A DNA stretch of 64,000 nucleotides, taken from contig BCKZ01000022.1 of assembly GCA_001600815.1 (NCBI GenBank), positions 90,982-154,981 of the forward strand, read 5' to 3'. The notes beneath the pieces are model-generated. The model did not search any database. It saw only the letters and a list, made by a program, of their open reading frames with translations, and had not been told where the DNA came from. Below, in pieces: positions 1-64,000 of the stretch. Positions within the stretch are counted from its first letter, which is position 1. Each line of letters begins with the position of its first letter. The position numbers and the translations under genes are program-made. Source of the stretch: Alloascoidea hylecoeti (taxonomy: Eukaryota).

Positions 1-1726
1 AATATATTATTCCTTCTGGACAAGGAAATAATAATAAAGAATGGGATAATACGGAAACATGTAAGAAAGTAACAGAACATGTTGAATGGTTAAAAAATCA
101 TTCATGATGATGAAGATGATCACTTAATACTTTTTATATACATATATTTTTTTATAAATTTTTGTAATCAACATTCCCTGCGTAATTAACCTTATTGGTA
201 TATTTGATTTCCGAACTCAATTGGAGTATCCAGCAACAAATAACTTATATTACATTATATCATTATATCATTATACATATATTTTGAAATTCCATCATAA
301 TTTCTATTTTTAGAGGATTTTTTCTACTACAATTGAACGAAACGGTCACTGTTAAGTGCGGATAGAAGATGGTTAAAGTATATTAAGTTCGTTATGGAGC
401 TAGCTACAGGTCCGATAAGGAATTTTCCTTTATTTATAGCTAAGTATTCAATAAGCGCATAGCAATGGAATTCACGGACATATACGTCGTATATTATTTG
501 AACTTTAACACCTACAGAATGTTTTTATTTAAAAAATGAAAATATTATCATTCGCGTTAAATATCACCCGAGCTTCAGTAGCCAAAGTTGGCTACATCAA
601 CTATGATTATCATCATTAATAAAAGAATATTTGGGCCTTAAATCTCCATTAACATAAGAGTCGATCGAATATTAATCGTAAGTTTTATATATCGGTAATT
701 ATGTAACATATAGATCTGTATTACATAATGACTAATCTTAAAAGCTGGTATCATTGCTATGCTTAATGTGCAGTCGGAAATAAAAATATCTTATATTCGC
801 CCACCCAATTGAAGTAGAGTTTCGAGTAAAAATAAGTTTTAGTTAAGATTTAAAACAAACAACAACCATTGTGTCGCAATTGTTGTACTTTAAGTACCTT
901 CTAAGTTCTTGCACAAAGTAACGTATTCTTGAAACTACTGGTATGTTATGGAACATATAGGTATACTACTCTTCTCAAAAAAAATCTTCTTTTACATTCA
1001 TTCCGTATGGTGCATGTAGGCCTACACCTGAACGAATAAATAGTTTTTCGATATATAAGACTTTTCTAGAGTTAATTTTAGCTTAAAAATAGATCATTAT
1101 ACACATGTATGCTCATGTCTCTAATATTTGAAGTATTTCTAGCGCTTAGAGGCCAAGGCATCATCGGTACCTCAGGCTATAAGCTTATGCAGATGTGGTA
1201 AGGACCATGCATAATAATGCATTGTCATACGTCTGCAGTTACTTGTTTGGCTCAATTTTAAATATACGAATCTCAGTTTATATATATTATAATTTGTGAA
1301 GTGACTTCAAAATAATATAAACCTAGCGATGATTAATTTTTATAAACTTGCCATTGGCTTGAGCTTCTAAACATCATGGAATATAACCAACTAGGTCAGC
1401 CCTCTTATACATAAAACCGGAAATTAGAATCTTCGATTTGGTCCTTATGCAGCCATTGCATTTCCTGATTAGGGAATATATCTACTTTTAGATACGATTG
1501 CCTGCATTAGCTTAGTATTAAAGTTAGCGAACCAACCTTCTTTCAAAACCTGATACCCCACCAGCCACATTTCCTGATTAAGTAGAGTAGTTGGATGTTG
1601 GTGGTTACCAAACAAATGAAAAAAAGTATATAAATCCCGAAGAATCTCCTTTCAACGGTTTATAATTCATTGTTTATAATTCATTATTTTAATTTCACAT
1701 TCCACTAATAACAATAAATATATACA

Positions 1727-2584
1727 ATGAAGGTCTCTTACATATCTTTACCGTTGTTTACTGCTGCACTTACAATTGGTGCTTACATTCCATCAGAACC
1801 ATGGAACACGTTAACACCATCGGATGCAGCACCTTCAGGAGCTATTAAATCATATGCTCAAACTTTTGGTATTGCGATCCTCCCAATTGCAACCAAATCT
1901 GATGGTTCCTTTGTTACACCCACACCAAAAGCTGCAGCTGCAGTTTCCCAAATTACAGATGGCCAAATTCAAGGTGGAACTTCTACTTTCCAAGCTGTTT
2001 CTCAAATAACAGACGGTCAAATTCAGGCCTCAACTGCTACAGTTCCTATTGTTGTTTCTCAGATAGGGGATGGTCAAATTCAAGCTCCAACTTTTACACC
2101 AGCAGTTTGTGAAAAAGAAACTGTTACCGTTACAGTCACAGAAAAACCAAGCGTTGCAACAGATGTTGTTACACAAATCGGTGATGGTCAAATTCAAGCT
2201 CCAGCAAAGCCAACTGAAACCGTTGCATCTCAAATAGGCGATGGACAAATCCAAGCACCTAAGGTTAAACGTGATTCAGCCTCTGTTGCTTGTAAATCTG
2301 AATCTGCATTAGCATTAATTTTAAATGAAGGTGAATTAAAGGATGCTCATGGACGTATTGGTGCTATTGTTGCTAATAGACAATTCCAATTTGATGGTCC
2401 TCCACCACAAGCTGGTACTATCTATGCTGGTGGTTGGAGTATTGCCGGTGAATCTCTTGCCCTTGGTAATTCAACTCTTTTCTTTCAATGCTTATCCGGA
2501 AACTTCTACAATCTTTATGATCAATCAATTGGTGAGCATTGTGTTCCAGTTACATTACAAGTCGTTGATCTCGTGGAATGTTAA
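1727..2584 (+). CDS. PIR1: PIR-family cell wall protein
   Basis: Signal peptide, [10 protein letters not shown] motif, five (S/T)QI(G/T)DGQIQ repeats, C-terminal four-Cys domain with [13 protein letters not shown]. The exact paralog cannot be assigned. Confidence 0.93.
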
Positions 2585-2924
2585 AAATTTCGATTATTAT
2601 AGCTACAGTTATAACATAACAAATCGAAAAAGTTTCTTCTTTCAATTCAATCTCCTCAAAATTACTCTAATTTATTGAGCAGTTGATGTTTATACTTTCA
2701 TTTATATATTATTTATTATTATTGCATAATTCATTTCTTAATAGGTATATAGTTAATACCATAATGAAACATGTGTTTGTTATATGTCTAAGCATAAGGT
2801 ATACGTAAAAATGTTTTATTAATTTGAGGTTAGTTGCAAATTAATCGGAAACAGGAAAAAAGTCAAGAAAAAAAAGTTAAATTGTGTTGAAATACATTTA
2901 TTGTGGTATGTTGAATCGAAATAC

Positions 2925-3170
2925 CCAAGTTCTGCAAAGCCGATTTAGCAATATATGGGGAGAATGTACATCTACAGGACTGCTTCTCAATGCCCTCATG
3001 ATCATGAGACTAGGAGATTGTATAGGCTAAAGAGAACCAGGTTGATTTAATCTGTAGAATAGGAAGTTTGATGAATTGGAGCTCGAGGCAAACGAATGAT
3101 TCACAACTTCACAACAATTAAAATATGATCCCTATAATCTGTTTATTAGAGTATAAGGAGTTAAACACCC
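2925..3170 (+). mobile_element. Decayed Ty1/copia RNase H fragment
   Basis: Manual translation across frameshifts and stops gives LAIYGENVHLQDCFS / HDHETRRL / GSLMNWSSRQ, resembling the copia motif YSDADWAGD-xxRRSTTG-ISWSSKKQ. Confidence 0.45.
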
Positions 3171-3651
3171 GGTAGTTTTCAGATAATTGAATATAGAAGA
3201 GATTTATCATTTTTCAATAATTTGTACAATAATACTATGCGTTGTTATATTTGAGATTCCTTACATATCTTATTTTAGTTGCAGGTGCAAAGGATGTCAT
3301 CATAAAAATTTCATGATCAATCTGTATTAACGATCTAAGAAATATATATGGGATGATTATGCATATAAGCTTGAAACAATGAAAATTGGAAGTTGCAACT
3401 TTAAATATACGTTGGATATGACATATACTATATACCAGTTAGAGAACAAAATTCATTTGAATATCATATGCATATTGTAATAACGTTTGATAACAAGATC
3501 TAGGTTATTGTCTTCATTAAGATCTAAGAGTCTAACTAACAGACTTTACCTTATAACTTAGTATGTAAAATTAAATAATTAATTATTGCTTTGCAGTCTA
3601 CTTATGAGGTTGGGAAGAAGAAAAAACAATTATGACATATAATTATTATGA

Positions 3652-5715
3652 TCATGCTGATTGTTTTTGTTGTTCTTTTTGTTGTTCTTTCCATTTTTTT
3701 GCATTTTCAAAGAATTTAACAAATGATTTATCATTTTCATCATCAGGAAATACATAATCAAGATATTCTTCTTCCATAGATGATTCATCAAGTTTTCTTT
3801 TCTTTTTAACTACTGTTGGGAATTGTTTATTGACATTTTCAATCGTTGTTTCATCTCCATAACGTTCTTCAAATTCTTTCCAACTTTGCAAAATTAATAT
3901 TCTTGATTCTTTATCAGATTTATCTTTAAAATAAGAAATTGCCCTTTTGAAAATCTCACGAGCGTTTTGTTTACCCTTTTCGGTTGCAATTATTTCAATT
4001 TCTTCTTCATTTTCACTAACATTTTCGAGTTGTTCTTCATCAGGTATAGAAACTTCAAATAATGCATACGTTATCCAAGCTTTAACATGATGTGATCTCT
4101 CAATCATTTGTTCATACAATTGTCTTGCTTTATCATAATTACTTTCATTATATTCAAAATCAACATATTCTTTCCATACCAATTCCGGCATTTCTATATT
4201 TGTTTGTTGAATAGCTAATTCAAAAATAGCCCGTGCTCTATCTTCATCACCTAATGTTGATTCTAGGTTTGCGAAATCTATCCAGACATTTGGAATATAG
4301 GGATAAGTTTCGATGAATTTTTCATAGAGTTTTCTGACTCTATCAAATTCTTTTAATTTAATCTCTAAATCAATATAACCTTTAAATAATTTTGGTCTTG
4401 GACATATTCCAAGAGATTTACCAAGTAATGATCTTGCTTCTTTTAATTTCCCTTGACGTATTAGTAATTTAGAAGTTAATAACCATATTTTTGAAAATGT
4501 AAAAGTTTTATGTGGTATTAATTTTAAACATCGATTATAAATTTTTAAAGAATTATCGAGATTTTTAATAGTTAATTCTTCCCAGATTGCATAACGTATC
4601 CATAAAAAGATGTATCGACTCCAATTCCTTTTTTCACTTGGTTCATTTGTTTTAAATGATGGTGAGAACGATATGGCACGTTCATATACTGATCTAACTT
4701 CATCATCTGTAACATTTGATTCTTCCATTAATGTTATGAAAGCAAACCATGTATCATAACTATATGGATCTTCTTTAACTTTTAGTTCATATTTTGTACG
4801 ACGTTTTGATAATACAATCTCTTCAATTCCTTCTTTATCACCAAACATCTTTTCAAAAGTGGTATATGATTTGTATAAATTTAGAGATTTATCTTTTGGT
4901 AATTTAGCAAGACCTAATTTATAAATTTGTCTTGATCGAGCGAATTCTTTTTGATCCGTTTCCCATTTAGCCCAAGCTGTTAACAATTTTTCATTTAGGT
5001 ATTCTTCTCCAAAACCCATCAAAGTATCAATTGCAAGTTCATAAACATTTCGAGTTTCGTTAGGTCCCTCATACTGATCTTCAAATCGAGCCCAGCTAAG
5101 CCATGTTGAGACCGTCGGATGTACTTGAATATAGCGTTTAAAAATATTTCGAGCTTTTTCATACTCACCGTATCGTTTCTCCATGGATATATAGGCAATA
5201 AAAGCAGATGGTTGAGGTTCCCAAGCTAACCATCTATCAAAAACTCCCCTTGCACCATCAACATTACCCAATGTCTCCTCCATTGAAACATACATAAACC
5301 AAAACTTGTCAATCCGTGGGAGGTATGTCGTGACACGATCTAGTAAATTCCTCGCATGATTAATATTACGAGTTTTAATCTCAGTTTGAATATAACTAAC
5401 CCATAATGGAACATTTACATGATCAACATCCAAAGCTCTTTCGAAAACAGATCGAGCTCTATCATATTCCTTCTGTTCAACTTCAAATAATGCATATCGT
5501 TTCCACTGTCCGGTATTTAATCTATTTTGTCTAATATATTTCTCGAACTCTTGTCGTTTGTTAGATTGATATTCTTTTAGTTCCTCTAAATCGGCGATGT
5601 TTTGCTCTGGGACGACTAATGGTTGCTCCTTACGCTCCAGGGCCTCTTGCAGCAGTTGTTCTGCGGTTATTTGTAAGGTGGAGACCTGTTTATTTTTGAT
5701 AGCATTACCTGCCAT
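3652..5715 (-). CDS. CLF1: Pre-mRNA splicing factor Clf1/crooked neck (HAT repeats)
   Basis: KNKQ..QITAEQLL N-terminus, HAT/TPR repeats, RARSVFERALDVD, C-terminal EEYLDYVFPDD. Confidence 0.96.
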   Translation of the reverse strand: MAGNAIKNKQVSTLQITAEQLLQEALERKEQPLVVPEQNIADLEELKEYQSNKRQEFEKYIRQNRLNTGQWKRYALFEVEQKEYDRARSVFERALDVDHVNVPLWVSYIQTEIKTRNINHARNLLDRVTTYLPRIDKFWFMYVSMEETLGNVDGARGVFDRWLAWEPQPSAFIAYISMEKRYGEYEKARNIFKRYIQVHPTVSTWLSWARFEDQYEGPNETRNVYELAIDTLMGFGEEYLNEKLLTAWAKWETDQKEFARSRQIYKLGLAKLPKDKSLNLYKSYTTFEKMFGDKEGIEEIVLSKRRTKYELKVKEDPYSYDTWFAFITLMEESNVTDDEVRSVYERAISFSPSFKTNEPSEKRNWSRYIFLWIRYAIWEELTIKNLDNSLKIYNRCLKLIPHKTFTFSKIWLLTSKLLIRQGKLKEARSLLGKSLGICPRPKLFKGYIDLEIKLKEFDRVRKLYEKFIETYPYIPNVWIDFANLESTLGDEDRARAIFELAIQQTNIEMPELVWKEYVDFEYNESNYDKARQLYEQMIERSHHVKAWITYALFEVSIPDEEQLENVSENEEEIEIIATEKGKQNAREIFKRAISYFKDKSDKESRILILQSWKEFEERYGDETTIENVNKQFPTVVKKKRKLDESSMEEEYLDYVFPDDENDKSFVKFFENAKKWKEQQKEQQKQSA

Positions 5716-5789
5716 TGTATAATTAATATAAGTTGAAACGAATACTAATATAATAAAAATAATGGTGGGAAAAAGAAGAATATGTAAGC

Positions 5790-5812
5790 CACGTGATGTG
5801 ATATATCACGTG
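5790..5812. promoter_or_regulatory. Pair of inverted CACGTG E-boxes (Cbf1/Tye7-type) upstream of CLF1
   Basis: CACGTGAT...ATCACGTG, 75-100 bp upstream of the CLF1 ATG. Confidence 0.5.
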
Positions 5813-6719
5813 TCAAACGTATTCGCGAATTTATATTCACTGAAATGCGGATAATACCTCTTGAAATCCACGAAGATTCTTGATATAATTACCAAAATTA
5901 GCATGGATTAGTATTACAGACTCTACCTCTATATATTTTTTAGTTCTAATATTGTTATTTAATATATTAATGAATGAAGAAACTTGTAATTAAAAGAGCT
6001 AGCCACCTTTTAAGTTAGTTTTCATATAACCTATAATTATAACCCTTTAATTTTAAATTTTAAATTCATTATATAATCTTATAGCTATAGATTTTTATAA
6101 TTATAACTTTTTAAAAAGTTTGAAACCCTCGAGTTTAAATTTAATTATATATAAAATAGATTCTCTATATATATATTTCATAGTACTGTGACATCATATC
6201 GATGACTGAGATTAGATTCTAAATAGGATATAATCACTTCATTATAGGTATAAACACACTGTATGGCAAGGTTAAGACTCTTCAACCACAGCGTTAACAT
6301 CAGTTTACAAGAACTTTGGAATGCCAATATCTATATATAGACCTATAGATACCCCTAATTAGTGGCTATGAAGTCTTCATATTTATTATAAAAAATTTGC
6401 CATTTTGGATTATTTATAATGTTAGCCAGTAAAATTCAAGGGTCGTGTAGCGACACAGGCGACAGTAGTTTCAACGGAAAAATTATCAAAAATTATCAAA
6501 AATAAACCATTAGAAATCTTTTTAATATTGACGTTATTGTCAATATTATTAATAAGTCATATATTTAACAAGCACATTTGAACATAGATCAATGTTACTG
6601 GAATAAAAAAAACGCTTTGTTAAAAAAAGGGGGGATTATTCGGAGATCATCATTTGACAGATACCTAGATCAATCAATTAACATGTCATAATTATAAACC
6701 TCAAATTATGAACCAAAAA

Positions 6720-7145
6720 CAATGGAAGGGGCAAAAAAGAACACATGTATCCGACAAATTGGGTTACATAGGGTAACCTAATTAAGAATATTGTTTTAGA
6801 TTTGCAATTGGTATGCTTAAATTTCACGAATTCGCTCAAAATTTCAAAACACTGATAGGAAGTACAGTACGGGGAGGAATAACACACCAATAGGCTTATA
6901 TTCTATACCAAATGGTCATCAGATTCCACAGCCATTAAACTTATAATGTAGTGTAACTGAAAGTTAGTCTCAGTGGTGGAGTTGGAATTGGTTTATGGAC
7001 TGATAAAGCTATATCTACACGCTAATTAATGAAGATGAAATAAATGAAATCATCACAATATCAAGTGTTTTAGGTGAAGGGATCTATGGGATATTAAGTG
7101 GTGTGTTTTTGACGGAGAAGATGCCTATAAATCTATTCCAAAAGG
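6720..7145 (+). mobile_element. Possible highly decayed Ty1/copia RNase H fragment
   Basis: Broken frames give NTDRKYSTG, KWSS, SVTES and EGIYGILSGVFLTEKMPINLF, in the order expected for the copia RNase H motifs. Similarity is weak. Confidence 0.3.
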
Positions 7146-7389
7146 ATACAGGCTCATTAATTATATAAATATATAAATAAAAGGTCTGAAATGAAACAAA
7201 GATAAATTTTAATTACACCTTTTATATGTTCTTAAATTTAAATTTGTCTTTGGTGTCAGGTGATGTAGATTTCCTCATTTGTACAAAGTAACAACATTCA
7301 GATCTTTTATTATTATTACCCTCTTTAATTTTTAATTGACATTTTTATTTTTCAGAATCTAAACATTTTTATATTTTTCAACAATAAAA

Positions 7390-8292
7390 ATGGTTGAACT
7401 TTCAGATTATCAAAGATTAGAAAAAGTAGGAGAAGGTACCTATGGTGTTGTCTATAAGGCCTTAGATACCAAACATAACAACAGAGTCGTTGCACTTAAG
7501 AAAATTAGACTTGATTCCGAAGACGAAGGGGTACCTTCCACTGCAATCCGAGAGATCTCTTTACTTCGCGAACTTAAGAATGAAAATATCGTCGGTTTAT
7601 ATGATATTGTCCATTCTGATTCTCATAAGCTATATCTTGTTTTTGAATTCGTTGATGTCGATCTGAAAAAATACATGGAATCGGTTCCACGTGGCGTTCC
7701 TTTGGGAGCAGATATCGTTAAGAAGTTCATGAACCAGCTTGTTCAAGGAACATTGTATTGTCACTCACATCGTATTCTACATCGTGATCTGAAGCCTCAA
7801 AATTTGTTGGTTGACAAGGAAGGGAATTTAAAGCTTGCGGATTTTGGACTTGCACGGGCCTTTGGAGTCCCTCTACGGGCATACACACATGAGATTGTTA
7901 CATTATGGTATAGGGCACCCGAGGTGTTACTTGGAGGAAAGCAATATTCAACAGGTGTTGATATGTGGTCGATTGGCTGTATATTTGCAGAGATGGTCAA
8001 TAAAAAACCTTTGTTTCCTGGAGATTCTGAAATTGATGAAATATTCCGTATTTTTAGAATTATGGGTACACCTACTGATGAAATCTGGCCTGATATTACT
8101 TATTTACCAGATTTTAAACCAACTTTTCCTAAATGGCAGAAGAAAGATTTGAGGACTATTGTTCCAACGTTGGATGAAGATGGTATCGATCTATTGGAAT
8201 ACTTATTGGTTTATGACCCTGCTGGACGGATTAGTGCCAAAAGATGTGCAAGACATCCTTATTTTACCAGAGCTCCTACACCTGCTACTTAA
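7390..8292 (+). CDS. CDC28: Cyclin-dependent kinase Cdk1
   Basis: [47 protein letters not shown]. Confidence 0.98.
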
Positions 8293-8559
8293 GTATATAT
8301 GTAACTATAGATATAATAAGTATACCCTATATTAATGATGTTTATTCTATGAGATCTCCAGCTATAAAAAAGTCGCATTTGACAGAAAAACAATATGTAT
8401 ATTTTTTCGCTGCCATCACTGTATACTTTACTTATAGTATTTTGCGGCTTTTATATGATACATTATATGATTCAGCTTAAATCTCTTATCGGAGTTTTAG
8501 ACTATTCTTCTAAAGATGGCTAGGGGATGTTTATGTGATGAGCTTATAACATTAAGTTC

Positions 8560-8860
8560 GTCCGAGGCTGCAACAACGGGACTCCGGAAGGTGAAAACTA
8601 ATGTGAAGGTAAAATTGCTGGATTGTGATAGTTGAGAGTCACAATCCTAAAGAAGGGCTTGGGTGCCGTAATATTTGGGTTTGTAGGAGTTGGTCTTGAT
8701 ATATATATATGGTTGGCACTCTCTACAGGTTTTCTCAGGTTCGATAGCATTTTTGCACCACTTCCTACAGTAATCTCCATGCTTAAGCTAATCATAAAGC
8801 TCCTGGAATATTTATTCCATATTTATTCCATCTAATTATGATTCATGAATAATCTTGGAG
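8560..8860 (-). mobile_element. Possible decayed Ty3/gypsy-type integrase fragment
   Basis: KTCRECQ (CxxC half of the zinc-binding motif), then a frameshift in a TA microsatellite, then PTPTNPNITAPKPFFRIVTLNY, resembling the integrase 'L.PI..P.PF..+.+D' motif. Confidence 0.4.
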
Positions 8861-9061
8861 TGACGGAGGTAGCGCCCTGTTTTACTTTGTAAATTTACGA
8901 ACCAAATATATTCCTACTATTTCACGAAATGTTACTTACTGAATGTGCCATTCTCTCACTGTATTTTGGGCTAATATTTGGTGGGACACATTACAACCAT
9001 ACACCTCCAGAAAATAAACATATCGTTTATATGGTAAACACTGGAATATCAATTTATCAAA

Positions 9062-9908
9062 ATGACAACTTCGTTTAGTGATACAGATTTAGTGATTAAT
9101 CCAAAAAAGCAATTTGATAACAATTCAACTACGCAAGCAGATATTACTGCTCTTTTTGCTCACTCTGAAACAAACTCCTACAAATATATCGATAATGATA
9201 CAGTTACATCTTCTATAAGTTTGGATTCTGCTAATGACAAAGAAAATGATACAGTTAATGATTGTATGTTTAATTTTTTACCTGTTATTTAATTACATAA
9301 CTAATATCGTATATAGCAATTGAATTCTCCCGATTATTAGATAAAATGAAGAAGTATGGGTTTGATAATACCGGATTAAAAACAAATGAAAAGTTAAAAA
9401 ATATCCAAACTCCATCATCCACAAAACAAAAGCAAAAACAATTTCAATCTTTAAATGGTAATAATCATTCAGAAATAACACCCATTAAAAACCCATTATC
9501 TCAATCAACTCCTTTTCAACTTCAGCAACTTCAACAACAACTTAATAATATTAAAGGCCAAACACAAACACAAACACAACCAAATATTCAACAAATAGAA
9601 AAAGAATCATCACCTTTGAAAAATATGGTATCTCAAAAGATATCCGGCTCAAGTTCAAATTCATCATCTAAGATAGATAAACACGATGATTCTTTAGAAT
9701 CGGTTAATAATAAGACTTCTGCATTTATCAATGAGGATGATGATGACGATGCTGATGAGGAGGGAAATAATCAAATTCATGGAATTCCTTCGTCCGTGCA
9801 GATTAAGGATCTTACTGTGCAACAAGTCCAGAATTTAATATTGGGATTAACGAAACAACAACAAAGATTAAATAATAATAAAAATAAAAGTAAAAATAAA
9901 TATGGGAA

Positions 9909-9940
<32 letters not shown>

Positions 9941-11706
9941 ATAATGAAAGAGAAAAGAAAACTAATGAAACGATTAAAAATGATCAGAAAAATTATAATG
10001 AAAAAGAAAATGATACAATTGAAAACGAAACAGATACTGAAAATGAATCTTTATTTAATCATTCATCACAATCTAGTATTATTAATGCTAATACAACTAT
10101 TAATAATGGTGATAAAGAAGATGATAATAATTTAAAACAAGAAATCAAATTAATTGATAGATCAGTTCATGATTTCAATGGTCCTTCTTTAATAATCCAA
10201 CATCAAAATAATAATAATCAATTACAAGATAATATATTAGTCGATAGATCAATGCAGGCGGCAATATTTGATCAAGGTACTAGTTTCCATCTAGATTTTA
10301 AAGATAGATCGTTACAAGTGATATCTAATGATCAATATGAAAATCAAAGACAGAATATTCAGACTGTTTCACATCATGATGTTCCAGCTTCGATTAATAT
10401 TACTGAATCGACTAGAATTGAAGATCATAAATATGATAATGATACTTATCATGAAGATGAAGGATCTATTATTTCAAGGGGAACAAGAGGTGAGAGAATC
10501 CCAAGACCACCTGCTCCGGTTATCTATAGACATGCAAACGATTCAATGGTTCAACATTATATATCAAATTTACCTGCTCCAATGCCTAATGAATCTGATT
10601 ATGGTACTGATGCTGATTTATATCAAACTGAATCCCAAGAACAGGAGCATGAAAACGATGTTAACAATGGTCAAGGGATACAGTGGTTTACTGATGATCC
10701 ATCACATTTTCAAATAAGATCAAAAGAACCTTATCTAGAATCTGTTTCTGAATATGAAGATAATCGACGTCAGAATCAAGCACAGAATCCGACTCCGAAT
10801 CAACAACGAGTCTTTCAAAATAATAGTGTTTCTCCTTTTGATTCAGTTTCAATGACTGGAAGACCCGTTCCACAAATCCATAATTCAGAAATGAACCATC
10901 ATCAACAGAATGATCAGATTTCTGAATTATTAGAAAAATTTAATGAACTTCAAAATAATTATAATAAAACTGTTGAAATTCACAGAGATCAAGTATTAGA
11001 AATTGAAGAATCTTACAAACAAAAATTACAACAGCAAAAGGATATAATAAATGAACAAAGCGAAGAAATTGAGAGATTAAATTCACAAATTAATGATTTT
11101 TCAAATCAAATTGAAAATAAAGATGAAATTTTAAAAGATAATGAATTAATATTATCTGATAAAAATGATGAAATTAAATCATTAGAAACTAAATTGAAAG
11201 ATATTATTGGAATAGATAAAACATCACCATTAAAATCAATTAATATGCCCGATGGTCGAAAATTTAAAACAATAAAAGAATTTAATAATAAAATACCAAA
11301 AGGTAAACAAATATATTATAAATTAAATATGGATATCGTTGATGAAAAATTATCATTAATCGAATTACAAAATATTTTAAAAAATGTTTTATTACAATTT
11401 GGTTGTAAAATTTCAAAATTACCAAATAGAATTGAAATAATTTCAAAATTTTTATTACATGAAGAATTATTATTAAATTTTATAAATGATATTCATAAGA
11501 TTTTATATAATGGGAATGAATTACAAATGAATATTATAAAAAATAATGAAAATAAAATTAAATATGAAAAATGTCTTAAGGATATGACTATTAGAATTTC
11601 AAAAATTGTTAAGGTTGTTGATAAGATTTATAAAGAAAAGTATATAAAAGTTGCGATGAAAGAAAAGGAAAATTTAGAGAAAAAATTAAGGGAACTAGAA
11701 GAATGA
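9062..11706 (+). CDS. Uncharacterised low-complexity/coiled-coil protein (possibly spindle-pole-body related), two exons
   Basis: Exon 1 9062-9263; intron 9264-9316 (GTATGT...AACTAAT...TAG); exon 2 9317-11706. Splicing joins the two ORF-track ORFs in frame (..VND-S-IEFSRLLDKMKKYG..). Long C-terminal coiled coil. Confidence 0.8.
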
Positions 11707-14141
11707 TAGGGTCATATATAATTAATATACATTGCAACTTTCTGTAGAAATATATTGTATGTTTAGTCATTGATTTGGTGGTATCTCCCACATTATTATG
11801 TTTTCAAATCAGTTATTCGGTGCTCCTCTTGATCATATAGTCAATATTGAGGCATCTACATTCTACATTCTATAAATTAGCTTAATTGAAGTCATAATTT
11901 ATTAATATGCCATTAATTAAGTAATTAGGAATAACCTCTAAAGGAGAAACTGCTTCTCTAGATCTAAGATATTAAATGCTACAATTCAAATCGAGCCAAA
12001 ATCACTTTCGTACTGTTTCTAAAATATTAGTTCTCAATCCTTCCCTGTAGGCTGAAAAATCCTTATGTCTCCAAATCCAACCATCCTGTGGCAATGTTTA
12101 TTGGATGGCCGAACCACACGCAATTAATTACCGCCCAATAATCAATAGCTATGTATGTTACCCGGATTGTCAAATCCTAATTTACACTCTTTTTCAAGTT
12201 GATGGTTTGACATTTATCGGAAACAACGTGGCATGTGCTGCCGGAATCTATTATGAAAGATGTCTTGAACCATAAAAACTTGTTCATCAGTACATGATGA
12301 TTTAAATAACTTAACAAGTTTGAGTAATTCATAGAGAATCTACAAGGACACTAAATGTTATAGGGAATTAGTCAACAGATTTATTCGAGTTGACTATCCT
12401 TATAGCACAATAATTCTTTTACAGGTCATATGATTAATACAATGAATCTGATACTAATATGGGGATCTGGATACTATATATATAACGCTCTATTTAAAGC
12501 TCATAATTTTTGTTCTAGGTACGTTGATTTTTGATTTATTTTTGAAGAAACATGATATTAACTTAGCAGTTTCTGATCCTAATATATTTGGTGATAATAA
12601 CACTATATTTATGACTAATTTCTTTTATTTCAGTTTTATTTAACGTTGGTTGTTGAATTATTTTACAGGAAAACATCATTTTAATACATTTAGATTCTAT
12701 CACTATATTCAACACCAATTTTTGGACTAGGATTATCTTATAACATTATACAACAATGGTATCATATTTAGGTATCTATTACTCACTAGCTTTAGTAGTT
12801 ATTTACAGATAATGAAGCTTACCTAAAATGAGTAGATGCGTGGGAAAATAGATTTTCAACGCAACAATATAAGAAGCTTCACTATAGGATCAAATTATTT
12901 GGTTTTTATGTACCACCCGATAAGTAAAATTCTTGAACATAGTAACGATATGATGAATGCCATCGTTCCTTTAACCCATATAAACAACAAGACATCATTA
13001 AACAAAATATTTAACAGACCTACACAACTTTTAGTCAATGCTTACTAATTTCTGCGCGTCAATGCAGCAATATGGAGGATTTCCACGCGTGCAGAACCCC
13101 CCAAAATTTTTAGGATTTCACCCTCTTAGGGTACACGGAGCGCATTTTCTCATGGTATTGAGGGTAAATCTGGCTCTTTATGTATACCCACGCACCCACC
13201 CCCACATAACGCTCATAACACACAGCTACACGTGATGCAAAAAAACTTGTGTAGGTAACATTTGAGCGAGGCAATCTAGATAACTCTTACATAAAAGTAG
13301 AATGCCCTATTAATACCTTTAGATTATCAATTCTCTGAATAGTTTGGTTGGACACTTTGCATTTGAATCATTTGATGGGGGAGCTGCTGAATCTTGACGA
13401 ACTAAATGTATTGGTGTTTCAAAAAATTTTAAGAAATTTCAAGAATATCTTTTATCTTTTGATCTCGATCATGGTCATGGTCATGGTCATTATGTCGATC
13501 ACTACAACACATTATGTGATCCCAATTGTATATTGCGATTATAAAATCTGTTCTAATTTTGAAAATTTGAAAATTTGAAATAATAAACGTATACACATAT
13601 ACAAGTTACAAAATTAAAAGATATAAAGTAGCTATAATGTCTAGTATACGCATATGTAAATAGCTATATAATTAAATATCACTATCATTAATATGAAATA
13701 AAAAATAAAAAAATTTAAAGAGCGTAAAAAAAGAGAAAAAAAAGAAAACCAAATGACTTAATAAATCTTAAAAAACCTCATATATAATAATTATGTATAA
13801 TAAAGAATTAAAGAAAAAAAAAAATTTAAAAAAAATTATGAATAAGGATAAAGCTGTTGGCCATGGATAGATGATCATAAGACGAATTTATATGATTTGA
13901 TTTATATTAATCAAGAGATAGTTTTATTTTATTTTATTTTAGAAAAACAAAAATAAAAACAAAAATAAAAGTTAATTTAAAAAACATATATCTACTCCCA
14001 AATATTATCGGTTTTAGTTTGATATCCAATAATATAATTTATCCAAATCCTTTATCAATTCCCTAATACATAATTTCCAAATTTAAATCCTAACTATGCT
14101 CCCCACTTTGTATCCAATGAATATTAGAACCTTCATGTATA

Positions 14142-15788
14142 TCATAATAAAGAAGAACCTTCACTGTCATTGTCCTTCAATATACTAGTAGCATTATTTG
14201 TTGTTGTATTAGATTGTGCTTTTGAACTTTGAGCCTGTTGTGATTGTGAGCTTGAGGCTGGCGATTGAGCATCATTAGCTTCAATTGGTGTGATATCTGT
14301 ACCACTTGATGATCTTTTTCTATCATCACTATTGTTGTTGTTATCATTATTGTTATTATTTTGTAATGATAATTCTCTTGTTTCTTGTTCAAGAATCGAA
14401 ATTCGAATCGCCTCCATGATCATCCTTTCTTCCATATCGGCCAATGCTCGATCATTAGAAGCTTGATCCACCAAAGAAGTTGATATTTCATTTCTCCTAT
14501 TTGAAGCCAATCCAATTCTACTTGGTCTTCTCCAACGACCATTTGATCCACTAACATTTGTATTTAACATCAAAGATGAGGCATGGATTGCAGTTGCCGC
14601 TGCTGCACGTCTTGCTAATTTTGCCTTGGCGTGAACCAACTTTAATTGCCAATCTGGACGAATTTGATCTATACTGATAACATTTGGATTATTTGGTGGG
14701 ATAGAACCGGCACGGGTTCGTGCTACAGGAGGAGTTAAGGTGCTTGTACCAGGCGTTGAAGAAACGTCAGTGAAAAGAGAACTACTGATCCCCCATTTCT
14801 TTGGAGGAGGAGTATAACATACACCAAATTCAGACATTGCGCAATAAGGGCATAAAGCAGGTTCAGAAATGAGTTCTTTATCAGGTTGTAAAGTTTCGTT
14901 GTTTGTATTTGAATTTTGATCGTTATCATGTGGATAATGAGGTTCTGATCGTTTAATTTGAACAAAACATTCGGTACAAATAGGTTGTCCACAACATCTT
15001 GTTGTATTTAATTGATCAGGATAATATAAAAAGCAAATGGGACACTCAACTCCATTTCGATATATAGCCACTTCAGGAGGAACTTCATCGAAACTTTTGA
15101 CGCTATCACTTTTCTGAACATCTAATTCGAGATTAAAATCAAGTCCATTTGTTATTTTGTCTTTACTTTTATTTGAAGAATTTGTCTTAGATGATCCAGT
15201 TTCTTTAAATTCAGCTTCATGAATTGCATTATATAATTCCAAATCATCCAGATTATCATCATAATCTTCTAGAGGTTTAAAAAAAGGAGCCAATCTTCTA
15301 TCAATAATCAATTGTTTTACAACATAAATATTAAAATCCTGAGTGGCCGTATAAACACCATGTGGGCCTAAATAACCACCATCAACGATTTCGTCCCATT
15401 TTATCTTCATTTCATTAGCTAATTCCAGCTCTCTTTGAGCTTCTAGTTCTTTTTCCTTCTCACGTTCTTTTCTTTTTTTTCTTCGTGATGATGATGGGCT
15501 ATTCCCAGTTCCTACGGGATTATTGAAATAAGAATTCGAGCCTCTAGTATGAGAAGATGAGAATGAAGAATCCAAACCAAGTAACGTACCTTCCAACGAA
15601 GCAAGTAAACTAGCCGACGCTCTTCTTGTGGAAGCGACATTCAGGTCAGATGATCTAATAGGTAGAGGGCCTGCACCGGATTGGGCCCGTGCTCTTGAAG
15701 ACTGGCCATGACTTTGGGATTGAGAAACCGAACGGGATCTATAACGGGCAGATCGGTCCCCTTCTTCTTTTGTAGGAGTATTTCCCAT
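14142..15788 (-). CDS. SIP5: Sip5, Snf1/Reg1-interacting RING-like protein
   Basis: MGNTPTKE myristoylation-type start, VDGGYL, RRLAPFFKPL, ECPICFLYYP..N.TRCC.QPICTECFVQIKR, ISEPALCPYC, MIMEAIRIS. Confidence 0.93.
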   Translation of the reverse strand: MGNTPTKEEGDRSARYRSRSVSQSQSHGQSSRARAQSGAGPLPIRSSDLNVASTRRASASLLASLEGTLLGLDSSFSSSHTRGSNSYFNNPVGTGNSPSSSRRKKRKEREKEKELEAQRELELANEMKIKWDEIVDGGYLGPHGVYTATQDFNIYVVKQLIIDRRLAPFFKPLEDYDDNLDDLELYNAIHEAEFKETGSSKTNSSNKSKDKITNGLDFNLELDVQKSDSVKSFDEVPPEVAIYRNGVECPICFLYYPDQLNTTRCCGQPICTECFVQIKRSEPHYPHDNDQNSNTNNETLQPDKELISEPALCPYCAMSEFGVCYTPPPKKWGISSSLFTDVSSTPGTSTLTPPVARTRAGSIPPNNPNVISIDQIRPDWQLKLVHAKAKLARRAAAATAIHASSLMLNTNVSGSNGRWRRPSRIGLASNRRNEISTSLVDQASNDRALADMEERMIMEAIRISILEQETRELSLQNNNNNDNNNNSDDRKRSSSGTDITPIEANDAQSPASSSQSQQAQSSKAQSNTTTNNATSILKDNDSEGSSLL

Positions 15789-16576
15789 GACTATTTGATG
15801 TTTTGACGTTTGGGGAAAAGATCTGAGGGAAGAAACAGTGGATGGGATGGTGTGAGCTCAAGACAGTTTGAGGGCAATGGTGGCCGGGTAATCCGAATGC
15901 TCAAACTTAATTTTGCTGAGAGAAAGTTTAATTTTTAATTTTTTTTTTAGTTTTTAATTTTTACAATTGCTAAAATATTTCAGATTTGGTGGAACCTGAA
16001 ATTCTCGAGTCCCTTTTGGATTTTGTTAACCTGCAATTGTTTGGATCTTTTGTGGAGTTTTAGAAAGATCTGTTTCCCTAAAATATCTACCCTTTTTTGA
16101 TCAGTAATAAAAAATACTTAGCTATTCCGCTATTTAAATAAAAAAGTTTTAATCTTCTAATCGGATCTAGACTGCAACTATACATGATGCTGTGACCTTT
16201 CTATAAAATATAAATTACTATATATATTGATCACAATAACAGCCATAAAATTTTTATTTGACTACAGCTACACCCTAGGCCTTCCCGATTCTTAAAAAAG
16301 TTGTAAAAAAAACTGCCAGCACGTCACTAAACTAGCCATGAAAATATGTCAATGCAATTAATTGCGAATGTTAATCCTTAATTTAAAAAATAAGATTTTG
16401 TTATCATTATCGATCCATTGATCAAGGAAAAATTATGCTTTCGGTATGAAACATCCTTACACGTGAGTAAGTAGTGAAAACTCAGTTTTTTTTTATTTTT
16501 TTTATCAAGATGATTCAAGATCGAAGATCTTGATTTTCAGATGTTATTTTTTTCGATTTTTTCAATTTTCAAATGT

Positions 16577-18319
16577 TTAACTAATTGGTTTTTCAACAAA
16601 TGAATTATTCAAAATTGTAAAATTTAATCGATCATCAACCATAATTAATTTCTTAATATTATTTGAACTTCCATCATCTATAACAATATGTTTCTTTTCA
16701 CCAGTTTCCATATTATATAAAAATAAATAAACCATACTATATATTATTGATATGTCTCGGGTATCATACACAAAGTACGTTATCAATAATGCAATTGTTT
16801 CATTCCAAAAGTATGGTCTAACATTTAATTCCCAAAGTTTTATAAATTCATTCTCTGCTTCGAGTTGTGATTGAAGGTCATTAAGACTAGGTGATTTAAA
16901 TAATATTTTCCAATCATTATTATTTGTTTTAAATATTTTATCTTGAATTCTTTGATTCCATAAATTTTCCCTTTTTATAGCTGATAAACTTGTATTAAAT
17001 TTAAAAACATTAATATTAATATTATCATTTTTCAATTCTAATTGTGATAAAAATAAATCAATTGATAAATAACAAATTTTAAATCTTGAAATGGAAAATC
17101 TTCTACCTTGATTTTCTAATATATACATTTTTAAAAAAATATGAGATCCATAATTATAAAATTGTGTCATAAATTCATTTGGTTCATAAACTGCATAAAA
17201 ATCAGGATCATAAGGAATTTCATAACTTCCTAAATATGTACCAGTTTCTGTCCAAAAAATTAATATATGAAAAGTTGGTTCTGAAAAATTTAATTGTATT
17301 GGAATCATTATAAAAGAATTTGATATTTGAATTTTATGTAATGGAGAAAGCATCATATGACATAATTTGCCACCAAATGTTGCTGCCCAAATTAAAATTG
17401 GTTGATTGTTTCCATTTTTTTTATAACATTTAAAAGTAACTTTATCCATATTAACCCTATCAATATTAATATTTGGAAATATAATCATATAATTCCCATT
17501 TGTTGCACTATATTTATCAAGTCGACCTAATCGACTTTCTTCCATAGGAGTTATTGTTTGACCCCTGTCATTTATAGCAGGTATATAATCGTTATAATCG
17601 GGTTGTTTAATTTCTTCATCAAAATTTACAGGAAAAGTCCAACTATCAGTTAAAATTTGTGTAGTTTTTGAATTTGTCCAATCAAACATATCAAGTGAAT
17701 AATTCATTGTACAAACTCCTTTAGGTAATGACACTATAAGTTTATTATTTGATATTACTTCCAATTCTTTTGCTTTTGAATTTTCATTGTTATTATTACT
17801 ACTATCGGAAAAATCTAAAGGGATTAATTGAATTGAACATTTATCAACTGTATTCTTATTATAATCACCAATTGAAAAATTCCATTGTGTACTATTAATT
17901 TTTAATTCTCCAGGTCCATTAAGTTGAGCTAAAGAATAAAAATCTTTATTATCAGAAAATAATATATCCATCATTTCATTAAGACAAGAAGATGATATTT
18001 TTTCAAATTTAAAAGATTTAAATAATGATGTATTAAAAACATTTATCATTTCACCTTCTTCTTTACCTTCTCTTTCATTAATTAAATCATTTAATGTATT
18101 TATTACATTAAAACATTTATCTTGTAATCTTTTTCTAGAAATAATATTATTATCCCCTACTCCAAAATTTAAAAGAATTTCTGAATTTGGTATTGAATGA
18201 AATTGAAATATTGTTTTACATGTTCTTGCAAAATTATATGAATCGATTAATGAAAGATAATTATAAGTTATGTCCATTAATAACTCTTGTGGGAGATCTA
18301 ATAGCATTAATCGTCCCAT
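16577..18319 (-). CDS. F-box protein, lineage-specific
   Basis: N-terminal LLDLPQELLMDI..YLSL.D..NFARTCK F-box motif; the remainder is unrecognised. Confidence 0.75.
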   Translation of the reverse strand: MGRLMLLDLPQELLMDITYNYLSLIDSYNFARTCKTIFQFHSIPNSEILLNFGVGDNNIISRKRLQDKCFNVINTLNDLINEREGKEEGEMINVFNTSLFKSFKFEKISSSCLNEMMDILFSDNKDFYSLAQLNGPGELKINSTQWNFSIGDYNKNTVDKCSIQLIPLDFSDSSNNNNENSKAKELEVISNNKLIVSLPKGVCTMNYSLDMFDWTNSKTTQILTDSWTFPVNFDEEIKQPDYNDYIPAINDRGQTITPMEESRLGRLDKYSATNGNYMIIFPNINIDRVNMDKVTFKCYKKNGNNQPILIWAATFGGKLCHMMLSPLHKIQISNSFIMIPIQLNFSEPTFHILIFWTETGTYLGSYEIPYDPDFYAVYEPNEFMTQFYNYGSHIFLKMYILENQGRRFSISRFKICYLSIDLFLSQLELKNDNININVFKFNTSLSAIKRENLWNQRIQDKIFKTNNNDWKILFKSPSLNDLQSQLEAENEFIKLWELNVRPYFWNETIALLITYFVYDTRDISIIYSMVYLFLYNMETGEKKHIVIDDGSSNNIKKLIMVDDRLNFTILNNSFVEKPIS

Positions 18320-18895
18320 AATGTATAAATATTTTACGTTGAAATGTTATCTTGAAACCAACCAAATATACCTGTTTATAACTAAAAACCAATGTACTTT
18401 TAAACAGTAAATACCGGTATGTATTGCTTATAGTTGATAAATAAATATATGAATGCTTTGAAATAATGAACTTGTTGCAAATGAGGTTGAATTTAAAGAA
18501 TCCGAGTAAGAGCACGTGGTGTGGCTCGTCTAAATAATTGGCATCTCTCCTAGTAATAAAAGTCTACAAAGGAATTTCTCAAGTAACTCTACTTTGCTAG
18601 TTGTTAATGTATCTTTAAAGGTTGATCACCTGATACCATGTGTAATGTTGTACCATGATAAGTGGAGGTTTTGTGCCGGGTCTCCAGGAGTTGGACAACT
18701 CAAAAATTCAAGGACATGGTAAAGTCTCTGGTTATTATCTTAAGTTTAACATTTTTTATTTGGTCGAATTATCTTAAATATCGTAGTTTTCACTTTACTT
18801 ACTCGATGGCATTGAGTGTTTGAACTTTGAAGTGATAAGTTTAGTTCTATAATATATCTAAATCTATTAAATATATGAAATAATAAGTGATTATA

Positions 18896-20044
18896 CTAAT
18901 CAGCATTTTCATTTTCATGTTCATTTAGTGATTCAGAAAATTCTTCAGTTGGAGGTTCAGCCATAGGAGTTAACCTAAATAAATGTCTCTTTTCATCCAA
19001 ATAGTTATAATTTAAAACAACACTATGTAAAGTTCTTCTATTATCCCAAACAACAACACTACCAGGTTCCCATTTAATTCTAACTTGTAAATCTAANGAA
19101 TTTTCTAAAATTCCGTATAAAAAATTTAAAACATTTGATGATTCTTCATCTTTAAAACCAACAATTTCTCTACTAAATACTCTATTAACATAAATTGATT
19201 TCTTTTTTGTAACTGGATGAGTTCTAATTAATGGATGAATTGAATCTGAAATTTCATTTCTTAATGGTAAATTGTGTTCCGCAAGTTTTTTAAAACCATC
19301 ACCTGAATGACGAACTTTTAAACCTTCCAATGTTTTTTTATAATTATCAGATAACCTATCATAAGCACCTTGAGAATCAGAAAAAACAGTATCTCCACCA
19401 TCAGTTGGACCTTGTAAATGTATTAAGAAAGTTGTACCTGCAGGTTGTGGTTCAAAACTAATATCTGAATGCCAATGATTTGTATTCAATTTTATTAATG
19501 GTTGTTTAGAAACATTTACATCATGAACAACACCAATTTCAGGATGATTTTTTGGTGATCCACCCGCTGGATGAATATGACCAGGACCAAAATAATTTCC
19601 AAATTTAATTGCTTCATCAACTGATAAATCTTTAAAATCTTGATTTCTAAAAACTGCAACACCACGTTGTGCAATAAATAAAGCTAATTCATCTTTACCA
19701 TCATTTGATAATTTTGAAAGTTGAATACCTGTAATATCACTACCAAAATTATGACTTAATTTTTCATGTTTAAAATCTTCATTAGCAGGAAATAAATTTG
19801 GAAATAATGGATTTGCTTTTAATCCTTTATCAATATGATTAAAAGTTGGATTTTTTAAAGTTTGACCGATTTTCCATACTGGTAAATATTGAGGATATTT
19901 ATAATTTAATTCATCTTGTTTTGTTAAACCAACTGTTTCATTATCTTCTTTTAAAACTAAACCATTTGGGAATGGACCTTTATTAATTGAAATTTTTGAT
20001 AAATTTAAATTTAAATCAACTTTATTTGAATTTGAAGATGGCAT
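18896..20044 (-). CDS. JLP1: Fe(II)/alpha-ketoglutarate sulfonate dioxygenase (TauD/Jlp1 family)
   Basis: WHSDISFE (HxD), GGDTVF, HPLIRTHPVT, WDNRRTLH. Confidence 0.9.
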   Translation of the reverse strand: MPSSNSNKVDLNLNLSKISINKGPFPNGLVLKEDNETVGLTKQDELNYKYPQYLPVWKIGQTLKNPTFNHIDKGLKANPLFPNLFPANEDFKHEKLSHNFGSDITGIQLSKLSNDGKDELALFIAQRGVAVFRNQDFKDLSVDEAIKFGNYFGPGHIHPAGGSPKNHPEIGVVHDVNVSKQPLIKLNTNHWHSDISFEPQPAGTTFLIHLQGPTDGGDTVFSDSQGAYDRLSDNYKKTLEGLKVRHSGDGFKKLAEHNLPLRNEISDSIHPLIRTHPVTKKKSIYVNRVFSREIVGFKDEESSNVLNFLYGILENXLDLQVRIKWEPGSVVVWDNRRTLHSVVLNYNYLDEKRHLFRLTPMAEPPTEEFSESLNEHENENAD

Positions 20045-21369
20045 TTTTTTAGAAATTTAAATATACCAAGTATTAATATTGTTCAATTATGTTTCATATA
20101 TATTCAAGATCAATGATAGAAAATTAATATAAATATGCCAGAAATTCTTATCTTTTATAGTTTTAGAAGTACCAATATATCAATGGCATTATTAATCATC
20201 GTATCACAATATTAATGATGAAAATGATGCAATATTTGGAGATAATGATAATGATAACCGTTTCCAGAAAGACGTAGCGCTGATTGCTTAGGGCCAGTGT
20301 TTTATTTAAGTACAAGTATTACATAATACATAGGAATGGGCACGAATTACGAATCACCGAGATTCTTTCAGAGATTACGGAAAATAGTATTTCATAGATC
20401 ATGCTGATATGTTGATGTATGTAATAATAAGACTGGGTTACCCTGCAATAACAGTCACATGTGTTTCTGGAGATTAACGGAAATTATAGGCTACCGGACC
20501 GTACCGGTACCAGCTATAAGGAACCCTCAAAATCAACGTTTCTGTCAATCGTTCCGACCGACCCCTAATCATAACCGATTTTCCCCACACTTCTATTTCT
20601 TGATTTCGTAACCGATCTTCCCACCATTTAACACGCTCGACCCAAATTTTTGAAATCGGGGATCCAATTTTTTGCCAAAGTATTTGGAGATACCCATTAT
20701 AATCTCTCGGAATATAAGTTATATCCCAAATGCAAATTTAGAAAAACTTATATTAGTCCTTTTTAATTCATTAAAAGTCTATCATATTATATCTCGTGTA
20801 ACATATTTAGAGAGAACTATTCAATGTAGCGATATATTTTTACTTTCATTGATACCTCAATATTGACATTGAAATTAAAACTAAGTTTTGATGGATATCG
20901 ATAATTATAAATTTCCTATCCTTGCGACTTGTAAACCATGGCGCTAATTAAGAGTACTCAATATATGATTATAACTAATTATTCAGATATTCTAACAAAA
21001 CCAGTTAGTGGTAACACTTTTATGAAAGTGAAGAGTTATCTTATAAAATGATTATTAAGTAAGGTAAAGAAGGAGTGTTAGATATTAAGGTTTGTTTTGA
21101 TTAGTTTATGAAATGAGGCTCGATATTTAGTAGTTACTATATAATCAGCCATTTCTACTTGTTTTTATAGAACAGATAAATATATATACAATAATATACA
21201 GATAATAACTACAGGTTAAAGATGTCAGATACAAAAGAGGTATCCAGATCCGAACAATTTGTATAAGTTATAGGAACATAGGCATATGAAAGATTATATT
21301 TATAAGGGTCTTATATAGTGTGTATCCAGCTTTGTGAACTTCAAGTAATAATTAATTAATAAAGAAAGA

Positions 21370-21800
21370 ATGGGCGAATCTAATCATTCAAAAAGTATTC
21401 CTGAGATATCAGAAAAGAACGGAAATCAATCATTGTTACTTGATTTGGTTGAAAAATCATGGATCCATATTCCACATCTTCTTAATTTGCTATTCTGGTG
21501 ATTTTTCTCAGCGCTACAATAAACGGTTATAATTGTTCAATGTTGAATGGCTTACAATCAATACAGAAATGGTATGTTGATATTTATAATCAAGGGTTAT
21601 GTTTCCGGATTAATGAATCCAATTGCTTTGGATAATATTGACTGGAGATATTATATTATATGGACATGTTGGATATTAGTGGAAGTAATTGTTATATACT
21701 TTTTATTTCCAGAGACAAGACATTAGAAGATGTTGTAATTGTTTTCGGTGATAATATTAATTCTGAAAAGTTAGACGAAACTCATGTTTATATTTATAGT
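21370..21800 (+). pseudogene. Lac12/cellodextrin-permease-like MFS sugar porter pseudogene with a large internal deletion
   Basis: Manual translation: KSWIHIPHLLNL and ATINGYNCSMLNGLQSIQKW (TM1), joined almost directly to NPIALDNIDWRYYIIWTCWILVEVIVIYFLFPET / KTLEDV (TM12, PET motif). Contains stops and frameshifts. Confidence 0.8.
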
Positions 21801-22407
21801 AATAAAATTGAATTTAATCATAAGAAATCATCCTCCACTTTTTATAAATCAGAGTTCATAATTTTTAGACTTGATATAATCGTAATGTTTAATAATTGAG
21901 ATAAGATGAACTGATTATACTTGTGACAAAAAATCTCTAATAATAGCACCAATGTACCATCAGGGCGCGTAGTTAACAAGTTCAAAATTAGAGTCTTATT
22001 CTCTGACCCAATGCATGATGTCACATCTCTAATAGGGACACGGCAAATAGAGAACTTCTTCCAATATTTTCAATCCTCGGATGGCATATCAATTCTAGTA
22101 TATATATGCTCTCTTCAGTGACAATAATGACATTTCGGTGTTTAGGATGCAAGATAAAAGTAAAGTTATATGAATAAAAGAAAAGGAGTATAACAGAAAT
22201 TTTCTTGCCAATAATTTAGCAACTAGCTGTAGTCTACCAGTGTATGGGATAAAATTTGAAAAGGTCGTACCTCACTGTATTCCGTGGTTGAGGATCCTAT
22301 ACAGTACTTTGCGTAAATATCGACCACTCTCTACTAATAAGTTGCTATGCATATGCATATATATTTGTATGTAGAATTGCAGACTTACTGTATATGGAAA
22401 TGCATAA

Positions 22408-22675
22408 CGTAGATGGCTCATTTTAGTTATAATTATAATTATAAATAGATATACGGTATCACTGATTTTCTTAGGTATTCTATTAAATCTATAAATATTT
22501 AAAATTCCTTTTCTTCATAATTATTCAGTCATGTAAGATGGACATATGTGCATGGTAAATCAAACATTCTCTCTAGGCTGCTCTCGAATGCCATAAAAAA
22601 AATGATGATAATTAACTTAACAACCTGAAGCTATTCGTACTATACCTACGATGAATATACCTATAAGGAATCGGT
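22408..22675 (+). mobile_element. LTR-like repeat, copy 1 (~270 bp)
   Basis: Aligns by eye, with indels, to the reverse complement of 38437-38713. Begins (C/T)GTAGATGGCTCA and is followed by copia RT remnants. Confidence 0.75.
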
Positions 22676-22749
22676 ATAGTCAAACAAGGAGTGGAAAAAT
22701 AACTAATATATATACAAGAGTATTTCTGGAAAACAAATATAACAGTTAA

Positions 22750-23110
22750 GTGGAAGTGAGATCTGAAAGAGGTAAAGATAATTTTACATTCAGATTACAT
22801 GATCTTGATGTTGGTATAAAGTTCATGAATAATGAGATTCAAAGTATTTTCATTAATAAACCAACGACAATCAAGGAACTGTTGTTTAATATAATTAATA
22901 TGAAGGAGAATGAGTGGAAAGGATATCATAATATTCTTTAATTTATATCTCAAACAGTACTATAGTTGGATAAAGACAAATTGAATCTTATTATAAAAGG
23001 GAGTTCGAACTATAGGAATTTAATTGAGAAGTTGTTATATTTAGGTAATTGGTTGAGAATTGATTTATCCTATATTGCTTTATATTTAGCTTATAATATT
23101 AAAAATGGAA
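22750..23110 (+). mobile_element. Ty1/copia reverse transcriptase remnant
   Basis: FRLHDLDVGIKF..IFINK...IKELL (cf. F.MKDLG..FLG..I.L.Q.YI.+L) and YRNLIEKLLYLGNWLRIDLSYIALYLA (cf. YRSLVGSLLYL..TRPDISYAV). Confidence 0.7.
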
Positions 23111-24820
23111 TGTACTAGTATGATCTGAATCTCAATTATTGAAATTCAAAATATACTCACTAATTAAAAAATTACAATCCAGAATTATATAGAAGCGTAT
23201 ACCTGTTATATAATTTATAATTATTTGTCAAAGCTGGCTTCGGTGGTACTAGTACTTGGTGGGGCGCATCTTGGCCATGGGATTGTTGTGTACATGTATC
23301 TTTGGTCAAACGCTTCATCTACCATGTGTGCCCCCTATGTCAACCCCTAAATCCTTACACAATATACTGGATTAATAAGATTATTCTCCTTTAATTTTGC
23401 AAGCAATTGGAAGATTTTGTTTACTACGGCCGAAAAGTGTTCACCATTCTTTCTGCAATAAAATGTTGAGCAGGCGACACGGTTCTCTTTACTAATATGT
23501 ATTTGCCATTTTTTCTAAGCATTTAACAATTCTAGCCTATTTTCTCATTGATGGAAGAACGATTGAGTTATTACTATTCTCCGGGTTGAGGAGTGGGGAA
23601 TGAAAATACAGGGTTTACAAATTTACGTGTTATGCCCAAAAGCCCTTCATTGTTCAAACTAAATGTGAGTTACCCTTTGCACCTGGGCGCTTATTTCTTT
23701 TTTCATTCAACAGGTTTGAACTTCAATTTTCCAATTTTTTATAATCTTATAATTACATGTCAATATAAACCAATCCTCTTTTTATTATTACTTTCTTAAA
23801 TTTTTCACTTGATTTGTTTTATTTATTAATATTATCAATTGAAAGATTTGTTTCGATTTGAATTTAAGTTTAATGTATTATTAATTCCAATTCTATATGA
23901 ATCACTTTATTTAATAATATTTATCGCTATTATTAATTGTAATTAGTGTATTGTAATTCTATAGCTAAAAATATATAAACAAAAAAATAAAAAGGTTGTA
24001 AATTAGATTTAGTGAGCTAGTGAGCTAGTATAAAAACAAAAATACAAAAATTAAGGCAATGGAATTCAATTTAAATGATCTGATCTATAGCAATTATAAA
24101 AAACAAAACAAAACAAATTAAAAAATACTAAATTGATGTATAAAACAAGAACAAATACATGAACTAAAAAATGATGATGGTAATGTAACATTGAATAACA
24201 AAAAAAAAATATAGATGTATTAATTAAAGATAAATCTAAAAAAAAAGTATGAGATGTAAGTATACATACAACATGATAATAGGACAATAAAAGTACAAAT
24301 TCAATTAAACAAACATAATAATATCAAGAAGTTTTAATCAATATCAAATATAAAGAATAATTTGATTTCATAAAATATATACATAATCTTAAGAAAAGCA
24401 TAAGGAAATTAATTAAAAATCAATAAACAATTTTGAAGAACGCAAAAATATAAAAAGAAATATCTAAAATGCCTCCCATGATCTGGCAACCCTTTCAGAT
24501 TAGATTAGATATTCTTTATATTATTTTTCTTCAATAATTGAAAAATATTGTTTATCATATATCAATAGTCGAAAATTTATAAACTTTCAATTTAAAAATA
24601 CAAAAGTGTATAAATGGAAAAAAACAGTGAAAAGAAAAAAAATAACAACATATAATATAATAATGAAGTAAACAATAAAAAACAATAAAAAACAATAAAA
24701 AACAAAAAAAAAAAATTGGAAAAAGAACAAAGAAGAATAAAACACATTAAAAAAACTCAGATCAAATTTAAAGAAAAAAGATGTGAATAGGATAAAAATT
24801 CCAAAAAAAAAAAAAAAAAA

Positions 24821-25180
24821 AAGATGTGTAAGATAAAATTAAAAGTTTCGGAAGATTTTTAATCCAATTTTACCTGTTTCAATATTAAAAATAACATAGC
24901 AAATAGTTTTTTAATTATTATCGAATTATCATTAAGATAACCTTCATAAAAAAAAACTTTGACATAGCTAATTATTAAGGAACAACAAATTGGATCAAAA
25001 GTTGTGTAGGATAAAAAATTTAAAGGTTCCAAATGATTTTAATCCAATTTTACCTGTTTCAATATCTGAAAATAAAATAGCAAATAGGTTTTAATTATTA
25101 TCGAATTATCATTAAGATAACCTTCATAAAAAAAACACCTTTAATATAGCAAATTATTAAGGAACAACAAACTGGATCAA
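24821..25180. repeat. Diverged tandem duplication of a ~180 bp unit, each with internal 12 bp inverted repeats
   Basis: Units 24821-24998 and 24999-25180 share long identical blocks, e.g. TTAATTATTATCGAATTATCATTAAGATAACCTTCAT and AATCCAATTTTACCTGTTTCAATAT. Confidence 0.9.
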
Positions 25181-26232
25181 TTATCATAAGCGTAGTTTTT
25201 AAGAGTATAATTTTCATAATTATAATCAGTAGCGAGAGAAGAGATGTAGGATAAGGAGTGAGTAAGTATAAGGAGATTAATGCATCATAGCAAAAATTGA
25301 TAACAAAGAAAGAAAAAAACAAGTTCAAATTTTCAATTTAAACACAATCAACCATCAACAATGTAAAAGAAACCAATTGTAATATATTAAGAAAACAAAA
25401 ATTATTATTAAATAAATCATCCATGTTTATATTTCGTTAATATGACATTTTTAATATAATATTAAATCTTCGAATTCCATTCAAAAAGAGTTAAAAATCC
25501 ATAAACTTCAATACCAAATTTCCAACATTAAAGATAAAAGATTATAATAGAACCATTAAAATCCCCCCTTTAAATTATAATAATAATTCATAATGTATCA
25601 TTTTCAAGATATAATATGACGTTAAAATTTAATATTAATATTAATGTTGTAATTGAGTTATTAATTTAAGGTTTAATATATTATAACCAAGCCCAAGAAG
25701 GGATTAAATAAATTAATGAGGGAAATATAATATTAATATTAAGGGATTGGTTGTTAATAAAGGGATATAAAAAGCATAGCGCTTAAATTGTAAAACAACA
25801 ATAATAAGCAACCAAAGCAACCAAATTTTTGTCAAACAAGGGAAAAGCAAAAATGAATTTATGATAAATTTCAAAATTTCAAAATATAAACAACTGAGGT
25901 TTTGATTTTATGGGTGATGATTGTTGTGTAGAAATATATGAATAAAATGTGTCTCGTTTTTCTTCTTCTTTTAGAAAAAATCAATGATAAAAAAAGCCAT
26001 GTTACATAAAAACAAACAAAAAATTTAAAAAAAAAAGTACAAAAATTTATAAAAATTCAAAAAAAAAACAAAAATCTTTCTTTTGTTTAAATCATTTATA
26101 GATCAAATAGCGTATAATAATCATTATCATTTGTAAAGAAATAATAAAAATCAATAAAATCATTTTCATTTATATCATAATTTAAGTAATATCATGATCA
26201 TGAAATCTTTCATTAATTCTTATAAAATGCAA

Positions 26233-28374
26233 TTACAAAGCAATAACAAGACCAACAATTAAACCAGCAACAACAACTAAACAAAAAGCACCACCAATTA
26301 ATCCTGAAATTAATTTATGTTTACTACAAACAGTACCAATATATTTATCTAAATATCCAGAAGACATTAAGATTAATAATGGTGGGAATAAACATAATAA
26401 TGACATAATTGCTAAAGATTTTGATTTTGAACAATGTTTTTGATGTTTTTTATTAAATAATAATGGTTTTTCAAATGGATCTTCTTTTTCATTATAATCA
26501 TAATTATTAATTAAATTTTTAAAGTGTGATGATGGAGTTTTTATTTTACGTAATGTTGTTGGTGTTGTTGTTGAAATTTCAATTGATGTTGAATTTGGTA
26601 ATGGTATAAAAACTTTTTTATTATTTGAATCTTTTGATTTTTCTTTTAAAATTGCTGGATTTTGATATTGATTAGTTAATGACATTAACGACGATAAATC
26701 ATCATTATCTGGTACATAAATACCTAAACCATTATCATTTTCATTTAAATCATGATCTTTTAATGAACTAATACTTGATTTTTTAGAACCTAATGATATA
26801 CGATTTTTTAAATTTCTTAAATTTTCACGTAAAGATGAACCATTTGAATTAATTGATGATGGTTTAGCTTCAACATTTGTTTGTCGAGTTTCTGATGTTG
26901 GAGATGATGGTGTAAATTTTGGATAAATCACTGCTTCACCAAATTTAGTATCTAATGGTGATGAAGTTGTTGATAATGCATGAGTATAACCATAAGAAAT
27001 TGATTCTTTTGGAGTTGTTGGTATATCATAATTTGCTTGTGATCTTAATTGACCAAAAGAAGATTTTGACATTTTTTTAAGACTACTTTTTAATGGTTTT
27101 GGATTTGTTAAAGTTGAATTTCTACCAAATAAAGAAATTGAAGATTTTGATACATGAACATCAGATTTTGAATTTGAAAGACGTAAAGAAGTTTTTGGAG
27201 ATGTAAATTCAATACCGCCAAAACTTGAAGATGAAGATGATGGTGCATTTGAAGATTCATCATTTAAAAAAGCTTCTCTTTGTCCACGACTAGGTTGATA
27301 TAATTCATCAGAATTAGAATTAGAAGGTGAATGTGAAGATTTTGAAGATTTACGATGTAACGTATCACGTAATGATTGTTTTAAAGATTCTAAAGAATGA
27401 TTTGAATTTGAATTTTCATTATGATTTTTAAAAACTGAGCTATTTTCAGATCTTGATTTTGATGCAGATGCGGAAGAGATTGTATTACTTTTCGATTGAA
27501 TAGGAGGTAATGGAGGTTCAAAATTTGAAGTATTTATACGTTTTGAACGACCAAAATTTAAAGATGGAAACTCAGAACCGAAAAATCCAGGAATATAAGC
27601 TTCTTTACGATGTCTTGAAGAAGTAGAAGTATTTCTTGAAACATTAACATTAACAGTATTTGTTGTTGTTGTTGGAGCAGAAGTTTTAGTTTTTGGACCA
27701 GGTGATGGAGGTACAGGAGAACCAACATCTGAATCTGATAATATAATTGACTCTACTTCAGAAGCTGAAGATTCTAAATTTATATCTTGTATTGTAAAAT
27801 TAACAGTTGGTTTTATTGACAAATCAGGAGTTGAAGAAGTTAAAGGAGCGCTAGCTTTATATGCAGAATGCTTTGAAGATTCACGGGAATGTTCTCCCGA
27901 ATCTGGATGTAGTAGTAAACCTTTTGGTACTTCTTCTAAAAAAGGATCGAAAACTGGTCGCGGTAAACTATTTCTTGGACTGTGGAAAAAGGAGGTTTCG
28001 GGCGTTGTCACATTGGAGCTCTCACGAGTATGAGATGTTATTGAAGATCTTCCTGTCGCGGAAGTTGTTGTACGTGTAACATCACTGCGTAAGGAGGATT
28101 CCCTTTTAAACAGTTTCGTGAAAGCCTCTGCTCTCGAAGGAGTTCTTCGTTTTGGTATTTCCGATGTAACGGGTAGAGTTGGATAAAAAGGTTTTTCCTT
28201 GAGACTTTCGTAACTTTCCTTACGTCGGGCGACGAGTGACTGGGACCCATGCAAGGAGGACGGGAGAGGGAGGGGCGGGAGGGCTTTATTAGGGGTGTCA
28301 GGAGAAGGGGAGGAGTCGAATTGCTCGTGGAAAGAGGAGGTTTTGATGGATTTGAGGGAGGGTTTCGAAGGCAT
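26233..28374 (-). CDS. Ser-rich protein with two C-terminal TM helices, Bud8/Bud9-like polarity landmark
   Basis: Long S/T/P-rich region, then LLCLFPPLLILM and LVVVAGLIVGLVIAL, matching the Bud8/9 'PPL..' and 'AGI.IG' hairpin. First ATG is at 28374; the ORF track starts at a TTG. Confidence 0.65.
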   Translation of the reverse strand: MPSKPSLKSIKTSSFHEQFDSSPSPDTPNKALPPLPLPSSLHGSQSLVARRKESYESLKEKPFYPTLPVTSEIPKRRTPSRAEAFTKLFKRESSLRSDVTRTTTSATGRSSITSHTRESSNVTTPETSFFHSPRNSLPRPVFDPFLEEVPKGLLLHPDSGEHSRESSKHSAYKASAPLTSSTPDLSIKPTVNFTIQDINLESSASEVESIILSDSDVGSPVPPSPGPKTKTSAPTTTTNTVNVNVSRNTSTSSRHRKEAYIPGFFGSEFPSLNFGRSKRINTSNFEPPLPPIQSKSNTISSASASKSRSENSSVFKNHNENSNSNHSLESLKQSLRDTLHRKSSKSSHSPSNSNSDELYQPSRGQREAFLNDESSNAPSSSSSSFGGIEFTSPKTSLRLSNSKSDVHVSKSSISLFGRNSTLTNPKPLKSSLKKMSKSSFGQLRSQANYDIPTTPKESISYGYTHALSTTSSPLDTKFGEAVIYPKFTPSSPTSETRQTNVEAKPSSINSNGSSLRENLRNLKNRISLGSKKSSISSLKDHDLNENDNGLGIYVPDNDDLSSLMSLTNQYQNPAILKEKSKDSNNKKVFIPLPNSTSIEISTTTPTTLRKIKTPSSHFKNLINNYDYNEKEDPFEKPLLFNKKHQKHCSKSKSLAIMSLLCLFPPLLILMSSGYLDKYIGTVCSKHKLISGLIGGAFCLVVVAGLIVGLVIAL

Positions 28375-30756
28375 CGTGCCCAATAAGAATATTTATGAAC
28401 GAATGAATTCTGGTCGGTTGCTGAACAATCTCAATTTGCAAATCTGAGAGAAAAGTTACTTATCAAGCACTCGGATAAATAGGGAAACTCATCGGCAGAA
28501 ACTTGCAGTGGGAATGCTTGTTAAAATGCACAAAAATGCAGCTGGGGAATGTGTCCACTTAAATATGGCCATGTAAAGAGCGTGGAATGGTGTCCCCCAT
28601 CGGATTAATCAGTCCCATACACCAATGTCATTTCACATACCCCATATTCTAGATCAGGTAAAACATGTTGTTCTTCATACTGTTCCACTCAATTACATCA
28701 TTCAGTAACCATTAGAATATCTAATTATAAACATATTTAATCAAAGCATATCATCAAAACATCACCAACAACCAGATTCATATGACAATTGCCATTGAAA
28801 CTGATTGTATAATTATATAATTTTGTAGACATTGTTTATTGTAACCGTATATGTAATCTGCAATTGTATTCAATTGAACTTTAATTGTGATTTTAAATAA
28901 AATCAAAATTTAAATGTAAAGCATTCATATAAAAATAAAAATAAAAAAAATATCGACATTAATTAACATCAATATTAACTCCTTTTCTAATTCTAGACTG
29001 ATAATTTTTGGTCATTTTTCCATGATATAAAACAACAAGTTTAAACTGAAACCGAAAATACAAAGTTTGAAAATTTCAAGACAATCAGTTGAAATCAAGG
29101 CCAAACTAAAGACCAAAATCAAGACCAAAATCAAGACCAAATCGAAGACAATAAACCCAATATTACCCATTTTATATAAATTAAATGATCATATGCATTT
29201 AAATTCATCATCTTTATTGGTATTGATCAAATTTAAAACAAAAAATGAAAACTTATAATTTACGAACAATTACTATCAACAATATATTAATAATATAAAT
29301 TTTAATGACCATTAATAATAAACCCGATTGATTTTATAAAAAGAAAAGTGGTAATGGAAACTAGTGGCAGTGGCAGTGGTTCAATAAATAATTGATTAAT
29401 TAACTCAATTTTAAAACCTTCGATTAAAGTCATTCAAATCAAATCAAATCAACATTAATCAACTTTAATTCAATACGATTTTATAAACAAATACAACAAA
29501 AGAGAATTGTTATTATAATATATATTTATAGAATGCGTGATCACGATAATTATTAAAAAATAATAATATATCAATGATTGATCCAATAATAACAAAACTA
29601 AACAATTGCAAAACAAAACAAGAGAAAAATGTAAACAAAACAAATCCAAACCTTTTTTATTTATCTTGTAAAAAGCCAATCCCATAAACATAACAGAACA
29701 TAACCATAAGCTTAATTATATAAATTTTTTAATCCGATTTTTTTAATTTTTTTAATTTTTTATTCTTATAATAGTAAAGAAACCCACCATACCTTTAATT
29801 TTTCTTTAAAAAAAAAAAATCCTAATCCTTTTTAACTGTAATACCTTTAAATAAAAAAAAAGCCTTAAGAGTTTATACCAAAACACTTATTTTCATTTGC
29901 AATAATACTGTAACCGATCTAGCAAATAAATTCAAAAAAAACGAAATGATAAAAGAGAAATACTTTATGGAATATAAAGGTAAAATACTTAAGATGAAAA
30001 CGATAAATACTAAACTTAAATGGAAAAAGATATAAAAATGAAAAATGTATAATGTGATATAGAAAAGATATGATAACGATTTTTATGTTAATAAATGTAT
30101 GTAAGATAATGAAAATTTTCAAAAAACGTAATGAAAACTCCCCCAAATTTTTTTTTTGAAATCCAAAAACCAAGAACCTAGAAATATAAATATAAATAAA
30201 TAAACAGAGGAAAAATTTTAAATTGCATAAAATGATAAATAAAGAAACAAAATTTTTTTAAAAGATATTTTATTTTTAGAACATTAAAATGTAAAGTTAT
30301 AATAATAATAATAATAGTAATAATAATAGTAATAATAACAATAATAGCAAGTAACAATAATAAAAAACAATGAAATAATGAATGTAAATTCAATAGTGTA
30401 TACCTATTCCATGATAATAAAACCAAAACTCAAAAGATAAAAGACAAAAATGAAGAACGAATGTAGCAAACCACTTTTATGACAAATGAAGAAACAATAA
30501 CCAGTCAAATAATAGCAGCAATAATAATAATAGTAGTAGTAATAATAGTAAATAAATAAGACCAACAAAAAAAGAAAAATGGATATTTTTAAATTCTTTT
30601 ATAAAAGCCTTAAAAACCTGAAACCTGAAATAAACCTGAACCAGAAAGCCAAATCCATAAAATGAAAAAGCCATAGCTTAAACAAAAGCTAATATAAAAT
30701 AAAAAGTTATTTTTTAATAATAGAACCAACCAATCTGTTAATAATAATATTAATAA

Positions 30757-31557
30757 TTAAAGACGATAATTTAACTCATCAATATCAAAATCTAAACCCA
30801 GACCATACTCTTGTTTTATTGATGAATTTGAAACACGATATTGTTTAATAGTATCAGGATTTAATAATGCATTAGAAGTACATGAATCAGTAGTATTCAT
30901 ATTAACGTTAACACTGTTACCATTACCATTTGGATTATTTTCAAACAAGGGGAAGTCATCTTTTTCATAGAGATATTCAAACCCATCTAAAGAATCACAA
31001 ACTGAACCTTGTTTATCCTGAGAAGGTAATAAAGGAGTAGTATGAGCAGAATCAAAATCTAATGGTGGAACAGTATCAGTCGAAGGGCATGACAAGTCAT
31101 AATCACTTGACTGCTCAGGAGTAGTCATAGAATAAGTGTTATTATAAGTAGTTGTATCATTAACAGTAGCAGTAGCAGCAGCTGAGTGAAACTGAACCAA
31201 ATAACTCAACTGTTTAATCTGGTCAACCATCACATAGTGCTGATTAACCATTTCAACCTGTTGTTTTTTGGTTCTAATCAATTCCTCGTTCAAGCCATCA
31301 TTTATTTCTTCCAATTGCTTGCACTTTTCCTCGAGATCAGCAAGATGTCTTCTTTTACGCTCTCTTGAGGCATGGGCAGCCTGCCGATTTCTCATGATAC
31401 GCTCAATACGACGTTGTTCTTTTTCTTGAGAAGTCTTAGCTCTTTTGCGTGGGGGTAAAGAACCGGGAGGAAGTGGGAGAGAAATGATTTCCTTGTGCTT
31501 ATTTGGGCCTGAACCGACGGTGACGGTGATGGAGGAATTGTCTAGTTTATCCTGCAT
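30757..31557 (-). CDS. HAC1: bZIP unfolded-protein-response transcription factor Hac1
   Basis: LPPRKRAKT..EKEQRRIERIMRNRQAAHASRERKR..L..LE is the Hac1 signature. Confidence 0.93.
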   Translation of the reverse strand: MQDKLDNSSITVTVGSGPNKHKEIISLPLPPGSLPPRKRAKTSQEKEQRRIERIMRNRQAAHASRERKRRHLADLEEKCKQLEEINDGLNEELIRTKKQQVEMVNQHYVMVDQIKQLSYLVQFHSAAATATVNDTTTYNNTYSMTTPEQSSDYDLSCPSTDTVPPLDFDSAHTTPLLPSQDKQGSVCDSLDGFEYLYEKDDFPLFENNPNGNGNSVNVNMNTTDSCTSNALLNPDTIKQYRVSNSSIKQEYGLGLDFDIDELNYRL

Positions 31558-34500
31558 TTTCGGAGTACTACTGTGTACCTTTTAGAGTGTTGAATGGTGA
31601 AGTAAAGTGTTGAAGGTGAGTGATGGGAAAAAGAGAGTGGCGAATCTTTTTCATTTATATATCGAAGGTGAAACTAGTAGGGCAACATGACGACTGTTGC
31701 GAGGACACCCATTGAGACACCAACTGAAGATTGGGACTCTGATTGGCTGTTAGCTTTATCTCCGATCATGCATTTATGCTTTAACGTGCAGCTGGGTGCA
31801 TTCAGGGGTGCATGATACCTCCGGACATCACGGTCACGTGTAGCCACATTATTTCTGTCAATTGAAAATAAAATATTATTATCAGAACTTAAGCTTAAAT
31901 TGACAACCTTGAATCTCTAATCTGTCATTGATCATATGAAATTCAATTCATAAAGTCGTTAATGTTTAATACGAATTATTTCATCAGGTGTTTGTGTCAT
32001 TTTGGTTTCAAATCCCAATGTTAATATTAATCTTAACGAAGTTAACATTGAGCTATAATATGTTCATACAATATAATGGATAATATTAACATCTACCCAC
32101 AATTAGCTATGACCTGTGATCAATATAGCATATTTTTCAGGCCACCCTAGGTTCCAAACTTCCATGGCTAAACCGCTATATCCTTACAAGATTCTTTTCT
32201 TTTTATTCCACTATATCTGGTTATCTAAAGTGTGATGGATAGCGCTTATACTGTAGGAAAATCACAATCTTAAATTCCTAATAATGAACAGGCTGTTAAA
32301 CTTCAATTGAATCTTCAAGGTGTAATCGTGAGTACTAATTATAACGCTTAGATACAAATTAAATATGCAAAAGCTAGATGACGATATTAATATTTCATGA
32401 TTATACCTATTAATATATATAATATTTAATATCTATCAATAGATTCAATTGCAATACCTAGTACTGGTTACTGTTAGATATCATAATGACCATGAATCAT
32501 ATTCTATCTACTTTCAAACTAGCTATTTACCTGTATAATATTGTAATTTAATCGTAGATATCAATGTTATATGGTTAAAAGTATAGATTGCAAAATTTCC
32601 ATTTGCAAATTAAATGATCTAAAAAGTATGGCTAAACCAATCTTTAATTATAATCCTAATATTAATCCTTAATATTTGCTTATATACAATCAACATTAAC
32701 CCTCTATTTTATGAACAAAATTCGGATCTAAAAAACCTAGCTATAGAATTATATTACGTATACTATAGCGAATATTAATCATAAATTAAAGCTTGATTTC
32801 AATTGGGTTGAAGAGCTGATAAAGAATGTCTGTTTCATCTTTCAAAAAATGATGATTGAATTGAATAGAAGTTGTATACTTAAACATTTTGTTTGTTCAT
32901 GAAACATATCTAATCAATCGCTCTATACTACTAGTTGATTTTATGATTATTGGCCATCATTATATGGATCTAGAAGAAGAAAAACAAGTTTCTTGAGGGA
33001 GAAAAACCATCAAAAATTCATTACAACTGCAGATTCATTAAGAATCTATTAAGAATGGTTAATCATAATTGAAAAAAAGGTTTCAATCGATATATGCATA
33101 TATTACGTATTAACTATTACCATAAAATATAAGCGCTGAAAATTGTAAAAATTATAATTTGTCTAAATCTATTTCTAAAAGCTTATTTATTACGTATAAA
33201 TAATAATATGTAGTTTTTGTCTCTATTTTACATACTGTATGTTTAAATTTACGCTTCCATGATCATAGGCATATTCAATTAAAGAAAATTAAACATATTT
33301 AGAAATTTGTTTGGTTTTAAACTTTAAAATTTAGAAATGATCAAGTTACCATAGCTATAATATATAACTTTTTGTAGAAATTATAGGAATGTAGGAGAAA
33401 CTCTTACAAGTCAACTGCAACTAATTCTAACAAAGAAGAAAAAAGAGCTCAATTGTCGGGAAGACTCTCGGAAGAAAGCTACCATCCACTCAAAATTAAA
33501 CATTGATCTCCTATGAAAGCATAAGCCTCATGCATATGACATAATTGATTATTATTAATATTTAATGAATAAATACATTTATGAATAGAAGTTCAAACAT
33601 AACCTCTAATATTACCTCTATCCATATTTTCAATCATTCCATGAATTTAATCTTTCGATTTATCATTTCTAAATATAACAATCACGTATTTCAATCAAAA
33701 TTGATTGATTGGAAGGCATGAACGTTTAAAACAATCTCATCGTATACAAATTATAACACGATTGCGAAAGAAGAAGAAAAGCCCTAAAAAAAAGTAAAGA
33801 GAAGAAAAATGTGTAGTTATTGCTTAAGCTTGCGTAATTAGATTTCTATAGCTACTGAGATTAATACCCCTTCGAAGCTTCGGGTTCTAATGCAGAAGCA
33901 ATTTATCAATCGATTACCCACCACCATATTCCCAACGGATTTAAAAAAAGAAAGTGTTTATAATTATAGGTCTATATAATTTATGTTTATATTTATAAAT
34001 GTATAATTCCTTTTATGTTTAGTTGCGTCATATGATCATGGTATTAATTAACAGTTTAATATTTTATTTTTGTTTTTGTGATCTTAAGCTTGTGATTTGA
34101 TCTTGATTCTTGGTATTTCGGTAATTTGGTAATGCTGTTAGAATAATTCAATAGAAAATAATAATTGTGATTTTTCAAATTCAAGTTCAAATTTGGAAAA
34201 AAGAAAAGATAGAAGAGATGTTTAAGATTAATTCAATCACCACAGTTTATCAAATGTTTTTTAGCTTTCCACATGTTTTCCCAAGAATATTGACTCTAAT
34301 TAGAGACTTCACTGGCTTCATGATCAAACCTCAGAGACAAAATTAATAATGATAATAATAGTATCATCATTATTATTTAATTTTTAATCATCCTTCCTAG
34401 TTCCCGAGTTAATATTTATATAATGTCTAAGGAATATTACTTGATCTTTAATATATCGTTGCTGTTGGGAACTATATAATTAATCATAAGTAGCGAGGTT

Positions 34501-37500
34501 ATTTTATTTCGTACCACATAATTATGCGATATATCAATTTTAACTTAATAAATAAATAGATAGATCTACAAATCCATCATAATTGAATCTCTTGAACGAA
34601 TGATCCCAAAAATCAAGTTGAAAAATTTTCAATTGACATTAATTAACGATTGAAAAGACTGTATATATCATACATCGATTGATGATAATGTTCTTTTGTA
34701 TACATAAATTTAAAGGGGTATTTAGCAATTGTATAGTATACGTAACTAAAGTATCACAGTAATTTGTAAGATAGTTTTTCAGAAGAATTAATATAGGCCT
34801 ACATTTACACGATAGAGTAGGATAAATCAATTACAATTTCAACTGACTTTAAATTTGATTTTAAGTTTGGTAAATTATAATATTCCTACCTATTTTCAAT
34901 TTTCATGGTATACTTGAATAATTTCTTCTATAATTTTATAATCGTAAATTCGTAATAAACTTTAAAATTCAGATGGATTTGCCATATATCGTTAATTGAA
35001 TAAGAATAATGAGAAGGATAATTATAATTATTACTTTGATAAGGGCTTTCATATAAATGGCCATTTATACTCTTAGGATACGCGAATATAGACATGTTGT
35101 CAACATTTTCGTGTAACCTTTAGACCTGTAAGTGGAATAAGGTTCATTAAACCTTAATTAACATTTTATATCTTGTTTTCGCACGGCTGATGATACTTTT
35201 CGTTTAAGGTAATAAACAGTTAAAAGAAACATATATCGATTCACAATTAAATAAAAATAATGATAACCGTTTAAAAGTTCAAACGCCGGGGTTCCATTGG
35301 TTTAGATATCATTTTTGATCACGTGTGAATTAAATAAACGTCAAACGGTACCTTTTATTTTAGGAAATAATAATTTCTGCTTTTGAGTTCTGTGTGCAAT
35401 CGAAATTTGACAAACTTAAAATATTAAGGTTCAAGTCCTTTCATATACAATAATATATAATGAATTTTTTCTTCACGTTATCTCACATAACCATATAATT
35501 ATAGATTAAATTTATTTGAAAGACTTATAATGATTATTTAGTTATTAGCTTGAAATTGTTAAGAGAACGGCGTTATCTATAGATATTAATGATATAGTAA
35601 AAATAATTAATTATGTAGGTTAATTTAGTGAAATTTTAGAATTATAAATTGAGATATATCTAATGTAATGAATTAAACCAACTCAAGAATGTCCAATTCA
35701 ACTTTAATAGTAGCAAAAGATCCACATTAGAGAACAATCTATGATAGATCTAATCTTTAAGATTTGATGTCGATCTGATACGCGTTCAGTTATACAGTTG
35801 CAATGAACATGACTGACTAAATAATAGAACAAACAACAGTCATTATAACTTATATTATATTAATTGCCTATAGGTCTTATATAAATTTATTATATTTTAC
35901 AATCAGTTGCAGATGAATTTCTTTATTTCTTAATCCGTCAACTTTATTATCAGTATGATAATATAGGTTAGATAAACCTTAAGCTTAGCTAGAGATACCA
36001 CGAATTTCATTGAGGAAGACGAGATATTTTTGATCTAGTATTTAAGAATTATTATCAGTAAACTCGCACAAACCGAAAAATGTTCCCATGTTCTATATTG
36101 CACAAACAACAAGTCGTCAATATTCTATTATAGTTTATTATATAATTGATAATATCGCTCTGTATAGTTGTTTAAGCTTAAGCTCCTATAAATGTAATTT
36201 GAATCTGTTAACTGAAAATAGAGTTAGGAATTTTTAATCTTACATACTTATATTAGGCACCGTATTCATGGAATACAGTGAACTCTTGAACACGAGGGGA
36301 GCAAAAACAGAAACACAACTAGATTTTTTCAGGCTTATAGCTAATGATATTGTTAATATATCTGCCTATGTACAAACCAGTAACAATAGAGTTTTCAATT
36401 GCACTACTAACTAATAAAGATTGCAATAAAGTATGACAATCTCAAACAGTTAATTGCAATGATTCAGTAATCCACTTCATTTCGGAAGATTCCACAGAAC
36501 TAGAGGATATACAGTTTTTATCAACAACAGAACAATATTAGGTTGTAAATACCACTAAGTGTAAATAGCAACTGCATAGAACCACTTGAAAGAATGCAAT
36601 AGCTGGACGAATAATTTATTTTCCGATTAAAATATTCCCTAATTAGAGTCAAAGCCAATTGCAGCTTTGCCAAATAAATACATAAATTATATAACATGAA
36701 TATACAGTTTTATAAATATTGATTATATTAAATATGATAATTATAGTGTTATATATCTTAAGCAGCTGCTTAAAGTTCCGTGGTATACTTTAATAGTGAT
36801 GAGTTGAAAGTATGCGTGCGTACTCGAAGCACTACTGAAAGCGTCGATAGATGTGACCCATCAAGTTTAGTAGAAGTGTAAAAATATAAACACTATGGCT
36901 ATTTTTGAGTTAATTTCATATATTCTAAATATTCTTCATTCTTAAGTAGTTTAAGCGCTACACAAGAAAATATCACAATTTGTATTTGGAAATCTTTTTA
37001 TTTCCCTCACCGAAATGAATGATCAAAAACTTCTAGAAAATACTTGGCCAACATATCGGGAACTTTCTTTTATGATGGTTATCACCAGTTCATCAAATCA
37101 TATGTTTCCTTTCCTCACCTTTATTTAAGGGATGCGCTATACCAACTTAAGGTCCAGTTTTCTATGATGGACACAGAAGTGATACGGGACATCCCATTCT
37201 CAACAGTAAACTTAATATCAAATGAACCCTAACCCAAATTTAGGAGCAGCAAAACACCTAGCTATAACTTATATATTAGTATACCATAATCAATGGGATG
37301 TTTATGTTTGTTTTTCTTAATATTCCATTTTTTATTATGCCTTATTGATATAATTTGGATTGGATGCCAGTATTATCTGTGTTTGAATTCCATTTGTGTT
37401 TGTGCTTTAATGGTATTTCTGATGGAATCTGGAAGTTGGAAGGTGGACAGTTGTTTTGCAGTAGCTTAAAATAAAGAGAAACCTTGGGACAGAACTGTGT

Positions 37501-38430
37501 GAGGCGGAAGGCTGGATAGGACTTCTTGGGGAATTATTAACTAAGGTATAGATGTATGTTTTGTAAGGAAACCTTTCATTTTGTAAGCTGTTGCTGAAAT
37601 TTTAATTCGGGTTATAATTATCAGTATTATTGCTGTATGTCAGCCAGGTCTTGGAAAAAACGCGTAATATTGCATGAATTGTAAATTCTCCATTCAATAT
37701 AAATGATTGAGAAATACAGGACGTCCATTTTATAATAAACAAAGGAGAACTTGGGGTGGTTCAACTTCCGTATCTTCGTTTGATAGAGTGAAATTACTCA
37801 CCAAAAATATTCCAAAGGATGATATTGAATTTTTACTTGATATAACAAACGAATCACCATTTGAAGAAAAAGAAGGAGATGATGATAAATATAATGTAGT
37901 TGGACTATCTGAGACAAATAAGTATCCTGAAGTTGATAAATAATCCTCAATTTTCCTCAATTTTGTTCGATATAATCAAATAGTAGTAAAGCCATATAAT
38001 ATTGAATTAGATAATTCATTTTCAGAAGAAATAATGTCATCATACATCATTATGTTTGAACCAAACACCACATATGTATTTATTAGAAGAGTTGAAGTTT
38101 ATCAATCTATCTATCATAATATATACTCAAAAACTTATTTGAATGTTTGAGAATAATGTACTATTAATGTAATATTTGTGAACAATATGAAGTTGTTAAT
38201 CCGTTGTAATTGTTCGCAGATAATATATGTTGATGCCGTTATGTACGAACAATGTGAGATAGATATAATTATAGAAGAAAATGATAGTATTACATTTGAT
38301 TTTTATATATTTACTTAAATATACGGTTGTCATACTTTGAATGTTTGTATATTTTGCTTTCTTATAGTTAATCATATAAACCTGTAAACGAATATCCTAA
38401 TAGGACAGTCAACCAATTTAGTAATAAATC

Positions 38431-38713
38431 TGCCGGACCGATTCCTTATAGGTATATTCATCGTAGGTACAGTACGAATAACTTCAGGCTGTTAAGTTAA
38501 TAATCATCATTTTTTTGAGAGCAGCCTAGAGAGAATGTTTGATTTACCATGCATATCCATATGTCCATGGCTTACATGACTGAATAATTATGAAGAAGAC
38601 AATTTTAAATATTTATAGATTCAATAGAATTACCTAAGAAAATCAGTGATACCGCTTATCACATGCGTATATTCATTTATAATTATAATTATAACTGAAA
38701 TGAGCCATCTACA
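38431..38713 (-). mobile_element. LTR-like repeat, copy 2 (solo or rearranged LTR)
   Basis: On the minus strand it starts TGTAGATGGCTCA and has a possible CA end at 38431. Inverted homolog of 22408-22675. No target-site duplication visible. Confidence 0.75.
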
Positions 38714-40356
38714 CCACAATAAATAAGGCTAAGGAAAGTGAATCTAATAACAGCAGACCAAAATATAAAGATGTTAAAGAACTTTATGATGAAGCACAAC
38801 AACTTCAGACTGATTTAGATGTTAGCATGATTGAGGAATATGTTAAAGAGGTTGAGGAATGGATTAGAGCTGGGAAAAAGGCATTTGGTAAAAATAATGC
38901 AGCATCTCATGTATTACAATCACACTTAACACATGTTAGATTAAAAAATGAGGATGCCTTTTCATTGACTGATACATATGAAGCAGGAGAAGAAAATTGC
39001 ACTAAAGATGAAGAAGATTCCATAATGAATGAAGGTGAAAATAAAAATGGAAATGAACCAGAAATCAGAAACCCTNAAAAAGTATTAGAATTATTAAAAG
39101 TTAAATTATTTTGTTTTTGTAGAAGACAAGAATCTGGTTGGATGGTTCAATGTGAGAAATGTCAAGAATGNTATCATGCGAAATGTTTAAAATTAAGTAA
39201 AGCAAAAATGACTTCTGATGAAAATTTTATTTGCCCAGTTTGTGATTTTATTTCAATTTACCCACGAGAATCAAGCAGGCCAACATTAGAAGAATTGGAA
39301 ATTTTAGAAGAATCGGGGAAAGATTTATTACTTATTCCTCAAGAATTGAATATTGTACGATCAATTATTGAAACCGCGAGTAAATTCATAACATTTTTTA
39401 AAAGGGAATTAAAATTCGATGAAATTGAAAATACATTTAAATGCAATGATGTTAATAAACTTAAATTCTATTTGAGAAAATTTGAAGGTTCAGAAATTTT
39501 ATTTGCAAATGAGACTGATTTATTAAGACAAATGATTTANAAACTTGATCCTGTTGGTAATAAACCTCCACCTATTATTAATGTTTCAAAATCAATAAAA
39601 AAACATCGACCCACAAAACTTCAAAAACTAATGAATGAATTAGGTGTCACTGATATAAGAGATATACCACCTAAATATTCATATCAATTTAGATATCTTG
39701 GTATTAAATTCAATCATAGATATCAATCTAACTATGATGAATCAATTGAGGTTAAAGAAGAGATGGTATTAGACAATGATATGCCAAGTAGTAGTAGTGG
39801 AGTGATCTCTGGCGATTCTGATGTTTGGATGGAGCCTGTTGATGCCGAAAAGTCACTTGAATCTACTAACTCAGTTCCTATACCAATAAAATTGGAATCC
39901 AAACTACCTGAGAAAAATAACTCTGAAAAACAATTATCTATGGAACAGAATAACGTACAACATTTAGAAGTTCCAAATACCATTGTTAACCAGGATACAG
40001 TTGACATTCAATATTTAAACTTCAAACCTCCAGATAATACCGATGAGAATCTAGATATTAATATNGATAANGCTAAACCAACATATCCAAGAACTAATGA
40101 TTCTATGAAGGATTTAGAAGCGGGTCCTGGAAAAGGAAATGAAAACAAAACCTAAGTGTAATTAACAGGTAATTAATTGNATTTAGAGTTTGAAATGAAG
40201 AAAATGTATTGAAAAAGCAATTGTAAGAAGTGCAATAACAACAGCAACAAAAGTTAATGAAATTAGTATTTTTACTAAAGGTTAATAAAAACAACAAATA
40301 ATTTTAAAGAAAATATAATATAAAGAGATTTAAAAATTAAATCTTGAAAGAGCCTA
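38714..40356 (+). repeat. Inverted repeat arm IR1-L (copy of ECM5 3' end and terminator)
   Basis: Reverse complement of 53560-55202, both 1643 bp, including six Ns at mirrored positions. Confidence 0.95.
38827..40155 (+). pseudogene. 5'-truncated duplicate of ECM5 (PHD-containing C-terminal 442 aa)
   Basis: Translation is identical to the last 442 aa of 53761-58191 and lacks JmjN, ARID and JmjC. Confidence 0.85.
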
Positions 40357-40624
40357 GTTAAATGGATATACATCATTAACAAATGGTTCATCGTAATGAT
40401 AATTTCAGAAGACAAAAGAGTTCACATAGAAATTCATTAATAAAAAAATTCGTCAAATGATACACACATTGTCAATATTGATTGATAATGAAAACGAATC
40501 AAAATCATAATAATTGGCGCAAAAAATAAAGTTTTGTAATAGCAATATTGCAGTTCTGCTATTTAATTTTATTTCAGCCAACTTCTCTTTTTAATAACTC
40601 GCAACTTCTCCACAGTATTTAATC

Positions 40625-42262
40625 ATGACTGCTTTGCCTCTTGTACCTGGTAGTACACATATAAGAAATTCAGGAATCTTCCCCTCTGGGTATTCAGTTG
40701 TCAGGTCTTTCGATTCTCATGAAATCCTAGTGAATGCAAACATACATAATTTATCTCCTATCCGAAAACCGCAAGACCTAAACACAAAATTCTCCATTTC
40801 TTTCGAAAATGAAAAATTATTTTATGTCCCAGGTGAAACTATTAAAGGTTTCGTTAATCTGGATCCTAAAACTACCTATTCTTACGACCATCTTAGAATC
40901 TCTATGGAAGGAGTCGTCATGGATTCCAGTGAAAGGAATTTTTTTTTAATGTTCGAAAAGTTCGATGATACATTTCCAACTGCTACCCCAGGGCTCGATT
41001 GCCCCAACGATAATGTAGCTTTAGCCGGTTAAAGTTATAAGCTACCGTTTAGTTTTATTGTTCCTGAGAAATTATCGGAACCATGCCACGATAACTTTCT
41101 CCATAGTCGGTTACCTCCAAGTGTTAAAGGCAATTTTAAACAGCCATTCATGAGTTTTAGTAATGGTACCCACAATCATATTCACAGATATTCCATTCCC
41201 AGGAGTAAAGAATCTCAGAAGAAATGGAAAATGAACCGTGAAACTCCTATGCACAATTCCGAGGAAATGCTTACATCTCGTATTTGCCGCACCTCTGCAG
41301 GAACAACTTTATCTAATAATTTGGAGCATGATTCATATGTCCCTGGCATTAGTGCTCGGATAATTTACTATATTTCCGCCACAATTAAGACTAAATCCAA
41401 CCTTTTGATGAATCCTTATGAATATGAATATGTGAACCCAACACTGCTCACCTTTCACTGTTTTTACCTTNNACCTTCCTNCCCTGCTCTTCCTAATAAT
41501 CTTCTTCAGCCGTATCTCGACACTACCAAATACGAATTAGCTGAAAATTTCAATAGACTTGGGTATTCGAATGACAATATGGAATTCAAAACAATTCATT
41601 ATATAGATCCCAAAACTGAAAAGTTATTATTCTATAAACAGTTTGAGTGGCTAACGGAGAAAGAAAATTATTGTACAGATCAAATGAAGTCAACGATAAA
41701 AGTGATTACACATCGTCCTGATCCAATATTATGCTTACCTAAAAGTATAACTACGATGCCTTATGAGTTCTCCTTGACAGAGCGACTTCAACCCCCAATT
41801 GATAATATTCCATTAGCAGCGGATAATAAGTGTATATATCCATTGAAGTTTATTTATAGTCCAATATTAATCGATGGAGAACTACAGCCTCCACCGTTGT
41901 TATCAAATATACAACCATTCTTACGGGCACATACTATTATTGGGGTTTCAATTTCAAGTTTAGACTTTTATAAAGATCTAAAACGATATCCCCTAGATTA
42001 TAAGACACGGGAGCTTAATATTGGTCAAAATCGTGATCCAGGATCCTTAAACAATGATAAATATGACCATTCCGATATCTGGCTCAAAGATATTTACAAT
42101 TGGAGTCAATGGACACCACAATACGATGAAATAACAGGTAAAACCATATACGAACGAGTTTTAGAGATTGAAATACCTTCACTTACTTCTAATTTGGTTC
42201 CAAGTTTCCACTCGTGTTTCCTATCAAGATGTTATATGCTTCAACAGAAAAAGAACTTTTGA
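40625..42262 (+). pseudogene. Bul1-like alpha-arrestin (ubiquitin-ligase adaptor), interrupted by a nonsense codon
   Basis: The two ORFs are in frame across a TAA at 41030, where the paralogs have AAA. Motifs YVPGETIKGFV, LPFSFIVPE..C..HSRLPPS, LVPSFHSCFLSRCY. The C-terminus also looks truncated. Confidence 0.75.
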
Positions 42263-43152
42263 GTAGTTGTATTTCATGCGAGTCATCGAAATGTGAAAAG
42301 AAAACTACATAACTGTATCTAATTGTTGAGAAAATCGTCATTATCAAAGGTAATTATATTCATTTTTTTATACCGGAACTGGAAATATTTATATTTGCAT
42401 ATATACTAGGGGCCGTTGTTAACTATCATGATTACATTCAGTATATAGTTTATATTATTATATTTTTATATATTGTTGATTTTATTGATATTGCTATCAG
42501 TGTTGCTATTGTAGAGTTATGTTATTTCTAGCAAAATACTGGGATATAAAGTAAAGTACATGTAAGTATAAGAAGGACATTATTAAAAATTGGGATCATT
42601 TGATTAATATTCATTGGATGGGTATTGGATAATTGTAATGTCGTTCATAATCATTTTAGAAACGTCAAATTTTAAAAGCAATTTTATATTTCTTTTCGGT
42701 AGATGTGTTTCTTCGAATTCACGCTATATTATTTATAGAAGAGTTCATACTATGCCCAGTAATATTGGAGACTTAGTTGTGAAGCAATAATAAGCGTTTA
42801 TAGTTTATTGTTAATAAACTTTTATATATATGTAAAATTTAACAAGATATGCATTATCGTTAAACACACAAAAGTTTAAAACTATAAACTATCATTATTA
42901 CTTCTTCAACATTGAACATTTAGTTAAAGCACAAATACATGCTAAAGTTCAAAGTGCCTGTTCTCTCAGTTGCGCCAAAAAGCCAATCGACTCTTAAGTG
43001 AACTGTTTTAAGAGTGTAATATATCCAACAATACATAATAAATTATATAGTTTAGAAATTGTTTTATATAAACAAAGAAATCCGCACAATTTAATAATTA
43101 ACTTTGTTAGTAAATACTTGACGAGAAAAAATTATCACACTCTTTTTCTACA

Positions 43153-45050
43153 ATGCCTAATCATGGATTATTTGGCTCTTCCCTCCAACCCTGATGCAAC
43201 ACCTAATACACTCCTACAAAATGTATCAAATACCACGATACAAATATTAATCCAATACGTCGGAACAAAAATCATGTACGATTGCAATCTATATGTGGAG
43301 AGCTCACCATGAAAAAGTATTTTATGCTCCAGGTGAGACTATTAAAGGGTTTGTTACCCTCATTCCTAGTACGAAATTTTCTTATGATCGGTTTACCCTA
43401 TGTATGAAACAATGTACTGGTAACTATGAGAGCACCGAGTATCAGAGGAATAAGCAAATAAACAATGGATTTATATTACTTGAAAAGTATCATGATACAT
43501 TTCCAGAGACAACTCCTGGAATCGATTGCTTCAAAGATAACATTGCCTTAGCTGGTAAAAAGTATATGATACCATTTAGCTTTGTTATTCCTGAACAATT
43601 ATCGGTACCATCCACAGATAACTTGCTTCATAAACGTTTATCTCCGAGTTTTGGGGAGAGTTTCGAAGTGCCATATATGAATATCAATAAATATTCCACC
43701 AATCAGACGTGTATCTATACCATTCCTAGACCTAAGAAAAGTTATTATGGAGTAGATAATTTGGATACTTCATATTGTTCATATCATACTTGTCGTACCT
43801 CTGCAGCTGATGTTTTATCTCAAAATTTTAAACCGGATACTTTCCGCTCAGCTTAACCCAAATCCGTTGGGTTTCGTAACTATTATTATATTGAAGCAAT
43901 TAATTATATTGAAGCAATTATCAAAAACCATATCAGAACATCTTAACACTAAACTATTAGCAAAATCAATAAAGCGTCTAATGACAGCTAAGAATTTCGT
44001 TATTTTACCTGTATATTCTGCACTTTCTTCTTATATGTTACAGTCATCTCTGGATATCAATAATTATATATCAGGTACTAATATATATAGGAATTCAGAT
44101 GAAAATATGAAATTTAAAACGATTCATTCCGTTGATTGAAAAACAGAGCAATTACATTTTTATAAACATTTTAAATGGTTAGGAGGAAATCCAAACTTTT
44201 GTTTGAACGGGAATTAATCCATGTCAACTATTAAAGTGATTATACCTCGTCCTTATCCAATACCATATCTACCGGAAGTGACATATAAAGGGAAAGATTA
44301 CACTTTTCACAGCTATAAACCAGGTTTCAAGAAATGTAAAAACCAGTTGACATATTATTTCCTTTGAAATTCATTTTCACTATCCTAGCGCTGTTAGTTA
44401 ATAATAATATCGATGGTTATGAAAAACTTAGTCTGGATTGGGTGATCGTAAACTTAACAAAGAAGATGTTTGCGATTTAAGTAAATGGATAGCATATAAC
44501 AATTTTAAGAATCGTAAAATAATATATCAAAGGATTTTAAACGTTAAAATAAACTTTCAATTTACTTCAAAAATATGTCCTAATTTTCAATCATGTATCT
44601 CATCAAGAAATTATGATATAAAATTTAAAATTGAATTTAAACCACAATCTCAACCATCAAATAAAAATGCGTTTAAATTTAAAAAAAAATTAACTACAAT
44701 AAAAACCATTTTTGGCTCTAATACTAACAGAAAGATTACTGGTTCAACTGAATCGAAAATGAAATATAACTCGTTTTCATCAAAGCGTTTATTGTCTAAT
44801 AGATATTGTTTTGATTTAACAGTCCCTATTGACTGTTTATTCAAAACAAAGGGTACTTTAGATATGTGTATGCTTTTACAGAAGACGAACTCTTGACTAG
44901 TCGTATATCCCATGAACCATGGTTACTAATGGGCGCAGACGTGGAACGTTTGAATGAGATAAATAAAAATGATAGATATTCATGGTAAGGAGATATGCCA
45001 ACAACTTTTGTAGAAGAATACATAACTATGGAATATTCCCGGCATGTAAA
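43153..45050 (+). pseudogene. Second Bul1-like arrestin, heavily frameshifted
   Basis: FYAPGETIKGFV, LAGKKYMIPFSFVIPEQL, HKRLSPSFG, CRTSA, KFKTIH, ICPNFQSCISSRNY spread over several frames. An 18 bp tandem duplication lies near 43884-43919. Confidence 0.8.
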
Positions 45051-45129
45051 AGGCCTTATCAGGATTCGGGAAGATAAGAATTAACTGAACAGAAAAATAT
45101 TGTCCAAAAATAGATTGGAGTGGTCTCAG

Positions 45130-45650
45130 GACGTTTGTGATGGTGTTGTATTAGTGACAAATGTTTGGTCGTTACAGGATCCGAATTTGGAATATATTTT
45201 CTCCACAATAGTCACACCAAGCCTTTCAACGTTAAAATATTTATAATAAGGAAGTATGGTCTCTAGGTATGGGCTGAAATTTGAAAGGGAGGTCGTGCTA
45301 CACTGTATAGAGTAGTTGATTCTAATAGCAGTCATACGATCCCATATACAGCTTCTGGAAGAGGCATTAAATGAAATTCATGAAGATATCATATTCATCC
45401 GAGATAGCATCCATTCATGACGTTAGAATGGCAATGAATTCGTTTCCTGAGAAGGAAATAGAAGTATCGGAGTGGCCGCTCCCTTTTATTCGGCCCCGAA
45501 TCCGATTGATATCTCTTCGAAAAAGTGCATCACAATCGCAAGGAAGTGATTGCCATTATGAGTCTTCCACATGGTGTAGAAGTGAAGAAGGACCTATTTT
45601 TGAGTCTCTTTCAAAGTATTAGGAAAGGACCTTATGGATCAGAATATGAT
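45130..45650 (-). mobile_element. hAT-superfamily DNA transposase remnant
   Basis: Minus-strand FYTMWKTHNGNHFLAIVMHFFE (cf. TxDxWTSxNxxxFLAITxHFI) followed by SFSGNEFIAIL..AISDEYDI (cf. HxGxNIA...LxEYxI). In-frame stops are present. Confidence 0.55.
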
Positions 45651-45990
45651 TGATCGTACACTTGAGTGGCAACCGTCTATGGTGTCAAGGCCGCCAATAC
45701 TAATATATTCTATAATATATACGGAACTTTAACATATTTTAAGAACAGGTTCTGTCTGGAGTATTAAGTAGCTGATTACAATTCTGCCATTTTTTAGCGT
45801 GTTCCACAGATAAATATGGTAGATCTGAAACTTTATAATTATCAATGGCATCAATTAATAACAGTTAACAAAACATGATCATAAATGATCATTATAGCTT
45901 AAGGGATTGTAATTAACATATAAAATGATACAGAAAATTGATCAAAGATTAATAACATTAAATTATTTATTCATTTATTTTTAAAAAAAA

Positions 45991-47096
45991 TTATTTCAAA
46001 TTTTTCCCTTTAATAACATTAACCCAAGTAGGACCAATATTGGCAGCAGCAGCAGTTGCACCTAAAACTCCAACAGTCAAGTTATCAAGACATCCAGTTT
46101 CAATTGACCAATGTGCAGTAAGAGGTAAATAGGATAAATTAATAAGTAAATCTTTATACCAATTTGAAGGTAAAGTTTTCAAAGTAATTATTGAATTATT
46201 AATAAAACCTGATTGATTTTTCTTTGATTTTTCAGTTAAATTTGAATTTGATTTTAATGCATTTGATTGATATAAATAATTTGTTAAATAATCTTTTGAT
46301 AAACGAATTAATTCCAAAATAACATAAGCAGCCCAAAATCTACTACTCCAACACCAAAGTGCCATTTCAGTTTTAGCACTAATCTTAATGATTTTATGAT
46401 TACCTAAATAGGCAATGTTTTCCAAAGGTTGATAAAAGATTAAAGACCAAAGTTTCAGATTATTTAAATATCTATCAAATTTAGGAGGGGGTGGTAATGG
46501 GTTTACTTTTGTACCATAATTACCAGATTGAATATCACGAATTATAGCAAATAACCAGTCGATTAAAGGAACCATACCCCATAAACGATTGAAGATTCTA
46601 ACATCAGATATAAGACTAGAAAATGTAGCTAATCTTGTTGAAATAGGAATGGTTGAAACCGCAGTAGAAGCAGCAGAACCTATGTCAGCATATTTTGAGG
46701 CACCACCAGTTAAAGTAGTTAAAAGTAAATACTTTAATTTTGCAAATGCTTTAGGATTGAAACCAAGCGAAGTTATGAAGGATATAAGGGATGGGAAAGA
46801 AGGAAGTCTTGAAATAAAAGACTGCCAATCATACTTACCCAGTTTTTTCAAGATTTCAGCGAGGATTTGAAGAGAATAACCAACCAAGGCCAAGGTTGTA
46901 TCTAAAGAAGAGGCATTCGATAACAACCTTTTGAAGTTTTGGAGTTTAGATTAGTTATGGTGTGTTACTAAATGCATATAATATCAACATACTCGTTAGC
47001 TCGTGTAGTTCTTAAACCATATTTCGCTTCCAAGAGTTTCAGCAAATAAACTGTTTTGGATTGAACCTCAGTGACTGGCTGTTGAAGAGAGGACAT
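45991..47096 (-). CDS. Pex11-family peroxisomal membrane protein (Pex11C-like), two exons
   Basis: Exon 1 47096-46993; intron 46992-46928 (GTATGT...AACTAAT...AAG); exon 2 in frame. Motifs SDVRIFNRLWG, YQPLENIAYL, WSSRFWAAYV, YLPLTAHWS. Confidence 0.85.
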
Positions 47097-47320
47097 GTTG
47101 AAGAGAAGAAGAAGACAAAAATAAAATTAAAGAAAAGGAGGTTTATATTAATATAGCTATGAATGGGGATCGGGTGAGCTTGATATTTGGAGGTTTCCTT
47201 CTCCTTTTGCCCAACACTCGGGTCACCGGTCCCAGTTTCGGGTGCGACCAACCGGGCTTGCTTAAGGAGGGCGTAAAGAGGCAGAATGCAACATCATCCT
47301 TCTTCTCAATCAACCAAATA
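47097..47320. promoter_or_regulatory. Compact, GC-rich bidirectional promoter between the PEX11-like gene and calcineurin A
   Basis: Only 224 bp separate the divergent ATGs; the stretch is locally GC- and CGG-rich. Confidence 0.55.
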
Positions 47321-49033
47321 ATGTCACTTCCTCAGAATTCGGCAATTACGCCACTTAAAATGGAAAATGCTCTGAAACATTTGAATAAAAAGAAACATAT
47401 TGATCAGGATTCCATAAAACCAAAAACATCAAATCCCACGGTGTACGTTACCGATGAAGGTGAAGAAGTAGTTACTTCTGACAGAATAATGGCTGGTGAG
47501 TTTTAAATCAAACTAACCATCTTAAAAATTATACTAATCATTAATTAACTAGACATTCCGGCTCCTGCTACTAGAAAACCAACTGATGATCAAGTGTTTC
47601 TTCCAAATGGTCTTCCAAACACTGATTTCCTAAAATCACACTTCTTTCAAGAAGGTCGTCTAACAAGTTCTCAGGCTTTACGAATCTTAAATTCCGCAAC
47701 TGATCTCTTAAAAACTGAACCAAATTTACTAGATATTCCAGCCCCTGTTTCTGTATGTGGTGATGTTCATGGTCAATACTATGATTTAATGAAACTTTTC
47801 GAAGTTGGTGGAGATCCAGCTACAACAAATTATTTATTTCTTGGTGATTATGTTGACAGGGGTTATTTTTCAATTGAAGTTTTATTATTATTATATTCTT
47901 ATAAATTAAATTATCCAAATACTTTTCATATGTTACGTGGTAACCATGAATGTCGTCATTTAACTGAATACTTTACATTTAAAACTGAATGTATACATAA
48001 ATATTCTTCAAGAATTTATAATGTTTCAATTGAATCATTTAATGCTTTACCACTATCTGCAATAATGAATAATCAATTCTTTTGTGTTCATGGTGGTATA
48101 TCTCCTCATTTAAATACCTTGGATGACATTAGAAAATTAGATCGTTTTAGAGAACCTCCAACAAGGGGTCTAATGTGTGATTTATTATGGGCTGATCCAC
48201 TTGAAGAATATGATGATGATGATAATTTATCAGATTCTCACTTTGAAAATAATGATGTAAGAGGTTGTTCCTATTTTTTCACATATAAAGCAAGTTGTGA
48301 TTTTTTAGAACGAAATAATTTATTATCAATTATAAGAGCTCATGAAGCACAAGATGCTGGTTATAGAATGTATAAAAGAACAAAAACAATGGGATTTCCA
48401 AGTTTATTAACAATGTTTTCAGCTCCAAATTATTTGGATTCTTATAATAATAAAGCTGCTGTTTTAAAATATGAAAATAATATTATGAATATTAGACAAT
48501 TTAATGCTTCTCCACATCCATATTGGTTACCCAATTTTATGGATGTATTTACATGGTCATTACCATTTGTTGGTGAAAAAGTTACTGACATGTTAATGTC
48601 TATTCTAAATATTTGTACAGAAGAAGAATTAGGTGATGATGGTTCATCAACAATTGCAGTTACTGCCGTTGATGAAGAATTAGAAGCAAAAAGAAGAGCA
48701 TTAAGACATAAAATAATGGCAATTGGAAGAATGTCAAGAATGTTTTCAGTATTACGAGAAGAAGCTGAAAATGTTAATGAATTAAAATCAGCAGCCGGTG
48801 GGAAATTACCATCAGGTACTCTAATGCTTGGATCAGAAGGTATTAAAAATGCAATTCATTCATTTTCTGATGCTAAAATTGCTGATTTAAAAAATGAAGC
48901 TTTACCTCCTGTTAAAACAAAAGAAGAAATTGATGCTGAAGTTCAAAAGAAATTATCTAAAATTAAAGATTCTGAAAATGATAAAAAATTAGTATCACTA
49001 GCAAGAAAATTAAGTAATTCAATGAAGAAATGA
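47321..49033 (+). CDS. CNA1: Calcineurin A catalytic subunit (PP2B), two exons
   Basis: Exon 1 47321-47495; intron 47496-47552 (GTGAGT...TACTAAT...TAG). Motifs [38 protein letters not shown], calmodulin-binding helix and autoinhibitory NEALPP. Confidence 0.96.
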
Positions 49034-49639
49034 TTTATTTTCAATATAACAATATTAATTATAATGTATCGGTTTAAAAACTCACCGATTATACCTAAAT
49101 TTATCTAACTTGTTCACTTCAAATCTTTTTGTTATTTGTTATTATTATTTAAATATATCACTTTTATATTTATTAATGTAATTAATAATGCTATTTATTA
49201 TATTTGTTTATAATTTTTGTGATGCTTGATTTTTATTTTTTTCTTATATTTAAGACATTATTTTAAAGGGAATTGACTTTTTTTTTTGATTAATATGATT
49301 AGATAATGCAATGCAAGCTTAAATAAATCAATCGTTTACCACTGTGAATGTCGTAAGACTTATTATATCTGTAGTGAATCCCAAAATTAAAATGCAAACT
49401 CTATCAAGAATGCCAGCGGAGAAGAAAATACAATTAATCAATAACTTAATCAAAAATGAAAAAATTTCTCTTGAAAGTCTCAATAATCATCACTCTTAAC
49501 GTTCTTTAATAATTTGTAAGTTGAATAAAGTGAATAGATTTGAAACAAAAGTAAAACATATTAAAATAAAGAATAAAAAAGGTAAAAGGCAAAATCTGAA
49601 ATCTTTCGATCTTACAATTACTCGATTCATTATTTTCAA

Positions 49640-51280
49640 ATGTCAAAATTCTTTTTTGGTGACGACTTCGATGTCAAAACCGAAGTCTTTAAGGCTACTC
49701 AAACTGTATTATCCGCTGATTCTTTGGTAAAATTCAATGAAGGTTATTATTTCCCGGTGGTTGAAAACTGGTTAAAGGTTAAACTCAAAACCATTATTCA
49801 ATCTGATGTTTTCCATATTGATGAATTTGTTACTTGTACCTCTGTGAACCGCTCTCCAACTAACTTCTGTCTTACTCTCGAATTCTTACTCAACCTCCGT
49901 TTCTCTGAAGAAGTTTTAAAAGACTATGAAGATGAGTACAATGGTATTGAATTATATTGAACTTTAAGAAATGATTATAAGGTTCTCGATAATTTTACTA
50001 GAATTGGTCTTCTGCAAAAGTATTTTACTGAAACTGGTAAACAAGGATGTTTAACAAAAAACTTTAATGATAAGGTGTATTTAATGATTCAATATTTTCC
50101 TCACTTACAAAAATGTATTCCGCTTATTGCTCTATTCAAAATTTCTAACGTTCAAAGGGATCAGGTTCTTCTTAGAAAAAATCTTATCGATTCAACTGAA
50201 TTTGCTAACAAAACATTGGAGGAAACAAAGTACAATGAAATCGTTGCTTTTGTTAAAAACTTAACAAAGAAAGGCATTATTGCTGATTTCACAAGTAATT
50301 TGGATACTATTGATGAAGTGAATTACCATGAAAATAATTCAAAATTTTTAAAAAATGTACGCTGTTATCGTTGTCATAAGTTTGGACACTACATGGACCA
50401 CTGTCCTATGAATAAGTTTCGCAAGAACCCTAAAAAATATCATGAGATTCAATACATTAGACTTCCCCTTGATACAGATGTTCACAATTCTACCAATATT
50501 GAATCTGAAGACGACGAAGAGGCGAATCTCATTGAACACGAAGAAGAGGTGTTTCTTGTTTCTGATGTTGAATTTATTATTGCTCCTTGTCATGTTGTCT
50601 CGGACAAATCTATTCTGGATAATGTGAGTGTTTCTAATACTACAATTATTAAAGGATTTCGAATCTTGAAGGAGACTTAACTCTTGGTAATTTGTGTCTA
50701 TCTAATGTGAAAGTTATGCGTAACACTAATAGAAACATTATTTCTGGTGATGTGCTATCTAAAAAGATTGAACTTGACAGCAACAAAGTCAATAATAAAT
50801 TCAACATCAGAAACAAGAAACACCTCTTTTTCATGTTCAATGAGATTCTTAGCTCCAATGATAACTTGTTACAAATTAAAGATTTCACTTTAATAGACCA
50901 AAAACTTGATATATTGAATTTTCTATTCAAAGATGTAATCCCTTGTTAGACAATCAAAAATATAAACTAAAACTGTATACTCCGAAAGTTGTTTGTGTTT
51001 TATTCCGGTTTTCGGTATCCCTGTGAACAACAAGTAAATGAAAGGGGACACGAGAAACAAACGATCTTCAAAAGAAAACACAAACTTTAGCAAGAATTTC
51101 TTTAGTAGAAAACACAATAATCAGTAGTAACTCAACTGAAAACGAAGAACTCTCTCAGACATGTCTAGATCTACTTTCACGACTTGTCTAGTACTCAGCT
51201 CGAACGGTAACTTGTTAATATTAAAGATTTCGCTTGTTTAGAAAAAAAAACTTGATAGCTTGATTTCTTTCTCCAAAGTG
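49640..51280 (+). mobile_element. Degenerate Ty1/copia gag-protease region
   Basis: ORFs at 49640 and 50075 are in frame across one TGA (GIELY*TLRNDY, copia gag-like). CCHC knuckle CYRCHKFGHYMDHC and decayed protease motif ..CHVVSDKS. Internal rearrangements. Confidence 0.75.
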
Positions 51281-52220
51281 AACTATTTAACTAAAAACAA
51301 AAACACCTACCTCAAAATATATAAACTATATGTATCCCGTAAGTTTGGAGATTTCTCCCAGATTTGCATAAGGATGTCCATCGTAGTATCACCAGAACTT
51401 ATGAATACCTGAACACCAACCCCAGCTTAACATATACCATGCTAAAACTCAACACATCTTATTACCCTCCACTTTCTCCATTTTCTTTAATAAAATATCA
51501 CCCAAAGCAGTAGACAGTGTCTCTGTTGGAGTTATTGAGCTCTCCATTCCATTCGTCATCGGAACGACTATTTCACAGTAGTAATTACTGCGTATTTTAA
51601 CGTCGAACCGACCCTGAAAGTTTTGTTAGGAAGTCTAAGCTCATCGCATGTGACCTTACATTTCAAACGTAACTTGAGATCGATATCACACACAACAACG
51701 GATTTTTAGATGAAATTATAGTAGCATCCTTAAGAGTCCCCAATATCCATTCTAGATACTTCGTATATCTCAGTGTTGTCAGACGCTTCGACTACCTTTT
51801 TATCAACAACCAATCCTGTAGCTTTTTCTGTCCAGGAAGGAATGGGGTCAGTGGTTCATATGGTAAGTAAGCATAGATCCATACATATTTTACCTTAGTT
51901 ACCGTTACCGGTATCCATACTTATTATATAATTACTAGTTCCTAGTTCCTACTCCCTGTTCTGGCTTTCCAGGGCCTCAATATGTATGCAATGCATATAT
52001 GCATATATTCCAATTCTGGTATAACGTAAAAATCAACTTATCATAAAGCATCATATGTTTAATACTTTATAAATCATCGGCTAAAATTTGCTGTTCAATA
52101 TAATCATCTTCTTTATTATTATATATGTAAGCTATTATATATGCCACTCCTTATAGGTATCTTAATATTAAACTATATAGTCCAAAAAACCTATAACCTT
52201 AATTATAGATTTAATTCTAT

Positions 52221-53140
52221 AATTGAAACCCCAATAAGAGTATGTACCCGTAAGAATGGTTGTATATTTGATAACAACGGTGGAGGCTGTAGTTCTCCAT
52301 CAATTAATATTGGACTATAAATAAACTTCAATGGATATATACACTTATTATCCGTTGCTAGTGGAATATTATCAATTGGGGGTTGAAGTCGCTCTGTCAA
52401 GGAGAACTCATAAGGCATCGTAGTTATACTTTTAGGTAAGCATAATATTGGATCAGGANGATGTGTAATCACTTTTATCGTTGACTTCATTTGATCTGTA
52501 CAATAATTTTCTTTCTCCGTTAGCCACTCAAACTGTTTATAGAATAATAACTTTTCAGTTTTGGGATCTATATAATGAATTGTTTTGAATTCCATATTGT
52601 CATTCGAATACCCAAGTCTATTGAAATTTTCAGCTAATTCGTATTTGGTAGTGTCGAGATACGGCTGAAGAAGATTATTAGGAAGAGCAGGGNAGGAAGG
52701 TNNAAGGTAAAAACAGTGAAAGGTGAGCAGTGTTGGGTTCACATATTCATATTCATAAGGATTCATCAAAAGGTTGGATTTAGTCTTAATTGTGGCGGAA
52801 ATATAGTAAATTATCCGAGCACTAATGCCAGGGACATATGAATCATGCTCCAAATTATTAGATAAAGTTGTTCCTGCAGAGGTGCGGCAAATACGAGATG
52901 TAAGCATTTCCTCGGAATTGTGCATAGGAGTTTCACGGTTCATTTTCCACTTCTTCTGAGATTCTTTACTCCTGGGAATGGAATATCTGTGAATATGATT
53001 GTGGGTACCATTACTAAAACTCATGAATGGCTGTTTAAAATTGCCTTTAACACTTGGAGGCAACCGACTATGGAGAAGCATGGTTCCAATTTCTCGGGAA
53101 CAATAAAACTAAATGGTGCTTATAACTTTTACCAGCTAAA
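52221..53140 (-). pseudogene. Internal fragment of the Bul1-like arrestin (inverted repeat arm IR2-R)
   Basis: Near-identical reverse complement of 41020-41953. Both ends are missing and there are small deletions at its 5' edge. Confidence 0.9.
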
Positions 53141-53760
53141 ACTATCTTTCCAATCTATAAGAAGTATTAATCATCAACTTATTAAAGTGATAAGTAATAT
53201 TTAATTCACATGGATTTAATTAGTGAAAATATAGAGATTTAAAGATATATATTTTTTCAAACAAGTAAGTTATAACGCTATTGGAATCAAGAATTGAGAG
53301 GTTAGCCTTTGAATGATTTTTGGCCACTTCTTCATTATCTATGTATATTATCAAGAGACACATTTTTGAACAAAATGATATATCATTTCACGGTCATATT
53401 TATTTAGAGAGTTTTTGTTGCTAGTCGGTTATAGAGTAAAGTAGTAATATATGTTTATGGTTAATTTTGATAGATGCTTTTAATACACTTTCATAATTAT
53501 TAATTAATATGTATACTTTATGAATATTATAAAATACAAAATATACTACAATATATACTTAGGCTTTTTCAAGATTTAATTTTTAAATCTCTTTATATTA
53601 TATTTTCTTTAAAATTATTTGTTGTTTTTATTAACCTTTAGTAAAAATACTAATTTCATTAACTTTTGTTGCTGTTGTTATTGCACTTCTTACAATTGCT
53701 TTTTCAATACATTTTCTTCATTTCAAACTCTAAATNCAATTAATTACCTGTTAATTACAC

Positions 53761-56700
53761 TTAGGTTTTGTTTTCATTTCCTTTTCCAGGACCCGCTTCT
53801 AAATCCTTCATAGAATCATTAGTTCTTGGATATGTTGGTTTAGCNTTATCNATATTAATATCTAGATTCTCATCGGTATTATCTGGAGGTTTGAAGTTTA
53901 AATATTGAATGTCAACTGTATCCTGGTTAACAATGGTATTTGGAACTTCTAAATGTTGTACGTTATTCTGTTCCATAGATAATTGTTTTTCAGAGTTATT
54001 TTTCTCAGGTAGTTTGGATTCCAATTTTATTGGTATAGGAACTGAGTTAGTAGATTCAAGTGACTTTTCGGCATCAACAGGCTCCATCCAAACATCAGAA
54101 TCGCCAGAGATCACTCCACTACTACTACTTGGCATATCATTGTCTAATACCATCTCTTCTTTAACCTCAATTGATTCATCATAGTTAGATTGATATCTAT
54201 GATTGAATTTAATACCAAGATATCTAAATTGATATGAATATTTAGGTGGTATATCTCTTATATCAGTGACACCTAATTCATTCATTAGTTTTTGAAGTTT
54301 TGTGGGTCGATGTTTTTTTATTGATTTTGAAACATTAATAATAGGTGGAGGTTTATTACCAACAGGATCAAGTTTNTAAATCATTTGTCTTAATAAATCA
54401 GTCTCATTTGCAAATAAAATTTCTGAACCTTCAAATTTTCTCAAATAGAATTTAAGTTTATTAACATCATTGCATTTAAATGTATTTTCAATTTCATCGA
54501 ATTTTAATTCCCTTTTAAAAAATGTTATGAATTTACTCGCGGTTTCAATAATTGATCGTACAATATTCAATTCTTGAGGAATAAGTAATAAATCTTTCCC
54601 CGATTCTTCTAAAATTTCCAATTCTTCTAATGTTGGCCTGCTTGATTCTCGTGGGTAAATTGAAATAAAATCACAAACTGGGCAAATAAAATTTTCATCA
54701 GAAGTCATTTTTGCTTTACTTAATTTTAAACATTTCGCATGATANCATTCTTGACATTTCTCACATTGAACCATCCAACCAGATTCTTGTCTTCTACAAA
54801 AACAAAATAATTTAACTTTTAATAATTCTAATACTTTTTNAGGGTTTCTGATTTCTGGTTCATTTCCATTTTTATTTTCACCTTCATTCATTATGGAATC
54901 TTCTTCATCTTTAGTGCAATTTTCTTCTCCTGCTTCATATGTATCAGTCAATGAAAAGGCATCCTCATTTTTTAATCTAACATGTGTTAAGTGTGATTGT
55001 AATACATGAGATGCTGCATTATTTTTACCAAATGCCTTTTTCCCAGCTCTAATCCATTCCTCAACCTCTTTAACATATTCCTCAATCATGCTAACATCTA
55101 AATCAGTCTGAAGTTGTTGTGCTTCATCATAAAGTTCTTTAACATCTTTATATTTTGGTCTGCTGTTATTAGATTCACTTTCCTTAGCCTTATTTATTGC
55201 GGTTCCAATATTTGATAGTTGTTTAGTTATTGCATTATGAGCTTCCATTATTTCAAAAACTTTTAACCGTATTGATTCATCAACTGGGTACTTCATAGAT
55301 TGTTCACTAAGCTCAACAAGATTCGAAAACTTGATCTTTTTATTTTTATTGTCGTTATCTCCTGGTATTATAAGTCCCCCTGATTGAGATTCCGTTGATG
55401 ATAATAGTGGTGATAATAGCTCCTGGCCTTTTTTATTTAACTTATCACTTCCTGTTTTAATTGTAATTAGTTGTTCTAGCAAAGTTCTATCATAATCATT
55501 ATTCAATTTTCCCCTTTCAACTAATGAAATTAATGTGTCTCTATCTAGATTACCAGTATTTAAAGCGTACTTTGATTCATCGTGCCATTTCTTCCTCTTG
55601 GAAATTCTTTCCAAAACTTCAATTTCTTCAAGCTCCATATTAAATGATTTACCTAAATCAATCATATCTTCAATTTCCGTAATTGATTTATCATTATAAC
55701 TTTTTTCATTTCCATTGGTTCCAAGAATCATAACTTCAACACTATTTGAATATTGAATTATTTCATGAGCCCTTTCAATTAATAATTGTATTTCAGGTGA
55801 TGAAAACATTAATTTGGGAATTTCATTTATTAAAATTTGAAGTCCATGTTTACTCTTTTTGTGTTCATTAATTAATTCGTTACTAGCTGATTTATCTCTT
55901 TTATTGTTATTATTATTATTAGTGTTACCTGTTTTAGTTACATGGTGATTTCCAAGGCTATTAGCAATAATCGTTGATACTTTCTCAGCAGTAGCTCTAC
56001 TATTATGTTTCCTTGTTAAATATGATTGAGCCGATTCAACCCATTTATTAGCAGAGGAAACAAATTTCGATAAATCTTTAACCTCTTGTAATTCAACGGG
56101 TAATCTTTCTCCTTCTGTTAATAAATTCCTTAAAAGTTTTAATTGTGGTTTCATATTATCAGAAAGTGATGAATTAAATTTATTAATCCAATCACTTGGT
56201 TTAGCTATTTTATCCTTAACTATTTTAAATAATGATCTTAATTTCTCATCTGAATAAGTTAAAAATAATGTTGTAGTTATTATTGGTTTAATTGTAGATG
56301 ATGGTAATGAAGGTGATTTTTTTGGTTTCTTAAGTTTTAAATATTCATCAAGTGTATAAATATTTTTCCTATCATTTTCAATTGAACTAGAAACTATTAT
56401 TCTAGATAAAAAACTAAATTGTAATGATTCATCTGATATAAAATCCCAATTATTATTATTTTTATCTTTTGTATGATCACTTAGGTTATTATTACCAATA
56501 ACAATTTTTAATTTTGAATAATTAAGATTGCCTAATTCCTTTTTAAATTTTTGTCTATTTTCAAGCTCATCATTAACAATTTTAGTAATTATTGGCTTAA
56601 TCCAACTACATGTATCAACATCGGGACCTCTTTCTACCATCTCAACAATCAATTTAATCATTGAAAAAGCAGGTAAGATTCTTTGTTTTGATAACCATTT

Positions 56701-59700
56701 TTCAGATTCTAAACCATAGTTTATTAACCAATGCTCATCTTTTGGTGCTAAACAAACTTTTTCAATCACGTTAAATCCCAAGTTGATACTTGACCAATAG
56801 GATTTTGGAAAATTAACAATAATTTGTCCTGCTTGTTGATAAGTTACATAACACGTAATACCATTTTCAATTAAAAATTCAGGTGGTACCATAATATTTT
56901 GATTTTTATATTTAATCGGTATTCTTGTATCACAAGTTTTCATTAAACTTTCATCAATAAGTAAACCAGTTTGAGGGGTTCTTAAAGCTGGTTTACCATT
57001 ATTTTGATAATTTCTTTGTTGTTGTAATTGTTGTTGTTCTTTTTGTTCTTGCTCATCTTTAATCGAACTGAAATCTAAATCCTGAACTTGAATCTGTCGT
57101 AATTGTTTTTCTCTTTGTTTATTAGAATCTTGATTTTCAGTCATATCCAACCTTGAATCTAAAATATCTTCTAATAAAGCTTCAAATTTCTCAAAATCGG
57201 TTTCTGGAATTGAATAAATTATCCTTGAATCACCCAAATGATTATAACTTATTGAATACATAAAATGATCCTCTAAATGCCATGATTCAGTTGCAAATAA
57301 CATACCAGAATTAATCCAAGGTTTTGATAAAGTAGTTATTGGATCTCTTAATTCTGATAATAATGATTCGGAACAAATTGGTAAATTATTTAAATTCCAT
57401 TTATGAGCACATAATGCTGTTTTCTTCTTTGATGTTTCAACTGTGGGGAAACCTGATCCTTGAACCATAGTATTAATATTAGATCCATACTCAACCTCAA
57501 CAGGAGGTGCATCTAAATCTTTAACTATTTTCCAGTACAAATCCTCCCATTCAGTATCTGAAACCTCAGCAGTTGTCTTTTTCAATGGAAAATGTTCTCT
57601 GTAAAATTTTTCTTTAAAATGAATACTTTTATCATAAAATTGACGTAGATTATACGATGGAGCTTCCCTAGTTTCAAATTTTGAAGGATCAATCACCGGC
57701 AAACCTTTATGCCAATTTTTATAATCATATCCTTTTTTAGTAACATTACTATACGTCACCCACTGTCTATCTTCTAGACATTCACTATAATAGGACGGTA
57801 ACTCTTTCCTCTTAAGAATATCACGCTCTCTTAGATATTCAACTTCTGAACCATAAACCAATGGGATGACTTTCCTATCACAAAATACATTTGAATCCTT
57901 TTTTGGTGGTAATGATGATAATTCATTAGTATTATCAGTCGTTTCAATAGCATTGTCAATATCCATACTGTCATTATCATCATCATTCAACATATTTTCA
58001 ACCTTTAATCTTTTAAATGGGGTTTCTTCTCCTTTTCCATTCCCATTTCCATTATTTGAAATTTTTCTCTTTTGATGATTACCATTAATTAGTTTATTTT
58101 TATTTAAATCATCCTGTTGTTTGAGATATAAATCGTAAGGAAATATCAATTTATTATAAGCCGATTTTAAACTAGTTGATAAAGAAGTCATAATTTTCCC
58201 ACTATAACCTAATTCTCTACCAACTTGAGCCCATAATTTTTTTCTACATACAATTTCAAATCCACCACGTAATTGAACATAATTTCGTAAATGATATAAG
58301 TCAAGTACTCTTTTATCAATACTTGGAACTTTTGCTAATGAAGTTCCCCGATTTTTATGAAATTTATTTAATGTTGAGATGAATATTTCCTTCTTTTGAG
58401 ATTCTTCGAGTAATGAATTTAAATGTTGATGATGAGTTTTAAACCAACAAAGCTATAATAACAAAAATAAAAAAACATCATCAGTATAAATATATCATAT
58501 AAATATCATAAAAAAAGAAAAAAAAAAAACTTACTTCAGTATCAATACCAAAATTTGGATTCCAATCAGTTGGAGGTATAATCTTAACCATACCAAATTT
58601 TTCACCAATATCTCTAATTTTTGTAATAAAACCAACAGGATCTAAAAATTCTTCATTTGTAGGTCTAAAAATGGGGACTTGTTCAAGTTTTGAATTCATA
58701 ATTGAATGTGTTTGTGGACCACCAACTTCATTATTGTTACCATTAGTATTATTAGCATTAGTATTTGATGATGGTAAAATCATATAATTTTCAGCAATAT
58801 TAACTTTACTTTTAATTAAATTAACAGCTAGGGCAGGTGTAGCACGAGATCGTTGCTGTGGGTAGACAAAAGGAGTATAATGATGAGTTATTTGATTTGA
58901 AATCGGATTTATATTTGGACTTAAACCAGCATTTGGGTTGAGATTAGACATTGAAGAAGATGAGATAGGACCAGGTGGTGTAACACTAAAAGACACACTG
59001 CTACTACTGTTTCTAGAACGAGCGCCAGGTTTTGGACCAGGTTTTTGTCTGCCTATTGCCATTACTGAAGAATTTATAAATTGTGTGGGTTTAATTGGTT
59101 GTTGGATTTGTGGTTGATATGCTTGTGTGATAAATTGAGGAGGTCCTAAACCTGGGGGTGATATGCTCCTTGAAGATTGAACAAATGGTGAGGAGATTAT
59201 AGGAGGTGGTAAAGTAGATTGCATTGGTCCAAATGAAGAAGTCGAGGGAGCATCTGATAATAAATTGCATATATTTAATCGTTGTTTGGTATCTTCGACT
59301 GTTGATGGGTGATGATTGCCCCGACTTTCTAATTTTGGATGAGTGATATTTGAAAATTGTAATGGGATTGAAGGTTGAGAATAACCACTAGTTAAGCTGG
59401 ATATCCGAGGTAGTTTCTGGCCTTGTCCCTTATTTAATACTTTCCCCAGTCCTTCTGGATGTATTGAAGGTGAAGATGATTTAGTACTTACTGGTGGTAA
59501 CGAATCATTCATCTGATTGGATTGAGCCGATTGAGAATTTATGATATTTGCTATACCTAATGGACTCCTTGAGCCAGAATTCGATCTTAATGAAGCAACA
59601 TGAGTCAATTTATTTATACTTGAATTGGAATTGGAATTTTCAATACTATTATTACTAGTTGTTGATGTTGGACTATTTGAATTATGACCATGACCGGATT

Positions 59701-59731
59701 GATGTAAATTAATATCCGTGAAACCACTCAT
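53761..59731 (-). CDS. ECM5: Ecm5/KDM5-family JmjN-ARID-JmjC-PHD chromatin protein (~1960 aa), two exons
   Basis: Exon 1 59731-58535 (JmjN PIFRPTNEEFLDP..FGMVKIIPP.DW); intron 58534-58453 (GTAAGT...TACTGAT...TAG); exon 2 carries ARID, JmjC (VEYGS, WNLNNLP, WHLEDH) and a C-terminal PHD (CFC..CEKCQE.YHAKC..CPVC). Confidence 0.85.
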
Positions 59732-60575
59732 GATGAATGTAATTAACTAAAAGCTTTCTGATGTTAGTCAGAGGTTATCATATTTTTGATATCAATATTA
59801 AAGAAAAATGTATGATAGAAAAACCACGAGATTTATTAAAATCTTTTTTTAGGCTCGAAACTTTGCTGTGTAAATTATATGATTAAACACATAAATGAAA
59901 AATAAATATTGAAAATAGATATGTATAAATAAAAAAAAAAAAAAAAAAGGAAGAAAACATACATTATCTTATACTTATCTTATTTGTTTTTTTTTTTTTG
60001 AAATATAAGAGGTAATTAAATAATTATAAAATAATCAAAATTTGAATATGTTCATGAACAATCAATCAATCAAATCCAAGAGTATTTTTTTAAAAAATGT
60101 AAAGAAAGGATAGTTAAACTATAAATAGAAGAAAAAAAAAGAAAGGAAGAGAAAAATAATAAAAATAATAGTTAATGATAGCTTAATTTGATTTAATGAA
60201 AAAAGTTTAATAATTAATTGTTAAAAAAAATATTACTATGTTATATGATTATAAAGATTTTATAATAAGACCATATAAATTAATATTTATAAGTTTTTAA
60301 TAAATCCTATAATTATGATTGACTTCTTTTATTTTAATAAAATCCAAGAATATTTAAAAGAAAAAGATGTAAAAATATTAATTTCTGAAAATTCAAGATA
60401 GGCTTTAAAAATGTGGGAAGGAAAATACAAAACGAAAAACGCAAAATTACTTAATTAAAAAATGGAACATGATGGGTGTAGGGTTGTTTACGATATGCTT
60501 CTAATCTTAATATGATTAGTCATACTTATTATTTATATTATATAATATTTAGATCCATCCATATATTTATTTAAT

Positions 60576-60779
60576 TTAGTATGCATTTCTATTGGATGAG
60601 CCATACGAATCGTTATTTGATGAACCATATAAGTTGTCTTCCTTGGAAGAACCATATGAATTGACATTATCGTTATTAGAACCATAAGAATTGTCATTAT
60701 CATTCTTATTTCCTCCATAAGAGTTTGAATTATCACGATGACTATTGTCTTTGTTCTTGTTACCACCAAAGAGACCCAT
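60576..60779 (-). CDS. Short DDR48-like hydrophilic repeat protein
   Basis: MGLFGG start plus about five SYGS/NNDSYGSS-type repeats; paralog of 62853-63662. Confidence 0.75.
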   Translation of the reverse strand: MGLFGGNKNKDNSHRDNSNSYGGNKNDNDNSYGSNNDNVNSYGSSKEDNLYGSSNNDSYGSSNRNAY

Positions 60780-62852
60780 TGTAATATTGTCAATTATAAT
60801 AGTTTAATAATATAAGAAAGAAAATAGAAGAAGAATAATCCCTTTTTTATAGAGTATCTAGATTCCGTCGCCGAGGGTAAATACACCTCCAAAATGTACG
60901 ACATGCAATACTATAGCGTGCTAACTTACTTTCTAACCAACCAACTACTTACATCCATGCCAGAAATAAACCTTAATTCAAAGGGAGAAAAGGGAAAGCG
61001 ATAATTGGAGCTAAAAGTGACATTTGGAACTAGATACCTCCACTATTTATGAGAAGCTCAACCCTAAGGTACCCCAATATCAAGATTGTGAAATACTTCG
61101 CCATTTACATATCTTCATTGAGGAACTGATTAAATAAAATTACTCCAATGAAGAGTTTAATAAAACAAAACAAAACCTTAAGGTTTTTCAGGAAGATGAA
61201 GTACAGCCGGGAAATGGCCAAACGTGGCTACGCTATTGATGAATCATGATCACTATTATTTATGATTGTTGACGTGTAATCAGACGCTACACGCTAGTCA
61301 ATTGAACATTAGGCAGTTTAACAGATATCAATGACAATTAATAGTCATTACCTGAGCAACCAATGGGTCGCAGTCTTTCAGATATGAGAAGATTGTTTGA
61401 ATTTCCAAGCCTCCTCATCTCATGTTTCACATATATTGTAGATTTTTTTCACAGAGGATAAAGATAACATGCATAGCTGATTCGAATGAGTAATGTAGTT
61501 ATGTGACAAATGTAAATGCAAGCCATGCAACGTTCACAATGCAGATGAGATTGGTTGTATTCTTGGGGATGTCGAGAAGTTCATGAAGGTATTGATTTCA
61601 GTGGATCCTCACAAATACTGTTTCCCCCAAAAAAGATGAAATAATTCTAGATCTTCATCTTAGATACTCATATAACATATATGTATCCCATACAAATGAA
61701 TATAATAGATACCAGCACCTACAAGGAACACAAATGAATCTATGTATTTTTCCGGAACTTTTAATCTGAAAAAATTAGAGGAGATACCATTGTCTCCAAA
61801 AAAAGATATTTAGCTTAGTTAAGCAACTTGGGAGTTTAACTTAAAATGTGATAATGGGTTCAAACCGGGTGAAAGCATACAAGATTTCCGGGATATATTT
61901 TGGGCTTATAGAAATGAAATCTTTAATCTTCAACAAGTTATCATTGGAGCGGAGAACAAGGAAGAGTTGTGATTCAAGAGAGTTCTTCATTTTTGGTTAA
62001 AGTTGTGTTTTCAATTCAGATTTTCATTTTCATTGTATCCGTCCATATTCTTCATTATATGCGCTATATGTTGTAATAAACAGATAAAAATGAGAGTTAA
62101 ATACTTGTAAAATAGAACATGATGTTTGAGGAAAATATGAAATTCTTTAATTAAATAAGGAACTCTTTGTTGAAATATGAATTCTTTGATAAAATGAAGA
62201 ACTCTTTATTTAGTTTTCTTTAAACTTTTATGCGTAATATCTAACAATTCTCTTTGACGAGTTACAAAAAACATTCTAGATCTAGATGAGAGTAAAAGGG
62301 GCCCAGAAGCCTGATAGAAGGTGAATTACACTCGATAAACCTTCCCAGAAAATACCTTGTAGTTTCTACCGGTATGACGTCAGGTAAAGATGAAGCAACA
62401 ACTAACATCCAGCTCATCATCCCCACACAGATAGGCTACTTTCTGATCTGCTAAGTAATCGGAAAAAATCACTATTTCTCTGACCTCAGTGGAGTGCAGT
62501 CGTCACAATTGCTTCTGGTAGAAGATTCAAAAAGCAGGAATCAACCAATTCCAACCTCAAAAACTCCTCAGATCAGGTTAACTTTAAGAAGCTTAGTTGT
62601 ACCTGAAGAATTACCGAGTTCTCCACTTAACTGTAAAGCATGTAAAATTACAAAAATAAAGTTAAATTGAAAATTGAAAACAATATATTACAACCCACGT
62701 TTTTGACATAGTAATAGGAAAGAACCATGAATATGAGTTAATCCTTCACCTAAGAATTCATTACATTCCATTCTCATTTCAACATCATGAATATGTCATA
62801 ATTTATATTAATATTATATAATAGAATACTATGTTATATTTATATTTATAGT

Positions 62853-63662
62853 TTAGTAGTCGTTATTATCCCTATTGGATGAACCATATGAGTTATCGTT
62901 ATTTGATGAACCGTATGAATTATCATTACCAGATCCGTAAGAATCGGTTTTGGATGATCCATATGAGTTGTCATTATTAGAACCGTAAGAATCATTGTTT
63001 GAAGATCCATAAGAATTGTCCTTTTTGGATGATCCATAAGAATCGTTGTTTGAAGATCCATAAGAATTGTCCTTTTTGGATGATCCATAAGAATCGTTGT
63101 TTGAAGATCCATAGGAATCATTGTTTGAAGAACCATATGAATTGTCATTGTCGTTATTAGAACCATAAGAATCATTGTTTGATGATCCGTAAGAGTTGTC
63201 TTTTTTGGATGATCCATAGGAATCATTCTTAGAAGAACCATATGAATTGTCATTATCATTATTAGAACCATAAGAATCATTGTTTGATGATCCATAAGAG
63301 TTGTCTTTCTTGGAAGATCCATAAGAATCATTGTTTGATGAACCATAAGAATTATCATTGCTACTCTTCTTAGAAGAACCATATGAATTATCATTATCGT
63401 TATTAGAACCATAAGAATCATTGTTTGAAGATCCGTAAGAGCTGTCTTTCTTGGAAGATCCATAGGAATCATTGTTTGAAGAACCATAAGAATCAGTGTT
63501 TGAAGAACCATAAGAATCACTCTTGTTGGAAGATCCATAAGAATTATCATTTCCTGAAGATCCATAGGAATTATCATTATCATTACTTCCTCCATAAGAG
63601 TTAGAGTTATCACGACGATTGTCGTTATCGTTATCGTTATTGTTACCACCAAAGAAACTCAT
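62853..63662 (-). CDS. DDR48: DDR48-like stress protein (SNNDSYG repeats)
   Basis: Almost entirely tandem NDSYGSS/DNSYGSS repeats, as in Ddr48. Confidence 0.85.
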   Translation of the reverse strand: MSFFGGNNNDNDNDNRRDNSNSYGGSNDNDNSYGSSGNDNSYGSSNKSDSYGSSNTDSYGSSNNDSYGSSKKDSSYGSSNNDSYGSNNDNDNSYGSSKKSSNDNSYGSSNNDSYGSSKKDNSYGSSNNDSYGSNNDNDNSYGSSKNDSYGSSKKDNSYGSSNNDSYGSNNDNDNSYGSSNNDSYGSSNNDSYGSSKKDNSYGSSNNDSYGSSKKDNSYGSSNNDSYGSNNDNSYGSSKTDSYGSGNDNSYGSSNNDNSYGSSNRDNNDY

Positions 63663-63840
63663 TGTATGTCAATTAATTGTGTAGAAAAGAAAAAAGAAAG
63701 AGGAAGAGGAAGAGGAATACTCTCTTTTATACCGTTTTATTATTGCTACCGGTATTATTTGGATGTACCGGGTACCCGGTGCCGGACACAGATATTACTG
63801 TGATGACATCGAATAATAATAATACGAATGAGTGGTCTCC

Positions 63841-63920
63841 ACGTAAATCGATTTACGGAACGTCAACGGCCCCCCGAAATTAACGTTTCCGTAAATCATT
63901 TTTAATCGTCCGTTTACGTA
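63841..63920. promoter_or_regulatory. Palindromic TTTACG/CGTAAA cluster upstream of the DDR48-like gene
   Basis: Perfect 16 bp palindrome CGTAAATCGATTTACG at 63842-63857, plus an inverted pair at 63850-63863 / 63883-63897. Confidence 0.5.
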
Positions 63921-64000
63921 TATCACATGATATACATGTGACCATTACTACTGTATTGGGTCTCCCTGAAAACCCATAGTCAATCTAGCTACTAGCTAGC

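Follow-up and report, generated by a model that had tools for sequence, protein, structure and literature searches.

Two nested pairs of inverted repeats enclose 10,267 bp with the divergent genes PEX11 and CNA1 in the 64-kb stretch of Alloascoidea hylecoeti DNA analysed here (the window). Most likely, local inverted duplication with break repair recurs in this genome and the arms are its youngest scars: the inner pair (IR2) would be older and partly re-homogenised, the outer pair (IR1) younger. Rare passive inversion is possible. The geometry of the locus, the position of its symmetry axis, the two-copy state of IR1, the older analogues on the same contig (C22) and the location of the mating-type gene elsewhere are established. 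In its likeliest meaning the locus is a clean, young example of inverted gene fragments left behind by small inversions or template switches.

BLAST and a repeat search gave IR1 arms of 1644 bp with 2 explicit mismatches and 6 mirrored pairs of Ns, and IR2 arms with 97.1% identity, the inner 857 bp being free of gaps. Both pairs and the core of about 10 kb with its two divergent genes had been described in an earlier reading made from the sequence only, and our coordinates for the pairs lie within 4 bp of those given there. Domain matches (JmjN-ARID-JmjC-PLU1-PHD for IR1, Bul1/arrestin-like for IR2) also agree with its assignment of the arms to the 3' end of ECM5 and to an arrestin; ECM5 is the name it gave to the first gene. 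The symmetry axes fall at 46958 (IR1) and 47080-47087 (IR2), 125 bp from each other. The left outer junction of IR1 is clean at 38712/38713, and a shared 6-bp AGCCTA stands at the inner IR1 end. The spacers, previously called diverged, show no detectable homology: their local score of 24 is equalled by 267 of 400 real background segments and a relationship between them was rejected. Neither the 5' regions of the paralogues on contigs C10 and C24 (27 and 30 of 400) nor an nhmmer profile built on four copies of the family gave a significant match in the right spacer, and the profile found none in the inner flank. Past the inner end of IR2 a faint colinear match (42359-42400 versus 52036-51990) had a score reached by 0 of 400 background segments, in one of five comparisons. 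No tRNA and no Rfam family was detected in the window.

Features of the locus (positions in the window)
Feature	Positions	Strand	Description
ORF-free stretch (desert)	31582..38703		7.1 kb; adjoins IR1 left arm
276-bp segment	38437..38712		inverted 86% copy at 22409-22675, 15.8 kb apart; ends at base before IR1
IR1 left arm	38713..40356	+	repeat search; 3' 1.44 kb of Ecm5/KDM5-like ORF and ~200 bp downstream
Left spacer	40357..41015	+	upstream region and 5' third of Bul1/arrestin-like gene; homologous to C10 paralogue and its upstream DNA
IR2 left arm	41016..41953	+	inside arrestin-like pseudogene
Second arrestin-like copy	43150..44900	+	frameshifted; tblastn with C10 paralogue
PEX11	45991..47096	-	one intron; ATG 47096 on symmetry axis
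Calcineurin A (CNA1-like)	47321..49033	+	one intron; ATG 47321
Decayed retroelement-like debris	49377..51370	+	gag-like frame with CCHC knuckle, dispersed repeat pieces, 59-bp inverted duplicate
IR2 right arm	52221..53144	-	internal arrestin-like fragment
Right spacer	53145..53559		unique; no alignment to left spacer
IR1 right arm	53560..55203	-	native 3' end of Ecm5/KDM5-like gene
Ecm5/KDM5-like gene	53761..59731	-	JmjN exon 58481-59731; ARID-JmjC-PLU1-PHD frame 53761-58452; Pfam and PDB KDM5 matches

Read evidence came from short-read contigs, and the depth check covered IR1 in four runs from three samples. IR1 has about twice the depth of neighbouring contigs in all four runs, contigs break at its left start (38717) in 4/4 runs, and a contig of X1 crosses the left junction without differences (38524-38746). 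The check on read depth that the sequence-only reading had proposed for the arms thus returned, for IR1, two copies and no single-copy artefact. Almost all Ns of the window lie inside the arms (19 of 20, that is 19 in 5150 arm bases versus 1 in 58,850 other bases), and 18 of them are mirrored. This mirroring means that the two arms do not come from independent assembly, and their near-identity is partly an assembly effect; the Ns probably mark differences between arms, which would amount to ~0.5% in IR1 and ~1.3% in IR2. An arm divergence of 0.4-0.5% would exceed 15-20 times that of run X4 from the window, for which 4 differences were found over ~16.5 kb of listed contigs. A 46-nt IR1 pattern had no match in metagenome_contigs, where records resembling the genome itself may be left out. 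Mirrored ambiguity letters call for caution, since they mean that "perfect" inverted repeats of short-read assemblies are a collapsed consensus.

A genome search returned one close full-length copy of the Ecm5/KDM5-like gene and exactly two close copies of its 3' end. The left arm of IR1 has no promoter, covers the end of PLU-1 and the PHD finger, and is probably a decaying copy. An intact version of the region is found in P0003, from another assembly, while P0001 begins at 39208 and passes over in-frame ATGs at 38827, 39025 and 39142. This start is best explained by a TGA allele at 39169-39171, within the PHD finger, that one IR1 arm, probably the left, would carry. Of the five coding N sites in IR1 three are necessarily non-synonymous given the P0003 residues, with alleles unphased. 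It had been argued that a crossover in IR1 leaves ECM5 intact. Given the probable nonsense codon this does not hold where the crossover falls within the outer 28% of the arm, so that not every flip would leave the gene unharmed.

The arrestin-like copies are broken as well. The left pseudogene (40625-42262) has an in-frame TAA (41030-41032) and a premature end; the right copy is fragmentary and carries deletions. Divergence between the IR2 arms is mosaic: the outer 81 bp contain 5 substitutions and 3 deletions, whereas over the inner 857 bp 11 sites differ or are ambiguous (5/67 versus 11/857, Fisher p=0.004, arms unphased). The arms have therefore probably recombined, with one gene conversion tract in the inner part. 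Gene conversion, suggested before as the homogeniser of a palindrome, is probable inside IR2; the IR1 arms probably differ at ~8 sites. A homologue search with the arrestin-like fragment gave one 41% match and no alleles for the IR2 Ns.

In a survey of 404 kb of contig C22 we found further inverted pairs of lower identity. One (83%) has copies 18 kb apart, another (90%) consists of a partial maltose-acetyltransferase-like gene copy 7.3 kb away that encloses an intact gene, and the third is the 276-bp segment. Together with IR2 (~98.7%) and IR1 (~99.5%) they form a series of 83, 86, 90, 98.7 and 99.5% identity, which is useful for studying inverted duplication in a yeast. The 276-bp segment was considered as a solo LTR family and rejected, there being one other copy only. 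In neither spacer does its continuation have a match (177/200 and 183/200 shuffles score as high), which leaves an actual inversion undemonstrated. A weak match with the inner flank (4/400) was discounted because it lies in low-complexity ATATGC repeats. No joint linking 22409-22675 and 38437-38712 occurs among 15 of the 27 joints, and thus no inversion polymorphism was seen there.

This age series, the excess of Ns in the arms, the non-synonymous N sites and the probable TGA all argue for break-repair scars, as do the arm divergence relative to X4, the clean left junction with AGCCTA at the inner IR1 end, and an arm size that fits the breakpoint duplications of up to 1.9 kb described in PMC1885836. 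The depth and the two close copies place unique sequence in two inverted copies near each other. A staggered-break inversion or a microhomology-mediated template switch would occasionally place, at a distance of 7-18 kb, an inverted copy of unique DNA, in many cases of a gene portion, and the copy would decay afterwards. IR2 would have arisen earlier, by inverted copying of a fragment of an arrestin-like pseudogene, and gene conversion would later have partly re-homogenised its inner 857 bp. IR1 would be a younger event that placed the Ecm5-like 3' end beside the same breakpoints, the orphan copy gathering mutations. One doubly staggered inversion yields interleaved and not nested pairs, so that the explanation requires two or more events or else a re-inversion afterwards. 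Two independent nested pairs with axes so close are unlikely, which counts against this explanation, and only a presumed reuse of breakpoints accounts for the concentric arrangement. The probable recombination between the IR2 arms also speaks against it. If the functional gene is taken to be under selection (p=0.08), IR1 and IR2 may be equally old; with equal rates p=0.01. Through ordinary homologous recombination of their arms the segment of 10-13 kb could flip, rarely and passively, with little effect on regulation.

The start codons of PEX11 and CNA1 sit on the symmetry axis, so a flip would shift them by just 20-724 bp relative to the desert. A replication origin at their promoter was considered for the axis; the coincidence may be due to chance. 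The desert does adjoin the left arm, as noted earlier, but it is the third longest gap of a contig with at least 15 gaps over 4 kb and is ordinary for that contig; the locus lies 130-146 kb into the 409 kb of the contig. The gag-like frame of the retroelement debris has a CCHC knuckle with a Pfam E-value of 0.098, and its repeat pieces are dispersed over many contigs without clustering; the element is presumably copia-like. The earlier failure to see a mating-type gene at the locus was correct. No MATalpha1, HMG or homeodomain match lies on C22, with 6 homeodomain and 22 HMG matches in the genome among the best-scoring candidates. MATalpha1 is located on contig C8 beside SLA2, with no flanking inverted repeat pair in the 40 kb examined.

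That one arm is merely a duplicated single-copy contig is barely credible. Mirrored Ns show that a single collapsed consensus supplied the letters of both arms, inflation of inverted repeats by assemblers is documented (PMC6692504), and the depth check was confined to IR1; yet depth and the bridging contig already largely refute an artefact for IR1, and the IR2 arms carry 12 explicit substitutions and 3 deletions. The most serious competitor, still unlikely, is a passive recurrent inversion polymorphism like the FF region of Saccharomyces chromosome XIV, with an old inverted repeat kept alike by repeated conversion and occasional crossovers producing two isomers in the population. The probable conversion tract and the faint colinear match in and beyond IR2 would fit, an old junction would also start IR1 homology exactly at the end of the 86% segment, and FF arms re-invert at only 97.6% identity (PMC9731477), so 99.5% is ample. 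However, FF arms contain whole expressed gene pairs; here the arms hold an orphan 3' fragment, a TAA-bearing arrestin-like copy and a truncated fragment, at least one dead fragment per pair, with no obvious selection for identity. The spacers cannot be aligned, older C22 pairs decayed without homogenisation, and the probable nonsense allele persists in IR1.

We regard as very improbable a programmed non-MAT flip/flop by which PEX11/CNA1 would enter and leave silent chromatin or the Ecm5-like gene would exchange its tail. Two nested repeats made of gene parts do resemble FF2, truncated genes in the repeats are a listed trait (PMC6692504), and IR1 occurs in three samples. Against this, C22 lacks mating-type matches, both arrestin-like arms are broken, the desert is ordinary, the locus lies well inside its contig, and the starts would barely move, whereas flip/flop genes trade an expression site for a repression site. 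The non-MAT switch proposed in the sequence-only reading is accordingly unsupported, decayed pairs of the same geometry also being present on the contig. Similarly hard to believe is a non-MAT phase variation in which the segment flips in living cells and, owing to a stop codon in the PHD finger of the orphan arm, crossing over within the outer 28% of IR1 would reversibly toggle a chromatin regulator between full-length and PHD-less forms; if flipping were shown to occur and to be regulated, the locus would be a notable case of a yeast DNA switch unrelated to mating type. An inverted-repeat centromere or its remnant, arms surrounding a core, is equally doubtful. Yeast centromeres of this type have arms of 0.5-4.3 kb at 99-100% identity (PMC12711049), and the surroundings are gene-poor and littered with retroelements, but such centromeres coincide with long intergenic regions (PMC12711049), the core here has open frames for two apparently intact genes, and the repeat pieces are dispersed over many contigs.

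Among known systems, the flip/flop loci FF1 and FF2 of Ogataea polymorpha, Komagataella phaffii and Ascoidea rubescens, as described by Krassowski et al. (2019; PMC6692504), share kb-scale inverted repeats that include truncated genes, and FF2 also has two sets. Unlike in these, no MATa or MATalpha gene lies at the segment ends or nearby, the enclosed genes are at the axis instead of the ends, and no telomere or shown centromere adjoins an arm. Inverted-repeat centromeres (PMC12711049) match the arms in size and identity, but not the 10-kb core with two intact genes or the coding fragments in the arms. The Saccharomyces FF region of Salzberg et al. (2022; PMC9731477) likewise places a non-MAT gene block between gene-derived repeats, with conversion between arms, probable here inside IR2, and with arms that collapse at twice the coverage in short-read assemblies. 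It consists, however, of one uninterrupted 4.2-kb repeat with whole sporulation genes, genus-wide conservation and both orientations documented, unlike the arms of 1.6 and 0.9 kb described here, which are gene fragments split by unrelated spacers. Similar to our locus are the Drosophila inversion breakpoints for which Ranz et al. (2007; PMC1885836) set out the staggered-break model: parts of unique protein-coding genes, up to ~1.9 kb long, recur there in inverted orientation at two breakpoints close to each other and decay by substitutions and deletions, with breakpoint reuse; decay and reuse are presumed for our locus. In Drosophila an outgroup proved the inversion, which is putative at our locus; here the span is only 10-13 kb and the two nested pairs are probably of different age.

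Self-comparison of the window confirmed the layout proposed in the sequence-only reading: two nested inverted pairs, an outer one (IR1) and an inner one (IR2), enclose about 10 kb (10,267 bp) with the divergently arranged PEX11 (ATG 47096) and calcineurin A (CNA1, ATG 47321) genes, 224 bp separating the ATGs. The genome is yeast-like (24.8 Mb in 136 contigs; contig C22, of which the window covers 90982-154981, has 409 kb). IR1 contains the 3’ end of a KDM5-type gene (domains JmjN-ARID-JmjC-PLU1-PHD) for which we adopt the label of that reading, ECM5; exactly two close copies of this 3’ end exist genome-wide. IR2 is a portion of a Bul1/arrestin-like gene whose family is dispersed in the genome.

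Inverted pairs at the locus and elsewhere on contig C22 (window coordinates unless marked C22; L031 and L032 are contig excerpts)
Pair	Left arm	Right arm	Length or identity	Distance	Remarks
IR1	38713-40356	53560-55203	1644 bp		window self-comparison
IR2	41016-41953	52221-53144	97.1%		window self-comparison
a	22409-22675	38437-38712	86%	15.8 kb	one other copy only
b	C22:297936-298860 (L031:3936-4860)	C22:306207-307113 (L032:2207-3113)	90%	7.3 kb
c	C22:365225-365613	C22:383736-384124	83%	18 kb	several genes enclosed

The arrestin-like family is expanded and diverged, with many copies on C1, C3, C4, C10, C11, C23 and C24 as well as in the window (40625-44900), where both copies are broken. In the JmjC domain of the Ecm5-like protein (minus strand, ~56790-56830; ~460-470 in P0003, a full-length prediction from another assembly) H-x-E is retained (WHLEDH), and FPKSYWS stands against FPKAYHS in the aligned demethylase. 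Under the usual assignment of ligand positions, the third iron ligand seems to be missing, so that the protein probably has no catalytic activity. Tandem repeats of the SYGSSNND type occur in two related genes or fragments (60592-60849 and 62853-63731), presumably hydrophilin-like, and a 180-bp tandem duplication (88%) lies at 24819-25180 in AT-rich, gene-free surroundings.

Copy number was assessed with contigs of four runs aligned to 21000-40064: X1 and X2 from one sample, possibly the source, X3 from a second sample and X4 from a wood-decay metagenome. All four have a contig whose first base is 38717, just after the first mismatch of the arms, and the IR1 contig has about twice the depth of comparison contigs (X1, 106.5 versus 55.5-70; X2, 35.3 and 47.7 versus 18.3-24.9; X3, 20 versus 4.6-9.5; X4, 19.4 versus 6.9-8.8). 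The arm contig of X1 and X3 measures 1633 bp, ending just short of the mismatch at 40350. Among the contigs listed, one of X1 (38524-38746) spans the left junction without differences. IR1 is really two-copy.

Of the 20 Ns in the window 19 fall within 5150 arm bases and one within the remaining 58,850; 18 form mirrored pairs. Explicit arm mismatches sit near the arm ends, the Ns mid-arm. In our interpretation a single collapsed consensus was used to fill in both arms during assembly, and the Ns mark differences between the arms; such collapse in short-read assemblies is described in PMC9731477. Because Ns are read this way, IR1 would differ at ~8/1644 sites and inner IR2 at 11/857. The residues of P0003 at the five coding N sites are E, W, Y, M and K; for the codons of E, W and M no synonymous change is possible. 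P0003 itself stems from a different allele or carries an error, because its residue 923 (~55424, outside the arm) is K versus Q in the window. Another prediction, P0001, was called on a contig of 1826 bp, the length of the X4 arm contig. It starts at 39208 despite in-frame ATGs at 38827, 39025 and 39142, and from 39142 to 39208 a single base is ambiguous, in the codon TGN (39169-39171). This gene call suggests that one arm probably has TGA there, inside the PHD finger. If that is the orphan left arm, a crossover within the outer 28% of IR1 would leave the Ecm5-like gene truncated; for this part of the arm the proposal that crossover leaves ECM5 intact would fail.

The spacers between IR1 and IR2, described earlier as diverged, do differ, but without detectable homology. 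The left one is native sequence, the upstream region and 5’ portion of the arrestin-like gene, and is shared with a C10 paralogue. The right one is unique sequence that does not align with the left (a score as high was reached by 267 of 400 background segments). An in-frame TAA interrupts the left arrestin-like gene at 41030-41032, where the right copy and the paralogue have none; the right copy covers an internal part of the gene and has three deletions. Derived states occur in both IR2 copies. The outer 81 bp of IR2 show 5 substitutions in 67 aligned bases versus 11/857 inside (Fisher p=0.004), a mosaic that speaks for earlier recombination of the two arms and points to an older duplication in which a conversion tract formed later. 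A faint colinear match past the inner end, one of five comparisons (0/400 background segments as high), fits the same history. The IR1 borders are abrupt: the outer side joins a 276-bp segment cleanly and the inner side shares six bases, AGCCTA.

Comparing 404 kb of C22 with itself by BLAST showed further local inverted pairs, for three of which (a-c in the table) copy number was checked; multi-copy repeats, palindromes and short inverted pairs without a copy-number check were left out. In pair b, part of a maltose-acetyltransferase-like gene is duplicated in inverted orientation, with a large intact gene in between and a shorter, older fragment close by. IR1 and IR2 are thus the youngest members of an age series in which the older pairs (83-90%) simply decayed. 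C22 also has short palindromes at 176095-176247, 275249-275436 and 402547-402840 (154-294 bp, 86-96%). Within the window, at 49377-51012, a gag-like fragment splits a dispersed repeat that runs uninterrupted on C12, C14 and further contigs; the ends of the fragment bear small inverted pieces (50524-50582/50790-50848, 59 bp, 97%), another template-switch-like scar.

The nested repeats are a real feature of an ordinary kind, and we regard them as probable scars of break repair. Gene fragments would have been copied by staggered-break inversion or microhomology-mediated template switching; PMC1885836 describes partial gene copies up to ~1.9 kb at breakpoints, and breakpoint reuse. Because a single such event yields interleaved pairs, we infer that the nesting took two events with breakpoint reuse, or else a re-inversion. 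A recurrent inversion polymorphism of FF type (see below) is unlikely, though it deserves more weight than the other alternatives. X4 and the window differ at 4 sites in ~16.5 kb of the unique contigs listed (0.024%), 15-20 times below the inferred divergence of the arms; this speaks against exchange being frequent. The suggested homogenisation of a palindrome by gene conversion is consistent with the IR2 tract. An inverted-repeat centromere is very improbable, and an assembly artefact, against which the doubled depth speaks for IR1, slightly more so.

A programmed switch is no more credible than the centromere. As noted earlier, the locus lacks a MAT gene: among the best candidates scored, the sole MATalpha-HMG match is on C8, adjoining SLA2, and none of the 6 homeodomain and 22 HMG matches on C22. 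No inverted pair flanks MATalpha1 in the 40 kb of C8 examined; a near-perfect palindrome of 821 bp (97.9%, AT-rich motifs repeated inside; L017:1867-2683, G000:C8:361867-362683) lies ~5.7 kb upstream of it in a gene-free stretch. The left arm does abut a 7.1-kb ORF-free stretch, but this is ordinary for C22, ranking third among its ORF-free gaps, of which at least 15 exceed 4 kb and the longest includes an N run. The symmetry axes (IR1, 46958; IR2, 47080-47087) lie within ~360 bp (46958-47321) of the PEX11/CNA1 promoter, which may reflect chance or symmetric replication forks.

In flip/flop systems, according to PMC6692504, inversion moves genes from an expression site to a repression site and vice versa. 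Here, in contrast, flipping displaces the PEX11 and CNA1 starts by just 20-724 bp, versus a distance of ~8.5 kb from the gene desert, and the locus has neither a MAT link nor switch logic. Passive inversion by homologous recombination between the arms is possible. Its closest precedent is the FF region of S. cerevisiae chromosome XIV, a gene block between inverted repeats 97.6% identical that, according to PMC9731477, re-inverts over evolutionary time but stayed unchanged over ~53,800 mitoses and 950 meioses.
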